The notes under the pieces: generated by a model
Seen by the model: the letters and a program-made list of their open reading frames with translations, nothing else
Databases searched by the model: none
Told to the model about the DNA's origin: nothing
In this document: piece by piece, positions 1 to 64,000 of the stretch
How positions within the stretch are numbered: the first letter of the stretch is position 1
Layout of the letters: the number at the start of each line of letters is the position of its first letter
Assembly (NCBI GenBank): GCA_963666115.2
Contig: CAXXET010000004.1
Coordinates: 128,001-192,000, forward strand
Length of the DNA: 64,000 nucleotides
Source: Dehalococcoidia bacterium
GTDB lineage: Bacteria; Chloroflexota; Dehalococcoidia; UBA6926
Reading direction: 5' to 3'
Translations under genes and position numbers: made by a program

Positions 1-658
1 TGCGCTCCAAACCGTCCGTCGGATTGATGGCGTGGAGCAAATCGGCAAGGTCCGGCTTGTCCGGCAAATCATGGCCGTAGCGGTCGACGATTTGCCCCAA
101 CAGCGTGATTTCCTTCACGCCCCGCGCCGCCAGCATCTCCGCCTCTCGCACAAGCTCCTCCACCGGCCGGCTCGTCTCCCGTCCCCGCCGGTACGGCACA
201 ATGCAGTACGTGCAAAACTCATCGCACCCCTGGATGACGGGCACGAACGTGCTCACCGCCGGCTGCGAAGGAACCAGGAACGCCTGGTCCGTGTCGCAGG
301 ACAGCCCTTGCCTATCCGCCGCAAACTCAACGAGCGCCGTAAAATCCTGCGGGCGCAGGAAGAAATCAACGTGCGGAAACCGCTCGCGCAGCGCGTCCGT
401 CCGCGGCCCAACCATGCACCCCATCAACGCAATCGTCGCGTCCGGGTTCTTCTTCTTGTGCGACTTCAAAGAATCCAGCCTGCCAACGACCTTGTCCTCC
501 GCCCCCTGGCGCACAACGCAGCTATTCAGGACAACGATGTCGGCATCTTCCGCCTTGTCAACCGCGTTGTAGCCCAACTGGTCAAGGGAAAGGCCGAGTC
601 GTTCGGAGTCGGCCGCGTTCATCTGGCAGCCAACCGTCCAGACGTGATAGCTGGTCAT
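1..658 (-). CDS. miaB: tRNA-i6A37 methylthiotransferase MiaB, 5' part (runs off the window edge)
   Basis: Not in the ORF track. Manual translation gives MTSYHVWTVGCQMNAADSE...VLNSCVVRQGAEDK...MGCMV (UPF0004 domain) and the radical SAM motif VIQGCDEFCTYCIVPYRRGRE. Confidence 0.93.
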   Translation of the reverse strand, partial: MTSYHVWTVGCQMNAADSERLGLSLDQLGYNAVDKAEDADIVVLNSCVVRQGAEDKVVGRLDSLKSHKKKNPDATIALMGCMVGPRTDALRERFPHVDFFLRPQDFTALVEFAADRQGLSCDTDQAFLVPSQPAVSTFVPVIQGCDEFCTYCIVPYRRGRETSRPVEELVREAEMLAARGVKEITLLGQIVDRYGHDLPDKPDLADLLHAINPTDGLER

Positions 659-691
659 TCCACGCTCCTCCGCATCCCCGTTAATGCGTAA

Positions 692-785
692 TGGCGGAGG
701 GAATGGGATTCGAACCCATGTGTCCCGATTAAAGGACAAACCGCTTAGCAGGCGGCCGCACTAGACCTGGCTATGCGATCCCTCC
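692..785 (-). tRNA. tRNA-Ser(GCT)
   Basis: Acceptor stem GGAGGGA/TCCCTCC-G-CCA, anticodon loop CT-GCT-AA, long variable arm, GGTTCGAATCC T-arm. Confidence 0.95.
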
Positions 786-896
786 GCGAAATGCCGTGCG
801 CTGAGACCGTCGGCCTCGTTTACACTGCGTTCACCATGATACAACGGTTAACGCAAACACCAAAGAATCAGCCGCAGGAACTCGCGTGAGACCACA

Positions 897-1433
897 ATGA
901 CCGGCAACGACGAGAACGAACTGAGCCGCCGCGCCTTCCTCACAATGGCATGGCGGCGTGACAGCGAGGCTGCTCTGGCGGAACAGTCTCCGTCCGCGCA
1001 GCAAGCCGCGAATCTCGTCTTGCTCGGCGCCATTCCTGCCCTGCGCGATCTGGCCGTCGGCGAGGTTCTCGCGTCCCCCCGCCGCGCAGACATCCACGCC
1101 GTCCGAACGCCTACCGGCATCCTGGCGCTGCGCGCTCGCTGCCCAAACGACGGCGCCCTCGTTCCATGGCGCGGCGATGACCGCTCCGAAGACGAAATAG
1201 CCCCGATCGGACGATTCTACTGTTCGAGAGACGCCTCGATATTCAACCGGCTTGGTGAACTAGTGGCCGGCCCGGCGGACGCCCCCCTCCCCGCCCTAAT
1301 CATCATCGAGCGCAACGGCAGCCTCTACGCAGACGAAGCAAAACCGGAACCCTCGCAAACCGAACCCCGCCTCCACCGCGAGTTCCCTCTCCCTCATCCT
1401 CCGTCATTCCCGCGAAAGCGGGAATCAGGGTGA
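897..1433 (+). CDS. Rieske-fold-like protein with degenerate cluster ligands
   Basis: SRRAFL N-terminus; RCPNDGALVPW and FYCSRDASIFNRLGELVAGPA align with Rieske boxes CxHxGC and CPCHGS..GP, but both His are replaced. Confidence 0.65.
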   Translation: MTGNDENELSRRAFLTMAWRRDSEAALAEQSPSAQQAANLVLLGAIPALRDLAVGEVLASPRRADIHAVRTPTGILALRARCPNDGALVPWRGDDRSEDEIAPIGRFYCSRDASIFNRLGELVAGPADAPLPALIIIERNGSLYADEAKPEPSQTEPRLHREFPLPHPPSFPRKRESG

Positions 1434-1436
1434 GGG
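1383..1436. repeat. Composite REP-like palindrome: GTCATTCCCGCGAAAGCGGGAATC nested in a TTCCCTCTCCCT...AGGGTGAGGG element
   Basis: Palindrome is directly visible; flanks match 43159-43193 and the core resembles 22795-22821. Confidence 0.8.
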
Positions 1437-2270
1437 CTCCAACAGCACATACCCCCGCCGCCTTAACCGTGAAAACGCCCGCCGCGGGTCCAACGCCAAC
1501 AGCGCCGCGTACTTCCTCAACTCCTCCATCCGTTGCGGATCCCCCGTCCGCCGCCACGCGTTGTAGCTGTCCAGCATGAGATTCGTCACGCGCTGAACGT
1601 CCACGCCGTGGATGAACGTCTGCGCCACCTCGGACAGGACCTCCGCGTAGATGTCGAAGTTGTTGGACAGCCGGCTCAGGACGCGGTCCAGGCCCGTCCA
1701 GCGCGCCAGTTCATGTTCCGACGCAAGCGCGTAATGGCTCCGCCCCAACCGCGTGTAGTAGCTGATGTCCAGGCGCGGAATCGCCTGCATTGCGGGGTTG
1801 CGGCGCCGTCGCCACCTGCTGCGGCGTCCCGTCAGGCTCGCGGGAAAGATGCCGATGAGGAAGAGCGTGCTGTCCGCGATGTTGCGGTTCGCCTCGAAGA
1901 GGTTCTGCGCCTCCCGCGCCGCGCCGTGCTCCGCCTCCTCCATCAGGCTTTCCAGCAGGTTGCCAAAGTGCGCGGCGAGATCGGGAATCGGAAATATCTC
2001 CCGCATCCGAACGTGCCGCGCAAGCAATCCCCCAAGATAGTCAAGCGTAGCGATGCTGGTGCTGTGGCGGTTCGATGTAGAGCGCCTTGAGCAGGAAACA
2101 GGTCGAACAGGCTCTGCAGCTCAATCCGTTTGAGCTGCGTGATGTCCGTGTAGAAAGCCGTCAAGAAGCGTCTCGACCTCACGCGCGAAAGCGCGGTCGA
2201 CGATATTCCGCCCCTCATGCGCCGACGCCGTTTCCTTGAGAGCCTGTACGGCAGTCTCTACGTCCGCCAT
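1425..2270 (-). CDS. Conserved hypothetical protein (5' part frameshifted)
   Basis: SD GGAGAGG before ATG 2270. Reading switches frame (EVETLL / TAFYTDITQLKRIELQSLFDLF / LKALYIE / LDYLGGLLARH) before ORF 1425..2027, which has ADSTLFLIGIFP and SYYTRLGRSHY. Confidence 0.6.
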
Positions 2271-2356
2271 GTCCTCTCCCCGCGCTATTCCGCCTCAATT
2301 GTACTCTCTCCGGCAATTACGACACTGTCTGCCACCTCACCAGGGGCGATCCCTCA

Positions 2357-3490
2357 TCACGTATGCGCCGCGGCCGTTCCCCTGCGGCTCAGGTGCTCGA
2401 GATGCGAAAGCGTCTCCCCGACAGCCGCCCGCCGCAGAAACTCGTCCATCTCCTCCCATGACCCAACGTCCCACGGCACGCCTGCCGCAACCTCATACGC
2501 CGTGCGCGGCCCGCCGTCCGCCGCCGCAAGCACGGCATCCAGTCGCGCCGCGTGATGCTCGTGCAGTTCCGCGACGCGCCCCTTGAGATCGGTGAAGTGG
2601 TGCTCGTGCGCCGGCAGGACGAGATCAACGTCCAGTTCGCCCATCTTTGCCACCGAGTCAAGATAATCCCCCAGCGGATCCCCGTCGGACGTCATCCGCA
2701 CGGAGACGTTGGACGTGATGATCGGCAGGATGTGGTCGCCCGTAAACACGATTCGAGCTTCCTCATCCACCCAGCACAGGTGCCCCGGGGTGTGGCCGGG
2801 CGTCCAGAATGCGCGCAAATTGTGATTGCCCGTCTTGTAGACTTCCGAGCCATCGAGAAGAATGTCAGGCGGCTCGAACTCGCGGAACAGCGCCCACTGC
2901 CGCGCCTCCCGCTCTTCCCCCGCGCCTCTTTCCGCCGAATCGCCGTGCGAGGGAATCCCTTCCGGATGCTTTTGCCTCCGCTCTTCCTCCTCCGCTGCAC
3001 GCCGCGCCCGTCCGCTGCGCCCGCCGAAAAGCTCCCCTTGCAGCTCCTCCTCCGGCACGCCGTGTCGCCGGTACCAGTCCTTCATGCGGTCGGAGCCGCC
3101 TGCCCGCGCCGCCTTGGGATCGCGCTTGATGGCCTCCATCGCCTCGCGGAACGGGCTTTGCTCCCAGTCGATGCGGTGCATGGCCGTGCGCGCGCCGGTG
3201 AGCTTCTTGGCATCGATGGCAAGCCCGTAGTGATCCGGGTGGTTGTGCGTGATGAGGATGAAGTCGATCTGCCCCGGCTTGATGCCCAGCTGTCCCGCCA
3301 ACTGATCCTCCAGCGCCTCGATCCCTTCCTCTGTGCGAAGCCCGGTATCGATCAGGATGGGCTTGTCCGGGCCGGTAACCAGGTACGGCAGCGTGTAGCC
3401 GAGCGGGTTGTCGGGCATTGGAATACGCATCTGGAAGATGCCGGGGGCGACTTCGGTGACAGACTCAGCCATTTCGCGCGTGCCTCTCAT
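2357..3490 (-). CDS. MBL-fold metallo-hydrolase
   Basis: LIDTG, THNHPDHYG (HxHxDH), TPGHTPGH, FTGDH, LPAHE. Confidence 0.9.
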   Translation of the reverse strand: MRGTREMAESVTEVAPGIFQMRIPMPDNPLGYTLPYLVTGPDKPILIDTGLRTEEGIEALEDQLAGQLGIKPGQIDFILITHNHPDHYGLAIDAKKLTGARTAMHRIDWEQSPFREAMEAIKRDPKAARAGGSDRMKDWYRRHGVPEEELQGELFGGRSGRARRAAEEEERRQKHPEGIPSHGDSAERGAGEEREARQWALFREFEPPDILLDGSEVYKTGNHNLRAFWTPGHTPGHLCWVDEEARIVFTGDHILPIITSNVSVRMTSDGDPLGDYLDSVAKMGELDVDLVLPAHEHHFTDLKGRVAELHEHHAARLDAVLAAADGGPRTAYEVAAGVPWDVGSWEEMDEFLRRAAVGETLSHLEHLSRRGTAAAHT

Positions 3491-3611
3491 GCCATGTTGC
3501 CGCCGATTATATCAGCCGCGCGTCCGGATGCCCCATTCACATGCCCCATTCAGCCCAATCGTTTGCTATACTCACAAGTACGCGGGAGTTGGTATCGCAA
3601 GGGGGATTGTA

Positions 3612-5342
3612 GTGGCAGCAACACGAGATTTTGTCATCCGCTTCGCGGGTGAGGGCGGACAGGGCATGGTGACGGCATCCGAGGCCCTCGCCGCCGCAGC
3701 CGCCCAGGTCGGATACCACGTGATGACGTTCGTAACCTTCCCGTCCCAGATCATGGGCGGGCCCACGTGGAGCCAGTGTCGAATTTCCGTGACGCCGGCG
3801 CTCAGCAACGGCGACACCCTGGACGTGCTCGTCGCATTCAATGAGGAAGCCTACCAGGTTCACAAGGAAGAGCTTCGTGACGGCGGCATCCTCGTCTATG
3901 ACTCCGCCGTCTTTGAGGTGCCGGAGGAAGACAAGGGCGCGATGAACATCGTCGCCCTTCCCTACGAGGAGCTTGGAAAGTCCACCGGCAACCCCCGCGC
4001 CGCCAACATGGTCATCCTTGGCGCGGTTGCCCAGTTCGTCCAGTGGCCTGAACAGTACCTTGAGGACTTCAACGTCAAGCGCTTCACGCGCGGACGCCCG
4101 AACGACGCCGAGGTTGTCGCGGCCAACAGCATGGGCCTCGGTCTTGGGCGCGACGCGGCGAAGGCCAGCGGGTTCTCGCTCGGCGAGTTGGCGGCGCCCG
4201 ATCCGCCCGACTATGAGCAGATCATCATCAAGGGCAACGAGAGCTTTGGGCTGGGCGCGCTCGCCGGCGGCGTCAACTTCTTCGTCGGCTACCCCATCTC
4301 CCCGGCAACGTCCATCCTCGTCTTCATGGAGCAAAATCTCCGCGGCGAGGGCACGTTCGTCTACCAGGCAAGCTCTGAAATCGAATCCATCAGCACCATC
4401 GTCGGCGCAGGTTTCGTCGGCAAGAAGGCCATGACATCCACCGCCGGCCCCGGTTTCTCCCTGATGAGCGAGGGGCTCGGCATGGCGTGGATGATGGAGG
4501 TTCCCTGCGTCGTCGTCGACGTTCAGCGCGGCGGCCCCGCCACCGGACTCCCCACCAAGTCGGAGCAGTCCGACCTCTACATGGCGATGCACCCGGCGCA
4601 CGGCGACTCGCAGCTCCCGGTCATTGCCCCCGGCACCATCGAAGAGTGCTTCTACGCGGCCATGCACGCCCTCAACTGGGCGGAGCGCTACCAGGGCCCC
4701 GTCATCGTGCTCTCCGAGCACATGCTCTCCGAGCGCGTGCAGAACATCCGCAAGCCCGATCCCTCCCTCGTCGAAGTGGAGGCGCGCCAGATTTACACCG
4801 GCACGAACGGCTACAAGCGCTACGAAGGAGACACCGTGACCCCCATGCCCCTCCCTGGCGGCCCCGGCGCCTACGTCGCCAACGCGAGCGAGCACGATAC
4901 CATCGGCGACACCACACACCTCCCAATCCACCACGTCCGCGGCACGGATCGCCGGTTCGGCAAGTTGAAGCTCCTCGAGGACACGCCCTACGAGGCGCGC
5001 AACACGGACAATGACGTGGTCATCCTGCCCTGGGGCGGCTCCAAGGGCCCGGCCCATGAGGCCTATGAGCAGATGATGGAGAACGGCGTGCCGCTGGGCT
5101 GGTACTACACCATGTTCATCTCCCCGCTCAATCCCGCGCTGCTCGATGAGTTGCGCTCGAAGAAGCTCGTGCTGGTGCCGGAGCTCAACTACCTTGGGCA
5201 GTTGTCCTCCATCCTCCGCCAGCACGGCGTCAACGCGAAGTCCCTTACCCAGTACACGGGCCTGCCCTTCAAGGTGGCAGACCTGGTTGAGAGAGTCACC
5301 GCCGAGGTCGAGGCCATGGCGGGCAGCAAGGTCGGAGTCTAA
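3612..5342 (+). CDS. korA: 2-oxoacid:ferredoxin oxidoreductase alpha (gamma-alpha fused)
   Basis: AGEGGQG, GYPISPAT, STAGPGFSLMSE, QRGGPATGLPTK; GTG start after GGGGG SD. Substrate not determinable. Confidence 0.9.
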   Translation: MAATRDFVIRFAGEGGQGMVTASEALAAAAAQVGYHVMTFVTFPSQIMGGPTWSQCRISVTPALSNGDTLDVLVAFNEEAYQVHKEELRDGGILVYDSAVFEVPEEDKGAMNIVALPYEELGKSTGNPRAANMVILGAVAQFVQWPEQYLEDFNVKRFTRGRPNDAEVVAANSMGLGLGRDAAKASGFSLGELAAPDPPDYEQIIIKGNESFGLGALAGGVNFFVGYPISPATSILVFMEQNLRGEGTFVYQASSEIESISTIVGAGFVGKKAMTSTAGPGFSLMSEGLGMAWMMEVPCVVVDVQRGGPATGLPTKSEQSDLYMAMHPAHGDSQLPVIAPGTIEECFYAAMHALNWAERYQGPVIVLSEHMLSERVQNIRKPDPSLVEVEARQIYTGTNGYKRYEGDTVTPMPLPGGPGAYVANASEHDTIGDTTHLPIHHVRGTDRRFGKLKLLEDTPYEARNTDNDVVILPWGGSKGPAHEAYEQMMENGVPLGWYYTMFISPLNPALLDELRSKKLVLVPELNYLGQLSSILRQHGVNAKSLTQYTGLPFKVADLVERVTAEVEAMAGSKVGV

Positions 5343-5386
5343 GCGCCCCGCGCGCGGGCACAGTCGAAGGAGAGAGGTAGCAGACA

Positions 5387-6256
5387 ATGACGAAGCGGAA
5401 CCCCGAGTACGATTTCAAGTGGTGCCCCGGCTGCGGCGACTTTGGCGTCAAGCGCGCCATCGAGTTGACCATCGCAGCGCGCACCACCGAAATGGACATC
5501 CCGTTCGAGAACAACGTGATCATCGCCGGAATCGGTTGCTCGGGCAACCTGGTTCACCTGACGGACGGCCCCCAGCCGTTCGGTTTCCACGGCATCCACG
5601 GGCGCACCCTGCCCGTCGCGTTCGGCATCAAGAGCGGCAACCCCGATCTTGAAGTCATGGTTGTCGCCGGCGACGGCGATTTCCTCAGCATCGGCGCGGA
5701 GCACATCGGCCCCGCCGCCCAGCGCAACCTGAACGTCACCTGCGTGATCATGGACAACGGCGTCTACGGCCTCACCAAGGGGCAGAGTTCACCCACCACC
5801 CAGTTCGGCGTCGTCACCAGCACCACCCCCGGCGGCAAGATTGAGGGCGAGGTCAAGCCGTTCCAGTACTACCTGTCGCTGGGCGCATCCTTCGTCGCCT
5901 CCGCGTTCTCCAGCAAGCCGCGTGAGATGGCGCAGATGATCCGCGACGGCATGGACTATCCCGGCTTCTCTATCGTCCACGTCCAGTCGCCATGCACCAC
6001 CTACAACGACAACTACGATGTCCTCCGCGGCAACGCCAAGAAGGGCATTGATCCCCTGACCTATGACATCCCGGACAGCCACGACCCGACCAACTACGGC
6101 GAGGCCCTCAGGATCGCGCAGGACCCCGGCGTGCCGCTCGGCGTCCTGTACGCGGCGGACAACTCCGAGCCGCTCGACGTTCGCTACACCAACCTCAACG
6201 CCCGCCTGCGCTCCCGGGACATCGACCAGATGATTGAGTCGTTCGCAATCCAGTAG
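5387..6256 (+). CDS. korB: 2-oxoacid:ferredoxin oxidoreductase beta
   Basis: WCPGCGDFG, GIGCS, HGRTLP, TPP motif GDGD...DNGVYGLTKGQSSPT. Confidence 0.92.
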   Translation: MTKRNPEYDFKWCPGCGDFGVKRAIELTIAARTTEMDIPFENNVIIAGIGCSGNLVHLTDGPQPFGFHGIHGRTLPVAFGIKSGNPDLEVMVVAGDGDFLSIGAEHIGPAAQRNLNVTCVIMDNGVYGLTKGQSSPTTQFGVVTSTTPGGKIEGEVKPFQYYLSLGASFVASAFSSKPREMAQMIRDGMDYPGFSIVHVQSPCTTYNDNYDVLRGNAKKGIDPLTYDIPDSHDPTNYGEALRIAQDPGVPLGVLYAADNSEPLDVRYTNLNARLRSRDIDQMIESFAIQ

Positions 6257-6277
6257 ACGCGAACGAAACGGTCGCCA

Positions 6278-7513
6278 ATGGCCCGGCACACGCTGGAGGC
6301 CCGGCTCAGAGACGAAATACGGCGAAGGGGTCCAATCCCCTTCGCCGATTTCATGCGCGTCGCTCTCTATGACCCGGACGGCGGCTACTACAGCACCCTT
6401 GAAGACCGCATCGGCCCAACGGGTGATTTCTACACCTCCCCCGCCACCCACCCGGCCTTTGGCGCGCTGCTCGCCCTCCAACTCGAACGCTGCTGGGAAC
6501 TACTCGACAAGCCAGCGCAATTCACGATCATCGAAGAGGGCGGCGGCAAGGGCCGTCTCGCAGCCGACATTCTCGCCTACTCCCGCCACCTGGCCGCCGG
6601 TTTCAGCAACGCTGTCGATTACCACGTCGTGGAGCGTGGGCAAAACGGGCGCGTGACGCCGGACGAGATCCAAGCCGGCGCAATCATCTCCAATGAGCTG
6701 TACGACGCCATGCCGCGCCACCGTGTCATCCAACAAGGCCAAACGCTGTACGAACTGCTGGTGGACGCGACGGACGCCGGATTCATCGAGCTAATCGCAG
6801 AGCCGTCAACCCCGGAACTGGCTGAACGTATGCGGCGGCTGGACGTCACGCTGCCAAACGGCAGCAAGGCGGAGATCGACCTTGAAGGCGCCGCGCATCT
6901 GAAACAGAGCGCATCCCGCCTGCGGCGCGGGTTCGTCTTCACCATCGATTACGGCTATCCCGCCGCCACCCTCTACGACGGCTCGCGGCGGGAGGGCACC
7001 CTGCTCTGCTACCACCGCCACACGTCCTCCACCAACCCCTACATCCGGCTGGGCAAGCAGGACATCACGGCGCACGTGGATTTCACCTCGCTTGCATGGG
7101 CCGCGGAGGAGGCGGGGCTGCTGACAGAGGGGCTGCTCACCCAGCAGCGCTACTTGAAGAAGCTCGGTTCGCAGGCGTTTATCGACGCGCTGCGTGAGCG
7201 TGATCTCCCGCCGCAGGATGTCCTCGCGAACCGCATGGCGATTCTTGAACTCACCAGGCCAAACGGGTTCGGCGGATTCGGCGTCCTGGTTCACAGCACG
7301 GGCGCGGAGAACGGCGAACCGTTTGGCATCGACGACGTCGTCATAAGCCGCGCGCGTGGCGGTCTGGACGGCCTGCCCCCCGTCCTGCTCTCCCCGGACC
7401 ACATGCCCCTGCTCGCCGGACGCTATCCACAGTATTCTGAACTGGACAACATTTGGCCCGACACGCAGCGCCCCGACACGCAGAGAATCACAACAGGAGG
7501 CACACAGCCATGA
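6278..7513 (+). CDS. SAM-dependent methyltransferase, MidA/NDUFAF7 family
   Basis: ALYDPDGGYY, GDFYTSP, EEGGGKGRLA, SNELYDAMP, IDYG, QDITAHVDFT. Confidence 0.9.
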   Translation: MARHTLEARLRDEIRRRGPIPFADFMRVALYDPDGGYYSTLEDRIGPTGDFYTSPATHPAFGALLALQLERCWELLDKPAQFTIIEEGGGKGRLAADILAYSRHLAAGFSNAVDYHVVERGQNGRVTPDEIQAGAIISNELYDAMPRHRVIQQGQTLYELLVDATDAGFIELIAEPSTPELAERMRRLDVTLPNGSKAEIDLEGAAHLKQSASRLRRGFVFTIDYGYPAATLYDGSRREGTLLCYHRHTSSTNPYIRLGKQDITAHVDFTSLAWAAEEAGLLTEGLLTQQRYLKKLGSQAFIDALRERDLPPQDVLANRMAILELTRPNGFGGFGVLVHSTGAENGEPFGIDDVVISRARGGLDGLPPVLLSPDHMPLLAGRYPQYSELDNIWPDTQRPDTQRITTGGTQP

Positions 7514-7995
7514 CAGTAGCAGACAGGCTAAAGGAACTCGGCATCACCCTCCCCCCGCCCGCCACCCCCGGCGGCAACTACACCCCCGCCAACCTGGTAG
7601 GCCACACCCTCTACGTAGCAGGCCAACTCCCGACGGTTGACGGCGAGTTGGTCGCGACGGGCAAGGTCGGCGCGGACGTGACCATCGAGCAGGCGGCGGA
7701 GGCGGCTCGCATCTGCGCGCTAAACGCGCTGTCCGCCGCGGAAAACGTCCTTGACGGCGGGCTGGACGCGGTGGAATCCCTGACGCGCATCACGGTATTC
7801 GTCAATGCCGTGCCGGACTTCGCCCAGCAATCCATCGTGGCCAACGGCGCGTCAGATTTCCTCGTCGAAGTCCTCGGCGAAGCGGGCCGCCACGCCAGAA
7901 ACGCCATCGGAGTAGGCTCCCTCCCCCGCAACGCCCCAGTAGAAGTAGAAACCACCTTCAAAGTAAAGAGCAACGACAAACGATATTCGGGGTGA
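7510..7995 (+). CDS. RidA/YjgF family protein
   Basis: AGQLP, VANGASD, GRHARNAIGVGSLP.NAPVEVE; SD AGGAGG. Confidence 0.9.
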   Translation: MTVADRLKELGITLPPPATPGGNYTPANLVGHTLYVAGQLPTVDGELVATGKVGADVTIEQAAEAARICALNALSAAENVLDGGLDAVESLTRITVFVNAVPDFAQQSIVANGASDFLVEVLGEAGRHARNAIGVGSLPRNAPVEVETTFKVKSNDKRYSG

Positions 7996-8019
7996 CAGGT
8001 TTGGCTGCGCGGTTAGCCC

Positions 8020-8388
8020 TCAGGGGCGCGCCTCGATAACCACGCGGCCACCCTCGACGATTTCCACGTGGAGGTCATGGCCGTAGAGAAACTCCATGCC
8101 GACGATAGGTATCTCGCCAACCACGTTGGCTTCGGCTAGCCGCGGGGCGTTGCTCCACACAACGACGACCTGGCAAATATCGAAATCCACCGGCCGACCG
8201 TCCACCAGGGCTGCCCGGCCGGTTCGCAGCCGCGGCGCTTGCAGTTCGGCTATGAGTCCGGGCGGCAGCGCCAACGATCCGTCAAAGCCTGTGTCGATGA
8301 TTGCGTCAACGTCACGTCTTTCGCCCGCCGGAGTCAGCAAGGCAAGCCTGATGACAGGCACGTATGAGGTGAAATGCCCCAGGGTCAC
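8020..8388 (-). CDS. Clan AA (retropepsin-like) aspartic protease
   Basis: DAIIDTGFDGSLALP catalytic DTG and PIVGMEFL. Confidence 0.8.
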   Translation of the reverse strand: MTLGHFTSYVPVIRLALLTPAGERRDVDAIIDTGFDGSLALPPGLIAELQAPRLRTGRAALVDGRPVDFDICQVVVVWSNAPRLAEANVVGEIPIVGMEFLYGHDLHVEIVEGGRVVIEARP

Positions 8389-9056
8389 TGAGGACCCCGG
8401 CCCATGACTCCCCAGCCGAACTTCTGCATCTGCCCATGACCGACGCGCACGGACCAGACTTGACGTGCGCCTGAATGCCGCCAGCGCAGGAGTCCGACCG
8501 CAACGTCGCCCTCCTCACCTAGAGCCCACTCCCCGGTCTCAACATCAATAACGCAGATCTCACCGACGTGATCTTTCTCCACGAGATGGCGAATGTTCTC
8601 TTCGTAGATTTCGTCACCGAGCCGGGCGATCTCCTCGGTTGGGCGAGAGGGAGAGCGATTCGATCCTGCCAACAGGGTCACTCTCAGCGCCTCCCGTTCC
8701 TCATCGCTCATTCGCACATCTCCGGCGAGACCGGAAGAGTCACGATGAACCGACGTGGGCGTTCGTGGCGAAGCGGCAATTTTGTACGAGGCCCAGGGTC
8801 CAATTCGCAGCGACCAGACATTGTGAGCGTCACGGCTCTTCTCGCGTAGGCGCGCGCTCGCCTCCAGGCTATCCTCGCCAATCGCCCACGCGCCGCTGTC
8901 CACGTCAATCGCACAAACCTCGCCGGTGTGATCGTCGTCAACCAGAACCTCGATGCTGCTAACGTATATTTCTTCGCCCATTCGGCGGATTTCCGCTATA
9001 GGTCGGGATGGCGGCGCGGGTTCCGCCGGCGGGGGTTCCCTTTCTTCGGTTCTCAT
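8385..9056 (-). CDS. Hypothetical protein with two tandem ~70-aa domains
   Basis: Internal repeat G(E/D)EIY...HxGE(V/I)C(A/V)IDV(D/E)(S/T)G.WA(I/L)GE...VWS(L/V)R(I/V)G; overlaps the protease start. Confidence 0.7.
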   Translation of the reverse strand: MRTEEREPPPAEPAPPSRPIAEIRRMGEEIYVSSIEVLVDDDHTGEVCAIDVDSGAWAIGEDSLEASARLREKSRDAHNVWSLRIGPWASYKIAASPRTPTSVHRDSSGLAGDVRMSDEEREALRVTLLAGSNRSPSRPTEEIARLGDEIYEENIRHLVEKDHVGEICVIDVETGEWALGEEGDVAVGLLRWRHSGARQVWSVRVGHGQMQKFGWGVMGRGPQ

Positions 9057-9113
9057 ATGTCCGCCCTCATTGAGTATCCGTCGTTTTGCGACCAGTCTAA
9101 CACCACGAGCGCC

Positions 9114-10430
9114 CTATCCTGTCTCTGCCATCATCATCCCCGCCACCTCCACCCCCTGCCGGATGCTGTAATTCGTCCCCCGGTCCTCCGGGTAGATCTG
9201 GCTCATTGCCGCGAGCCACAGGCCGTCCACGGGCGTCTTGTTGGGCGGTATCTTGTCGCTGAAATGCGTCGTCATGATGGGCTGCGCCGCCCCCTCACGG
9301 TGGACATGCGTCGACTCCACCCACGACAGGTCAAACTCCGGATTGATCTTCCGAAGGTGCTCGACGTAGCTGTCGATCAACTCGTCATCGGACAGCCCCC
9401 ACCGCGGATCATCGGACGTCACGTAGTCTGCCGTATAGAGGATGTGCTTTCCCCCGTAAACGGACGGCGGCACGAGGTTCGTCTGCTCAAGCGCCAGCAG
9501 GAACGGGATGTCCGCGTCCGCGATGTTCAGCCAATAGATCGGCGACAGGCTGCGGCTCATCACCCAGATCACGGCGATTGCGCCCTCATAGTCGATACCG
9601 CTCACCTTGCCGAGGTAATCCTGCGGCAAATCCACCAGGCGCGGCAGCAAAAAGCTGGGAACGGTGGCCAGAACGGCATCATACTCCCGCCGCTCCTCCT
9701 CGCCGTCCGCCCCCGCAATCGTCAGCCCCGTCACGCGGTTGTCCGCAGTCTCGATGCGCGACACCCCCACGCCCGTCCGCACCTCCCCGCCCATCTCCGT
9801 GACCCGCCGCTCCAGCGCGTCGATGAGAACCTGCCAGCTGCCCTCGATATAGCCAAGCTGCTCCCGCCCAAGCAGCCCCTTGCGCGACGCCACCCGCGTC
9901 GCGAACTTGCTCCACATCCACGGCATGGCGATCTGCTCCGCATAGCGTCCAAACTTGCCGCGCAGCAGCGGCTCCCAGATCTCCTCGTAGTTGCGCCGCC
10001 CCGCCCACTTCCGCATGAACGCCGCCGCCGTCGTGTCCTCCAGCCTCTTCCAATTCTTGATGCGCTGGATGTACAGCGTCACCAGCCCCATTCGGATGCG
10101 ATCCAAAAACCCGACGGGGCTGAACTTCAACAGGTCCGTCGCCGTCGCGAACGGGAAGATGCGCCCGTGTGTGAAATACCCAACCTTCGAGTCCTCCCAG
10201 ATGAGCCGGTCCTTCAACCCAAGCTCATCCAGCAGCCCGATGATCGTCGTGTCGGACAGGAAGAGGTGGTGGTAGAACCGCTCCAACTGCCCGCCGCCCA
10301 CGTCGAACGTGGACGCCAGCCCGCCCAGGAACGGCGCCCGTTCGAACAGCTCAACGGAATGTCCGGCCTTGGCAAGCTCATAGCCCGCCGCAAGCCCACC
10401 CACGCCGCCGCCGATGATTCCAACCCTCAT
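9114..10430 (-). CDS. FAD/NAD(P)-dependent oxidoreductase (amine oxidase/HemY-like)
   Basis: GIIGGGVGGLAAG..FE...LGGLA, ERFYHHLF, QIYPEDRGTNYS. Confidence 0.85.
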   Translation of the reverse strand: MRVGIIGGGVGGLAAGYELAKAGHSVELFERAPFLGGLASTFDVGGGQLERFYHHLFLSDTTIIGLLDELGLKDRLIWEDSKVGYFTHGRIFPFATATDLLKFSPVGFLDRIRMGLVTLYIQRIKNWKRLEDTTAAAFMRKWAGRRNYEEIWEPLLRGKFGRYAEQIAMPWMWSKFATRVASRKGLLGREQLGYIEGSWQVLIDALERRVTEMGGEVRTGVGVSRIETADNRVTGLTIAGADGEEERREYDAVLATVPSFLLPRLVDLPQDYLGKVSGIDYEGAIAVIWVMSRSLSPIYWLNIADADIPFLLALEQTNLVPPSVYGGKHILYTADYVTSDDPRWGLSDDELIDSYVEHLRKINPEFDLSWVESTHVHREGAAQPIMTTHFSDKIPPNKTPVDGLWLAAMSQIYPEDRGTNYSIRQGVEVAGMMMAETG

Positions 10431-11470
10431 TCCGCTTTCGTCCCCTGTATCTCCGGCTTTCGCGTTTCCGTCTCGCCCATCGCGCCCGTCGGACGCAGCA
10501 CTTCACGCAGCGGCGCGCCCTCTAGGATGAGCAGTATCGCTCCGACTATCGTAACGGGAACCCACAACGTGGCGTGAATGACGATGGCGTACGCAGTCGC
10601 AAGCCCCGCCCCCACCCCCGCCCGCACCAGCGTCTCCTTTGCCAGCAGTTCAAACGGGCCGATCCCGCCGGACGACGACGGCACCGCAGTGGCCAGGTTG
10701 GACGCCGCGACCGCCACGCACAGCACCACCATATCGGCTTCCACCCCCATCGCGACGGCCACGAAGAGGTACACCAGCGCCTCCCCCGCCCACACCGCGT
10801 TGGAAATCACGAACCAGAACGGTATCTTGCGCGCGTCCCTGAGCGCGGCGAATCCGTGCAGTAGCGATTCCACAATGCCCATCACCCGTGCGGCGTATCG
10901 CTCCGGCACAGGCCGCGTGACAACACGCGCCGCCCGCATGGCCGCATCCGGAAACAGGACGGCCAGCATCACGCCAACACCCGCCCCGATGAAAAAGACC
11001 GCCGCAAGCTGCGCCGCAAGCGTCAACAGCGGCGAGAGCGTCCACGTTGAGGCAAAGAACAGCAGCCCGATGCCCAGCCACAACAGGAGTGTCAGTCCGT
11101 CGAGGATTCGCTCGACCGCAATCGTCGCCAGGCTGGCCGTCATGTCCAGGCCGGGGTTGCGCCGCAGGAGATATGCCCTGACAAACTCGCCTAATCGAAG
11201 CGGTAAGACGTTGTTCGCCGCGTACCCGATTGTCGCCACGAAATACGACCGTCCCAGCGTCACCCCGCCCAGGTGCGCCAGCAGGCTCTGCCACCGCCAC
11301 GCCCGCAGCGTGAACGCGAGAAAGTAGACGACTACCGCCGGAATCAGCCATAGGTAATTCGCCTCCGCGAACGCGGACAGGAACTCGTCGAAGTCGATGC
11401 TCCAAAAGACCACGCCCAGGAACCCCACGCTTATCGCAAGCGCGACCAGCGTCCGCCTGTTGACGATCAT
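10427..11470 (-). CDS. UPF0104 / lysylphosphatidylglycerol-synthase-TM flippase-like protein
   Basis: RAWRW, NNVLPLRLGEFVRAY, ERILD, PSSSGGIGPFE; polytopic. Confidence 0.85.
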   Translation of the reverse strand: MIVNRRTLVALAISVGFLGVVFWSIDFDEFLSAFAEANYLWLIPAVVVYFLAFTLRAWRWQSLLAHLGGVTLGRSYFVATIGYAANNVLPLRLGEFVRAYLLRRNPGLDMTASLATIAVERILDGLTLLLWLGIGLLFFASTWTLSPLLTLAAQLAAVFFIGAGVGVMLAVLFPDAAMRAARVVTRPVPERYAARVMGIVESLLHGFAALRDARKIPFWFVISNAVWAGEALVYLFVAVAMGVEADMVVLCVAVAASNLATAVPSSSGGIGPFELLAKETLVRAGVGAGLATAYAIVIHATLWVPVTIVGAILLILEGAPLREVLRPTGAMGETETRKPEIQGTKAE

Positions 11471-11482
11471 CTGCCCGCCGGC

Positions 11483-13777
11483 CTACGCAGGCCCGTAGAC
11501 GGGATCGGGCGGCGTGCTTATCTCCGGCTCATAGTCGTATGGGAAGTACACGTAGATGTCGGAACTGCCCAGACGCCGCGGCGGCTCCCGCAGCGTCCAG
11601 TACGTCCAGATGGTCGACCACGCGCCCGGATCGATCGCGCCCCGCGCAATGTCTCCAATGCCCAGCCCCGCGTAGTAGTCCTCCCCGCGGTACACGCCCT
11701 CCGGGAACCACCACCGGAGCGGTATGAGCACGCGATTGGCCTCACTGGAACCCCACTCAACAGTCTGGATATTCGGCGCGCTCCCTGCGTTGAGAACCAT
11801 GAAAACGCCGCGCGGCGGGTTGTCGTCCGTCACCACCGCCGCCCCCGCCCCGCACACGCTCTCACCGCCCATGCAGCGGTACTCCACGTTGTCATACTCG
11901 CGCAAGTACCAGTGCCACGGCCACGAGTACCCCTGCGCCGTATCAACCGTAATTGGCAGCGTCGAACCTTGCTCAGACGTGACGGCGTAGCGGTCGATCT
12001 CATCAACGGCCAGCTCCAGCGCGGGCGACGTCTGCGTGTAGACGAGCATCTCCACGGGGATGTCGCCGTTCTCAAAACTGGCCGTGACTGCGGAACGCGC
12101 CGTGACGATCAGGAGCACGACCAGCGCGCCGGCAGCAACGGCGTGCCCAACACGCCGCGCGTCGGCCTCCTGCCCAAGCTCGCGGACCCGGTCATAGGCG
12201 CGCGGCAGATACTCCCCCAGCCCCCGTCCGGCAATCATGATGAGCGGCAGCGTCAGGTGAATGGACAGCCACGGCATCTTCTCGCCCGCCATCAGCAGCA
12301 GCACAAGCACGAGCAGGAACCAATAGATGAGAAACACGTCAAAGGAGAAGAACGCGGGGCGCCGCCTCAGGATGAAGAAGCCCGTCACCAGCGCAACCAC
12401 AAGCGGCAGCAGTTCGTACACGGACAAGACCATGAAGTAGTAGTACCAGGGCTGGCTCCCCCGCCCGACCTCCTGCTGCGCCACCCAGTAGCCCAGTGAT
12501 TGCCATACGCCGCTGCCAAAGCCGATGCCGTTCGTGAAAAGCGTCGTGAACAGCGCGGCGATCAGGACCCAGAACACCCCGGAGATGATCAGCCAATGGC
12601 GCGGGTTCCACAGGATGCCCAGCGCCGCGCCAACGCAAAACAGCGCCAGCAGCACGAAAACGGCAATGTCCAACGACTGCATCCCGAACAGCGTGCCCGC
12701 CGCCGGATTCTGGATTTCCTGCAGGTTTGCCAGGTCGAACCCGACCCAGGGCAAGCCGGAGAGTCTCTCGATGATCCATGTCGTCGTCCCCGGTCCCTGC
12801 GAGATCGGCGCGCCGACAGGGCCCGAAAGATTCGCCAACGCGCCTTCCCCAACAGTCGCCCCCGAATCCGGGTTCGCCAGGTGAATGCCGAGCGCGTTCT
12901 GGAAGAGCGCCACGCCCGCTGCCCCCATCGGCAGCACAAGCGTCGTCAGGATCAGCCCGAACACAGCCGCCGGCGGCCATTCCTGGAACGGCGTGCGCAT
13001 GAGACGCCGGACGTCGCCCAGGTGGGCAATGATTAGGAACGTGAGCGGCACGAGTACGAGCAGGTACGTGATCTCCTTGGTCGCGAACCCAATCGCCAGC
13101 GTCGCCGAGGCAATCACCAGGTAGCGCAGCTTGCGCGTGTCCGTGTACGCCCACATTGTCCAGAACAAAACGAGTGTGATGAGGACGATGTAGATGTCGT
13201 TGCGCGCAAAGCGGCTGAAGTACAGCACGCCGGGCGATATGGCCAGCAGCCCCGACGCCGCCAGCGCGCCCAACGTGCCCATCCGGTCGCGGAACAGGAG
13301 ATACGGCAGTGCCACAACGATGACGCCCAGCAGGGCCGGCAGGACGCGCAGCGTCGCATCGGATGCGCCAAAAATCTCGAACACGAAGCTCGTCGCGATG
13401 AACTGAACCGTCCCGTGCAGAAGCGGGTTGTGGACGAATCCCCCGTTCTCCGCCATGAACCACGAATAATACCCGTGCAAACTTTCGTCATGGTGGACGG
13501 CCCGTTCGCCCAGGTCCCAGAAGCGCAGCGCCGCCGCCGCAAGCACGATGGCGATGAGGGCAATCCCCTCCGGCCTCCGCGCCCACGCCACAAGGTCGTC
13601 GGTGAGTTGACGCCACGGCACGCGCGAAAGCCCCCCCGGAAGTTGGCGGGACTCATCGCCGGAATCGGCGTCGTCCAAAACCGGAGATTCGTCGACGGCG
13701 CGCGGCTCAACGGCGCCCGCCTCCGGGTTCCTCCTCTGCCGGCGCTGCCGGTTGCGTCTGCGTTGGGATTTGCTCAT
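11483..13777 (-). CDS. TIGR03663-like GT-C (PMT-like) membrane glycosyltransferase
   Basis: RFWDLGERAVHHDESLH, HNPLLHG, YFSRFARND, ATKE, EKMPWL, MLVYTQTS. Confidence 0.8.
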   Translation of the reverse strand: MSKSQRRRNRQRRQRRNPEAGAVEPRAVDESPVLDDADSGDESRQLPGGLSRVPWRQLTDDLVAWARRPEGIALIAIVLAAAALRFWDLGERAVHHDESLHGYYSWFMAENGGFVHNPLLHGTVQFIATSFVFEIFGASDATLRVLPALLGVIVVALPYLLFRDRMGTLGALAASGLLAISPGVLYFSRFARNDIYIVLITLVLFWTMWAYTDTRKLRYLVIASATLAIGFATKEITYLLVLVPLTFLIIAHLGDVRRLMRTPFQEWPPAAVFGLILTTLVLPMGAAGVALFQNALGIHLANPDSGATVGEGALANLSGPVGAPISQGPGTTTWIIERLSGLPWVGFDLANLQEIQNPAAGTLFGMQSLDIAVFVLLALFCVGAALGILWNPRHWLIISGVFWVLIAALFTTLFTNGIGFGSGVWQSLGYWVAQQEVGRGSQPWYYYFMVLSVYELLPLVVALVTGFFILRRRPAFFSFDVFLIYWFLLVLVLLLMAGEKMPWLSIHLTLPLIMIAGRGLGEYLPRAYDRVRELGQEADARRVGHAVAAGALVVLLIVTARSAVTASFENGDIPVEMLVYTQTSPALELAVDEIDRYAVTSEQGSTLPITVDTAQGYSWPWHWYLREYDNVEYRCMGGESVCGAGAAVVTDDNPPRGVFMVLNAGSAPNIQTVEWGSSEANRVLIPLRWWFPEGVYRGEDYYAGLGIGDIARGAIDPGAWSTIWTYWTLREPPRRLGSSDIYVYFPYDYEPEISTPPDPVYGPA

Positions 13778-13805
13778 CGTCTAATCTAACTATACGAGAC
13801 TGCCG

Positions 13806-16197
13806 TCACACGATGGGAACGTACTCCAAAACCGCAGTATCCCCTGACCCAAAGGCAACCACGAGGCGGTCCGGCATGGAAGCCATTAGCCGCGCCGTCG
13901 TGTCCTCCCCGTACGTCGCCCGCTCCAGCGAGCCCACGAAGATATAGTCGATCCCGTAGAACTCAAGCCTGAGCTTCAACTGGTCCTCCGTGAGCGCCCC
14001 GCCTCCCGACACAGCCTCTCCCCGGTAGATTTCCTCCGTGTACTCGATTCGCGGCCCAATCAGTTCCGTCCCGCCGCGCCACTGCAACTCATGCCCCGCC
14101 CACCCGATGGTCGTCGGCATTCCAGTAATCGCGGAAACACGCCCGTAATCCGTATAGTCGTTGCCATGCGCCTCCAAAACGTGGTCGCCGCGCTCCGCGT
14201 TGTCCAGCAGCCAGTCAATCGCCGCCGCGTCGTCAGGAAAGCGCTCGCGGTACGTCGCAAGCCCGTCCAGCCCAATGCTCCTGGATGGCGACGCCTCGAC
14301 ACGTTCCATAGCGGCAAGCGGCCCATAAGCCGCCCCCACAACCAGCAGCGCAAGCCCCCCCGCTCCCGCCGCAATGAGTCCGCCCTGCCCCGGCGACAAC
14401 CGCTTTGGCCGTCGCGCAATCGCCCACGCCACGCCGATCCCCGTCGCGACGGCCAGCAGCGTCCACACCTGGTAATGCACCTTGAACACGGTGTTCATGC
14501 GAACCCCAAAGGAGTCCCAGACGAAGAAGACTTCCGTGATGACGATGCCCATCGCCGCGGCGACCAGCAGGAGCGACGCGAACAGCAGCCCCTGCCGTTC
14601 CGGCCTCTCTTCGTCGTGCAGCGGCACGATGGCGATGAGTCCAATAGCCGCAAGCACGATGGCGGGAATAGCCACCAGCCACCGCAGGCTGATCTCGCCA
14701 AGATCGGGCGCGAAGCCCGCCACCGGCGAATCGGGCGGCAAGAGATTCCACCCCGCCGCGACCAGCGACCACAGGATCAGCGGGCTCGCGGCAAGCAGCA
14801 CGACGACGCCAACCACGCTCAGCCGCACCTCCTGGCCGTCCAGCCGCGCCCATGCGTAGGCGGCGGCAGGCAGTATGGCCAGCGCCATCGGCCCCCAGAT
14901 GCGCGCGTAGTGGCTGACCTCCGTGCCGGAGGCGGGAACGGGCAGCACGCCGCGCACGCCGCTGCTAACGGTCAGGTAGTACGGCGCAAAGAGCAGTAGC
15001 GCCAGCGCGGCGATTGCCGCTGTCGGCACAACGATGTCGAGAATCACTTCCTGCCGGAAGACGCGCTCGCCGATTCCCTCGTCCCAAAGTCTCCGCGCGG
15101 CGATTGCCAGCAGCAGCACGGCCATGTACGCCAGGATGTCCCACGTGTTGATGAAGCCAAGAGCGCCAATGATCAGCGCGGTCAGGAATAGCTCTCCGGC
15201 TCGCCGCCGCGGCCACGTCGAATCCGGCGACTCCGGCTTGCACAACCACCCAAGCGTCACCGTGAGCGCAAGCAGCACGAACGGCAGCGACATCACGTGC
15301 GGGTGGAGGTCTCCCAGCAGGAAGCTGAACGCGGGAAACTCGTCGATGGGCGAAAGCGCGCCTGGGTCGTCGATGATGCGCGTCGAATCCCACCACCACG
15401 AACTGAATCCCGTCGCCCCCTCCAGCGACAACGCCTCCGACACTGCCCGCATCCCCCCGCTCAGGTTCCCCGCGATCAGCAGCGCAACAACCGCCCCGAC
15501 TCCCCCGATAACCACCGCAACATCCAGTCTTGGCAACTGGACACGCGCGATGCCCGCCCGCAGCGCCGCATTCATCGTCAGCGAAAAGGCTGAGACCGCC
15601 GCGAGCGCGAACAGCGTGACAAACGCCAGGTTGTACCCCACCGTCGCCGCCGCGCCCGTCAAGTACGCGGGAATGCTGAAAATCAGGTAGCCGAAATAGT
15701 AGTAGCTGATGGAATGGCCCGCCAGCCACGGGTCCGCCGCCGGAAACGTCGGGCTCCGCAGCGCGCTCGCAAGGGAAGGCAAGGTCCATCGGCTGCTCGG
15801 TCGTCAGCCCCGTAACCGCCGTCGTAATCGTGATGTCCGGCGCGAGGATGCGAAAGACCGCGAACAGCACGAATGCCGCCATGAACACGACTTCGCTCGC
15901 TACAAGCAGACGCCACCGGCTGTGGATGAAGTCGACCATCTCCTCCCGGTTCTGCCGCGCCAGTACGACACTCGCGCCGAGAAGCAGCGCAAACACGGCC
16001 AGCAGCGAAAGCAGCCCGTTCTCCAGGACGCGCGCGGTCACAAGCGCCCAGTACGCGTACGCCAGCACGAGAATGCCCAGGACCTTGGACACGCCGTATC
16101 CGCGGTCCGGCAGGTCGCGGAAGAACGGGAACGCCCACGCGAACCCCGCTGCCCCGATAACTTGCAGCAGGACGAGCCAGAGAATCAGGTTGAACAT
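13806..16197 (-). CDS. DUF2298 / TIGR03662 (Chlor_Arch_YYY) membrane protein, frameshift near 15777
   Basis: N-part ...EQPMDLAF joins LASALRSPTFPAADPWLAGHSISYYYFGY; also EFPAFSFLLGDLHPH, INTWD, RMNTVFK, GWAGHELQWR. Confidence 0.85.
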
Positions 16198-16224
16198 CAG
16201 GAGAAAGCGGGGCCGTCCGCGCCC

Positions 16225-17136
16225 CTACGCGAGCAGCGCCGAGACGAACGCGCGGGCGTCGAACGGCTCAAGGTCGTCGATGCCCTCGCCTGTGCCGATA
16301 TACGTCACCGGCACGCCGAACTCGCGGCGTATCGCAATCGCGATGCCGCCCTTGGACGTGCCGTCCACCTTGCTCAAAACCACCCCGTCCACGCCCACCG
16401 CCCCCATGAACTCGCGCGCCTGCGACAGCCCGTTCTGCCCCGTCGTCGCGTCCAGCACCAGCAAGACAGTGATGTCCGATGCGTCAACCGACCGTTCCAC
16501 AACCCGCCGCACCTTGCGGAGTTCATCCATCAGCGAGGTCCGCGTCTGCAGGCGTCCTGCCGTGTCGATGATCACCGTGTCCGCGCCCCGCGACTTTGCC
16601 GCCGCGATGCCGTCGAACGCCACCGCCCCGGGGTCCGCCCCGTGCTGCTGCGCGACGACCGTCACGCCCAGCCGCTCCCCCCACACTTGCAGCTGCTCAA
16701 TGGCAGCCGCGCGGAACGTGTCCCCCGCAACCAGCAGCACGCCCCGGTCCTCCGCAATCTCACGCCGTGCCAGCTTGGCGATGGTCGTCGTCTTGCCGCT
16801 CCCATTGACGCCCACCACGAGAATGACGTGCGGCGAACCCGTTGCCGCGCCCGCCGGATTGGGCGACGCCCCGTTGGCGCTGGCCGCGTCCACAAGCTCC
16901 GCCGCAAGCGCGTCCCGCAGGTCGTTTGGCTGCGCCCCGCGCATCCCCTCGATCCGTTCCCGCGTCCGAGAAATCATCTCCTCGCTCAGGTCCAGACCAA
17001 CGTCCGCGCCGATAAGGGCCTCCTCCAGCTCGTCCCACGCCTCGGGCGGGATCGAACTGCGCCCAAAGATGCTTGTAACGCGCCCGAACCACGCCTTCTT
17101 GGTCTTGCCGACGCTCTTGTCCATCGAAGAAGTCAT
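16225..17136 (-). CDS. ftsY: SRP receptor FtsY
   Basis: GVNGSGKTTTIAKLA, DTFRAAA, DTAGRL, KVDGTSKGG, GTGEGIDDL. Confidence 0.96.
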   Translation of the reverse strand: MTSSMDKSVGKTKKAWFGRVTSIFGRSSIPPEAWDELEEALIGADVGLDLSEEMISRTRERIEGMRGAQPNDLRDALAAELVDAASANGASPNPAGAATGSPHVILVVGVNGSGKTTTIAKLARREIAEDRGVLLVAGDTFRAAAIEQLQVWGERLGVTVVAQQHGADPGAVAFDGIAAAKSRGADTVIIDTAGRLQTRTSLMDELRKVRRVVERSVDASDITVLLVLDATTGQNGLSQAREFMGAVGVDGVVLSKVDGTSKGGIAIAIRREFGVPVTYIGTGEGIDDLEPFDARAFVSALLA

Positions 17137-17153
17137 AAAATGCGCTCGCCCGG

Positions 17154-18491
17154 CTAGTCCGGCGTATCGGCGGATTCCGCGTCCATCCGCATCTCAAGCG
17201 CGTTCGCGTGCGCCACGAGCCCCTCCGCGCGGGCAATGGCGATTCCGCTCGGCCCCAGGTCTTGCAGCCGTTCGCGCGGCGCGGCCACGATGCTCGTCAC
17301 CTTGAGGAATTCGAAGACATTGACGGGAGAGCTGTACCGCGCCGCCCCGCCCGTCGGCATTGAGTGGCTTGGCCCCGCGATGTAGTCTGCCAGCACCTCC
17401 GGCGAGTGCTCTCCCACGAAGATGCCCCCCGCGTTCCGCAGTCGTGGAATCAGCGCGTGCGGGTCCTGCGTCATCACGCACAGGTGCTCCGGCGCGAACG
17501 CATTGCAGAAATCCACAATCTCGTCGTCGGACTCCACGATCACGTACCCCCCCGTCTGCGTGGACAGGTGCGCCGCCGAATCCTCCGGCAGATCGCGCAG
17601 TTGACGTTGCAGCTCCCTGTCAGTCCGCGTCGCCATGCGTTCCGACGTCGTGACCATCACGACGCGCGCCTCGGGGTCGTGCTCCGCTTGCGCCAGCAAA
17701 TCCGCCGCGCACAGCGCCGGGTCAGACCTGTCGTCAGAAATAACCAGTGTCTCCGTTGCGCCCTGTAAAGAATCAATGCCGACGACGCCGTAAACAGCCT
17801 TCTTGGCAAGCTGGACCAGCAGGTTGCCCGGCCCAAATATCTTGTCGGCCTGCGGGACGGACTCCGTGCCGATTGCGAACGCGGCAACCCCCTGCGGCCC
17901 CCCCACGCGGAATACGCGGTTGATCCGCGCAATGCTGCACGCAACGAGCACGACCGGCGCGACGACCCCGTTCGCCCGCGCCGGCGTTGTGACGAATATC
18001 TCGGGCACGTTGGCCGTCCGCGCCGGAATGCCGATCATCAGCACCGTGGACGGATACGCCGCGCGCCCGCCCGGCACGTAGATGCCCGCCCGCTCCACCG
18101 GCCGCACCAGCTGCCCCACGCCGCGTTCGAAGTCCATCCAGCCCTGGCGCGACTGCTGGACGTGGAACGCCTCGATCTCCTCCGCGGCCCGGTGCAAGGC
18201 GTCTATCACGTGCGTATCAACGCTGTCGTACGCCCGCGCGATCTCCTCCTGCGTCACCTCCAGCGCCGAAAGCTCCACGCCGTCGAACTTTCGCGCCAGG
18301 TCGCGGATGCCCTCGTCCCCCTCCGTCCGCACGGTTTCGATCACGCGCCGCACGGCCTCCTCCGGCGAAATCCGTTCGCCAAAGGCCCGTTCCAGGAAGG
18401 AGAGCGTCGATTCCGACGCCTGCGGATTCAACCACAGGTTGGCGGGGATCAGTTCCGCCTTTGCCTCCTCTATCCCGTGGAATGCCCTCAC
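17154..18491 (-). CDS. hisD: Histidinol dehydrogenase
   Basis: YVPGGRAAYPSTVLM, GPGN, DLLAQAEHD, APEHL, DYIAGPSH. Confidence 0.95.
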   Translation of the reverse strand: MRAFHGIEEAKAELIPANLWLNPQASESTLSFLERAFGERISPEEAVRRVIETVRTEGDEGIRDLARKFDGVELSALEVTQEEIARAYDSVDTHVIDALHRAAEEIEAFHVQQSRQGWMDFERGVGQLVRPVERAGIYVPGGRAAYPSTVLMIGIPARTANVPEIFVTTPARANGVVAPVVLVACSIARINRVFRVGGPQGVAAFAIGTESVPQADKIFGPGNLLVQLAKKAVYGVVGIDSLQGATETLVISDDRSDPALCAADLLAQAEHDPEARVVMVTTSERMATRTDRELQRQLRDLPEDSAAHLSTQTGGYVIVESDDEIVDFCNAFAPEHLCVMTQDPHALIPRLRNAGGIFVGEHSPEVLADYIAGPSHSMPTGGAARYSSPVNVFEFLKVTSIVAAPRERLQDLGPSGIAIARAEGLVAHANALEMRMDAESADTPD

Positions 18492-19252
18492 GACAGTATC
18501 TCCACGGCGTGCTCCAGCGACTGCTTAACCGCGATTGCCCGGTATCCCTCGATCACCTCGCGCGGCACCGTCTCGTACACCCGCCCGAGCATCGACTCAG
18601 GCTCCGCGACCAGCTCCTGCACCGCCGCCTCGTCCAGGCCCGGACCATCCAGATACCGCCCGATGAAACGCGGAAACGCCGCCCAATCAGCCGCCATCGT
18701 CAACACCCGTTCCCCAACGTACTCCGCCCAGCCCCGCATGATCCCATACGGGATGAACGTGGTGGGCACGGACGCAATGATGCTGTCCGAAGCGGAAACC
18801 AGTTTCTGCCATTCACGCAGTTGGGCCGCGTCCGTCCGAACGTCCAGTTCCATCTCGAACTGCACCGCGCGGTCGAGGATATTGCGTGCCGGTTCGCCGC
18901 CGAGATACTTCTCGTCGCCGAAATACGGACGGTACACGTCGACGACCCACGCCTCATCCGCCGCCAAATGGCTGGCGTAGCCGATCAGGAACGCGGTCAG
19001 CGTCCAGTCGCTGTCGGGCGCGCGAGACGACATCTCCGGGAGCGCCTCCTTCATCCCCCGGAACCCGTCCCCGACCTTGCCGTCGGCAAGACTGAAATAA
19101 TGCGTTTCCTCTCGCGATTCCCGTGTCATCACGCGGCGGTCCGGCGTCGTGGACCCCAGCAGCGCCGCGCCCATGTTCTCGCGCAACTCGTCAACGCCCA
19201 GCGTGTCCACCACTTCCTGGACGAGGCTCAGATGAACCGCCAGCATCGGCAT
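18488..19252 (-). CDS. Zn-dependent phospholipase C/P1-nuclease-like protein
   Basis: N-terminal MP...H, LLGSTTPD, ETHY, GYASHLAAD. Confidence 0.65.
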   Translation of the reverse strand: MPMLAVHLSLVQEVVDTLGVDELRENMGAALLGSTTPDRRVMTRESREETHYFSLADGKVGDGFRGMKEALPEMSSRAPDSDWTLTAFLIGYASHLAADEAWVVDVYRPYFGDEKYLGGEPARNILDRAVQFEMELDVRTDAAQLREWQKLVSASDSIIASVPTTFIPYGIMRGWAEYVGERVLTMAADWAAFPRFIGRYLDGPGLDEAAVQELVAEPESMLGRVYETVPREVIEGYRAIAVKQSLEHAVEILS

Positions 19253-19267
19253 AACGTCAGTCCCGCC

Positions 19268-20341
19268 TCAGCGGAGCGGCAATTCCGGCGGCTCGCCGAA
19301 ATGCTGTGTCAGCGGGAACGCAATCACGTCCGCCGCCCCGATCGTCCGCAGTGATTCGGTCGCGACGAGTTGCTCCGTCTGCTGGTGATTGATGACGAAC
19401 GACACGGAAAACCACTGGTTCCCGTCGTCGCCGTCGAGGTTCTCCCGCGTGACCACGGGGGCTATCGTGGGCCCCTTCAACCCCACGCTGCCCAAAGACG
19501 GCAGGGCGAACAGCTTGCGCGCAACGTCCTGGGGAGAATCCCCGGGAATGTTGGCCATGACAACGTACCGCCCCTCTGCGTTGAGATTGGCGTGAATGTA
19601 CTCCAGCACGAGCCACGCGGACTGCACGGCCTGGTCGTCATACACTGCCTTGTTCACGCAGGCGATTAGCGCCGCGCTCGAATTCAAAATCGGCTTGGGA
19701 GGATTCCCCAGCCGCAGTCCGGTCAACGAGTGCGCCGCGAGCGTCGAACCCGTGACCACCACGTCCGCGACCAGGTCCGCCGCCCCAAGTCGCGGCAGCA
19801 GCTCATGCGAACCCTGGAAGAGTCGAACGCCTTTCCCGGACAGTCCCTGACGCTCCATGTATTGCCGCGTCAGTTCCGGGTACTTGGTGGCAACGCGCAG
19901 GTCACGCCCCAGTTGCCTCGCCCACCCCGTCAGGTCGCCCACGGGAATATCACCGGAATCGCCGAACCGGCGGCTTGGCGCGGCCAGCATCAATCGACCG
20001 TGCCCGAACCCAAGGTCCGGTATGATGCACGCCACGTTCTCAAGGCCGCTCAGGCTCTTCTCTTCAAACCAGTCGCGCCCGGTAATGCCCAGGTGCGCGC
20101 CGCCCTCCGCGACGATGGACGGGATGTCGTCCGGCCGCAGGAACACCGCCTCGCATTCGGGAATATCGCGAACCTCCTCAACAAGGCCCGTCCCCCGGCG
20201 AGACACGTGGATGCCGCACGCATTGAGCATCGTCAGCGTGTCATTCGCAAGTCGGTTGTTGCTTGGGAGAGCCAGTCGCAGCACGTTGTCCCGCCTCTGT
20301 CCGCCGCCTTGTCGGTCGTTCCTAATTCTATCGTAGGGCAT
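19268..20341 (-). CDS. hisG: ATP phosphoribosyltransferase, long form
   Basis: LRLALPS, FLRPDDIP, LGITGRD, LGFG, VATKYP, ADVVVTGSTL, C-terminal GPTIAP regulatory domain. Confidence 0.9.
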   Translation of the reverse strand: MPYDRIRNDRQGGGQRRDNVLRLALPSNNRLANDTLTMLNACGIHVSRRGTGLVEEVRDIPECEAVFLRPDDIPSIVAEGGAHLGITGRDWFEEKSLSGLENVACIIPDLGFGHGRLMLAAPSRRFGDSGDIPVGDLTGWARQLGRDLRVATKYPELTRQYMERQGLSGKGVRLFQGSHELLPRLGAADLVADVVVTGSTLAAHSLTGLRLGNPPKPILNSSAALIACVNKAVYDDQAVQSAWLVLEYIHANLNAEGRYVVMANIPGDSPQDVARKLFALPSLGSVGLKGPTIAPVVTRENLDGDDGNQWFSVSFVINHQQTEQLVATESLRTIGAADVIAFPLTQHFGEPPELPLR

Positions 20342-20343
20342 TC

Positions 20344-20952
20344 TCAGAATAAAACGTCGCCCACAAAGGGCAGATTCTGGAGGAAATCGATGCTGTAGTA
20401 GCCCGCCAGCGCGATTGCCGTCACGAGGATGAGCTTGCCGCCAAACACGATCAGCAGGAAGCGCGCCAGCGGATACCGGATCGCCCCCGCCCAGATGCCC
20501 GCGATGTCGAACGGCAGCGGCGTCGCCGCGAAGGCGAAGATCGCCAGCCCCCGCCACCGTTCCCCCACGCCCTCCAGCCGCGCGTGCCACCTGCTCCCCT
20601 CGATCATCGACGACCCGCCCCGTCCCGCCATGTACGCCGTGATCTCCCCCAAAGCAGCGCCCACCGCGCCAAACAGCCCGATCAGCAGCGGGTTCAGCGT
20701 CCCCGACACCGCGAAGATGACCGCGTGGCCCGGCACCGGCAGCAGCACGACCGTCGCGCTGTTGATGAGTTGCAGCAGGAACACCCCTGCGTAGCCCCAC
20801 TCGCCCAGCCCCTCCACGAAGCTCGCGTAGCGAATGAGAAGCACGATGACGATAAGCGAGATGACCAGCGCTGCGCCCACCTGGAGAATCGGTACGACGC
20901 GGTTCCGCCGCTCCCCGCCCCCCGGATCGCCCGCCTGCGCCGCGTTAGCCAA
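20344..20952 (-). CDS. VTT/DedA (SNARE-associated) membrane protein
   Basis: LPVPG, GAALGEITAYMAGR, ATPLPFDIAGIWAG. Confidence 0.8.
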   Translation of the reverse strand: MANAAQAGDPGGGERRNRVVPILQVGAALVISLIVIVLLIRYASFVEGLGEWGYAGVFLLQLINSATVVLLPVPGHAVIFAVSGTLNPLLIGLFGAVGAALGEITAYMAGRGGSSMIEGSRWHARLEGVGERWRGLAIFAFAATPLPFDIAGIWAGAIRYPLARFLLIVFGGKLILVTAIALAGYYSIDFLQNLPFVGDVLF

Positions 20953-21751
20953 GCGTCACGTCCCCCGCGTGAACCACCCTCCGCTGCCCGTCATCCGTCT
21001 GGACGACCAGCCCCCCGCTCGGTTCGACGTCCAGCGCGATGCCCTCAAACGTCGAATCGCTGCCGGACACGCTCACGCGCTTGCCGAGGTTGACGAGAGC
21101 CGCGCGCCATTGGTCGAACACGTCTCCGCCCTCCCGCGCCTCCACGTACAGCGCCTCCATCTCCTCCAAAAGAGCGCACAACAGGTCAAGACGCGAAACC
21201 TCCCCGCCCGTCTCCCTGCTAAGACTCGTGGACGCGTCGGCGATCTCCGGTATGGACGCCGTATCCCAGTTGACGTTGACGCCGATGCCAACAATGGCGA
21301 ACTGGTCCGCCTCCGATTCGTCCCGCACAACCTCAACGAGAATGCCGCAAACCTTGCGCCCGCCAATGAGCACGTCGTTCGGCCACTTGATCTCAGGCGC
21401 AAGCTCCGGGCAGACCCGCCGGATCGCGCGCGGCACGGCAAGCGCGGCAATCATCGACAGCGACGGCAACAGTTCCGGGCTCGGCCTCAACAGGACTGAG
21501 ACCAGCAGCGACGCCCCTGGCGGCGACATCCACGACCGCCGGAATCGCCCCCTGCCCCGCGTCTGCTCGTCCGCGGTGATAACCAGCCCCTCCGCAGCCC
21601 CCGCCCGCCCGGCCGCCGAGACATCGTCCTGCGTGGAATGAGTAAGCGCCAAATGCCGGTACTCCGCCCCAATGATCCTCGTCGAAAGCCGCTCCCGAAC
21701 CGCAGATTCATTCAAAGTACACACCCCCCGTTCCACTCTATAATGATGCAT
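20945..21751 (-). CDS. birA: Biotin-protein ligase (no HTH)
   Basis: STQD, ADEQTRGRGRFRRSW, IKWPNDV, KVCGIL, GIGVNV. Confidence 0.93.
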   Translation of the reverse strand: MHHYRVERGVCTLNESAVRERLSTRIIGAEYRHLALTHSTQDDVSAAGRAGAAEGLVITADEQTRGRGRFRRSWMSPPGASLLVSVLLRPSPELLPSLSMIAALAVPRAIRRVCPELAPEIKWPNDVLIGGRKVCGILVEVVRDESEADQFAIVGIGVNVNWDTASIPEIADASTSLSRETGGEVSRLDLLCALLEEMEALYVEAREGGDVFDQWRAALVNLGKRVSVSGSDSTFEGIALDVEPSGGLVVQTDDGQRRVVHAGDVTLG

Positions 21752-21755
21752 ATTC

Positions 21756-21783
21756 TGTCATTCTGAGCGGAGCGAAGAATCTC
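21756..21783 (+). repeat. REP-like element TGTCATTCTGAGCGNAGCGAAGAATCTC, copy 1
   Basis: 28 nt; differs from the copies at 33546 and 56267 at only one position. Confidence 0.85.
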
Positions 21784-21803
21784 TCAGGGAGGAACAACAA
21801 CCA

Positions 21804-22751
21804 ATGCAATACCGTCGTCTGGGCAACTCAGGCCTCCAGGTCTCCACCGTCGGGCTCGGCACCAACAACTTCGGCAGGCGGCTCGAATACGAACAGAGCG
21901 AGGCGGTCATCAAGGCGTCGCTCGATAACGGGATCAACTTCATCGACACAGCCAACATCTACAGCATGGGCGAGTCCGAAGAACACATCGGGCGCGCCCT
22001 CAAGGGCAGCCGCGAGGCGGCGGTCATCGCCACCAAGGGCGGCGGTCAAATGAGCCAGGGCCCCCACGGCAGCGGCAACTCCCGCAAGCACATCACAGCC
22101 GAGGTGGAGGCCAGCCTAACACGCCTCCAAACCGACTACATCGACCTCTACCAAATCCACTTCCCGGACAACGACACGCCCATCGAAGAGACGCTCCGCG
22201 CGCTAGACGATCTGATCCACGCCGGCAAGATTCTGTACATCGGCAGCTCCAACTTCGCCGTATGGCAGGAGGCGGAGGCCGCGTGGACAAGCCGCCACCT
22301 CGGCCTCAACAGCTTCATCAGCACGCAGCCGGAATACAGCCTCATCAACCGCGACGTCGAGCGTGAACTGATCCCCTTCGCCGTCAAGTACAACATTGGC
22401 GTCATCCCCTATTTCCCGCTCGCCGGCGGCGTCCTCACCGGCAAGTACACGCAGGGACAGGAGCCGCCGGAGGGCACGCGCATGTCCACCACCCCCGCCA
22501 ACTTCCGCGGCCGCTTCATGAACGACCGCACCTTTGCCATAGCCGACGTCGCCGCGAAATTCGCCGAACAGCGCGGTCACACAACGGTCGAACTCGCCAT
22601 AGCATGGCTGCTAGCCCAGCCGCAGGTGGCAAGCGTCATCGCAGGCGCAACCCGCCCCGAACAAGTACAAGCAAACGCAAAGGCCGCAGACTGGACCCTA
22701 ACCCCCGAAGAAGTAACAGCCCTAAACGAAAAGCTAACCGCCCTCGGCTAG
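21804..22751 (+). CDS. Aldo/keto reductase
   Basis: LGNSGLQVS, FIDTANIY, IATK, LQTDYIDLYQIH, GSSN, QPEYSL, PLAGG. Confidence 0.95.
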   Translation: MQYRRLGNSGLQVSTVGLGTNNFGRRLEYEQSEAVIKASLDNGINFIDTANIYSMGESEEHIGRALKGSREAAVIATKGGGQMSQGPHGSGNSRKHITAEVEASLTRLQTDYIDLYQIHFPDNDTPIEETLRALDDLIHAGKILYIGSSNFAVWQEAEAAWTSRHLGLNSFISTQPEYSLINRDVERELIPFAVKYNIGVIPYFPLAGGVLTGKYTQGQEPPEGTRMSTTPANFRGRFMNDRTFAIADVAAKFAEQRGHTTVELAIAWLLAQPQVASVIAGATRPEQVQANAKAADWTLTPEEVTALNEKLTALG

Positions 22752-22794
22752 CCCACCCCCGTCACCCAACCCCTCCGTCATTCCCCCCAACCCT

Positions 22795-22836
22795 CCGTCA
22801 TTCCGGCGAAGGCCGGAATCCATCCCCCCTCACCCT
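22795..22836. repeat. REP-like palindrome GTCATTCCGGCGAAGGCCGGAATCC plus CCCTCACCCT
   Basis: Same families as 1383-1436; a partial duplicate CCGTCATTCC lies just upstream. Confidence 0.75.
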
Positions 22837-23280
22837 AACAACATAATTCTGCAAATCATCCTGCGTCGAATAATGCCGACCCTCCGCAAACATCTCCGTC
22901 AGACGCTGGAACAGCAGCGGCCCCACCTGCGACACCGCCTCCTCCAAATCGGCTGAAACGATGGACACGTCCGGGAATGCTACGGGCGTCGCGCGGTACT
23001 CCCCCTCCTCCGTCCGCTGGATCATCACGATATACGGCGACGTATCGCCGCGACGCGGATTCCGCACCCACACAGTCCGAACGGGAGGCCACTCCTCACG
23101 CGGCGTCTCGCCGCCCTCCGCGATGATCTCCCCAAGCGCGATCCCCGCATTGTCGGCCACGTCGTCCAACGCCGCCGCCCGCGTCGCCCCCTGCCCCGTC
23201 ACGCCCGCAATCGCAGGCACTACCGCGCTGTAAGACCCGTCCTCATTGGACAGCAGAACCGCCGTGTACGATGGCGCCAT
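22798..23280 (-). CDS. Tandem HicB-like (partial RNase H fold) protein
   Basis: YTAVL..EDGSYSAVVPAIAGVTGQGATRAAAL, then a second copy YIVMI..EEGEYRATPVAFPDVS..ADLEEA. Confidence 0.7.
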   Translation of the reverse strand: MAPSYTAVLLSNEDGSYSAVVPAIAGVTGQGATRAAALDDVADNAGIALGEIIAEGGETPREEWPPVRTVWVRNPRRGDTSPYIVMIQRTEEGEYRATPVAFPDVSIVSADLEEAVSQVGPLLFQRLTEMFAEGRHYSTQDDLQNYVVRVRGDGFRPSPE

Positions 23281-23297
23281 ATCCTCCCCCGTTGTAG

Positions 23298-24749
23298 CTA
23301 CTCGCCCCCAAATAGCGACGCCGCCGCAGTCTCCGCCGCCTCCGCCAACGGCCTCACGTACAGCCCGCCCGCCACGATCGCAACGAGCAAGCCCAGTATC
23401 AGCAGCCACATCGTCCTCGATACGCGAATCGGCCCCGCGCCCTCCTCCGGCTGCTCAATGTACATCTGCCTCACGATATTCAGATAGTAGTACAGCGAAA
23501 TCAGGCTGGCGAATATGGCGATGCCCACCGGAACGAGGAATCGCGTCCCCGCCGTCGCCACCACCGTGAACAGGTAGAACTTGGACGCGAACCCGATGAA
23601 GAACGGGAATCCGGCCAGGCTGAACAACGCCCCCGTCAACGCCAGCGCCAGGAACGGGTTGCGCCGCGCCAGCCCCGCCACGTCGCGCACCCCCTCCTTG
23701 CCCGTCTGCTGCCACACCGCAAGCAAAACCATGAACGCCACCATCGTGGACGCCGCGTAGCTCACGCTGTGGATCAGTATCCCCGCAGCCGGTTTCGCGG
23801 GGTCGTCTGCCCCCAGCGCCGCGATCCCCAGCAGCAGGTAGCCCACCTGCCCGATGCTCGAATACGCCATCAGCCGTTTCAGATTCGACTGCAAGATAGC
23901 GACGAGGTTGCCGAGCATCATGCTCAGCACCGCCAGCAGGATGAACACCCAGTCCCAGAAGAGCGCGACCGGCTCCAGCGCGACGGCAACCAGCCGGATC
24001 AACAACGCGAACCCGGCGGCCTTGGACGCCGCCGCAAGGTACGCCGTAATGGGTATCGGCGCGCCCTCGTACACGTCCGGCGTCCACATGTGGAACGGCA
24101 CGGCGGCCACCTTGAACCCCAGCCCCGCCGTCAACATCGCCAGCGCGATGATCAGCCCCGGGCTTGGTGAAAGCGTGCTCAGCCCGCTCGCCACCTCGTC
24201 GTAGCGCGTGTCGCCCGTCAGCCCGTAGATGTACGTGATGCCCAGCAAGAGGAACGCCGACGCAATCGCCCCAAGCAGGATGTACTTCATCCCCGCCTCG
24301 TTCGTCCGCCGCTCCTTCCACGTGTACGACGCCAGGATGTACAGCGAGAAGCTCAACAGCTCCAGCGAGATATACGCCGTGATCAACTCGCCCGCCGCCG
24401 CCATCCCCATCGCGCCCACGGTGGCCATCATCAGGAGAGCCACGAACTCGCCGGGGCTGTCAATCGACGACACGAATTGCGACGAACCGAGAATCGTCAC
24501 CGCCGCGAGGATCACGAACAGCGCGAAGAAGAACGCGGAATACGTATCGAAGATGAGGATGCCGCCTGCGAAGCGGCTCGTCTCGCCGTCGTTCGCAACG
24601 ATGATGAACACGCCAATCGCGGCCATGACCGCCGCGCCCCCGTACACCAGGACGGTCCGCGAGAGGCGCGGCACAATCAGGTCGAGCGTGAACGCCCCGA
24701 ACGCAAGGCCGGTCACGAGATAGCCCGGCAACAGCAGCGCCCAGTTCAT
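23298..24749 (-). CDS. nuoN: Complex I subunit N
   Basis: EAGMKY, GFKVAAVPFHMWTPDVYEGAP, KRLMAYSSI. Confidence 0.95.
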   Translation of the reverse strand: MNWALLLPGYLVTGLAFGAFTLDLIVPRLSRTVLVYGGAAVMAAIGVFIIVANDGETSRFAGGILIFDTYSAFFFALFVILAAVTILGSSQFVSSIDSPGEFVALLMMATVGAMGMAAAGELITAYISLELLSFSLYILASYTWKERRTNEAGMKYILLGAIASAFLLLGITYIYGLTGDTRYDEVASGLSTLSPSPGLIIALAMLTAGLGFKVAAVPFHMWTPDVYEGAPIPITAYLAAASKAAGFALLIRLVAVALEPVALFWDWVFILLAVLSMMLGNLVAILQSNLKRLMAYSSIGQVGYLLLGIAALGADDPAKPAAGILIHSVSYAASTMVAFMVLLAVWQQTGKEGVRDVAGLARRNPFLALALTGALFSLAGFPFFIGFASKFYLFTVVATAGTRFLVPVGIAIFASLISLYYYLNIVRQMYIEQPEEGAGPIRVSRTMWLLILGLLVAIVAGGLYVRPLAEAAETAAASLFGGE

Positions 24750-24761
24750 CGCATCACGCCC

Positions 24762-26705
24762 CTACACCGTCTCCGCCAGCACGGCCACGGCCACGATGAT
24801 CACCGCCGCGATTGTAAAGACAAGCGCGTAGTTGAAGACGAAGCCCGTCTGCATCCCACGAAGAAGTTGCCCCGCGTCCACCGTGCGCGCGGCGGGGCCG
24901 TCCACCCCGGCGTCATTGACCACGCGCCGGTCAACCTCGCGGATGAACCCGGCAAAGACCAGCACAATCCGGTCGATGACCCACTGCGCCGCGGCATCGA
25001 TGTAGAACCGGTTCTGGACAAGCTTCAGCGGCCCCGCCACTGCCTCCAAAACCCCATCGTCAACGCGCTCCCTGTTGTTCCAGTAGTTCAGCCCGACGCC
25101 GATCCCCGCGACGGCGGTCAGCGTGGACGCCAGCGCCAGGAGCATGTCGAAATGGAACTCGCGGTGCCCATGCGTCAGGAACTCGATGAAGTCCCAGCCA
25201 AACGCCAGCACAATGCCAAGGAAAATGGCCAGCGCGCCAAGCGCCACAAGCGGAACGGACATCAACGGCGGCGCGTCATGCAAAACGGCCGCGTGGCTCC
25301 CCTCTCCGTCATGCGATTCCACAGGCGGCGCCGGCCCTCCCTGCGCGACAACCAGCGCGAGCCGCGTCATGTACAGCGCGCTCAGGAATGAGGCGATGAC
25401 GGCTCCAAAGAACAGCAGGTAGCCCGGCAGCGTCTCGATCTCAAGCGCCGGCGCAAGAATCCCCTCCTTGGAGAAGAACCCGCTTAAGGGTGGTATCCCG
25501 GCCAGCGACAGGCTCCCGATGATAAGCGCAGCGGCAGTGAGCGGCGCGCCGATCCGCAGCCCCCGCACCTGGTAAATCGAAGCCGAAGATGCGTGAATCG
25601 CGTGCAGCGCAACCCCCGCCGTCAGGAACAACAGCGCCTTGAAATAGCCGTGCGTCAGCAGGTGGAACATGCCGCCGCTCGGGTCGCGGTGCTCGACGTT
25701 TGCCGAAAGGCCCGCCGCGCCAAGCGCCAGCATCATCAGCCCAAGCTGGCTCACCGTCGAATACGCGAGGATGCGCTTGAAGTCGATCTCGCCCAGCGCG
25801 AGCAGCCCGGCAAGGATGGCCGTCACCAGCCCAATCACCGCCACGAACCAGAGCACCCCGGGCGCCTCCACGAACAGGTCGAACATCCTGGCAACCAGGA
25901 ACACCCCCGCCGCCACCATCGTCGCCGCGTGAATCAGCGCGCTGACCGGTGTCGGCCCCTCCATCGCGTCCGGCAGCCAGATGTGGAACGGGAATTGCGC
26001 GCTCTTGCCCATCGCGCCCAGGAACAGCAGGAACGCCACCAGCGCCGCCTCTCCTCCGCTCAACGACGCGATAACCTCCCGGATGTCGAACGTCCCCGTG
26101 CTCAGGTACGCGACGATGATGCCGATGAGCAGCCCGACGTCCCCGAATCGCGTCGTGATGAACGCCTTTTTCGCCGCCTCCGCCGCCGAGCGCCGCTCCC
26201 AGTAGAAGCCGATGAGCAGGAACGAGCACAGCCCAACCAGTTCCCACGAGATATACAACAGCAGCAGGCTGCCGGTCAGCACAAGCGCCAGCATGGACGC
26301 CGCGAACAGCGAATGTGCCGCGAAATACCACCCGAACCGCTCGTCCCCCTTCATGTACTCCAGCGAATACACCTGCACCGCAAGAGACACGGACGTGACC
26401 AGAATGATCATCATCACCGACAGGCTGTCGACGATATAACTCAGCCCAAACTCGGAGCCTCCCGCTGACAGCCAGACGATTTTCCCAACATATTCCCCGT
26501 TCGCAAGGTAATCGCCCAAAACGCCAAGCGACCCGATGAATGCAATGCCGATGGCGGCAACGCTCACCCAGGACGCGGCCTGCGGCAGAATCTGGAGCCG
26601 CCCGATGGCGAGAATGACGAATGCGGCAAACGGCAGCGCGGCAACCAGCCACGCCTGCTCTGCGCCAATCGGAATCATGTCCAGCAGGGCTGTCACGGGT
26701 GCCAA
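24762..26705 (-). CDS. nuoL: Complex I subunit L
   Basis: WELVGLCSFLLIGF, GKSAQFPFHIWLPDAMEGPTPVSALIHAATMV, HGYFKALLFL. Confidence 0.96.
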   Translation of the reverse strand: MAPVTALLDMIPIGAEQAWLVAALPFAAFVILAIGRLQILPQAASWVSVAAIGIAFIGSLGVLGDYLANGEYVGKIVWLSAGGSEFGLSYIVDSLSVMMIILVTSVSLAVQVYSLEYMKGDERFGWYFAAHSLFAASMLALVLTGSLLLLYISWELVGLCSFLLIGFYWERRSAAEAAKKAFITTRFGDVGLLIGIIVAYLSTGTFDIREVIASLSGGEAALVAFLLFLGAMGKSAQFPFHIWLPDAMEGPTPVSALIHAATMVAAGVFLVARMFDLFVEAPGVLWFVAVIGLVTAILAGLLALGEIDFKRILAYSTVSQLGLMMLALGAAGLSANVEHRDPSGGMFHLLTHGYFKALLFLTAGVALHAIHASSASIYQVRGLRIGAPLTAAALIIGSLSLAGIPPLSGFFSKEGILAPALEIETLPGYLLFFGAVIASFLSALYMTRLALVVAQGGPAPPVESHDGEGSHAAVLHDAPPLMSVPLVALGALAIFLGIVLAFGWDFIEFLTHGHREFHFDMLLALASTLTAVAGIGVGLNYWNNRERVDDGVLEAVAGPLKLVQNRFYIDAAAQWVIDRIVLVFAGFIREVDRRVVNDAGVDGPAARTVDAGQLLRGMQTGFVFNYALVFTIAAVIIVAVAVLAETV

Positions 26706-26708
26706 TCC

Positions 26709-27017
26709 CTACTGCTGCAAGGTGGAGATGCGGTCCAAATTGACCGTCTCCCAGTTTCTGAACATGCGAAGAACGATGGCGAGCGCGAGGCCGACCTCCG
26801 CCGCCGCAATGGTGATCACGAAGATGATCAGCACGTGCGCGATGGCCTCTGTCCCAACCACGTAGCGCGCGAACGCGATGAGATGCACGTTGACCGCGTT
26901 CAACATCAACTCCACGGACATGAGCACAAGCACCGCGTTCCGCCGCGCCAGCACGCCGTACAAGCCAAGGCAGAACAGCGCCGCCCCCAAAATGAGCATG
27001 AACTCCAGGACAGTCAT
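26709..27017 (-). CDS. nuoK: Complex I subunit K
   Basis: RRNAVLVLMSVELMLN, AAAEVGLALAI. Confidence 0.95.
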   Translation of the reverse strand: MTVLEFMLILGAALFCLGLYGVLARRNAVLVLMSVELMLNAVNVHLIAFARYVVGTEAIAHVLIIFVITIAAAEVGLALAIVLRMFRNWETVNLDRISTLQQ

Positions 27018-27514
27018 GCGCCGTCACGCCCGCTGCGAGTCAGCACAACCGCGCCGACCAACGCCACCAGCAGCACCAGTGACGCAATTTCAAACGGAAT
27101 CAGGAAATCGCTGAAGAGCAGTTCGCTCAGCGCCGTGAACTCGGCCATCGGGTCGGTGCCCGGCTCGCGCGTCCGCCATGGCGTCGACAACGCCGCCGCA
27201 ACAAGCAGCGCGAACAGCCCAAGACAGGCCATCGCGGCAAGCGGGCGCTGTGTATTGTCCTCCACGTTCGCCTGTTCCGGCGCCCGCGTCAGCATGATGC
27301 CGAACAGCAGCACAATCGTTATCGCGCCGCCGTATATCAAGACCTGCGCCAGCGCGATGAACTCTGCCAGCATCATCAGGAAGAGAGCCGCCACCCCCAC
27401 AAGCGAAAGCAAAAGGAAGACAGCGGCGTACACCACGTTCCGCGTCGCGACAACCCCAACGGCCGCCGCAACCGTGATAATCCCAATCGCCCCCAATATC
27501 GCCGTCTCAATCAT
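27014..27514 (-). CDS. nuoJ: Complex I subunit J
   Basis: AEFIALAQVLIYGGAI, PFEIASLVLLVALVGA. Confidence 0.93.
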   Translation of the reverse strand: MIETAILGAIGIITVAAAVGVVATRNVVYAAVFLLLSLVGVAALFLMMLAEFIALAQVLIYGGAITIVLLFGIMLTRAPEQANVEDNTQRPLAAMACLGLFALLVAAALSTPWRTREPGTDPMAEFTALSELLFSDFLIPFEIASLVLLVALVGAVVLTRSGRDGA

Positions 27515-28161
27515 TCGGCGTCCTTATCTCCCTCTCCCTGCGCCGCTCGCTCAGCCGCCCGTTGCGCCCGCAGTTCCGCCGCCTTGGCCCGCGCCGCCGC
27601 TACCCGATCCTCGCTCGACGCAGGCGCGTCCGCCGCTGCCGCAGTCCCGCCGCCCTGCGCGGCGGCCCGTCGTTGCGACTTCTTCGCCTCCGGCGGCGAC
27701 CACCGCCCCTTCGCCTCCTGCTCTTTGCCGGCCTCAAGCAGTTGCTCCAGGTCAAATACGAGATTCGGACGCGCATACTGGCTCGCATCGAAGTTGTCGG
27801 ACATGATGATCGCGTCGAAGTTGCAGTACTCCACGCACAGCCCGCACATGATGCAGTCCGCCACGTTCAAATCAAAATAATCCACGATCTTGCGGCGCGA
27901 ACTGTCGCCCTCCGCGTGCTTTGGATTGTCCATCATCGCCACGTCGATACAGTCCGTCGGACAAATCCGCATACACACCAGGCAGCCGGTGCAGTACGGC
28001 TCCGGCACGTCCTTGTCCCATGTCAACACGGGATGCGCCATGAAACGCGGCGCAAGCGTCGGTTCGACACTCGGATATTCCGCCGTGACCGGCGGCTTGA
28101 GCGCCAGCTTCACCGTTGTAAGCAGACTCTTGAATGTGCCTAGCATGACTATTGCGCCCAC
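27511..28161 (-). CDS. nuoI: Complex I subunit I (2x[4Fe-4S])
   Basis: CTGCLVCMRICP and CIMCGLCVEYC; Ala-rich tail. Start may be 28146. Confidence 0.93.
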   Translation of the reverse strand: MGAIVMLGTFKSLLTTVKLALKPPVTAEYPSVEPTLAPRFMAHPVLTWDKDVPEPYCTGCLVCMRICPTDCIDVAMMDNPKHAEGDSSRRKIVDYFDLNVADCIMCGLCVEYCNFDAIIMSDNFDASQYARPNLVFDLEQLLEAGKEQEAKGRWSPPEAKKSQRRAAAQGGGTAAAADAPASSEDRVAAARAKAAELRAQRAAERAAQGEGDKDAE

Positions 28162-29273
28162 CTTTGCCTGAATTGCCGGAGCCTCTGTTCTCTGCGCCGC
28201 TGGATGTAGATGCCGGTCGCCACGGCCAGCACGATGCTCACCGCGCTAATTGTCACACTTGTCAGCCAGGGTTCCCAACCGTTCTGGTGCTGGACCCAGA
28301 CCACCGTCGCCACCAGCAGGAGATTCACGAGCGACGCCGGGATGGCGATTTTCCACGCGAACGCCATGAGCTGGTCGATGCGGAGCCGGGGCAGCGGCGC
28401 GCGAATCCAGAACACGATGAGGATGATGGCGGCAATCTTCACGAACAGGTAGAACGGTTGGAGGAACGTGTATTCGTCCGAGAACGGGCCGCTCCATCCG
28501 CCCAGGAACAGGATTGTTGCCAGGAACGCCATCGTCGCCAGCCCCGCGTACTCGGTCAGGAAGAACACGCCCCAGCGGATGCCGGAGTATTCGACGAACG
28601 CCCCGCCCACAATCTCCTCCTCCGCGTGCGGGATATCAAACGGAATCCGCGCCGTCTCCGCCAACGCCCCCACGATGAAGAGGATGAAGCCCAGCGGCAT
28701 GATCAGCAGGTACGGCACGCTGCCCTGCGCCTCCACGATTCCGGAGAGGCTGAACGGGCGGTCCGTCGCCGTCTGCGCGAGCAGCCCCACGGCCAGCACC
28801 GCGAACACGAGAGGCAGCTCATAGCTGATCAACTGCGCGGCGTTGCGCGCGCTCCCAAGCAATGCGTACTTGTTGTTGGACGCCCAGCCGGCCAGCACGT
28901 GGCCCACCACGGACAGCCCCAGGATAGCGATGATATACAACAGCCCGATGTCCAGGTCGCTCAGCACCCAGTCGGGGCCGAACGGCAGAACCATCCACAA
29001 CATGAAGATCGGCGTGAAAATCAGCAGCGGCGCGACGTAGAAGATGACCAGGTTCACGCTCCCCGGCCGCACGTCCTCCTTGAGCATCAGCTTGATCGCG
29101 TCCGCCGCCGTCTGCAGCAGGCCGAACGGCCCCGTCCGCGACGGCCCCACGCGCTGCTGCAGCCGCGCCAGAGCCTTGCGCTCCGCATAGATCACGCCTA
29201 GCACGGCGGTCAAAATGCCGTTGAACAGCACGAAGACGACAATGGCAATCGTGATGAGATCGAGCAAACTCAT
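28149..29273 (-). CDS. nuoH: Complex I subunit H
   Basis: [41 protein letters not shown]. Confidence 0.95.
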
Positions 29274-30415
29274 CGATCCACCTCGCCCAGCACGATGTCC
29301 ATAGAGCCGAGGATCACGGTGGCGTCCGCAAGGTACGAGCCTCGAATCATGGCCGGCAGCGCCATGAGGTTGCAGAAGCTCGGCCCGCGAATCTTGAGGC
29401 GGTACGGCCGCACAGTGCCGCCTGACGAAACGAGATAGACGCCAAGATCGCCGCGCGGGTTCTCCCCGTGAACGTACACGTCGCCCGCCTCCGGGCGCAT
29501 GATGCGCGGCACGCGGCCCATCACCGGGCCCTCCGGCAGCTTGTCCAGCGCCTGGGCAACAATGGAAATCGACTGCTCGATCTCCAGCATCCGCACCATG
29601 TAGCGGTCGTAGCAATCGCCTGTTTGGCCGGTCGGCACGCGAAAGTCCAGTTCCTCGTAGACGGAGTAGGGATCGGCCTTGCGAATGTCATAGTCGATGC
29701 CCGCCGCCCGCAGCAGCGGCCCCGTCACGCCGTAGTCGAGCAGGTCCTCCGCGGGAATCGCGCCGATGCCCGCCGTCCGCTCGATGAATATCTCGCTCTC
29801 TGTAAGCGTGCCGCGCGCCTCTTCATAACCGGACTTGAGTTGATCCAGCAGGGCGCGCACGGCGGGGACAAACCCGTCCGGCAAATCCTCCTTGACCCCG
29901 CCGATGCGGAAGTAGTTGTGCATCATGCGCGCGCCCGTAACGCCCTCGAAAATCTGCTGAATCCGCTCGCGGTCGCGGAACCCGATCATCACGGGGTTCA
30001 TCGCCCCCGTATCCAGCCCGTACGTCCCGTAGAACAGCAGGTGGCTCGCAATGCGGTTCAGCTCGGACAAAATAAGGCGGATGTACTCGGCGCGCTCCGG
30101 CGGCGCCACTCCCATCGCCTTTTCCACCGCCCGCACGTAGACCCACTCATTGTTGAAATTGGCCACGTAGTCCAGGCGGTCGAATAGCGTTGTTATCTGC
30201 TGAAAATTCTCGCCCTCCGCCAGCCGCTCTGACCCCCGGTGCAGGTATCCGATGTGCGGATACACGTCAACAACGCGCTCGCCGTCCAGCGTCAGCACCA
30301 TCCGAAACACGCCGTGCGTCGCCGGATGCTGCGGCCCCATGTTGATGCTCAACTCCGCCTGCTCCGTGACGGGGTCGCGCGCGATGTTCGCCGACAGTCC
30401 GGCATCAGTCGCCAT
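29270..30415 (-). CDS. nuoD: Complex I subunit D
   Basis: NMGPQHPATHGV, GYLHRG, RLDY, GEVDR terminus; no hydrogenase CxxC motifs. Confidence 0.96.
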   Translation of the reverse strand: MATDAGLSANIARDPVTEQAELSINMGPQHPATHGVFRMVLTLDGERVVDVYPHIGYLHRGSERLAEGENFQQITTLFDRLDYVANFNNEWVYVRAVEKAMGVAPPERAEYIRLILSELNRIASHLLFYGTYGLDTGAMNPVMIGFRDRERIQQIFEGVTGARMMHNYFRIGGVKEDLPDGFVPAVRALLDQLKSGYEEARGTLTESEIFIERTAGIGAIPAEDLLDYGVTGPLLRAAGIDYDIRKADPYSVYEELDFRVPTGQTGDCYDRYMVRMLEIEQSISIVAQALDKLPEGPVMGRVPRIMRPEAGDVYVHGENPRGDLGVYLVSSGGTVRPYRLKIRGPSFCNLMALPAMIRGSYLADATVILGSMDIVLGEVDR

Positions 30416-30926
30416 AGAACGTCACCTGCTCCGGAATCTCATAGTCCTTGCGCCCCGGGAATCCCTCGAACCCCTCATACAGGATCAACGGCGACAGGTC
30501 CGGGTGTCCGCGAAACTCCAGCCCAAACAGGTCGTGCCCCTCCCGCTCATGCCAGTCCGCCCCCATCCAGACGCCGATCACCGTTGGAATCCACGGATCG
30601 TCGATGGGCGCGCGCGTCTTGACCACCACCTTGTGCGGATGGCTGAGCGAAGCGAGATGATACACCGCCTCCAACTCCTCCTGCCAATCCACAACTGAAA
30701 GGCAGCGGAGATACCTGAAGTCCAAATCCGGATCGGACTTCAATGCGGCGCACACGTCAACGACCGCGTCGCGCGGCACACGCAACTCAAGTTCATCGAA
30801 CGAATACTCGATGGACTGCGCGCTGTCCCCGGCAATTTCCCGCGCGCGCGCCTCAATTGGCGAGGACGCGGCGGTCTCCTCTGCGGATTCCTCGGGGCGG
30901 GCGTCAGGCCGGTCGTCGGTCGTCAC
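30405..30926 (-). CDS. nuoC: Complex I subunit C
   Basis: ADWHEREGHDLFGLEFRGHP, PGRKDY. Confidence 0.93.
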   Translation of the reverse strand: MTTDDRPDARPEESAEETAASSPIEARAREIAGDSAQSIEYSFDELELRVPRDAVVDVCAALKSDPDLDFRYLRCLSVVDWQEELEAVYHLASLSHPHKVVVKTRAPIDDPWIPTVIGVWMGADWHEREGHDLFGLEFRGHPDLSPLILYEGFEGFPGRKDYEIPEQVTFYGD

Positions 30927-31502
30927 CTACAGTCCCCTCTTGAGCCGCGGCTCGTCCTGGATTCTGCGTTGAAGTTCGAGGATGCCGTGCTGCAGCGCCT
31001 CCGGGCGCGGCGGGCAACCCGGCACGTACACGTCCACCGGAATGATCTGATCCACTCCCATCACGACCGAATACGAGCGCACATACGGGCCGCCGCACGT
31101 GGCGCACGACCCCATCGCGATGACCCACTTGGGCGCGGGCATCTGCTCGTACAGCAGCTTGATCGGCTCGGCCATCTTCTTGACCACCGTCCCCGCCACG
31201 ATCATGACGTCGGATTGCCGCGGCGACGGCCACGTGACGACGCCGTAGCGGTCGAAATCATGCTTGGGCATGTACGCGGAGATCATCTCGATCGCGCAGC
31301 ACGCCAGGCCGAACGTCAGCGGCCACAACGACGACTTGCGCGCCATCGCGAACAACTCCTCCGTCTTGAGCGTAATCACCCCGGACAGGCCACTCTTCTG
31401 GTGCGCCGCGATGTTCTGCAGCGCCATGCGGGATTCGGGGGTGGAGACGACGGGGCCCTGCTGCCCCAGTCCACCCTGCCCGCCTGCGGGTTCGATATTC
31501 AT
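30927..31502 (-). CDS. nuoB: Complex I subunit B
   Basis: [29 protein letters not shown]. Confidence 0.96.
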
Positions 31503-31867
31503 CGCCAGGACAACACCCCCTTGCGCCATGCATAGACCAAACCGAAGAACAACACAACAAGGAATATCACCATGGAATAGAACGCGGCGGCGGGCAGATC
31601 GAGGAACACGAACGCCCACGGGAACAGGAAAACGGTCTCCACCGCGAAGATCAGGAAGAAGAGCGCGAACAGGTAGTACCGCACGTTGTAGCGCGTGTTG
31701 CCCTCGCCCGTCGGCAGGATGCCGCACTCATACGCGATGCCGCTCAGGCTCGTGGCGCGGCGCGGCGCGAGAATCCATGAGATCACAAAGAACGACGCCA
31801 CGCCGCCGAAGCCGAAGATGGCGGCAATTCCCACAGCGGCCCAGTTGAACGCATACTCAGCCGGCAT
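31499..31867 (-). CDS. nuoA: Complex I subunit A
   Basis: [28 protein letters not shown]. Confidence 0.95.
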
Positions 31868-31933
31868 TCCCCTGCACTCCTATCGGCCAGTCGATGTGCG
31901 GCTCAGACACAGTGTAAACGAACATCACGATGC

Positions 31934-33457
31934 TCACCCGATCCTGCCCAACAGCGCCGTCACGCTGCCATCGATCAACTCGATCCACGGGAACGGCCAG
32001 ATGCCAATGGCGACGATGAACGCGATGAGCAGCCCGCCCGCCGCCATTTCCACGCGCGACGCGTCCGTCAACCCCTGCCACCGCGGGCTGACCGGCCCGA
32101 AGAAGACCTTGCCCAGCAGCCGCAGCACGTACACCGCCGTGATCGCCGCCGCGAACACCCCCAACACGCCCACCAGCGGATACGTATTGAACGCGCCGAT
32201 GAACACCAGCAGCTCCGCGACGAATCCGCTGAGGCCCGGGAGCCCCAGCGAGGCTAAGCCTGCTATCGCGAAGAACGTCGCCGTCCCGCCCATCCGTTTG
32301 GCCAGCCCCTCCAGCACGCCAATGTCCCGGATATGCGCGCGGTCGTACACCGCGCCGACAAGCACGAAGAAGAGAGCAGTCATCACCCCGTGCGAGAACA
32401 TCTGGAGCACCGCCCCGTTCACGCCCAGCGGGTCCAGCGTCGCCAACCCCATGATCACGTACCCCATGTGGCTGACGCTGGAATACCCGATGACGTACTT
32501 GAGGTCGCGCTGCCCCAGCGCGGATATCGCCCCGTACACCACGTTGACCGTCGCAAGGATGATCAGGACGGGCATCCACGCCTGCGCTCCCTCCGGGAAC
32601 AGGTCCATCCCGATCCGCAGGATGCCGTACGCCCCCAGCTTCATCAGCACGCCCGCGTGAAGCATGCTCACGGACGTCGGCGCGGCGACGTGCCCGTCCG
32701 GCGACCACGTGTGGAACGGCCACAGCCCGGCCAGCACGCCGAATCCGATGGCCACGAGCGGGAAGAAGATCAACTGGAATTCGCGTGAGTACTCCTCGTT
32801 GTCGCGCAGGCTCAGGAAGTCGAACGTCGGATTGTCCGCGAAGATATACAGCGCGATAATCGCCACCCACACCAGGACGCTGCCGAGGCTGAGCATGATC
32901 GTCAGCTTCATCGCGCTGTATTCCTTGGTGCGGCTGAACAATAAAGGCGGCACGTAGGAGCGGAAGTCCGTCGAGCTGCCCCACACCCCAATCAACAGGT
33001 ACATCGGGATGACGGCCAGTTCATAGAAGAAGAAGAAGAAGAACAGGTCAAGCGCGACGAAGACGCCGTACACCCCCGCGATCAGCAGCAGGAACAGGAC
33101 GAAAAACTCCTTGGAGCGCTCCGGGATGCGCCACGCCACAAGCGTCCCCGCGAACGCCACCACGCCGTTCAGCAACACCATCAGCACGGAGATGCCGTCC
33201 ACGCCCAGCGTGAAGCCAATGCCAAGGCTCGGCAGCCAATCGACGCGCGTCAGCGGCCAGAACTCCTCCCCCGCAGGCGCGCCCAGGTAGTGCCGCAGAG
33301 TCAGGTAGATGGACAGCGCGAAGGTGAAGCCCGTGACGGCGGTGGCGATGCTCCGAATCGCGGTGGGCCGGCTGCCCGGAACGAGAATAAGCGCCAGGCC
33401 GCCCACAAACGGCGCGAGAACCAACAGGCTTAAGACCAGTTCGTCCGCTTCAGCCAC
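31934..33457 (-). CDS. nuoM: Complex I subunit M
   Basis: LGVDGIS, ELAVIPMYLLIGVWG, PFHTWSPDGH, KLGAYG, YSSVSHMG, LGLPGLSGFVAE. Confidence 0.94.
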   Translation of the reverse strand: MAEADELVLSLLVLAPFVGGLALILVPGSRPTAIRSIATAVTGFTFALSIYLTLRHYLGAPAGEEFWPLTRVDWLPSLGIGFTLGVDGISVLMVLLNGVVAFAGTLVAWRIPERSKEFFVLFLLLIAGVYGVFVALDLFFFFFFYELAVIPMYLLIGVWGSSTDFRSYVPPLLFSRTKEYSAMKLTIMLSLGSVLVWVAIIALYIFADNPTFDFLSLRDNEEYSREFQLIFFPLVAIGFGVLAGLWPFHTWSPDGHVAAPTSVSMLHAGVLMKLGAYGILRIGMDLFPEGAQAWMPVLIILATVNVVYGAISALGQRDLKYVIGYSSVSHMGYVIMGLATLDPLGVNGAVLQMFSHGVMTALFFVLVGAVYDRAHIRDIGVLEGLAKRMGGTATFFAIAGLASLGLPGLSGFVAELLVFIGAFNTYPLVGVLGVFAAAITAVYVLRLLGKVFFGPVSPRWQGLTDASRVEMAAGGLLIAFIVAIGIWPFPWIELIDGSVTALLGRIG

Positions 33458-33545
33458 TCATCCCCTCCAACGGCAAAGCGCCAACCTCCGGCGGCAAAAG
33501 GCCAACCACCACTACCCGCCAATCATAGCCACACCCGCCGCCGTC

Positions 33546-33573
33546 TGTCATTCTGAGCGTAGCGAAGAATCTC
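33546..33573 (+). repeat. REP-like element TGTCATTCTGAGCGNAGCGAAGAATCTC, copy 2
   Basis: Match to 21756 and 56267. Confidence 0.85.
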
Positions 33574-33593
33574 ACGTCGGCTACACTCATCAC

Positions 33594-33968
33594 ATGGACT
33601 TCTTCAACGTCGGAGGACTTGAGCTTCTCTTTCTCGCCGGCCTCGCCATCATCATCGTCGGCCCCTCACGCGCCGCGGAGATGGCAGGCCAGATTGGCCG
33701 GCTCATCGCCAGCGCCCGCCGCACCATCAACTCCATGACCGAGGATTTGCGTACCCAGGCCCGCGAAGACACGGAGCCGCTGCGCTCCGCCCGTGACTCC
33801 CTCCGCGACGTTGAATCCAACCTCCGCCGCCCCTTCGACCTGTCCGAACCCCGCCCCAACACAGGCCGCGCCGAGCCGCCCCCGGAGGACGCGCCCCCGC
33901 CCGACGCGCCATCCGCTGATGAAAACGAACCCCCCGCCGAAGAGCCGCCGACGGAGGAAACCAGGTGA
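33594..33968 (+). CDS. tatB: Tat translocase TatB-like
   Basis: FNVGGLELLFLAGLAIIIVGP, amphipathic helix, Pro/Glu tail; overlaps tatC. Confidence 0.8.
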   Translation: MDFFNVGGLELLFLAGLAIIIVGPSRAAEMAGQIGRLIASARRTINSMTEDLRTQAREDTEPLRSARDSLRDVESNLRRPFDLSEPRPNTGRAEPPPEDAPPPDAPSADENEPPAEEPPTEETR

Positions 33969-34711
33969 CAACGCCTGAGCCGGAGGGCGTGTCCGAAGCG
34001 ACAATGCCGCTGTCCGCCCATCTGCGGGAGCTGCGAACGCGCCTCATGTGGACGTTCATCGTCGTCGGCATCGGCGCCGTCGGCGCATTCGCCATCGGAA
34101 ACCGGCTCATTGACGTGCTGCTGATTCCATTCCCGGACGACATCGAAGTGGTCCAGATCGACGTGCTCGAGGGCGTCCGCGTCCGCATGAAGATCGCCAT
34201 CCTGGGCGGACTCATCGTCGCATTCCCGATGATCCTCTACCAGACGATCATGTTCATCCGTCCCGCCCTGACCGGCTCCGAGAAGCGTTTCGTCTATCTC
34301 GCCTTGCCAATCGTGAGTGTGCTGTTCGCGGCAGGAATCACGTTCGCGTTCTTCGTGCCGATACCCGTGATGATGCAGATACTCCCTCAATTCCTCGGGG
34401 ATGACATTGAGCCTCAGATTCGCATCGACAGCATCGTCGGGACAACCGTCTGGCTTATCTTTGCGATGGGGCTGCTCTTTGAGCTACCAATCGTCATGTA
34501 CCTGCTTGCGCGGCTGGACATCATCGACCCGGCAAGCCTGCGGACGAAGCGCAAGGGGGCAATCCTGCTCTCATTCGTCGCCGCCGCAATCATCACCCCC
34601 ACAGGCGACCCCATCAACATGGTCATCTGGGGCATCCCAATCTGGATCCTCTACGAAATCGGCCTCCTAATGGCCCGCCTCGCCGCCTGGCAGCGCAAAC
34701 GCGGCAGCTAG
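33965..34711 (+). CDS. tatC: Tat translocase TatC
   Basis: MPLSAHLRELRTRL, FIRPAL...EK, FELP, AAIITPTGD, LYE. Confidence 0.95.
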   Translation: MTTPEPEGVSEATMPLSAHLRELRTRLMWTFIVVGIGAVGAFAIGNRLIDVLLIPFPDDIEVVQIDVLEGVRVRMKIAILGGLIVAFPMILYQTIMFIRPALTGSEKRFVYLALPIVSVLFAAGITFAFFVPIPVMMQILPQFLGDDIEPQIRIDSIVGTTVWLIFAMGLLFELPIVMYLLARLDIIDPASLRTKRKGAILLSFVAAAIITPTGDPINMVIWGIPIWILYEIGLLMARLAAWQRKRGS

Positions 34712-34724
34712 GCCCTAAGCGCAG

Positions 34725-35195
34725 TCAGGCCCCCGCGCGAGAGTCCCCGTCGTCCCACAGATCCTCATCATCCAGCCAACCATTCTTCTGCGCCAGCCGG
34801 ATCCAAAGCCGCTGCGTATGCCGGGAATCCCGCCGCAGCTCCTCCAGGTTTTCATCCAGCCTGCGCATAATTTCAGCGAGGGTCTCCATCAGTCCGCTGT
34901 GGTCAATCAGCCTCTGCTCATGATCCCTAAGCATCGCGCGATTCTCACGCATCATCGCTTCATGCTCCTTGAGCCACGCGCGATGCTCGCTCATCGCCGC
35001 CTCATGCTCCTTGCGCCACGCGCGATCTTCGATCGCCGCCGCCTCATGCTCCCTGCGCCACGCCTCATGATTCGCGCGGTCTTCCGCAAGCGCCATCTCC
35101 TGATTCCGGATAATCGTGTCATGATCCTGCGACATGTTCATGAGCCGCATCAGCGCCTCTTCAAACATCTCCGTGCGGCTCTTTTCGTCAGTCAT
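34725..35195 (-). CDS. Hypothetical coiled-coil protein with 14-aa repeats
   Basis: EHEAAAIEDRAWRK / EHEAAMSEHRAWLK / EHEAMMRENRAMLR; SD GGGAG. Confidence 0.65.
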   Translation of the reverse strand: MTDEKSRTEMFEEALMRLMNMSQDHDTIIRNQEMALAEDRANHEAWRREHEAAAIEDRAWRKEHEAAMSEHRAWLKEHEAMMRENRAMLRDHEQRLIDHSGLMETLAEIMRRLDENLEELRRDSRHTQRLWIRLAQKNGWLDDEDLWDDGDSRAGA

Positions 35196-35228
35196 GCCCG
35201 CTCCCCTCTCGCGCCCCGGGACGGCAGC

Positions 35229-35432
35229 CTACGACTTCCCAGCAGTCGAATCCGATTCCGCGCCATCCTTGGCGTCCTCGGACGTCTTGCCCTCCTCCAA
35301 CTCCGCCCCCTTGCGGAACTCCCGGATCGAGCTTCCCATCGAGCGCGCAAGCCCGGGCAGCTTGGCGCCCCCAAAAATCAACAGGATAATCGCCAGGATC
35401 AGGATCAGTTCGAGTCCGCTTGGAATGGTCAT
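35229..35432 (-). CDS. tatA: Tat translocase TatA
   Basis: ELILILAIILLIFGGAKLPGLARSMGSSIREFRKG. Confidence 0.92.
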   Translation of the reverse strand: MTIPSGLELILILAIILLIFGGAKLPGLARSMGSSIREFRKGAELEEGKTSEDAKDGAESDSTAGKS

Positions 35433-35505
35433 GCTGCCTCCCTGCTCATGCCCACAGTATACGCGATGATGCTACTCGATACGCGATGATGCCGCCCGCG
35501 CCGCC

Positions 35506-36153
35506 CTACTCAAGGATCAGCGTGCCGAACGCGAAGACGAAGAACGTCGCAATAGCCAGCAGCCCCGTCCCAAGCGGCACCATCAGCATGGTCAAAATAG
35601 CCTGCGTGCCCACGAATCGGTTTGCCTCCCGAATCGCGATATACGTCAGGCGGATCGCCGTCACCGATGTCAGCGCCACGCCCAGCGTCATCACCCACGG
35701 TCGCGCCCCGTCCGCCACGAGCCATAGCAGCGCCGTCGGCACAAGGAGCCACACCGGCAGCGCGGCATACGTCATCGCCGCAAGCTCCTCCGCAATGCTC
35801 GCCTCCCCCTCGAACGCCTTGCCGATCAAGTGCAGCAGCATCATCGAAAACAGGAACGCCGCGTACCCGCCCCCAACAAACCCCGCCGCCCCAACCACGG
35901 CCCCCACAAACCCGTCAAAATCCCCAACCAGCCCCCCGGCGCCAAACAACGCCCCCGCCACCGCCAAACCAACGACCAGCGCCCCCGTCCCCCGCAGAGT
36001 CGGCTGATCGATAGCAATATCGCTGAACGTCCACGTAGGAGTCCGCACAATCCCGCGCAGATAAAACGCCAAGGGCCGCCTCCGCCGCTGCGGCCCCGGC
36101 GCCCCAACGCCGGGGTTGTCCCCGCTTACCGATGAGTTCGGATCGATGAACAT
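35506..36153 (-). CDS. Yip1-like membrane protein (terminal array member, MFIDP leader)
   Basis: GIVRTPTWTFSDIA, about 5 TM helices, HLIGKAFEG, AIREANRF. Confidence 0.7.
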   Translation of the reverse strand: MFIDPNSSVSGDNPGVGAPGPQRRRRPLAFYLRGIVRTPTWTFSDIAIDQPTLRGTGALVVGLAVAGALFGAGGLVGDFDGFVGAVVGAAGFVGGGYAAFLFSMMLLHLIGKAFEGEASIAEELAAMTYAALPVWLLVPTALLWLVADGARPWVMTLGVALTSVTAIRLTYIAIREANRFVGTQAILTMLMVPLGTGLLAIATFFVFAFGTLILE

Positions 36154-36177
36154 GGAGGCACGCCACAAGTCAGTTCT

Positions 36178-36960
36178 TCAGTTTCCAATTCTTACTTCCT
36201 GCCCCAATAGGAGCGCAATGACAATCGAGACGACAAGCAAGAGCATCGCTGCCACGTACCCTAGGATGACCGTCGGCAAAAGGCTTAAGGCAACCGTCAG
36301 GGCAGCTTTCGCTGGATGGAGGCCATAGTTCTCCTTGACCATTATGACCGCCAGTGAACCAATCAAGAGGAGTCCGGTTAAGACAAGCCCCAACGCAACA
36401 TTAGTTGCCGCGTGGAAGGCATCGTAGAAGATACTGGGGCCTCCAGGGCTGATGAACAGGGAAGCTGCTAGGATTCCGCCAGAAAATACCGCGTAGCCTA
36501 TCGCCGAAATCACTGACAACGCGGAAAAGGTCCTCAGGAACCCTGCGCGGCGCCCGAACCGTTCGGCTATCCAATGAAGATTCAGTGACCACGCGCCAAT
36601 GACGCTGATGGCGATGCAGCAATTCAAGGGGTTGACAGCTCCAATGGCGTCAACTTCACCTGATTTGAATTGATCAATCGACAGAGACCCATACTCGAGC
36701 AGGTGATAAGCAACAAAGAATGCTGCGCCACACACCGCGATGCCTACGCTAGCCGTCCCTACCCCGGCCAGCAACGGCCGCCGCTCCAAAATCTCCCGCA
36801 CAGTCGCCCCAGGCCGAATCACAAGCCCCACATACCACCGCAACACCGTCCGCAGCCAAAACTCCGACGGATAGCCCCCACCTGCAACAGGAGCATCCCC
36901 GCCCGAAATCGGCGGCTGGCTCGCACTCTCTTCTCCGTTCATCGCATCGCTCCCCGCCAC
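36178..36960 (-). CDS. Yip1-like membrane protein, leader type I
   Basis: SEFWLRT.LRWYVGLVIRPGATVREI leader; HWIAERFG; KENYGL. Confidence 0.75.
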   Translation of the reverse strand: MAGSDAMNGEESASQPPISGGDAPVAGGGYPSEFWLRTVLRWYVGLVIRPGATVREILERRPLLAGVGTASVGIAVCGAAFFVAYHLLEYGSLSIDQFKSGEVDAIGAVNPLNCCIAISVIGAWSLNLHWIAERFGRRAGFLRTFSALSVISAIGYAVFSGGILAASLFISPGGPSIFYDAFHAATNVALGLVLTGLLLIGSLAVIMVKENYGLHPAKAALTVALSLLPTVILGYVAAMLLLVVSIVIALLLGQEVRIGN

Positions 36961-36991
36961 GCAGTCTACCCGTTAAACGCCAAGCATCGAT

Positions 36992-37699
36992 TCACACGGA
37001 TCCCATCCCGATCAAGAGTGCGATCACCAGCAGCGCAAGCGCAACAGTCAACGCAATGGGCAGCGCCGCTAGGCCAACGAGGAGTGCTACCCCCGAACGG
37101 ATTGGACCCAATTCATAGTTAGCCCTAATGATGTAATAGGTTAGGAAAATCGTCCAGGCTGTCGGGGCCACGCCAATTGCCGTAAGGATTCGCGGTCCCG
37201 TCGAGAAAGCCAGACTGACGCCGGCCACTTCCAGCAAGGCAGCTATGGCGATTGCCAGTATCCCAGTCATGACCGCCACGGCCGAGAGGTTGAGCAGCCC
37301 AACGTACATTGCAGACAGTTCTCCCCATCCGCGCATCAGACTCGCAACTAAGTGGAATACGACCGCAAGTACGCCTATAGATATGACGGCTATGAAGCTG
37401 ATTATGACTATCACTATCAGGCCGCCTACATTTGTGGGGAAACCGCCGCTGGGCTCCAGTGAATGTGACAGACCTCCGGAACCCGTATAGACGTTCCAAA
37501 GGAACAGCCACAGATACGAGCCGATGCACGCGGCGATCGCCCCTGCCCAAAACGGCCGCCGCTCCACAATCTCCCGCACCGTCGCCCCAGGCCGAATCAC
37601 AAGCCCCACATACCACCGCAAAAGCGTCCGCAGCCAAAACTCGCTCCGCACAGATTCTCCGGCAGCATCACTCGACGTCATCGCATCATCCCTCGCCAC
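36992..37699 (-). CDS. Yip1-like membrane protein, leader type II
   Basis: Shared leader; HLVASLMRG; RANYEL. Confidence 0.75.
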   Translation of the reverse strand: MARDDAMTSSDAAGESVRSEFWLRTLLRWYVGLVIRPGATVREIVERRPFWAGAIAACIGSYLWLFLWNVYTGSGGLSHSLEPSGGFPTNVGGLIVIVIISFIAVISIGVLAVVFHLVASLMRGWGELSAMYVGLLNLSAVAVMTGILAIAIAALLEVAGVSLAFSTGPRILTAIGVAPTAWTIFLTYYIIRANYELGPIRSGVALLVGLAALPIALTVALALLVIALLIGMGSV

Positions 37700-37856
37700 G
37701 CAGTCTACACGTAAACGCTAAGCGCGGGCCCGCACCCGCCGCTGCGGCCCCGGCGCCCCAACACCGGAGGCATCCCCCCCCCGCCAAAGGATCAATAAAC
37801 ATCAACCCATACTATGGCATGGAGCCTGCAAGCGGCCTGGATTCTGAAGAGCCTTA

Positions 37857-38640
37857 TCAGGACGGCCACATTGCCGAAACCATCGACACAACAGCGAACA
37901 AAGTCAAAACCCACCCCGCAAAGGCCGCAAAGCCAAGGACGAGAGTAGGAATGATGCAGGCAGCGACAACTAATGCCGCCTTGCGTGCGCCGAGGTCATA
38001 GTTTTCCTGTATCAGAACGTATGCGATCACGTGGGCCCAGACGAGGACTCCTATGATGGCAAGGAGTGTCCCCGTGAGCAGCGCATTAACCGCGTCAAAG
38101 CCTGACGTGTTGAAGTAGACAAGCCCAAAACCAATAATCACCAGGCCGAACGCGCAAAACGCGACCGTAGAGACCAGCATCATGGAAACGATCGACGTCA
38201 AGTACCTGCCCTCGCCGCCTAGGTTGCCCCCAAGCACGTGCATCACAAGTACCCAGAGACCCAGGAGAGCGGAAGCCGTGGCGCAGTACCCGGCCAGTGC
38301 CAGGGGGGGCCACGATCAACGCTCTCACCGCCTCCGAGTCCTCCATGGCCATGGCAGCCACGTCAGGCCCCCCGTCGGCAAGGAAGATTCCGGCCATTGT
38401 GCCGATATACGAACCAAGAATGCCCAAACACAGCGAACCAAGCCCCAGCCAGAGTGACGGCCGCCGCTCCACAATCTCCCGTATCGTCGCCCCAGGCCGA
38501 ATCACAAGCCCCACATACCACCGCAAAAGGGTCCGTACCCAAAACTCCGACGGATAGTCCCCTCTGGTGACAGGAGTATCCCCGCCTGATGACGGCTGGC
38601 GCGCAATCTCATCCTCGTTCATCGCATCGTTCCCCACCAC
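37857..38640 (-). CDS. Yip1-like membrane protein, leader type I, frameshift at G-run near 38303
   Basis: ORFs 38095..38640 and 37857..38246 together align with 39544..40323 (GFGLVYFNTSGFD, ENYDL). Confidence 0.7.
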
Positions 38641-38645
38641 GCAGT

Positions 38646-38729
38646 CTACCTGTTAAACGCTAAACGCAGGGCTGCGTCGTGCTGCCAGCCTGCTGCTCCG
38701 CTCAACCCCGTTGCCGGATCAATGAACAT
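38646..38729 (-). other. 27-aa mini-ORF MFIDPATGLSGAAGWQHDAALRLAFNR
   Basis: Manual translation; paralog at 40329-40412. Confidence 0.45.
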
Positions 38730-38757
38730 GGCCTAATGAACCGCCCATACGTCGCAG

Positions 38758-39504
38758 CTATTCAAAGTGGGAGACGCCCATTAGGGCTGTGAGCCCCAGG
38801 ATAACCAGAACCCACGGAATATACGCGAAGAATATCCCAATGACAAAGGTTGATATCACGCTTGCCGCAACAGCCGTGGCCGCCTTCAGGGTTCTAATCC
38901 CATGCGTGCTCCGCAGAAGCAATGTCGCCAGAACGGCAACCCACAGGAGGCTCATCGGGCCTATAGCAAGAGTGGCGAAGCCAGCCACGTTCTCCGTCCC
39001 CGTCCTGTCGGGGTCAATGATCGGATACGCAATGCCCACAACAAGCATGCCTGCCGAAAGAAGCGTGAATCCGGCCAATAGGATGAACATCATCGAGCTG
39101 AAAGTTGTCTCCCAGTACTCACTGCGTCCAAACATCTTCCCGGTCCAGTGCAGCGAGACTCCCCATATAGCCGCATAAGTCACCACTAAACCGCAGTATC
39201 CTGTTAGCTCGACTACGGCAACAAGCCAGCCATTGTCTTCACCGACCATTGCCAAGTGGAAGCCTTCCCTGCCATCCAACAGCCACACACTTGCTGCAAC
39301 TGCCTCAAACGAGACAAGCGTCCCGACAATTGCCGTTAGCAACCCATATCGTAACGGCGGCTCCCTCAATACGATCTCCCGCACCGTCGCCCCAGGCCGA
39401 ATCACAAGGCCCACATACCACCGCAAAAGCGTCCGCAGCCAAAACTCGCTCCGCACAGATTCTCCGGCAGCATCACTCGACGTCATCGCATCATCCCCCG
39501 CCAC
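38758..39504 (-). CDS. Yip1-like membrane protein, leader type II
   Basis: Shared leader; HWTGKMFG; RSTHGI. Confidence 0.75.
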   Translation of the reverse strand: MAGDDAMTSSDAAGESVRSEFWLRTLLRWYVGLVIRPGATVREIVLREPPLRYGLLTAIVGTLVSFEAVAASVWLLDGREGFHLAMVGEDNGWLVAVVELTGYCGLVVTYAAIWGVSLHWTGKMFGRSEYWETTFSSMMFILLAGFTLLSAGMLVVGIAYPIIDPDRTGTENVAGFATLAIGPMSLLWVAVLATLLLRSTHGIRTLKAATAVAASVISTFVIGIFFAYIPWVLVILGLTALMGVSHFE

Positions 39505-39543
39505 GCAGTCTACCCGCTAAACGCCAAGCGCAGGGCTGCATCA

Positions 39544-40323
39544 TCAAACCACCCCCATCGCCGCAAGCATCGGCACAACGGCGAATAGAGTCCATATCCA
39601 CCCCACAAAGGCCGCAAGCCCAAAGATGAAAGTAGGAATGATGCAGACAGTGACCGTAATTATCGCCATACGTGTATCGAGGTCATAGTTTTCCCGCACC
39701 AGGACAGTTGCCGCCACATGACCCCAGACCAGGCCGCCTACGACGGCTATGAGCACCGTCATCAGCATCGCATTAATCACGTCAAAGCCTGACGTGTTGA
39801 AGTAGACAAGCCCAAAACCAACAATCATCAGGCCAAACGCAGAGAACGCGACCGTGCAGACCAACATCATCGAAACTAGCGACGTCGAATAAATGCCCCT
39901 GCCGCCCAGTTGAAGGCCGAGCGCGTGCATCACAAGTACCCAGAGACCCAGCAGAACGGGGGCTGCGGCAAAATATCCGGCTATTGCGAGGGGGCCGACT
40001 ATCAATGCTGTCACTGCCTCTGAGTCGTCCAAGGGAACGCCGTCAGGGCCGCCGCTTGCAAGCAAGATGCCCGCCACTGTGCCAATATACGAAGCAAGGA
40101 TGCCAAACCACAGGGAGCCAAGCCCCAACCAGAATGAAGGCCGCCGCTCCACAATCTCCCGCACCGTCGCCCCAGGCCGAATCACAAGGCCCACATACCA
40201 CCGCAAAAGCGTCCGCAGCCAAAACTCCGACGGATACCCTCCGCCTGCAACAGGTGCATCCCCACCCGGCATCGTCGGCTGGCGCGCAGTCTCATCTCCG
40301 TTCACCGCATCATCCCTCGCCAC
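39544..40323 (-). CDS. Yip1-like membrane protein, leader type I
   Basis: Shared leader; HALGLQLGGRG; RENYDL. Confidence 0.75.
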   Translation of the reverse strand: MARDDAVNGDETARQPTMPGGDAPVAGGGYPSEFWLRTLLRWYVGLVIRPGATVREIVERRPSFWLGLGSLWFGILASYIGTVAGILLASGGPDGVPLDDSEAVTALIVGPLAIAGYFAAAPVLLGLWVLVMHALGLQLGGRGIYSTSLVSMMLVCTVAFSAFGLMIVGFGLVYFNTSGFDVINAMLMTVLIAVVGGLVWGHVAATVLVRENYDLDTRMAIITVTVCIIPTFIFGLAAFVGWIWTLFAVVPMLAAMGVV

Positions 40324-40328
40324 GCAGT

Positions 40329-40412
40329 CTACCCGCTAAACGCCAAGCGCGGGGCTGCGTCATGGTGCCGCCCTGTTGCTCCACTCAAACCCGCCAAAGG
40401 ATCAATAAACAT
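40329..40412 (-). other. 27-aa mini-ORF MFIDPLAGLSGATGRHHDAAPRLAFSG
   Basis: Manual translation; TAGTAT-6nt-ATG upstream. Confidence 0.45.
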
Positions 40413-40536
40413 CAACCCATACTACGGCTCAACACAACCCAACAGCTCATTCAAAAGAGACGAGGCCACTGAGAGGTCATATTGTTTATCAACCACTATG
40501 GCCGCCTGGCAGCGCACACGCAGCAGCTAGGCCTCG

Positions 40537-40626
40537 TCACGCCAACCGTTCGATGTCGGAAATTAACTTGTTCGGATGATCATCACCCACCAAGTACATC
40601 GGCACGTTTGAGTCAACAAAGATCAC
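40537..40626 (-). pseudogene. vapC (PIN toxin) remnant with internal deletion
   Basis: MIFVDSNVPMYLVGDDHPNKLISDIERLA*; GTGA overlap with the upstream antitoxin. Confidence 0.7.
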
Positions 40627-40868
40627 GAGAGATTACGGCCCACCTCAATCTCGCTGAGCATCACATCGATGTCCGCCGTAGGATGCTTGTGACGATATGC
40701 TTTCGCAATGGCACGAAGCTTGGTCTCAACCGCATCAGGCCGGTCATTTCGTGCGCGGCGGAGAACCTGCCGAACCCACTCCGCGACGGTCATGCGTTGC
40801 CCCCGGGCGATACTTTGAATCTCCCGATACTCCTCGTCATCGAACAAGACTTGCAGTCGCTTTGCCAT
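40623..40868 (-). CDS. CopG/RHH-type antitoxin (VapB-like)
   Basis: MAKRLQVLFDDEEYREIQSIARGQRMTVAEWVRQVL; PTADIDVMLSEIE. Confidence 0.8.
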   Translation of the reverse strand: MAKRLQVLFDDEEYREIQSIARGQRMTVAEWVRQVLRRARNDRPDAVETKLRAIAKAYRHKHPTADIDVMLSEIEVGRNLS

Positions 40869-40969
40869 AACAGAAGTCTATCTTACTCATGGAGCTGTAG
40901 CCACGCAATAAACGCCTACCTGGTCTCAGTACTCTACGTCTTCGCAGCAGTCTACCCATTAAACGCCAA

Positions 40970-41001
40970 GCGCGGGGCTGCGTTATGACGCAGCCCCGCG
41001 C
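40970..41001 (-). terminator. 14-bp GC-rich hairpin followed by TTGGCGTTT on the minus strand
   Basis: GCGCGGGGCTGCGT-TATG-ACGCAGCCCCGCGC, downstream of gene 41043..41681. Confidence 0.6.
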
Positions 41002-41042
41002 CCCTTTCAAAACTCTCCGCCAGAACGGCGGCCCCTCGCCTC

Positions 41043-41681
41043 CTACGTCGCGACGCCCAGCGCGATGATCAGCGCCACCCAAATGATGATGACCATGAAG
41101 ATCACAATGACGGTCACGAAAATCGAGACCAGGAATGACGCAATGCCGCTCAGCACGGCCAACAGCGTGCTCAACTGGTAGTTCTCACGAATGAGGAGAA
41201 TGCCCAAGATGGCGTACCAAATTAACACGACAATGCTGACCGCTCCGGCAATCACCGCGAACACGGACGAATCGCCTTCGCCCCTGATGAGAACGTCGAT
41301 CAGGCCCGGCACGACGGGTATTAGGCTCAGGGCCGAGAGCAGCAACAGCCCCGAAAGCATCCCGGTGTACGCTCCGACCCCGCCAAACAGCTTCGATATC
41401 AGGTGGACGATCAGGGAGGAAATGCCGGTCGCAAATGCGGCGAAACCGACGAACAGGATTGCGCCGATGATGGCGGCGACCGGCCCGATGGATATCTCCT
41501 CATCGCTGAATTGCTCAAACGTGCCGGGGTCGATCCCCAGGCCAAATCGGATGATCCCGTTCGCGATGAACACGATCAGCAGCGTCACCAGCCCAAGCCC
41601 CACCGGCCGCTCTGCCACAATCTCCCGTATCGTCTCGATGGGCCGCAGAATCAGCCCAACGTACCAGTTCAATAGCGTCAT
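41043..41681 (-). CDS. Yip1-like membrane protein (first array member)
   Basis: WYVGLILRPIETIREIVAERP, HLISKLFGGVG.Y, RENYQL. Confidence 0.8.
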   Translation of the reverse strand: MTLLNWYVGLILRPIETIREIVAERPVGLGLVTLLIVFIANGIIRFGLGIDPGTFEQFSDEEISIGPVAAIIGAILFVGFAAFATGISSLIVHLISKLFGGVGAYTGMLSGLLLLSALSLIPVVPGLIDVLIRGEGDSSVFAVIAGAVSIVVLIWYAILGILLIRENYQLSTLLAVLSGIASFLVSIFVTVIVIFMVIIIWVALIIALGVAT

Positions 41682-41798
41682 CTCGTTTTCCTCCGCTGCT
41701 TGTCGCCCCGTGCCGCTCGTCAATACCGCCCCTTAATTTTACGCCACCACGCAATCAAACCCTCCCGCCGCCCCCGCCGTGTGCGCTACAATGACCGT

Positions 41799-42701
41799 AT
41801 GACAGACGCCCTGCTTGAAACACAACTCCCCTTCCCCATGATCCATCGCGGCAAGGTCCGCGATACATACGACCTCGGCAGCGACACGCTCCTGCTGGTC
41901 GCCACCGACCGCGTCTCCGCGTTTGATGTCGTCCTCCCCACCGGCGTCCCCGGGCGCGGCATCGTCCTCTCGGAAATCTCCGCCTTCTGGTTCCGTCGCT
42001 CCGGCCATGAGTTCCCCAACCACTTCATCGGCATGGCCCATGAGCCGGAGGTCGCCAACGAATACAAGCTCGGCGACCTCGATGAGCCCGTCGCGCGCCG
42101 CGGAATGGTCGTCAAAAAGGCGGAGCGCATCGACATCGAGTGCGTCGTGCGCGGCTACATCACCGGCTCCGCGTTGGCCGAATACCGCAAGTCCGGTACG
42201 GTGCAGGGCTATGACCTGCCCCCGGACATGGTTGACTCGCAGGCCTTTGAGTCCGCGCTCTTCACCCCCACCACCAAGGAGGAGACGGGGCACGATATTC
42301 CCCTGACGGTTGACGAACTCTGGAAGCAGGTGGGCGGCAACATCGCCTGGCCCCTTGAAGAGCACAGCCTCGCCCTCTACCGCATGGCGTCCGACTATGC
42401 CCGCGCGATGGGTGTCATCCTTGCGGACACCAAGTTCGAGTTCGGCATCATAGACGGCAAGATCTCGGTGATCGACGAGCTGCTGACGCCGGACTCCTCC
42501 CGCTACTGGGACGCCAACATCTATGAGGCGGGCAAGCCCCAGCCCAGTTTCGACAAGCAGATCATCCGCGATTGGCTGACGGAATCCGGCTGGAATCGCG
42601 AGCCGCCCGCGCCGGAACTGCCCGACGACATCGTCCAGCAGACCATCGACAAGTACCGCGACGTATACCAGCGGCTAACGTCACAGGAGCTCGTCCTGTG
42701 A
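41799..42701 (+). CDS. purC: SAICAR synthetase
   Basis: RGKVRD.Y, ATDRVSAFD, ECVVRGY, ADTKFEFG, DELLTPDSSR, SFDKQ. Confidence 0.96.
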   Translation: MTDALLETQLPFPMIHRGKVRDTYDLGSDTLLLVATDRVSAFDVVLPTGVPGRGIVLSEISAFWFRRSGHEFPNHFIGMAHEPEVANEYKLGDLDEPVARRGMVVKKAERIDIECVVRGYITGSALAEYRKSGTVQGYDLPPDMVDSQAFESALFTPTTKEETGHDIPLTVDELWKQVGGNIAWPLEEHSLALYRMASDYARAMGVILADTKFEFGIIDGKISVIDELLTPDSSRYWDANIYEAGKPQPSFDKQIIRDWLTESGWNREPPAPELPDDIVQQTIDKYRDVYQRLTSQELVL

Positions 42702-42913
42702 GCATCGGCCGCATCGTCGGGAGCGCGCTCATCGGACTCGCGGCGGCGGTCATGCTGTACACCATCGTCGGCGCAGTCAGCACCGTCTGGGGCGTGGCGC
42801 AATTCGATGAGATGCCCATCACGGTCAAGCTCTTCCTGCCCGTCATATTCGGCACGCTCGCCGGAACGCTTGGCGTCATGGCCGTCCAACGCCTCCGCCA
42901 ATCCCGCAGATGA
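42698..42913 (+). CDS. Small 2-TM hypothetical protein
   Basis: GTGA overlap with purC and ATGA overlap with purS; two hydrophobic stretches. Confidence 0.6.
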   Translation: MSIGRIVGSALIGLAAAVMLYTIVGAVSTVWGVAQFDEMPITVKLFLPVIFGTLAGTLGVMAVQRLRQSRR

Positions 42914-43185
42914 ACTACCTCGCCCGCATCTACGTCACCCCAAAGCCCGGCGTCGTCGATCCCCAGGGCCTCTCCATCCTGGGCGGCCTCAAGAACCTCG
43001 GCTACGATTCCGTAACCGCCGTCCGCGCGGGACGCTACCTTGAAGTCCACCTCGGCGAAGCCCCCTCAAAACAGGACGCCGAAACCCGCACAACGGAAAT
43101 GTGCCGCCAACTGCTAGCCAACCCCGTAATAGAAGACTACCGCTTCGAAGTCACAGAGTTCCCTCTCCCTGAGGGAGAGGGCTAG
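42910..43185 (+). CDS. purS: FGAM synthase subunit PurS
   Basis: KPGVVDPQG, VRAGR, MCRQLLANPVIEDY. Confidence 0.93.
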   Translation: MNYLARIYVTPKPGVVDPQGLSILGGLKNLGYDSVTAVRAGRYLEVHLGEAPSKQDAETRTTEMCRQLLANPVIEDYRFEVTEFPLPEGEG

Positions 43186-43193
43186 GGTGAGGG
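43159..43193. repeat. REP-like palindrome TTCCCTCTCCCTGAGGGAGAGGGCTAGGGTGAGGG
   Basis: Inverted repeat CCCTCTCCCT/AGGGAGAGGG; flanks match 1383-1436. Confidence 0.75.
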
Positions 43194-43201
43194 GGACCCC
43201 C

Positions 43202-43816
43202 CTACCCCGTCAGCGTCCCCTTCGTAGACGGCGCCACTCCCGCAAACCTCTCATCGCGCCGCGTCGCCGCATCCAACGCCTTCGCCAGCGCCTTGAACGC
43301 AGACTCCGCAATGTGGTGATCGTTGACCCCGGCATGTTGCACGACGTGCAAGTTGATCCGCGCCTCCCGCGCCATCGACTCCAGCAGGTGGCCGATTAGC
43401 TCCGTTCGCAGATCGCCAACCATCGCCGATGTGAACGTCAGCCCGATGGCGGAATAGCCCCGCCCGCCTAGGTCGATTGCCGCCGTCGTCAGCGCGTCGT
43501 CCAGCGGCGCGGTCGCGTGGGCAATCCGCATGATGCCGGTTCGGTCCCCAAGCGCCTCTCCCAGCGCGCGCCCCAGCACGATGCCCACGTCCTCAGCCGT
43601 GTGGTGCCCGTCAGGATCGTTCAGCCCCTCGGCGCGAACGGTCAGGTCAAAGCCGCTGTGCCGCGCAAGCTGGTCCAGCATGTGATCCAGCATCCGGTAG
43701 CCCGTGCTGACCTCATAGTTCGCCCGCCCGTCGATGTTGATGGACACCTCCACCACCGTCTCGCCCGTCTCGCGGCGGGCGGTCGCCTGGCGCGGCGACG
43801 CTTCCTGACTTGTCAC
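43202..43816 (-). CDS. hisB: Imidazoleglycerol-phosphate dehydratase (monofunctional)
   Basis: RETGET, DHML, DGHHTAED, NDHHIAES.FK, PSTKG. Confidence 0.95.
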   Translation of the reverse strand: MTSQEASPRQATARRETGETVVEVSINIDGRANYEVSTGYRMLDHMLDQLARHSGFDLTVRAEGLNDPDGHHTAEDVGIVLGRALGEALGDRTGIMRIAHATAPLDDALTTAAIDLGGRGYSAIGLTFTSAMVGDLRTELIGHLLESMAREARINLHVVQHAGVNDHHIAESAFKALAKALDAATRRDERFAGVAPSTKGTLTG

Positions 43817-44934
43817 CTCTGGGCCTCCATTTCCTCGCGCATGGCCGCCAGCAGGCGCTCATGGTCGCGCGGCCGCCCCACCGTGATGCGGATGCAGTCG
43901 CTCAGTCCCGGCGTATTGAAATGCCGCAGGGCGACGCCGCGGCGCAGCAGTGAGGCGTGCAGCGCCTTGGCGTCGTGCTCCAGGAACCGCACCAGCAGGA
44001 AATTGGCGTCCGACGGAAACACCTGGACGCTCGGCAGCAACCGCAATTCCCTCTCCAGCACGGCGCGCTCCTGCACGATGAGATTGACCGTCGCCAGCGC
44101 GGCGTCTATGTCCTCGATGGCCGCGACAGCCGCCGCCTGCGCCAGCGTGTTCACGTTGTACGGCGGCTTGACCGTCATCAGGATTCCGGCAAGGTCCGCG
44201 GGGAAGATGCCGTAGCCCACGCGCAGCCCCGCCAGCCCCGCCCACTTGCTGAACGTCCGCAGAAAAACAACGTTGGGGTACTCGTCCGCCAGGTACATGA
44301 GCGATTCCCCGGAGAACTCCGCGTACGCCTCATCGACAATCGTCAACGCCTGCGTCTCCGCGACGGCGCGAATCTCCTCCTCAGTAACGCTGTTGCCCGT
44401 CGGGTTGTTCGGCGTCGAAAAGAACACAATCGACGCCTCCCGCGCCGCCTCGACGAGACGCGGCAAGTCAATCGAAAAATCATCCTGGCTGCGCGGCACG
44501 CCGACAAACCGCGCGCCGGCAAGATCGGTCTCCACCGCGTACATGCCGAAAGTGGGCGGCGTCGCGACGACCGTGCCCTCCGGCCCCACGAAGAGCCGCG
44601 CCAAAAGCGCGATCAGTTCGTCGCTGCCCGACCCTGCGACGATGCGCTCCGCGTCAAAGCCCGTGTACCCCGCAAGGCAGGCCCGCAGCGCGGCGTGGTC
44701 GGGGTCAGGGTAGATGTTGGCGGCGTCGAACGACTCGATGAGCGCCCGCACGCGGGGCGGCGGCCCGTAGGGATTCTCATTGGCATTGAGACGCACGATG
44801 CCGTCTTCGCCCACCCCGCTCTCTGCCTGCAAGCGCTCAGGCGGCGCAACAGGCTCATACGGCTTCATATCCCGGAAGCGGGGCACCAGCCGATCCAAAA
44901 GAGGCACAGCAAGACGATCACGCGGCGTCACCAT
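43813..44934 (-). CDS. hisC: Histidinol-phosphate aminotransferase
   Basis: LNANENPY, GSDELI, PNNPTG, DEAYAEF, RTFSKWAGLAGLRVGY. Confidence 0.93.
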   Translation of the reverse strand: MVTPRDRLAVPLLDRLVPRFRDMKPYEPVAPPERLQAESGVGEDGIVRLNANENPYGPPPRVRALIESFDAANIYPDPDHAALRACLAGYTGFDAERIVAGSGSDELIALLARLFVGPEGTVVATPPTFGMYAVETDLAGARFVGVPRSQDDFSIDLPRLVEAAREASIVFFSTPNNPTGNSVTEEEIRAVAETQALTIVDEAYAEFSGESLMYLADEYPNVVFLRTFSKWAGLAGLRVGYGIFPADLAGILMTVKPPYNVNTLAQAAAVAAIEDIDAALATVNLIVQERAVLERELRLLPSVQVFPSDANFLLVRFLEHDAKALHASLLRRGVALRHFNTPGLSDCIRITVGRPRDHERLLAAMREEMEAQR

Positions 44935-44956
44935 AACAACCCCATTATCGCACGCC

Positions 44957-45667
44957 CTACTCCTCCACAGACACCGCCGTAATACTCGCCGCCTCCAACA
45001 CATCCTCATCGGGCCCGGGCACAGCCGCGACCGTCACCCGATCACCGACGGCCAAATCATCGATCTCGCCCGGCTGCGTGACAGTGATTCGCGTTCCGGC
45101 AATGGTCGCTATCCGCTGCGGCCCCGCCGGCGTCATCAGCGTAATCGTATCCCCGTCGATGGATTCAATCGTCCCGGCCATGCGCGTGCCGATTGCCGCA
45201 TTATCCGCATCCCCCGTCCCCACCGCGAACCCGGGCCTCCCCCGGGGGAATCCCGCTCCCTCGCCGCCCTGGAACTCCCTGATATCCAGGCGCATTTGCG
45301 CGAGGTCCGCCTCCGTGACGCCCTGCTCCCGCATCGCCTCCACCACTTCCGGCGGAATCTCCCCGTCGCCGTCCGGCCCAAACGTCACCGTCTCAATCTC
45401 TGCGTCGTCCCCGTCAAGCTCCACGACGCCCGGTTCCTCAGCCGTTATCGCCAGCGGCGGAACCTCTTCGACGTCCGCTTGCTGCCCCTGCCCGACCTGC
45501 ACGCCAACCGCGAACGCGCCGCCGATGCTCAGCCCCACCGCCAGCACGACTGCGGCAATGCCCATGAACGCGCGCCCGCTCAGCCCGCCGCCCTCCTCGT
45601 CGTCCGCTGCCGTTTCGTCCGCTGCCGTTTCGTCCGTCACCGCCGATTCAGTCGTTTGGTCGTCCAT
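44957..45667 (-). CDS. Membrane-anchored accessory protein of the exporter operon
   Basis: Single TM; C-terminal GTIESIDGDTITL...DLAVGDRVTV (OB-like). Confidence 0.6.
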   Translation of the reverse strand: MDDQTTESAVTDETAADETAADDEEGGGLSGRAFMGIAAVVLAVGLSIGGAFAVGVQVGQGQQADVEEVPPLAITAEEPGVVELDGDDAEIETVTFGPDGDGEIPPEVVEAMREQGVTEADLAQMRLDIREFQGGEGAGFPRGRPGFAVGTGDADNAAIGTRMAGTIESIDGDTITLMTPAGPQRIATIAGTRITVTQPGEIDDLAVGDRVTVAAVPGPDEDVLEAASITAVSVEE

Positions 45668-45680
45668 GTCGCCTCATCTC

Positions 45681-46898
45681 CTATTCGTACCGCAGCGCCT
45701 CGATTGGATGGAGCGACGCCGCCCGCATCGCCGGATAGATGCCGAACACCAGCCCGATGAGCATCGAAACCCCCAGCGCCAGCGCCGTAATGTCCGTGCT
45801 CACCACCGTTCGGATGTCCTCATTCGCAAGCAGCGTCATGTTCATCCCCTGCGCGATGAGCATCCCAAGCAGTACGCCGATGATCCCGCCGCCCAGGCTC
45901 AGCAGCACCGCCTCCAGCACGAACTGCGAGAGAATGTCCCACCGCCGCGCCCCAACCGCCTTGCGAATGCCGATCTCCCGCGTCCGTTCCGTCACGGACA
46001 CGAGCATGATGTTCATAATCCCGATCCCGCCGACAATCAGCGAGATGCTCGCGATGGAACCCAGGAACAGCACGAAAGCCCGCGTCGTGTCCTGGAACGC
46101 CTCCAGCGCCTGCTGTTGATTCCGAACCTCAAAATCGTCCTCGTCCGTGATGCGGTGCCGCAGGCGCAGAATCCTGCTGACCTCCCCCTCCGCCCGTTCC
46201 ATGTTGGTGACATTGCCCACGAGGACGCTGATCGTATTGACGGTCACCGCCCCCTCCACTGACCGGTCCGCGCTGAACCGGCGGTACGCCGTCGTAATCG
46301 GAATCAGGATGCGGGTGTCCTCAAAGCCGAACGCCCCGCCGCCCCTGCTTTCCAGCACGCCGATAACCGTCATCTGCCGTTCGTTTACCTTGATGCTCTG
46401 CCCAATCGGATCGCGCCCCAGGAAGAGGTCCGCCGCCGTCTGCGAGCCGAGAACCGCCACGTCCGACGCCCCGGATACGTGCGGAATGCTGATGAAGCTG
46501 CCGCTGCCGACTGCGTAATCCCGCACGTCCTGGTACTCCGGTGTCACGCCCGTGATCTCAGTCGAAACAGACCGCGCGCCAAACCGGTTGGTCACGCTCG
46601 CCGTCCCGAACGCGTTGACCTCCGGCGCAACCATGTCCACCGATGGCGCGAGCAGCGGGTCCATCAGCGCGTAGGCGTCATCTAGCGTCAGCGTTCCGTA
46701 GTCTGAATTGACGAAGAGGATATTGGTGCCAAGCTCCTGGATGAACGACGTGACCGACTCCTGCACCCCGCGCCCGATGGACATCAGCGAAATCACCGCC
46801 GCCACGCCGATCACGATGCCCAGCAGCGTCAGCAGGCTCCGCAGCTTGTTGGCTCCGACAGACTGGAGCGCCGAAAGCAGCGTCCGTTGCGGACTCAC
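45681..46898 (-). CDS. MacB/YknZ-like ABC permease
   Basis: [49 protein letters not shown]. Confidence 0.93.
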
Positions 46899-47578
46899 GC
46901 CGCGCCCCCGGTTTTCTCATCGCTGACGATTTCCCCGTCCCGCATCAGGATGACCCGCTCCGCAAAACGCGCGATGTCCTCCTCGTGCGTAACGATGATC
47001 ACCGTGATCCCCGATGATCGGTTAAGCTCTCGGAGCAGCTCGATGATCTCCAAACTGGAGCGGGAATCCAGGTTGCCCGTCGGCTCGTCGGCGAGCAGGA
47101 TGGACGGCTCGTTGACCAGCGCCCGCGCGATGGCAACTCGCTGCTGCTGTCCCCCGGACATCTCCGTTGGCCGGTGCCCCGTCCTGTCCGCAAGCCCCAC
47201 GCGCCCCAGCGCCTCCCGCGCCAAACGCGCGCTGCCGCCCTTTCGCGCGTACAACAGCGGCAGTTCCACGTTCGCCTCCGCCGTGAGGCGCGGCAGCAGG
47301 TTGTAGCTCTGGAACACGAACCCGATCTTACGGTTTCGGATCGCCGCCAGCCGTGAATCGGACAGCCGCCCCACGCCCACCCCATCGAGCGAATACCGGC
47401 CTGACGTGGGAACGTCCAAACAGCCCACGATATTCATCATGGTGGACTTGCCGGAGCCGGACGCGCCCATGATCGCGACCATCTCCCCGTCCCCGATGGT
47501 CAGGCTCACCCCGCGCAGCGCTGCAATCTCTACCTCGCCCATCCGGTAGATCTTCCGCACGTCCGCCAGCTCGATCAC
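46895..47578 (-). CDS. MacB/YknY-like ABC ATPase
   Basis: [33 protein letters not shown]. Confidence 0.95.
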
Positions 47579-47612
47579 GATGCCGCCTCCGCAGCCGCCG
47601 CGCCCAACGGCG

Positions 47613-49300
47613 CTACCCGACCCGCCTCACGGTCGTTGTCGTCGTCTGCCGCCGGATGCCGGGGCCGCCGAACATCCCGAAGTCCTCGGCCTCGGACACG
47701 TGCATGATGACCTCTTCGCCCTCCTCCACGCCCGACTCCACCACGACCCAGAAGTCGTCGTTGTTGCCCAGCGTCACGGGGCGCGGCTCTATCGTGTCGT
47801 CCGCCATGACGCGCAGCAGTGGCTCCTGGAACGTGCCGTAGATCGACTGCACGGGAACCAGCAGGACGTCGAACTCTTCCTCCACGGCCATCCGCGCAGT
47901 CGCGTTCATGCCCTCCCGCAGGTCAACGCCCGGCACAATGTCGATGCGGACCATCACGGAGAAAACGGCGATGCCCTGTTCCAGCTGCGCCCCGGACGAT
48001 ATGGACGATATTGACCCGGTGAACACCTGCCCCGGCATCGCATCGAGGGTAATTTCTGCCGCATCGCCGTAGCTGATCTGCAGCACGTCGGTCTCATCCA
48101 CCTGCCCCTGGAGTTCCACGACGGACGTGTCAATGATCTCCACGGCAATACGTGATTCCACCTGGATCGCCTCGCCCGCCACCGCGTTCAGGACTGCCAC
48201 AATCCCGTCGATTGGCGCGCGAACGGTCGCGTCCTCCCGCCGTTGCAGCGCGTCATCCAGCGCGACCTGCGCCGTGACAAGCTCGGCCTCCCGCAGGCTC
48301 CGCGTGTACCCCGCCGGCCCGCCGGAGGCATCGTCAACGGCCTGCCGTGCCTGCTCATGCCTGTCCCGCGCCGCGTCCAGCTTGTCCTGTGCGTCTCGAA
48401 TTGCGCTGTCCCTGGCCGTTATCGCGCCGTCCAGCGCGTCGCGGGCAGAGATAAGGCCGTTCCACGCGTCATCAAATCCCTTCTGTAAACAGTGTCCATT
48501 AAGAGGATGCGCGTCCGTGCTCTCACACGCGGCGACGACCTCTCCCGGATAAAAATTGACGACGCCGTACACAAGCGTCTCCGACCATCTGGTGGCCGGG
48601 TCGTCCTGCGGGGCGCCGCTCGAATAGATGCCCCGCCCCGTGTCGTCCCCAACGGCCTCGATGAGCAGTTCTTCCAGGTTCACTCCCCATGCCGTCAACA
48701 AGTCCTTCGGGGCCGTCCCCAACTCATCCGCCCCCAGCGTGACGCCCAGCCAAGCCGAGAAAATATTCCGATAGTCGTCTTCCCCTTTACCAACGTCATC
48801 CTGCGCAGTGTCGATCTTGTCCCGGTGTTCCTTTTCCATATCTGCGAGGGCCCGCTCGGCATCCGAAACATCCGCCTCTGCGGTAACCAGGCCGGACTGC
48901 GTGTCCGCAAGCAGGTTCGCAAGCGCATCCTCAGCGTCGCGCAGGGCAATCTGCGCCTTCGCAACGTCCATGTCGTGCCGCGCCACCGTCGCGTCATCCA
49001 GCGTCAGCAACGCCTGCCCTTCAATGACGGCCTGCCCCTCTTCAACCAACACGTCCTTGGACGATTGAATCCGCGCTGAGACGTATCGACTCCCGCCGCG
49101 GCAGCGTGAGCGTGCCGCCCGTCTGTATCTGGTTGACCAGATCCCCCGCGCGTCACTGCCACCAGTTGCTCATTCTCGGTGAGCCCGCCGGCCGCTTGGT
49201 CGTTCGAGAGCTGCCCGCCAACGAAGACGACCGCCCCCGCCGCGCCCGCAATCAGCACGCCGATGATCACGATGAATTGCCACGGACGAAGACGTCGCAT
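47613..49300 (-). CDS. MacA/YknX-like membrane-fusion protein, frameshifted near 49050-49150
   Basis: N-terminal TM; VEEGQAV..GQ.L; coiled coil; VRAPIDGIV; VDETDV..I..G. Confidence 0.8.
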
Positions 49301-49402
49301 TGTCGCCACTAGACCCACACCTCAACTTGTCTCGAATGTCCCACGCAGAGCGCGCACAGTTAAGTCAACGCTATCACGCCCCCCGCGCGTTAGCAATGGG
49401 AC

Positions 49403-49436
49403 AAAAAGAAGAGGCGGGGCGCATGTGCGCCCCGCC
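49403..49436 (-). terminator. Intrinsic terminator
   Basis: GGCGGGGCGCA/TGCGCCCCGCC hairpin followed on the minus strand by TCTTCTTTTT. Confidence 0.7.
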
Positions 49437-49456
49437 CCTTTCGGCTCAAAGAAATC

Positions 49457-50041
49457 CTAGAGCGAAAGCCGCTGCGCGAGCAGCTCCCGCAGCTCCCGCA
49501 CAGTCTCCACCTGCCACGCCGGATAGCGGGCCTGCGTCTTGTCGCGGATCGCGCGGCGGAACTCCTGCTCGTCCGCGTCCGGCATCGCCGCCTTCGTCTC
49601 CTCGTTGATCTTGGGCATCTCCTCGTTCGCGGACACCGGGGCGCTCATGCCAGTGCCCGATCTCGTCCATGTCGTCCGTGTAGAACACCGGCACGGGGAT
49701 GGACATGAACTCGCCCCCCTTGAGGAACTCGTTCATGATGTCGAGGTTCTCGTCGCGCGGGAAACACGCTGACCCTCCATCCCGGCCGCCTCGGCGATCT
49801 TGGCCAAGACCGGCATCCCGCGGAACACGTCCGGGCACCAGTCCTCGCCCAGGATCAGCATCCTCGTCGCCCCCGCCTCTTTCGCGCGGCGGAAAAACGC
49901 GACGTCGTCGTCCGAGAGCCGCGCGCTGGCGTAATACTGCTCGAACTTGTCCTTGTTCACCTTGATCTGCGCGATGTAGTCGTCGTACGTGAATCCCGCT
50001 CCAAAGCGCTCGGGCGTCACCACGGTCGTCTTCTCAGCCAT
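49457..50041 (-). CDS. Thioredoxin-like protein (WCPD type), two frameshifts
   Basis: EDWCPDVFRGMPVL / FPRDENLDIMNEFL..SIPV / ..ETVRELRELL spread over three frames. Confidence 0.75.
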
Positions 50042-50085
50042 GTCACATTCCCCCAATGCCGCGTACAGCGGCCCCGTTCGACTCT

Positions 50086-50326
50086 CTATCCAATGTTACA
50101 ACTGATCATGTCCTTGTAGCCCATCGTGACCTTGCCGTCCGGATACACGACGATTGGCACCACGTCGCCCGAATTCGCGCGCCTCATCGAGCCACGCCTG
50201 GTTCTCATCCACCTGGCGCTCCTCGAACTCGATGCCCTGCTTTGTCCAATCCTCTTTCATCACCACGCACGCCGGGCACGTCGTCAACGTGTACACAACC
50301 GGCTTTGCGCCAACCCCTGTCGCCAC
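50086..50326 (-). CDS. Glutaredoxin-like protein, one frameshift near 50168
   Basis: YTLTTCPAC; corrected C-terminus GDVVPIVVYPDGKVTMGYKDMISCNIG*; SD GGAGG. Confidence 0.75.
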
Positions 50327-50452
50327 AAACACCTCCACCGAGCCTTCGGCTGCGGCTGTAAGTCCTCTTCCGTCTCCAACTTGATTCTACAACCAGTCTC
50401 CCGACGATGAAACCAAACAACGCTCCCGCCCCGCCCGTGTCATCATAGAGCC

Positions 50453-51731
50453 ATGGTTGGCCAAAACAGCATCGCCCTCGAACTCGGGCAAAACCTCCCC
50501 CCTGACCTCCTCGAAACATGCCGGACGCTCGGCGACATCGCCGAACCCGGCACGCTATTCATCGTCGGCGGGCGCAATCCGGGACATCCTGCTTGGCAGA
50601 CAGCCCGATGAAGTCGATCTCGTCATCCAGGGCAACGCGGAAGAACTGGCCCAAAGAGCAGTCCAATTCCGCCTTGCCCGCCGCACCGCCGCCTCCCAGT
50701 TCATGACCGTCAAGCTCACCATCGGCGCCCGCGACATAGACCTCGCCACCGCCCGCGCCGAAACCTACGCCTCGCCCGGCGCCCTGCCGGACGTTGCTCC
50801 GGCGGACATCGAGACGGACCTGCGACGCCGCGACTTCGCCGCAAACGCCATCGCCGTCTCCATCGGCTCCATGGATTTCGGCCGCGTCATCGATCCCCAC
50901 CATGGCGTCAACGATGTGCAGGCAGGCGTGCTCCGCGCCCTCCACCCCGCATCATTCCGCGACGACCCCACGCGCATCATTCGCGCCGCCCGTTACGCCG
51001 CCCGCCTCCGGTTCAAGCTCCACACCGAGACCGAAGCGTGGCTCAAGAACGACGCCCCGCTCATCAGAACGGTAGGCCCCGACCGCCTCCGCAACGAGCT
51101 CAACCGGCTCTGGCGGGAAGAAAAGCCCATCGAAGGGCTGCACTTGCTCCAATCATGGGGCGTTCTGGACAACCTCCCCACGGCATCCCAGTGGGTGACC
51201 GGCCTCTACAGTATCTCGCTGTCCGATCGGGAAGAGGCGGCCAGGCCTGATGACGCCGGTGTTGCCGACATCCATTGGGCGCTCATTGCGACGACCATTG
51301 GCAATGAATACGAAACGCTCACCGACGCCTTCCATCTCGCCGGCAGCGCGCAACGCGCCGTCGATGACATCCGCCTCTGGAAAACGACCGGCGCGGCGAG
51401 ATTCCGCGAAGCCTCCGAATCGAATCGCCCAAGCCACGTCGCGGACATCCTCGCCCTCTTTGAGCCCGCCGCCCTCGTCGCCCTCTACCTCACCGGCGAC
51501 GCCCCGGAGGCCCGCGCCATCGCCTCGTATCTCGGCGCGTGGCGGCACGTCCAACCGGAACTGAACGGCAACGACCTTCTTGAAATGGGCGTCCGTCAGG
51601 GCCCGCTCATCGGCAAGTTCCTTGACCGGTTGCGGAAAGACCGCATGGACGGCCTGGTCATGAACAGGGACGGCGAAACGCAGTTGGTCAGGCAGTGGAC
51701 GGGGCGCGGTTCTGCCGCCGCCGGCGGATAG
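50453..51731 (+). CDS. CCA/poly(A) polymerase family tRNA nucleotidyltransferase, frameshift near 50570
   Basis: FIVGG / AIRDILLG..DEVDLV, DLRRRDF..NA, SFRDDPTRI.RA.RY. Confidence 0.88.
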
Positions 51732-52665
51732 CCACGCTCCCCGGCAGCCCCCGCTCCCGCATCGCGACCTCACGCTCCTCCTGGAACAGCAGTTGCTGCG
51801 CGTACGCCGCGTATCTGCCGAATCGCTCCCGCCCCCACGCCGCAATCGCGTCCTCCGGCGTCTTTGCCCCATCCAGGTACAAGCGCGTCACCGCCCGGCT
51901 CACCCACCGGTCAACCGCGAACGCCTCCGTGTGGTCCAGCGAAAACGCGAGGATGCAGTCGGCAATCTTCGGCCCAATCCCCTTGAATGCCAACAGCCCC
52001 GCCTTGGCCTCCTCGTAGGACGATGACCGCAGCGCGCCGAAGTCTATCTCCCCCTCCGCGATGCGGACAGCCGCCGACGCCAGGAACGGCGCGCGAAACC
52101 CTAGCCCGATCTCGCGCAAGCGCCCCTCCCCCAACCGCGCCACCGCGTCCGGCTCGGGAACGCGGTACACCGTCTGCCCCCACGCCGCGCCGCTCACCCC
52201 GCACGCCTCCGCCAGGTTCTGCATATTCCTCTTAATGCGAGGCAAATGGCACTGCGCGCTGATGATGAAGCTCGCAAGGCACTCCCACGGCTCCTGCCGC
52301 AGCAGGCCAAGCCCCGGCCACCGCTCCATCACCTCCGCCAACGTCGCATCTGCCGATAGCGCCCGGCGAATAGCCGTCCGGTCGTCGTCCAGCCTCAGGT
52401 AGCGAACCACCATCCCCGCCGCCGCGCCATCGGACAGCCCCGCGTCGTGCGCCTCAACCTCCAGCGCGCCCCGGCCGTCACCGCCGTCGTCGATATGCCG
52501 GATGCGAACCGGATGCCCATAAACCGTCCCAATCCACCAGCCGCCGTCCTCGCCCTCCGGCGCACTCCAGCCGAATGCCTGCCCCTCATCCAGCGACGCC
52601 GGCAGGTCGAGCGGTGAATCCAACTCGATCCGCGCTGCCTCCCCGCCCGCCGTGTCATCCCCCAT
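51688..52665 (-). CDS. 8-oxoguanine DNA glycosylase (HhH-GPD)
   Basis: GQAFGW, RQEPWECLASFIIS, GLGFRA, KGIGPKIADC, VDRWV, YAQQLLF. Confidence 0.88.
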   Translation of the reverse strand: MGDDTAGGEAARIELDSPLDLPASLDEGQAFGWSAPEGEDGGWWIGTVYGHPVRIRHIDDGGDGRGALEVEAHDAGLSDGAAAGMVVRYLRLDDDRTAIRRALSADATLAEVMERWPGLGLLRQEPWECLASFIISAQCHLPRIKRNMQNLAEACGVSGAAWGQTVYRVPEPDAVARLGEGRLREIGLGFRAPFLASAAVRIAEGEIDFGALRSSSYEEAKAGLLAFKGIGPKIADCILAFSLDHTEAFAVDRWVSRAVTRLYLDGAKTPEDAIAAWGRERFGRYAAYAQQLLFQEEREVAMRERGLPGSVAIRRRRQNRAPSTA

Positions 52666-55501
52666 CGGCGCTGAACCAATCCCGCACCTCGTCGCCCAGT
52701 CGATCGAGCGTCGGCGTCTGCACGTTGGACGTGGGAAGCGCGTCGATGAACGCCGCCCCGTACGCGCGATTCAACACCCGTGAATCTAGCACGATGATCA
52801 CGCCCTGGTCCTTCGTGCTCCGAAGCAGCCGCCCAACGCCCTGCTTGAACCGTAGCAGCGACCGCGGAATCTGGAACTCGCTGAAAGCGTTCTCATACGT
52901 CTCGCCACGCGCCGCGATAATCGGGTCGGACGGCACGTCAAACGGAAGGCGCGTAACGATGAGCGCTTTCAAAGCGTCGCCCGGCAAATCGACCCCCTCC
53001 CAAAAAGCCGCCGCCCCCAGGATGACAATTCCCTTGCGAAGCCGCGCAATCTCCGCCAGCCGGTCAGGCGCCCCGTCGATCCCCTGCCCCAGCACGCTGA
53101 TGTCGCGCTCCCGCAGCACGGAACTGACCGTCGTGTACGTTTGGCGCAGGGAGGCGTGCGACGTGAACAGCGCAAGCACGCCGCCCCCCGTCGCCGTGGC
53201 AACATCCATGATCGCCTGCTGAACCGCCTTGCCGTAGGCGTTGTTGTTCGGGTCCGGCACGTCGGCGGGAACCATCGCCGCCGCCGCATCCTCCGGCCCC
53301 AGCGCGATTCTCACCTGTAGCGTTGCCGGCTCATCGAGCCCCAGCCGGTCGCTGATGAATCCAAAGGAATCGTCCGTCGTCAGCGTCGCGCTTGAAAGCA
53401 CAACCGACTTGCGGTCGGCGAACGGGCCGCTCGCGAGGTGCGGCGCGACGGACATCGGCGCCCAGTGCAGCGAGATGCTGCCCCGCTGATCACGCGGCGT
53501 TTCAAGCCACGTGATGTCCTCATCCTGGTTCACGTCCCGCATGACGGACTGGAGCCGCGCCCTCACGTCGGATAGACGCCGCATCACGTCGTCCACGTCC
53601 GTAGACGGCCCCTGCCGGCCTTGCGCCGTTTGTAGCGCCGATCTCAACCGCGAATCGACTAGGTTGCCGACTGCCGAGAGCGCCGCGTCCAGTTCCTCCC
53701 ATGCTTTCGCGGTCTCCCGCCACTCATCCGTTTCCCGTGCCCGTTCCGTCAACCGCACGGCTTGATCGCCTCCCCGATCCGAGCGCGCCCCCGCGGCCAA
53801 CGCGCCCACGGCCCGGAAGAACTGCCCGGACCGGCTCGTCCCGTTTCGCGCCGCCGCCGCAACCTCCGCGCCCGCCGCCTCGATGGTGGCCCGCTGCGAA
53901 CCCCCAATCTCCTCAGATCCGTTGAGCGCCGCCGCCACAAACCGCGATCCGCCGTCGTCCGAATCCGCCCCAAGCAAGTTGAGCAGCTCGTTCACGTCGC
54001 TGTGAGAGATGCTGAGGCCGTAGTGGTCCGTCGCCTCACGTTCGAGATTATGTGCCTCGTCCAGAATCACGTGGGGAATCTCACCAAGAACATTCCCGCC
54101 GGAAGACGAGTCCGCCAGCAAAAGAGCATGATTCGTGATCACCAGGTGCGCCGCCTGCGCGGCCCTCCGAGCCCGCCCAATGAAGCACAGCCCCTCACGC
54201 TCATACGCGCAGTTGCCGTGCCCCTCCTCCGATCCTGCGGACAGGCTTGACCAGCGCGCCGCCTCCTGCTGGCCCATCGGCAGCTCGCCAAGATCGCCGC
54301 TTTCCGTCGATTCCAGCCAAACCGCAAGCCGCGCATAGAACGCCGCATCGCCGGTTCCCACCTCAAGAGTAGGGTTCCCCAGCCGCGACAGCAGCCGCGT
54401 GATGCAAAGATAATTCCCCCTGCCCTTCAGCACCGCCACTCGCACCTCGTCCGGCGACAGCCCAAGCGCCCGCAACGCGACCGGCACGTCCTTGGCAGCA
54501 AGTTGCTCCTGCAAACCGCGCGTGGACGTGGCCACGACGACCTGCTCCTCGTCCGACTGCGCCCGCCGGATAGCCGGTATCAGGTAGCCCAGTGATTTGC
54601 CCGTCCCCGGCGGCGCCTCCAACAGGAGCGTTCGCCCCGCCTCCTGGATGGCATCCACCGCCCGCGCCATCTCCAACTGCTGCCCGCGCGGCTCATACGC
54701 GCTCCCAAGCGCCAGGGCAAGCCCGCCGCCGGCTGCAAACGCCGCCGCAACCGCTGCGCTCCCGTCCTGGGTTATCGTCATCCTCCGTTGGCGCGTCTCG
54801 GACTCCACGCTCGGCTTGCCAAGACGCTCGGTCAACTGCCGGACAACCCGCTCAGGCCCGTCGCTCGCAATGCCCTGCTGCTGCGCCGCCAACGCGAAGA
54901 CCTGCCCCGCTCGCCACTCCCCCGGCGCGCGCTCCGAAAGTGACCGGATCATCGCCAGCGTGGCCGGCTCAAGCGCGAGAATCCTGTCCCAAAACGCGAG
55001 AAACACCTGCGCCGTCGCCTCCGCGTCCGCCAGTGCCCGGTGCGGGCTCTCGTTCACAACGCCCAGCTCCTCGATGAGCCACGCAAGCGAATGGCTGGCC
55101 GCCGACGGCCGCATGATTCGGGAGAGGTCGAGCGTATCGAACACGGCGCCGCTCGGCGTCACCCCGTTCGCGTTAAGGAAATTAAGATCGAACTGGTAGT
55201 TCTGCCCCACCATCGGCAAGTCGCCGATGAACGCCGCAAGCTCATCCGCAATCGCGGTGAACGGCGGCGCGCCAACAAGATCGGCATCCGTAATGCCGGT
55301 CAGCACGGACACGAAATCAGGAATCGCATGGCCCGGATTGACCAGCCGCTGAAAGCTGTCGACGATCCTCCCGCCCTCGACCTTCACCGCCCCAACCTCG
55401 ATGATGCGGTCGTTCTCCGCGTTCAGCCCCGTCGTTTCCAGGTCAAGGGCAACGAACGCCAGCGGAAACGCCGCCGTGTCGGACGCGCGCGCCGCAGTCA
55501 T
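52655..55501 (-). CDS. dinG: DnaQ-exonuclease/DinG helicase fusion
   Basis: DLETTG...HRALADA; EAPPGTGKS, KGRGNYLC, DEAH, SAT, FWEGVD, QGVGRLLR. Confidence 0.9.
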   Translation of the reverse strand: MTAARASDTAAFPLAFVALDLETTGLNAENDRIIEVGAVKVEGGRIVDSFQRLVNPGHAIPDFVSVLTGITDADLVGAPPFTAIADELAAFIGDLPMVGQNYQFDLNFLNANGVTPSGAVFDTLDLSRIMRPSAASHSLAWLIEELGVVNESPHRALADAEATAQVFLAFWDRILALEPATLAMIRSLSERAPGEWRAGQVFALAAQQQGIASDGPERVVRQLTERLGKPSVESETRQRRMTITQDGSAAVAAAFAAGGGLALALGSAYEPRGQQLEMARAVDAIQEAGRTLLLEAPPGTGKSLGYLIPAIRRAQSDEEQVVVATSTRGLQEQLAAKDVPVALRALGLSPDEVRVAVLKGRGNYLCITRLLSRLGNPTLEVGTGDAAFYARLAVWLESTESGDLGELPMGQQEAARWSSLSAGSEEGHGNCAYEREGLCFIGRARRAAQAAHLVITNHALLLADSSSGGNVLGEIPHVILDEAHNLEREATDHYGLSISHSDVNELLNLLGADSDDGGSRFVAAALNGSEEIGGSQRATIEAAGAEVAAAARNGTSRSGQFFRAVGALAAGARSDRGGDQAVRLTERARETDEWRETAKAWEELDAALSAVGNLVDSRLRSALQTAQGRQGPSTDVDDVMRRLSDVRARLQSVMRDVNQDEDITWLETPRDQRGSISLHWAPMSVAPHLASGPFADRKSVVLSSATLTTDDSFGFISDRLGLDEPATLQVRIALGPEDAAAAMVPADVPDPNNNAYGKAVQQAIMDVATATGGGVLALFTSHASLRQTYTTVSSVLRERDISVLGQGIDGAPDRLAEIARLRKGIVILGAAAFWEGVDLPGDALKALIVTRLPFDVPSDPIIAARGETYENAFSEFQIPRSLLRFKQGVGRLLRSTKDQGVIIVLDSRVLNRAYGAAFIDALPTSNVQTPTLDRLGDEVRDWFSADGG

Positions 55502-56199
55502 CCCACGCCCACGGCATGGAGGTCGTCGGCCCGCTCCTCCCAATACGAAATCGTGCTGCCCCGCAGCAATGAGCCGGTCGGATAATAGCGCCCCGCGCGT
55601 ATCTCCTCGATGAACTCCTCCACGTTGGACACGTCCCGCTCCGTCACAATCGCCCCGGAGCCGATGCCGGACGTCGAATGCGCGTCCCCGCCGCCGACCC
55701 CAATGCGCCCCAATCGCTCCGCCACCTGCAGCGCGAACAGGTTCTCCTGCGCGTTGTTCGCCCCGTTCACAACCTCCAGCTCGTCCGTCAGCTTGAAGAT
55801 CGGGAGATCGGCCGCCTCCTCCAGGCTGTACTGCTTCGACCAGCCGTTGATCCGCGGATCATCGAACATGCGGCGAAAAGGATGTGCCGCGATCATGATG
55901 CCGTCGGACGCCTGCACCACCCGCCGCAGGATCTCAGCGCGGTGAATGCCGGACGAATACCCCGTCAGGCCGAAGCACGTGATGTGCCCCAAATCCGTGG
56001 CCACCTCCATGCCGGGAATGACCAGGAAATCATGCTCGGCGGAGAACCGCTCCATCTGGTAGGAGTCCCAGACCGTGCCGTGCTCCGTCACGCACACACC
56101 GTCCAACCCAACGGCCTTGGCAACCGTCACAAGGTCCTGTGGCGAGAGGCCGCTGTCGGATGAGCCGACATGCGTGTGTACGTGAAGATCCAGTTTCAT
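55498..56199 (-). CDS. PHP-domain phosphoesterase
   Basis: DLHVHT, TEH, GMEV, AHP, GGDAH. Confidence 0.88.
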   Translation of the reverse strand: MKLDLHVHTHVGSSDSGLSPQDLVTVAKAVGLDGVCVTEHGTVWDSYQMERFSAEHDFLVIPGMEVATDLGHITCFGLTGYSSGIHRAEILRRVVQASDGIMIAAHPFRRMFDDPRINGWSKQYSLEEAADLPIFKLTDELEVVNGANNAQENLFALQVAERLGRIGVGGGDAHSTSGIGSGAIVTERDVSNVEEFIEEIRAGRYYPTGSLLRGSTISYWEERADDLHAVGVG

Positions 56200-56266
56200 G
56201 ATGACTAAGACGACATTCGCATTCTACCCCATCCCCGCCCCTATCTGTCATTCACCCTGCCCCACA

Positions 56267-56294
56267 TGTCATTCTGAGCGCAGCGAAGAATCTC
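56267..56294 (+). repeat. REP-like element TGTCATTCTGAGCGNAGCGAAGAATCTC, copy 3
   Basis: Match to 21756 and 33546. Confidence 0.85.
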
Positions 56295-56357
56295 ACCCCG
56301 CCCCACCAAAATCAGTTACCCTGTCCATACTGGCTACGCTCGCCCCGGAGGCCCAAA

Positions 56358-56609
56358 ATGTACCGCATCACCATATCGACGCAGGAACACGGAACCATCC
56401 TGGACCAGGAGCTCATGGGCTTCGTCCTGATCCGAAAGATGCTGTGCGAGCACGAAGACCCCACGCACGAACCGGTGATGAGCATGGAATCAAGAGGCGT
56501 CAACGGCTACGAGCAGATCGGCCTCCTCGAATGGGCCAAAGCCGTAACAACGGCAGACATGCTAACAGACATGGAAGAAGGCCCCGGCCTGGCAGACTAC
56601 CCCAACTAA
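56358..56609 (+). CDS. Hypothetical protein
   Basis: 83 aa, GGAGG SD; no family recognised. Confidence 0.55.
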   Translation: MYRITISTQEHGTILDQELMGFVLIRKMLCEHEDPTHEPVMSMESRGVNGYEQIGLLEWAKAVTTADMLTDMEEGPGLADYPN

Positions 56610-56637
56610 GGTGGGATGGTGGTAGCCTAGAACCTCG

Positions 56638-58635
56638 ATGAGAATCGAACAGATAACCCTAACCTCGTTCCAGTGCTTTGGTGCCGATCCGGTTTCAATC
56701 GACCTTTCCGGCGGCCTGACAGCGTTTATAGGCGAGAATGGCTCCGGCAAGACAGCCGTCATGCAGGCATTGCAGCGGATGTTTGGCACCTCGACCGGCC
56801 AGCGCCAGATTCGGCGATCAGACTTTCACGTGGCCAATGATAAAGAGGCACTGGAGGACGGTTCCAAGCTATCCATTGAAGTGAGGTTGGGGTTCCCGGA
56901 ACTGCTCCGCGAAAACGAAGCGAATGGGAATCCCGCCGATCGCTCTGCAATCCCGGAATTCTTTGACCAGATGGCAGTTGGTGAGGACGGGGGAAGCCCG
57001 AAGTGTCGTCTCTTGCTTGAAGCCACGTGGACGGATAACGGCACGATTGAGGGCGATATCGAGCAAGGCTATTGGGCCATCACTTCTCTCGCCGACAACT
57101 ATCAGGAGGACGACCGGAAGCGAGTGTCTGCGACAGATCGCGCCCGAATCCAAATGGTTTACCTGCCGTCAAATCGAGACGCGACCTCTGAGGTCGCCTC
57201 GTTCCTGCGAGGGACAATTTGGAGGGCGATCGAATGGAGCGAGGATTTCCAAGAAGGAGTGAGGCAGGCGACCAAAAGTCTGTCCGCTGACTTCGCCCGT
57301 GAATCGGGCGTGCGTTACATTACGGCGTCCCTGTTGGGCAAGTGGTCAAAACTATCGGACGGAAACCCGACGGCAAATCCTGAATTTTCTCCGCTTGCCC
57401 AGCACTTCGAGGATTTCATTCGACGCGCAGAGGTTTCATTCAAGCCAGGGCATGACGGCCGTCCTTTGGGACTACAGGAGCTTGGTGACGGCCAACGTGC
57501 ACTGTTTCATATCGGAATGACACTGGCCACCCTGGACCTGGAATCAAAACTCAGGACGGGAGAGGCTCAGGGGTTCAAGGATAATCACGTCCATTTGCCG
57601 GCCCTTACCCTCTTGGCCGTCGAAGAGCCCGAGAACAATCTAGCACCCTTCTACTTGTCTAGGATCATTGACGAAATTCAGCAACTCGCGAGCGATTCCG
57701 AACATGTTCAGGCAGTGATCGCAAGCCATTCGGCAAGCCTGCTTGGCCGTGTAGACCCTGGCGATGTACGCCATTTCAGATTGAGGCAGCCAACTCGAAC
57801 AACAGTGGTCAATGCCATTAGGCTGCCTGCTGAGCCTGAGAATGAGAGCAAGTTCGTGCGAGAAGCAGTGCGGGCATATCCGGAGCTCTATTTCGCTCGG
57901 TTCGTGGTTCTCGGTGAAGGGGCATCCGAACAAATCGTGATTCCTCGAATCGCTGCGGCGCTTGACATCAATATCGACCGATCTTTTGTCGCCGTGGTGC
58001 CCTTGGGTGGCCGACACGTGAACCACTTTTGGCGCCTCCTAGAGGATCTGGACATCCCCCATGCAACCCTGCTTGACCTGGACACAGGCCGCTTCGGCGG
58101 TGGCTGGGGGCGCGTGAAATATGTCTGCCGAGAGTTACTCCAGGGTGGTATCAATCCCAGTGAGTTGCTCGGAGAGAATCCCAAGGAAACTAGTTGGAAT
58201 GAGGTCCTTGAGGCTTTCGATAGACGCCCCTTGGACAAGTCCATACAAGAGTGGATAACTCGGCTACGAGCCTTTGGCGTCTACTTCTCGGAACCGCTTG
58301 ATCTCGACATGATGATGCTGGGCACTTACCCGGAAAACTACTGCGTTGTCCCGGCCAATCGAAGCGGTCCTCAGGGCGGAGCAGAGGAAGAAGCACGAGC
58401 AAAGAGAGCGGTATTGGGAGAGCAGCACCAGACTACTCCTCTCCACGATTCCGGGGACGGGCTATTCGCATGGTACCGGTACCTGTTCCTTGGGCGAAGC
58501 AAACCAGATACACATCTTCGCGTGCTCAGTCAGATTGAGGCCGATACAATTCGCAGCAACGTCCCTGATGTTCTCAGAGCACTCTTGGACCGGGTTCAGA
58601 ATCAACTAAGCAGATCGAATGAGGAGCAGCAATAG
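56638..58635 (+). CDS. OLD-family ATPase/TOPRIM endonuclease (GajA-like)
   Basis: GENGSGKT, LGDGQ, LLAVEEPE, SHS; TOPRIM EGASE and DLD. Confidence 0.88.
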   Translation: MRIEQITLTSFQCFGADPVSIDLSGGLTAFIGENGSGKTAVMQALQRMFGTSTGQRQIRRSDFHVANDKEALEDGSKLSIEVRLGFPELLRENEANGNPADRSAIPEFFDQMAVGEDGGSPKCRLLLEATWTDNGTIEGDIEQGYWAITSLADNYQEDDRKRVSATDRARIQMVYLPSNRDATSEVASFLRGTIWRAIEWSEDFQEGVRQATKSLSADFARESGVRYITASLLGKWSKLSDGNPTANPEFSPLAQHFEDFIRRAEVSFKPGHDGRPLGLQELGDGQRALFHIGMTLATLDLESKLRTGEAQGFKDNHVHLPALTLLAVEEPENNLAPFYLSRIIDEIQQLASDSEHVQAVIASHSASLLGRVDPGDVRHFRLRQPTRTTVVNAIRLPAEPENESKFVREAVRAYPELYFARFVVLGEGASEQIVIPRIAAALDINIDRSFVAVVPLGGRHVNHFWRLLEDLDIPHATLLDLDTGRFGGGWGRVKYVCRELLQGGINPSELLGENPKETSWNEVLEAFDRRPLDKSIQEWITRLRAFGVYFSEPLDLDMMMLGTYPENYCVVPANRSGPQGGAEEEARAKRAVLGEQHQTTPLHDSGDGLFAWYRYLFLGRSKPDTHLRVLSQIEADTIRSNVPDVLRALLDRVQNQLSRSNEEQQ

Positions 58636-60517
58636 GTTGGCTTCCACAGTGAACCCAGATGCATGGCACCCCATCGACGTCGAAGATCTTGAACCAAACG
58701 CTTGGGAGGCCCTAAGGCGCGAAGGCTCAACCTTGGTGCTTGCAGGGCCCGGAGCTGGCAAGACAGAGTTTCTTGCTCAGCGAGCCGCCTACCTCCTGCA
58801 GACAGGGTTGTGCCCCGCTCCATATCGAATCTTGGCCATCAGTTTCAAGCGTGACGCAGCTGCGAATTTGAAGCGGCGAGTGGATTCGCGTTGCACCGTA
58901 AGCGAGGCAAGGCGCTTTGTATCCATGACGTTCGATGCGCTCACCAAGGCAATCGTCGATCGGTTCTGGAATGCTCTTCCAGATGCATGGCGACCGACGA
59001 ATCCTTACGAAATCTACTCCCCTCGGGTGACAGCTATCCGTGGAGTACTCCAGCTAGCTCTGGCCAACGTCGACTCTGCCTGGCAGGCTCAGATTGCAGA
59101 ACTCCAAGAGGGGAGCTTTGAGCAGAGGGCAATTGGCCAGACTAGGATGAATCCTGAACGCCGTGTGCCACAAGATGGCCACGAGTACGCCATTGAACAG
59201 TGGTGGAAGGAAACCCTTGATCGTGAACCATCTTCACTCACTTTCACGTCCTTGAACCGGCTTGCCGAGCTTATCTTCCGGGTGAACCCTGAGGTCAAAC
59301 GCGCTCTGCTTGAGGCCTACCCTTTCGTCTTCCTTGACGAGTTTCAGGACACGACCTATGCCCAATATGGCTTCCTCGAATCTGTGTTCTCTGGCTCAGA
59401 CACCACGGTCACGGCAGTTGGCGACGACAAGCAACGAATCATGACGTGGGCAGGCGCTCACCCAGAAGCGTTTGACGCCTTCCAAAAAGACTTTGAGGCG
59501 GAAAGGGTCCCTCTTCTGATTAACTTCAGGTCTTCCCCTGCCCTCGTCCATCTTCAAACAGTGGTTGGCAGGGCAATCGACCCCAACGCTCCTACACCCG
59601 AATCCAAGGCTCCAAGTCATATAGACGGAGACGTTGCAGAGATCTGGCGATTCCCGACGGATGATAATGAGTCCGAACATGTCGCCGAGTGGCTGAAGAA
59701 CGACATGCGAGACAGAGGACAAATGCCGCGGAATTACGCCCTGCTAGTACGCCAGAAAGCCGACGATTACGAAGCGCAGCTCAAGTGGAACTTCAACGCA
59801 CGTGGTCTGGGTATAAGGAACGAGAGCCATTCGCTCGGTCACACGACGCTACAAGATCTTCTGTCTGAAGACGTCACCGCCTTGGCCCTTTCGCTCCTGA
59901 AGCTGGCCGTCTACAGGCGAGACCCTGACGCATGGGCCATTGTGAATCAGGCATTGCCAGTCCTCCGTGCATTTGATAACGACAATATTGCCGCGCAACG
60001 CACCGCTCAAGATGAATTGACCAGTTACATCAAACATCTGCGGGGTACAGTTGAAGGTGCCCCCGACAGCAAAGCGGTGGAGGGTATCGTTAACAGCCTC
60101 TTTGGTTTCCTCGGCATGGACGCCCTGCTGACGGCTACCACCCGACACCAGGAGACGGAGCAACTGGAAATCATCGTGGAGGCATTCAAGGAGCATCTGA
60201 CCAACTGCGCAAACGAAAGCAAGGATTGGGCTGAATGTATCGACCTCTTCGAGGGCACTCACTCCGTACCCTTGATGACCGTACACAAGAGCAAGGGCCT
60301 CGAATACGACACCATCATCTTCCTGGGACTAGACGATAAGAATTGGTGGAGCTTCGATAGGAATGTCATGGAGGGCCGAGCAACATTCCTCGTTGCGCTC
60401 TCCAGAGCCGAACAACGAGTTATTTTCACTTACGTAGAAGACCGGGCGCGCTCGAAGATCAACGAATTGTATGACCTTTTGAGGGAGGCTGGCGTGCCAG
60501 AGAAGGTCATACCTTAG
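58619..60517 (+). CDS. UvrD-family helicase (GajB-like)
   Basis: AGPGAGKT, DEFQD, VGDDKQRI, NFRS, TVHKSKGLEYD, VALSRA. Confidence 0.9.
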   Translation: MRSSNRLASTVNPDAWHPIDVEDLEPNAWEALRREGSTLVLAGPGAGKTEFLAQRAAYLLQTGLCPAPYRILAISFKRDAAANLKRRVDSRCTVSEARRFVSMTFDALTKAIVDRFWNALPDAWRPTNPYEIYSPRVTAIRGVLQLALANVDSAWQAQIAELQEGSFEQRAIGQTRMNPERRVPQDGHEYAIEQWWKETLDREPSSLTFTSLNRLAELIFRVNPEVKRALLEAYPFVFLDEFQDTTYAQYGFLESVFSGSDTTVTAVGDDKQRIMTWAGAHPEAFDAFQKDFEAERVPLLINFRSSPALVHLQTVVGRAIDPNAPTPESKAPSHIDGDVAEIWRFPTDDNESEHVAEWLKNDMRDRGQMPRNYALLVRQKADDYEAQLKWNFNARGLGIRNESHSLGHTTLQDLLSEDVTALALSLLKLAVYRRDPDAWAIVNQALPVLRAFDNDNIAAQRTAQDELTSYIKHLRGTVEGAPDSKAVEGIVNSLFGFLGMDALLTATTRHQETEQLEIIVEAFKEHLTNCANESKDWAECIDLFEGTHSVPLMTVHKSKGLEYDTIIFLGLDDKNWWSFDRNVMEGRATFLVALSRAEQRVIFTYVEDRARSKINELYDLLREAGVPEKVIP

Positions 60518-60611
60518 CGGCTAGACAATATGCCCCCGCAACTTGATCAAGCTTCCTCAGTCCTCGCCGCACGAGCACCGAGGTATCACTCCCGATACAG
60601 CGCGGGATCAT
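60507..60611 (-). pseudogene. Probable vapC remnant
   Basis: MIPRCIGSDTSVLVRRGLRKLDQVAGAYCLAAKV*; IGxDTSVLVR resembles the PIN N-terminal motif. Confidence 0.5.
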
Positions 60612-60747
60612 AACCCTCGTCCCGCAGCTTCCGGATATCGAACGGCGGCGTGCCCGGCTTGACCTTATCCCGCAGCGTGCCCAGCTTCGAGTAATCGATC
60701 TGTGGCTTGGGCTTGACCTGCCGCTTGGGCTTTGCTTTCGCAGGCAC
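60586..60747 (-). CDS. Small basic protein, possible antitoxin
   Basis: AAGGAG SD before GTG; 53 aa; overlaps the PIN remnant. Confidence 0.55.
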   Translation of the reverse strand: MPAKAKPKRQVKPKPQIDYSKLGTLRDKVKPGTPPFDIRKLRDEGYDPALYRE

Positions 60748-60771
60748 ATCGTTCTCCTTGTCGCGACATAC

Positions 60772-60847
60772 TGGTGCCCCCAAGGGGACTCGAACCCCTG
60801 TCGGCGGCTTGAAGGGCCGCAGTCCTGGGCCACTAGACGATGGGGGC
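60772..60847 (-). tRNA. tRNA-Glu(TTC) with C at position 33
   Basis: Acceptor stem GCCCCCA/TGGGGGC-A-CCA; anticodon arm GCGGC-CCTTCAA-GCCGC. Confidence 0.9.
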
Positions 60848-60918
60848 AGGGCACAGTCGCCTCCTCCACTATAGCCATAACACGCCATCCTTGCCGCATC
60901 CACGATAATGGATACACC

Positions 60919-61557
60919 ATGAAAAACCGCCCCATCTCCGTCTTCCTACGCTCCCTCGGCGTCTCCGGCGCCGAGCAGCAGACCGTCGCGCGCGCCGTCC
61001 TCGAAGACGAAAGCTTCACCAACCCCCGCAAGACCAACATGGCCGTCGAGAAAGAACCCGCCGCCGAGGACGCCCTCCGCCGCCGTCTCGCATTCCACTG
61101 CGCCACTACCACGTGCAGCGACACGCTCGAACTCGACGAGATCGACGCCGAATCCCCGCGCCAACTCCTCCTCGTCGAGCGCGAAGCCTGCGAAGTATGC
61201 GGCGGGTCCTCCGACCGGCGCGCCCTCAACGAAATGGCAACCGCCATGACCGCCGCCGGTCTCGCGCGTGCAGTCGTCGTTGGCGGCACAGACCAAAAAG
61301 CCGCCCGGATACTCGAACTCAGCCCGCCGTCCCTCCAATGGCGATTCGTCGATGGACTGGGACACGTCAACCAACGCGACGCGGACAGCGATCTCAGGTG
61401 GGGCGACGTCATCCTCATCTGGGCGCGCACTCCTGCCCTCCACCGCGTCACCAATCTCTACGACGGCCCCCGCACCATCACCGTCCCCACAACCGGCATC
61501 ACCGCCCTCGCCCGCGAGGCCGCCGAATTCGCCCGCCGCCAAAACCGCCGGCGCTGA
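60919..61557 (+). CDS. Hypothetical protein with Cys motifs and an alpha/beta C-terminal domain
   Basis: HCATTTC and CEVCGG; AVVVGG...DVILIW..H. Confidence 0.6.
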   Translation: MKNRPISVFLRSLGVSGAEQQTVARAVLEDESFTNPRKTNMAVEKEPAAEDALRRRLAFHCATTTCSDTLELDEIDAESPRQLLLVEREACEVCGGSSDRRALNEMATAMTAAGLARAVVVGGTDQKAARILELSPPSLQWRFVDGLGHVNQRDADSDLRWGDVILIWARTPALHRVTNLYDGPRTITVPTTGITALAREAAEFARRQNRRR

Positions 61558-61566
61558 ATTGCCGCC

Positions 61567-62190
61567 CTACCCCGCCCCATCGCCAACCGCAAAAAACGCC
61601 TGATCCCCAACCGCGAACCCGTATTCCGCCGCCAGCCCCGCGTTGATCTCCAGCGCGTACTGCGCCGGCGCCGCGCTCGGATACGTCCGCAGTTCAGAAG
61701 CCGGTACCCCCGGCTGCGGAACCATCGTTTGAATATCCACCACCACGCCTGCCGAATCCATGTACAGGATGTCCAGCGGTATCAGCGTATTCTTCATCCA
61801 GAAGCTGAGCGTGTATGCCGAATCGAACACGAACAGCATCCCCGCATCCTCAGCCAGGCTCTCGCGATGCATCAAGCCGAGCGCCCGCTCCTCCGCCGTG
61901 TCCGCAATCTCCAGGCCAAAGACGTGACCCTTCAATGACATCCGCCGGATTAACGCCGCGTCCTCCACGTCATCAATCGCCAGGAATCCCTCATCGAGCG
62001 GCGACGGCGTGGACGTTGGCGAAGGCGTGGACGTTACGGTCGCGGTAGCGGTCGCCGTCAGCGTGGGGGTTGGCGTCGCCGTAGCAGTCGCCGCATCCTC
62101 CCCCGCACACCCCGAAAACGCCAGCAGCCCAAGCGCCCCCACAGCGCCCACGCCAAAAACCCAACGAAGACCGCTCATCCCCCCAAGCAT
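61567..62190 (-). CDS. DUF192 (UPF0127) lipoprotein
   Basis: Lipobox FSGC, Thr/Pro linker, EIADT.EERALGLM.R, GMLFVF, FWMKNTLIPLDI, ALEINAG. Confidence 0.88.
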   Translation of the reverse strand: MLGGMSGLRWVFGVGAVGALGLLAFSGCAGEDAATATATPTPTLTATATATVTSTPSPTSTPSPLDEGFLAIDDVEDAALIRRMSLKGHVFGLEIADTAEERALGLMHRESLAEDAGMLFVFDSAYTLSFWMKNTLIPLDILYMDSAGVVVDIQTMVPQPGVPASELRTYPSAAPAQYALEINAGLAAEYGFAVGDQAFFAVGDGAG

Positions 62191-62242
62191 ACAAGCCCCC
62201 CCGCCCCTCCTTTGGTAAACTTGAACCAACCGTCCTCCGCAA

Positions 62243-62317
62243 GCCAGCGTAGCTCAGGGGTAGAGCAGCGGTTTCGTAAACCGCAGGCCATCGGTTCAAA
62301 TCCGATCGCTGGCTCCA
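62243..62317 (+). tRNA. tRNA-Thr(CGT)
   Basis: Acceptor stem GCCAGCG/CGCTGGC-T-CCA; anticodon arm GCGGT-TTCGTAA-ACCGC. Confidence 0.95.
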
Positions 62318-62420
62318 CACATCATCTCCCCAACGTCCCTCACCCCCCGCGAGGCCGCCTCTGTGCCTCACAACGATTGCCCTCAGCATCACGACGCGAA
62401 ATCCTTATGCTAGACTACGG

Positions 62421-63344
62421 ATGGACGCGGCGGGCGCATCCGCCGCGTATCAGCGCGAAAAACGGGATCGGCGCACGTGGGACACCCGGGGGTGGATCGT
62501 TAATACTGACAGCAATGGTATGGCCTCCGCCGACGGCAACGGCGGAGGCGGGCAGCGGCGCAAGAGGGGCACGTTCGTTTCCGTAGAACAGCACGTCCAG
62601 AAAAGCGTCATGGACGGCCTCATTGAACTCGTCCCCCTCCTCGTGACAATCGGCGTCATCGCATTCCTCGTCGGCTACGCCGACGCCCTGATTCGGCCGA
62701 TCATCCAACTGTTGGACCTGCCGACGCTCACCGTCACAGTCGGAGAGTCGGACTTCACCCTGGGCCTTGATTTCTGGGGAATCGGCGCAATCGTCCTTGC
62801 GATCATCTTTTATCTGACCGGCATCCTGATCTCACTGCCGCCTGGCCGCAAGGTAATGAACGGCTTTAGCGCCGTCATGTCCGTGCTGCCCGTTGTCAAG
62901 GTCGTCTTCCGCATGATGAAGCAAGCGATGGCATCCATCGGCAGCAGCAAGACGAACTTCAGCCGCGTCGTCTTCATCGAGTGGCCCCGCGAGGGAATGA
63001 TGGCGCTCGGCTTCGTCACCGGGCGCATCTATTCCCCGGAAACTCATATGACGATGGTCAGCGTCTACATCCCGACGATCCCGAACCCGACGTCCGGCAA
63101 CATGGCCTTCGTCTTTGAGGATGATGTCATCGAAACGAACCTGAACCCCGATGACGCCATGAAGCTGGTCTTCTCCGGCGGCATCGTCCTGCCTGAGACC
63201 GTCAACCTCGCCCGCCTGCCCGCCGACCTTGAGGAGCACCGCGTCTCAGACCTCGTGGGCACATTCAAGACGATGTCCACGCAGGGCGCCGGCGATGAAT
63301 CCGACATGCCCGCAATCTCCCAGGACACGAACCCCAAGTCCTAG
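62421..63344 (+). CDS. DUF502 membrane protein
   Basis: VVFIEWPREG..LGFVTG, VYIPTIPNPTSG, AMKLVFSGG; start uncertain. Confidence 0.85.
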   Translation: MDAAGASAAYQREKRDRRTWDTRGWIVNTDSNGMASADGNGGGGQRRKRGTFVSVEQHVQKSVMDGLIELVPLLVTIGVIAFLVGYADALIRPIIQLLDLPTLTVTVGESDFTLGLDFWGIGAIVLAIIFYLTGILISLPPGRKVMNGFSAVMSVLPVVKVVFRMMKQAMASIGSSKTNFSRVVFIEWPREGMMALGFVTGRIYSPETHMTMVSVYIPTIPNPTSGNMAFVFEDDVIETNLNPDDAMKLVFSGGIVLPETVNLARLPADLEEHRVSDLVGTFKTMSTQGAGDESDMPAISQDTNPKS

Positions 63345-64000
63345 TTGGCCGCGCTCTCCTGCATCTCCGCCATCTCTTCCCCCGTATAGTCCTTCACGGA
63401 CTGTAGCGGGATGTCGATGTACATCTCCGTGTACTCATTCGGCGCTGACTCCACCGAGATCGATCCCCCGTGCCGCTGCACGATGTCGTTCGAAATGGCA
63501 AGGCCCAAGCCCGTCCCCTTCTCAGGCGGCTTCGTCGTGAAGAACGGGTTGAAGATCTTTTCCTTCACCTCGTCCGGCATCCCAACCCCGTTGTCGCGAA
63601 TCGTCACGCGAATCTTGTCCTCCTCGCGCCGCGTCTTGAGCCACAGCATCGGCGTGTAGTCGCCGGTATTCCCTTCCGCAGCCAGGTTCTTGCGGCGCAG
63701 GTCCGTGGCGTAGCACGCGTTCGCCACCATGTTCAGGAACACGCGGCCCAGCTCCTGCGGTATCACCTCCACCGTGCCGATGTTCGGGTCGTAGTCCTCC
63801 TCCGTCGTCAGGTTGAAGTCGGAATCGGTGGCCCGCTGGCTGTGATACGCAAGCCGGTACTGCTGGTCGACAAGCACGTTCATGTCAACCTGCTCCCACT
63901 CGCCCGTGTCCCGCCCAATCTGGAGCATGTCATGGACGATGCGGTTCGCCCGGTCGCCGTGCGACTTGATCCGCCCCAGGTTGTCATGCAGGTCGCCCAC
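63341..64000 (-). CDS. Sensor histidine kinase, C-terminal HATPase part (5' end outside window)
   Basis: N-box VFLNMVANA, DNGVGM, FNPFFTTKP, GTGLGLAIS. Confidence 0.9.
   Translation of the reverse strand: MGDLHDNLGRIKSHGDRANRIVHDMLQIGRDTGEWEQVDMNVLVDQQYRLAYHSQRATDSDFNLTTEEDYDPNIGTVEVIPQELGRVFLNMVANACYATDLRRKNLAAEGNTGDYTPMLWLKTRREEDKIRVTIRDNGVGMPDEVKEKIFNPFFTTKPPEKGTGLGLAISNDIVQRHGGSISVESAPNEYTEMYIDIPLQSVKDYTGEEMAEMQESAAN

What the first reader, a model, noticed from the sequence alone, without database searches (positions are those of the whole stretch)
35506..41681. Yip1-like gene array with constant leader and variable body (candidate diversification system)
Seen: seven co-oriented Yip1-like genes. 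Five share a near-identical upstream motif and leader (SEFWLRTLLRWYVGLVIRPGATVREI), then diverge abruptly into bodies with less GC-biased codon usage than the flanks. 37569-37708 and 39374-39513 differ at only two positions by my reading, yet their bodies barely align. Two leader types alternate I-II-I-II-I, and 37857-38640 and 39544-40323 are similar along their whole length. Inference: bodies are swapped or acquired behind a homogenised 5' module, as in polymorphic immunity or antigen arrays. I know of no described Yip1 system of this form, and no recombinase is visible nearby.
Basis: partly seen in the sequence, partly recalled or inferred. Interest (0 to 1): 0.85.

Follow-up and report, generated by a model that had tools for sequence, protein, structure and literature searches.

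The report
Mosaic Yip1 membrane-protein gene array
A marine or sponge-associated Dehalococcoidia bacterium carries a strain-variable row of Yip1-type membrane-protein genes that share one almost identical gene start but have very different bodies, a pattern made by ordinary recombination whose biological purpose is still unknown.

Summary
Seven co-oriented Yip1-family genes lie between purC and tatA. The five middle ones share an upstream box and an N-terminal leader at 82-100% nucleotide identity, then drop abruptly to background. One of the five carries a +1 frameshift.

Leader and body have different histories:
- The five leaders form one clade (99/100 support).
- The bodies each group with bodies from other genomes; holding them as one clade is rejected (p-AU 1.4e-5).
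- Within the genome, synonymous divergence is 0.08-0.18 in the leader and 1.9 to saturated in the body.

Across the genus, the two outer genes are present in all 15 genomes inspected. Middle genes number 0 (8 genomes), 1 (5), 3 (1) and 5 (this genome); one genome keeps only a leader remnant. Metagenome contigs from a 94-97% identical strain join G1 directly to the DNA upstream of G6, skipping all five middle genes. Public proteins give 34 full-length leader-bearing members with about 20 body types.

No recombinase, integron or retroelement lies in the window. The leaders and duplicated copies of G1's 5' end are the homology anchors, so ordinary homologous recombination suffices.

Function is inferred only. 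The one studied bacterial Yip1 protein, YknW, assists a MacB-type pump against a peptide toxin. This genome's only such pump lies 4 kb away.

The parts
41043..41681 (-). G7, outer Yip1 gene next to purC (conserved anchor); ATG at 41681
   Evidence: Pfam Yip1 E 8.5e-10. A match of 31-65% aa identity at the same place in 15 of 15 genus genomes inspected; 50-65% in the 13 clear full-length orthologues, 35% in G009, truncated in G021. Evenly conserved along its length.
40947..40996 (-). Orphan copy of the upstream box, with a perfect 11-bp hairpin just 5' of it; followed by the RHH gene, not by a Yip1 gene
   Evidence: Repeat family D6, 88%, and inverted repeat I1; alignment.
40537..40906 (-). RHH (VapB-like) gene 40623-40868 plus a 29-codon stub that reads like the start of a PIN toxin (40537-40626). 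A 340-nt segment that lies between tatA and tatC in relatives.
   Evidence: blastn 86-88% to L021 and L027 over 340 nt; tblastn positions; weak NikA-like RHH hit E 0.0016. The PIN reading of the stub is my own reading and was not tested.
40359..40428 (-). Remnant of G1's 5' end (ATG at 40412, peptide MFIDP...) upstream of G6. Right side of the strain-level joint.
   Evidence: Repeat D10, 97% to 37780-37818; matches the G1 starts of relatives; joint 36110->40390 in runs X1 and X3; alignment.
39544..40358 (-). G6: upstream box (40306-40358), long N-extension, leader, body type shared with G4
   Evidence: Pfam Yip1 E 2.4e-7. AlphaFold2 model with five long helices, mean pLDDT 74.7. Body pairs with metagenome protein P0010, support 99. 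The start is either GTG 40305, in register with the ATG of the other copies, or ATG 40272, the start of the 242-aa database protein P0001.
38758..39539 (-). G5: upstream box (39487-39539), short N-extension, leader, own body type; ATG at 39486
   Evidence: Pfam Yip1 E 1.1e-11; 2 mismatches in 140 nt against G3; body groups with P0014, L022_M and P0012, support 97.
38676..38729 (-). Remnant of G1's 5' end (ATG at 38729) upstream of G4
   Evidence: Alignment of upstream regions.
37857..38675 (-). G4: upstream box, long N-extension, leader, G6-like body. Broken by one extra base in a run of seven C (38303-38309).
   Evidence: Global alignment to G6; split ORFs 38095-38640 and 37857-38246; dN/dS against G6 of 0.32 and 0.59 in the two halves. 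Whether the extra base is real or an assembly error is open.
37734..37818 (-). Remnant of G1's 5' end (ATG at 37802) upstream of G3. This is the copy most like the G1 starts of relatives and of the strain in run X1.
   Evidence: Repeats D9 (84%) and D10 (97%); blastn 78-82% to the G1 starts of five relatives; the 14 letters between the sides of the X1 joint match this copy.
36992..37733 (-). G3: upstream box, short N-extension, leader, own body type; ATG at 37681
   Evidence: Pfam Yip1 E 1.4e-6; body lies in an 8-row clade with foreign bodies, support 95.
36178..36987 (-). G2: upstream box, long N-extension, leader, own body type; ATG at 36942
   Evidence: Pfam Yip1 E 2.8e-6, 0.9 bits under the cut-off. 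Body is 55-59% aa identical to L020_Mb, P0006, P0011 and P0017, support 100.
35506..36153 (-). G1, outer Yip1 gene next to tatA (conserved anchor); likely ATG at 36153. Left side of the strain-level joint at 36110.
   Evidence: Pfam Yip1 E 7.1e-10; orthologues 62-78% aa, directly upstream of tatA, in 15 of 15 genomes inspected; DNA homology to relatives starts at 36089-36110.
45681..49052 (-). MacB-type exporter: permease 45681-46898, ATPase 46895-47578, membrane-fusion protein 47613-49052. Candidate partner by inference only.
   Evidence: Pfam MacB_PCD+FtsX, ABC_tran, HlyD; NCBIfam MacB and RND_mfp; the only such permease and fusion protein found in the genome by tblastn at E <= 1e-8.

Best explanation
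The locus is a recombination-built, strain-variable array of Yip1-family (YknW-like) inner-membrane proteins in a marine or sponge-associated Dehalococcoidia genus.

Shown:
- Two outer genes, G7 and G1, are fixed in the genus.
- Between them sit 0 to 5 'middle' genes. Each has its own upstream box, a short N-terminal extension, a nearly invariant leader of about 32 residues and a five-helix body.
- The bodies fall into about 20 very different types that circulate in the genus.
- Within a genome the box and leader are kept alike by gene conversion, while the bodies keep separate, much older histories.
- A close strain lacks the whole middle block. The deletion or insertion ends lie in duplicated copies of G1's 5' end.

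Inferred mechanism: RecA-type homologous recombination uses the leaders and the G1-5' remnants as anchors. Unequal crossing-over adds and removes genes. Crossing-over inside the leader re-pairs N-extensions with bodies. Recombination with DNA from other strains can replace a body. No dedicated enzyme is needed.

Inferred function, about one chance in four: the charge pattern suggests the invariant leader and the few other conserved residues face the cytoplasm and dock to a common partner, while the divergent bodies give different specificities. The closest precedent is YknW of Bacillus, which assists the MacB-type pump YknXYZ against a peptide toxin. The array would then be a stock of specificity or immunity modules against membrane-active agents, kept diverse by frequency-dependent selection.
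For: Mosaic structure.
- Identity is 80-100% in the leader and 36-60% in the bodies. G3 and G5 differ at 2 of 140 nt.
- Within the genome, dS is 0.08-0.18 in the leader and 1.9 to saturated in the body, in 4 of 4 paralogue pairs with unlike bodies.

Incongruent trees.
- The five leaders of this genome form a clade (99/100). Forcing G2 with L020_Mb is rejected (p-AU 1.2e-5), and forcing G6+G4 with L019_M is rejected (p-AU 1.5e-4).
- The four intact bodies are not a clade (lnL difference 235.8, p-AU 1.4e-5). G2, G5 and G6 each sit in a small starred clade with foreign bodies; G3 lies in a starred 8-row clade in which all seven other rows are foreign.
- In genome G021 two copies have 97% identical leaders and background-level bodies.

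Reassortment. N-extension type needs 6 changes on the body tree, and the group table is no better than shuffled labels. Body clusters of 80-94% identity carry both extension types.

Population pool.
- A leader-only search found 19 proteins, 4 of them from this genome.
- A profile search of 1.84 billion representatives found 24 clusters at E <= 1e-30.
- 34 full-length members fall into 20 body clusters at 40% identity. Mean column identity is 0.84 in the leader and 0.12-0.28 elsewhere.

Copy-number variation. The 15 genomes inspected hold 0 middle genes (8 genomes), 1 (5), 3 (1) or a leader remnant only (1).

Strain variation. A contig joint 36110->40390 skips 4279 bp in X1 (depth 10) and X3 (depth 2.4), on contigs 94-97% identical in the flanks.

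Anchors. Remnants of G1's 5' end lie upstream of G6, G4 and G3.

No dedicated machinery. No recombinase in 46 ORFs, no tRNA within 19 kb, no Rfam hit.

Function lead.
- YknW is described as a Yip1-family protein that modulates assembly of YknXYZ, which protects against the SDP toxin (passages read in PMC4887032 and PMC4338810).
- The genome's only MacB-type permease and fusion protein lie 4 kb from the array.
- 2 of 20 sampled Yip1 loci in the phylum have an ABC ATPase and FtsX-type permease directly beside the Yip1 gene.
- In G6 the leader holds 6 Lys/Arg and both predicted outer loops hold none, as expected for an N-terminus on the inside.
Against: - Function is untested. The pump is not in an operon with the array: purC, purS, hisB and hisC lie between them, and purC and purS are on the other strand.
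- 18 of the 20 sampled Yip1 loci have no ABC genes within 9 kb.
- PADLOC, PHROGs and NCBIfam give nothing for the six intact Yip1 proteins.
- No toxin gene is adjacent.
- The bodies differ in the membrane helices as much as in the loops. That fits loose constraint as well as it fits diversifying selection.
- dN/dS where measurable is 0.1-0.6, not above 1.
- Many family members look truncated or frameshifted: G4, L019_M and 7 of the 19 leader-bearing entries among the 27 proteins read. This fits decay as well as turnover.
- The sigma-70 scan finds no promoter at the box.
- The public proteins come from few sources and kin, so they are not independent.
- The assembly's own reads were not available.
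Confidence: 0.6

Rival explanations
1. Neutral birth-and-death with passive conversion. The middle genes are dispensable, weakly constrained duplicates of the outer Yip1 genes. Their bodies drift apart and decay. The leader stays alike only because it is the one segment similar enough for gene conversion. On this reading the diversity has no adaptive role.
For: - 8 of 15 genomes have no middle gene and one has only a leader remnant.
- A close strain lacks all five.
- Frameshifted or truncated members are common.
- GC3 is low in the middle genes of this genome and of 5 relatives, as in weakly selected or weakly expressed genes.
- dN/dS is 0.3-0.6 for G4/G6.
- Divergence is as high in the helices as in the loops.
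Against: - Body types persist across species: G2 type at 55-59% aa, G6 type at 43% aa (66% nt against L019_M), G5 type at 44%.
- Full-length open frames are kept in 34 members.
- A few body residues are conserved across all types: His116, Trp183, and Tyr196 of the Arg-Glu-Asn-Tyr motif.
- The leader is conserved at protein level across species even where the codons differ.
All four points indicate purifying selection on working proteins.
Confidence: 0.2
2. A mobile or horizontally acquired island. The middle block came in as foreign DNA carried by an element that targets the 5' end of G1. The G1-5' remnants would be its duplicated target or attachment sites.
For: - GC3 is atypical in the middle genes and in the RHH gene.
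- An antitoxin-like gene with what reads like a toxin stub lies inside the interval and is displaced relative to relatives.
- Duplicated G1 starts bound the sub-blocks.
- The leaders of this genome are closer to those of G021 (77-86% nt) than to those of five other species (52-69%), although G021's flanking genes are not closer.
Against: - No integrase, transposase or relaxase in 46 ORFs of the 64-kb window.
- No tRNA nearby.
- The same slot holds middle genes in 7 of the 16 genomes with DNA in hand (this genome and 6 relatives); low GC3 was measured in this genome and five of them. They therefore look like long-term residents of the genus.
- The remnants differ in length and in allele type, unlike fixed attachment sites.
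Confidence: 0.1
3. Programmed within-clone variation, meaning phase or antigenic variation. A dedicated recombinase or slipped-strand switch would turn copies on or off or shuffle them at high frequency.
For: - The layout recalls variable surface-protein families.
- G4 is out of frame at a run of seven C, a kind of tract that can slip.
- The low-depth X1 contigs on parts of the array (table 2) could come from a minor form beside the main form without the block; those depths may include other organisms.
Against: - No recombinase or invertase in the window.
- Only 2 inverted-repeat pairs were found, neither of them flanking a promoter.
- Only one of the five copies has such a tract.
- Every copy has its own box, ribosome-binding-like site and start codon, so nothing marks a single expression site.
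Confidence: 0.05
4. Assembly artefact. The repeated leaders caused chimeric joins or collapsed copies.
For: Repeats of 140-230 nt at 90-100% identity can mislead short-read assemblers. The source reads could not be found.
Against: - The array lies inside a 537-kb contig of a 9-contig genome.
- Independent metagenome contigs match across two internal junctions: 37787-38040 at 96% and 40041-40338 at 91%.
- Relatives, several of them single-contig genomes, show the same architecture.
- Separately assembled public proteins show the same leader on many bodies.
Confidence: 0.03

Closest known systems
YknW of the Bacillus YknWXYZ transporter (passages read in PMC4887032 and PMC4338810, which cite Yamada et al. 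2012)
   Same: A small bacterial Yip1-family multi-span membrane protein. A MacB-type set of permease, ATPase and membrane-fusion protein is present nearby. 2 of 20 sampled Chloroflexota Yip1 loci have the ABC genes directly adjacent.
   Different: YknW is a single conserved gene inside the pump operon. Here there are up to seven paralogues, five of them mosaic and strain-variable, and they lie 4 kb from the pump and not in its operon. No binding or protective role is shown.
Variable surface-protein gene families with a conserved 5' untranslated region and leader and variable bodies, such as Mycoplasma vsp/vlp/vsa
   Same: A tandem family; a nearly identical upstream region and N-terminal coding part; very different remaining parts; recombination between copies.
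   Different: Those are lipoproteins with signal peptides, switched by site-specific recombinases or repeat tracts within a clone. Here the proteins are five-helix integral membrane proteins, the 'leader' is part of the Yip1 domain, no switch was found, and variation is seen between strains and species.
Orphan toxin-tip/immunity cassettes downstream of cdiA or rhs genes
   Same: A short constant segment precedes each variable module and serves as a homology anchor for swapping. Arrays differ between strains.
   Different: There is no large toxin gene, no toxin/immunity pairing and no secretion genes at this locus. Each unit here is a complete gene with its own start.
Eukaryotic Yip1/Yif1 (YIPF) proteins (abstract of PMC6682643 seen in a search listing)
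   Same: The same Pfam family, with about five membrane helices.
   Different: These are eukaryotic Golgi/ER trafficking proteins. Nothing here bears on vesicle traffic. The idea that G7 and G1 pair as Yip1 and Yif1 do is my own and was not tested.
Earlier findings of this scan: leader-plus-variable-body arrays kept alike by recombination (e1-4064492 in Saccharibacteria, e1-5580625 in a giant virus, e1-5629261 on an actinobacterial plasmid-like element)
   Same: A shared promoter and gene-start block on unrelated or fast-evolving bodies, in a strain-variable slot, with homologous recombination as the proposed cause.
   Different: Different protein families, different organisms and different leaders. 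These are unchecked notes and I use them only as analogies.

Membership tests
Pfam Yip1 (PF04893) | Match to the family profile at or above the curated cut-off (28.6 bits) | tested here: met
   G1 39.5, G3 28.7, G5 45.3, G6 31.2 and G7 39.2 bits. G2 scores 27.7 bits, just under the cut-off (E 2.8e-6). The two halves of G4 give no hit; G4 is assigned by 76% nt identity to the G6 body.
Pfam Yip1 (PF04893) | Multi-span topology of about five membrane helices after a cytoplasmic N-terminus | tested here: met
   The AlphaFold2 model of G6 has helices at 47-74, 83-121, 128-158, 163-196 and 200-238, mean pLDDT 74.7. The leader holds 6 Lys/Arg and the predicted outer loops hold none. Orientation is inferred from the charge rule and was not measured.
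YknW-type accessory subunit of a MacB-type ABC exporter | Encoded in one operon with the membrane-fusion protein, ATPase and permease | tested here: not met
   The pump genes lie at 45681-49052. purC, purS, hisB and hisC lie between them and the array.
YknW-type accessory subunit of a MacB-type ABC exporter | Physical association with the pump | not testable with these tools
   It needs co-purification or a solved complex.
YknW-type accessory subunit of a MacB-type ABC exporter | Protection against a peptide toxin | not tested
   The organism is uncultured. See the next steps.
Polymorphic toxin / immunity arrays | An adjacent toxin gene with a variable C-terminal tip, each tip paired with an immunity gene | tested here: not met
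   Pfam finds no toxin or secretion domain in the 11 ORFs of the array region or in 46 other ORFs of the window.
Integron cassette array | An integron integrase, and attC sites bounding the cassettes | tested here: not met
   No integrase was found. The repeats bounding the units are coding leaders and remnants of G1's 5' end, not imperfect inverted attC-like sites.
Diversity-generating retroelement | A reverse transcriptase, and a template repeat nearly identical to the variable region | tested here: not met
   No reverse transcriptase was found. The variable bodies are at background identity to one another, while the near-identical parts are the constant ones.
Phase-variable surface-protein families (vsp/vlp-like) | A conserved 5' region and leader on variable bodies | tested here: met
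Phase-variable surface-protein families (vsp/vlp-like) | A site-specific recombinase or a repeat tract that switches expression; a lipoprotein signal peptide | tested here: not met
   No recombinase was found. The leader is part of the Yip1 domain and is followed by five helices, so it is not a signal peptide. One C7 run sits in G4 only.

The most novel reading that the evidence does not exclude
The locus is a population-level stock of interchangeable specificity modules built on the Yip1 fold. Each body recognises a different outside agent, such as a membrane-active peptide toxin, a phage or a host factor. All bodies plug, through the invariant cytoplasmic leader, into one common partner: the single MacB-type pump, or the fixed G7/G1 pair. 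Strains would then differ in what they resist. This would be a new kind of polymorphic immunity locus in symbiotic bacteria, maintained by ordinary recombination at the leader.
Probability: 0.2. Interest if true: 0.8.

Novelty: new variant of a known kind. Interest (0 to 1): 0.6.

Why it matters
Bacterial Yip1-family proteins are widespread: 73 of 151 sampled Chloroflexota genomes have one, as do E. coli and B. subtilis among the control genomes. In the papers I found, only YknW has a described role.

Here the family shows an invariant docking-like segment on about 20 very different bodies, with gain and loss between close strains. That pattern is what one expects of proteins that meet a changing outside agent. 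It offers a direct handle on what bacterial Yip1 proteins do.

It is also a clean case in which concerted evolution and long-lived diversity sit side by side within single genes, with the recombination anchors visible in the sequence.

Three full-text searches found no paper that describes such a Yip1 array. The library held is incomplete, so this does not prove absence.

Tried and rejected
- Complex prediction of the ABC ATPase, the MacB-type permease and G6: no verdict (score 0.00, mark 0.32). It counts neither way.
- Foldseek of the G6 model against the PDB: no match at E <= 0.001. The best rows were unrelated helical bundles.
- PADLOC, PHROGs and NCBIfam on the six intact Yip1 proteins: no family.
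- Rfam on 33000-44000: nothing.
- Sigma-70 and terminator scan: no promoter-like site at the box. Reading the box as a promoter rests only on a -10-like hexamer, TAGACT or TAAACT, kept 19-22 nt before the start in 12 of 13 middle genes of 7 genomes.
- RNAalifold on the box: consensus energy only -1.3. In four relatives (L019, L021, L023 and, more weakly, L024) a 3-5-bp inverted repeat embraces the hexamer, with one compensatory change between L019 and L021/L023. It is degenerate in this genome, so I make no claim about it.
- JGI metagenome scans with the leader DNA and with leader peptide patterns: no relatives.
- Sequencing-run search: only three runs, holding 5-8% of the words (marine and sponge metagenomes). 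The source sample was not found, so the read-level test of the assembly and of copy number could not be done. The parts of the array without contig cover in those runs say nothing.
- Earlier-findings look-ups by place and by sequence: nothing.
- Mobile-element origin: considered and left as a low-ranked rival (no recombinase, no tRNA).
- The idea that the leader is conserved simply because every Yip1 N-terminus is: rejected as the whole story. G7 and G1 orthologues are evenly conserved along their length (0.60-0.85 per 30-residue block), whereas the middle genes show 0.84 against 0.12-0.28.

Full report
WHAT IS THERE

On the minus strand, read in the direction of transcription from purC towards tatA, the interval holds these genes:
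- G7 (41043-41681)
- a small ribbon-helix-helix gene with a 29-codon stub behind it (40537-40868)
- G6 (39544-40305)
- G5 (38758-39486)
- G4 (37857-38622)
- G3 (36992-37681)
- G2 (36178-36942)
- G1 (35506-36153)
- tatA (35229-35432)

Six of the seven hit Pfam Yip1 (PF04893) at E 1e-11 to 3e-6. Five are above the curated cut-off and G2 is 0.9 bits under it. G4 is a G6-like copy, 76% nt identical over the body. One extra base in a run of seven C (38303-38309) breaks its frame.

In the whole 2.07-Mb, 9-contig genome, Yip1 matches occur only in this array. The shared upstream box also occurs only here.

Record OZ242191.1, the representative of a sister species, is titled 'MAG: Dehalococcoidia bacterium'. 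The only public runs that hold parts of the stretch are marine and sponge metagenomes, each with a small share.

- Identity in 60-nt windows is 80-100% across the upstream box and leader. It falls to 36-60% right after the codons for ...ERRP in every pair except G4/G6.
- 37569-37708 and 39374-39513 differ at exactly 2 of 140 positions.
- Long and short N-terminal extensions alternate along the array.
- GC3 is 0.63-0.65 in the middle genes. It is 0.75-0.90 in ten flanking or nearby genes and 0.81 in G1 and G7. The same contrast is seen in five relatives.

GENE STARTS AND THE BOX

Comparison with middle genes of six other species places the true start at the ATG six codons into the GTG frames (GTG in G6). 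It is preceded by a purine-rich ribosome-binding-like site and, 19-22 nt upstream, by a hexamer TAGACT or TAAACT. The hexamer is kept in 12 of 13 middle genes of 7 genomes.

I read the box as promoter plus 5' untranslated region, but this is inference. A sigma-70 consensus scan does not pick it up, and Rfam finds nothing.

LEADER AND BODY HAVE DIFFERENT HISTORIES

Leader. On the 96-nt leader core the five copies of this genome form one clade (99/100). Forcing G2 with its body-orthologue L020_Mb is rejected (p-AU 1.2e-5). Forcing G6+G4 with L019_M is rejected (p-AU 1.5e-4).

Body. On the bodies (25 proteins) the four intact copies of this genome are not a clade (lnL difference 235.8, p-AU 1.4e-5). 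Their nearest groupings are:
- G2 with L020_Mb, P0006, P0011 and P0017 (support 100)
- G6 with P0010 (99)
- G5 with P0014, L022_M and P0012 (97)
- G3 inside a starred 8-row clade whose seven other rows are foreign (95)

I left L020_Ma and the two frameshifted genes out of the body tree.

Synonymous divergence. Within a genome, dS is 0.08-0.18 in the leader and 1.9 to saturated in the body. Selection on the protein cannot produce that step, so the leader has been copied between paralogues recently.

Other genomes. In G021 two copies have 97% identical leaders on bodies at background identity. Leaders also carry genome-specific residues shared by all copies: GATV here and SPTI in the G021 lineage. 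This is concerted evolution.

A POOL OF BODIES IN THE GENUS

- A search with the leader alone found 19 proteins, four of them from this genome and 15 from ENA assemblies.
- A profile of these, run against 1.84 billion representatives, found 24 clusters at E <= 1e-30, 41 at <= 1e-10 and 219 at <= 1e-3. I read the best 27 new ones.
- 34 full-length leader-bearing proteins fall into 20 body clusters at 40% identity, or 23 at 50%.
- Mean column identity is 0.84 in the leader and 0.12-0.28 in every helix and loop.
- Only a His, a Trp and the Tyr of an Arg-Glu-Asn-Tyr motif stand out in the body.
- Body clusters of 80-94% identity carry either of two N-terminal extension types. On the body tree the extension type is distributed no better than shuffled labels. 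Crossing-over therefore happens inside the leader.
- G7 and G1 orthologues are evenly conserved along their length. The leader/body contrast is thus a property of the middle genes alone.

VARIATION BETWEEN SPECIES AND STRAINS

With G6 as query, all 21 other species of the genus have a match and none of 19 genomes outside it do. In the 15 genus genomes whose interval I fetched, G7 and G1 orthologues flank the slot in every case, although G7 is truncated in G021. Middle genes in those genomes number as follows:
- 0 in 8 genomes
- 1 in 5 genomes (frameshifted in G013)
- 3 in G021
- only a 31-37-residue leader remnant in G009

For the other six, fragmented, genomes I have only.

Contigs of runs X1 and X3 are 94-97% identical to the flanks. 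They join 36110 directly to 40390 with 14 other letters between, skipping 4279 bp that hold G2 to G6. In that strain the order is G7, RHH, G1.

Independent contigs of run X2 match across the G4 end and the next remnant (37787-38040, 96%) and across the G6 leader (40041-40338, 91%).

THE ANCHORS

Copies of G1's 5' end, beginning with the codons for MFIDP, lie upstream of G6, G4 and G3. The copy before G3 is the most like the G1 starts of relatives. It also matches the letters between the two sides of the X1 joint. G021 has such a remnant before its third middle gene.

The array therefore reads as: [remnant] G6 G5 | [remnant] G4 | [remnant] G3 G2 | G1.

Two crossovers between these direct repeats would turn this array into the X1 form, or the reverse.

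Together with the leaders, these repeats are enough for unequal crossing-over, for deletion, and for replacement by DNA from other strains. The window holds no integrase, transposase, invertase or reverse transcriptase among 46 other ORFs at E <= 1e-5. The nearest tRNA is more than 19 kb away.

WHAT IT MAY DO

The AlphaFold2 model of G6 (mean pLDDT 74.7; the leader is low at about 56) has a short N-terminal helix and five long helices. Charges place the leader and the conserved loop residues on the inside.

In the papers I found, the only bacterial Yip1-family protein with a described role is YknW. It is required with the MacB-type pump YknXYZ for protection against the SDP peptide toxin and modulates the assembly of that pump (passages read in PMC4887032 and PMC4338810).

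This genome's only MacB-type permease and membrane-fusion protein, with their ATPase, lie 4 kb away at 45681-49052. They are not in the same operon as the array. Of 20 Yip1 loci sampled across the phylum, 2 have an ABC ATPase and an FtsX-type permease directly beside the Yip1 gene.

This is a lead and not a result. I give the 'specificity module for a common partner' reading about one chance in four.

RIVALS

The rivals are neutral birth-and-death with passive conversion, a mobile island, programmed phase variation and misassembly. They are set out in their own section with the evidence for and against each.

VERDICT

The mechanism is ordinary homologous recombination and not a dedicated system. 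The function is open.

Three full-text searches found no description of such a Yip1 array. I could not read the supplements of any genome paper on these organisms.

Noticed in passing
window 56638-60517 (+): An OLD-family ATPase with a TOPRIM domain (665 aa) is followed by a UvrD-type helicase (632 aa). I recall this pairing as the Gabija anti-phage system; I did not check it against PADLOC.
   Followed up: no
window 40537-40906 (-): An RHH (VapB-like) gene with a 29-codon stub that reads like the start of a PIN toxin lies inside the Yip1 interval. In six relatives the RHH gene lies between tatA and tatC, and in three of them the same 340-nt DNA segment (80-88% nt) is found there. The strain in run X1 has it at the same place as this genome.
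   Followed up: partly
window 34725-35195 (-): A 156-aa protein rich in His, Glu, Ala, Arg and Trp, with internal repeats (DNA repeat D12 at 35000-35063), fills the tatA-tatC gap. It has no Pfam or NCBIfam hit. Partial relatives occur in two genus genomes.
   Followed up: no
window 35229-36153 (-), and L019-L033: G1 sits directly upstream of tatA on the same strand in 15 of 15 genus genomes inspected. The gap is about 55-73 nt between the tblastn matches, so the two may be co-transcribed.
   Followed up: no
L019, L021, L023, L024 (upstream of the middle gene): In four relatives a 3-5-bp inverted repeat embraces the TAAACT hexamer, with a compensatory change between L019 (GGAGT/ACTCC) and L021/L023 (CGAGT/ACTCG); the repeat is weaker in L024. 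It could be an operator or a small hairpin. It is degenerate in this genome.
   Followed up: partly
L020 (G021), interval positions 54-1255: In G021 only the C-terminal 113 residues of the G7 orthologue remain. A divergent G7-like gene (Ma) follows, and its stop abuts the start of the next middle gene.
   Followed up: no
P0030, P0031, P0033, P0034, P0036, P0043, P0046; L019: 7 of the 19 leader-bearing entries among the 27 proteins read are short or change into unrelated sequence after the leader or part of the body. The single middle gene of G013 is frameshifted. Either decay is frequent or these are contig ends and assembly errors.
   Followed up: partly
G2 C-terminus (window 36178-36210) and P0014: G2 and P0014 have different body types but end with a very similar tail...GQEVRIGN and ...GEEVRLGN. 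This hints at mosaicism at the 3' end as well.
   Followed up: no
for example G063:C179, G147:C48, G075:C5, G102:C135: Tandem pairs of Yip1 genes are common elsewhere in Chloroflexota. I did not look at whether they also share homogenised starts.
   Followed up: no
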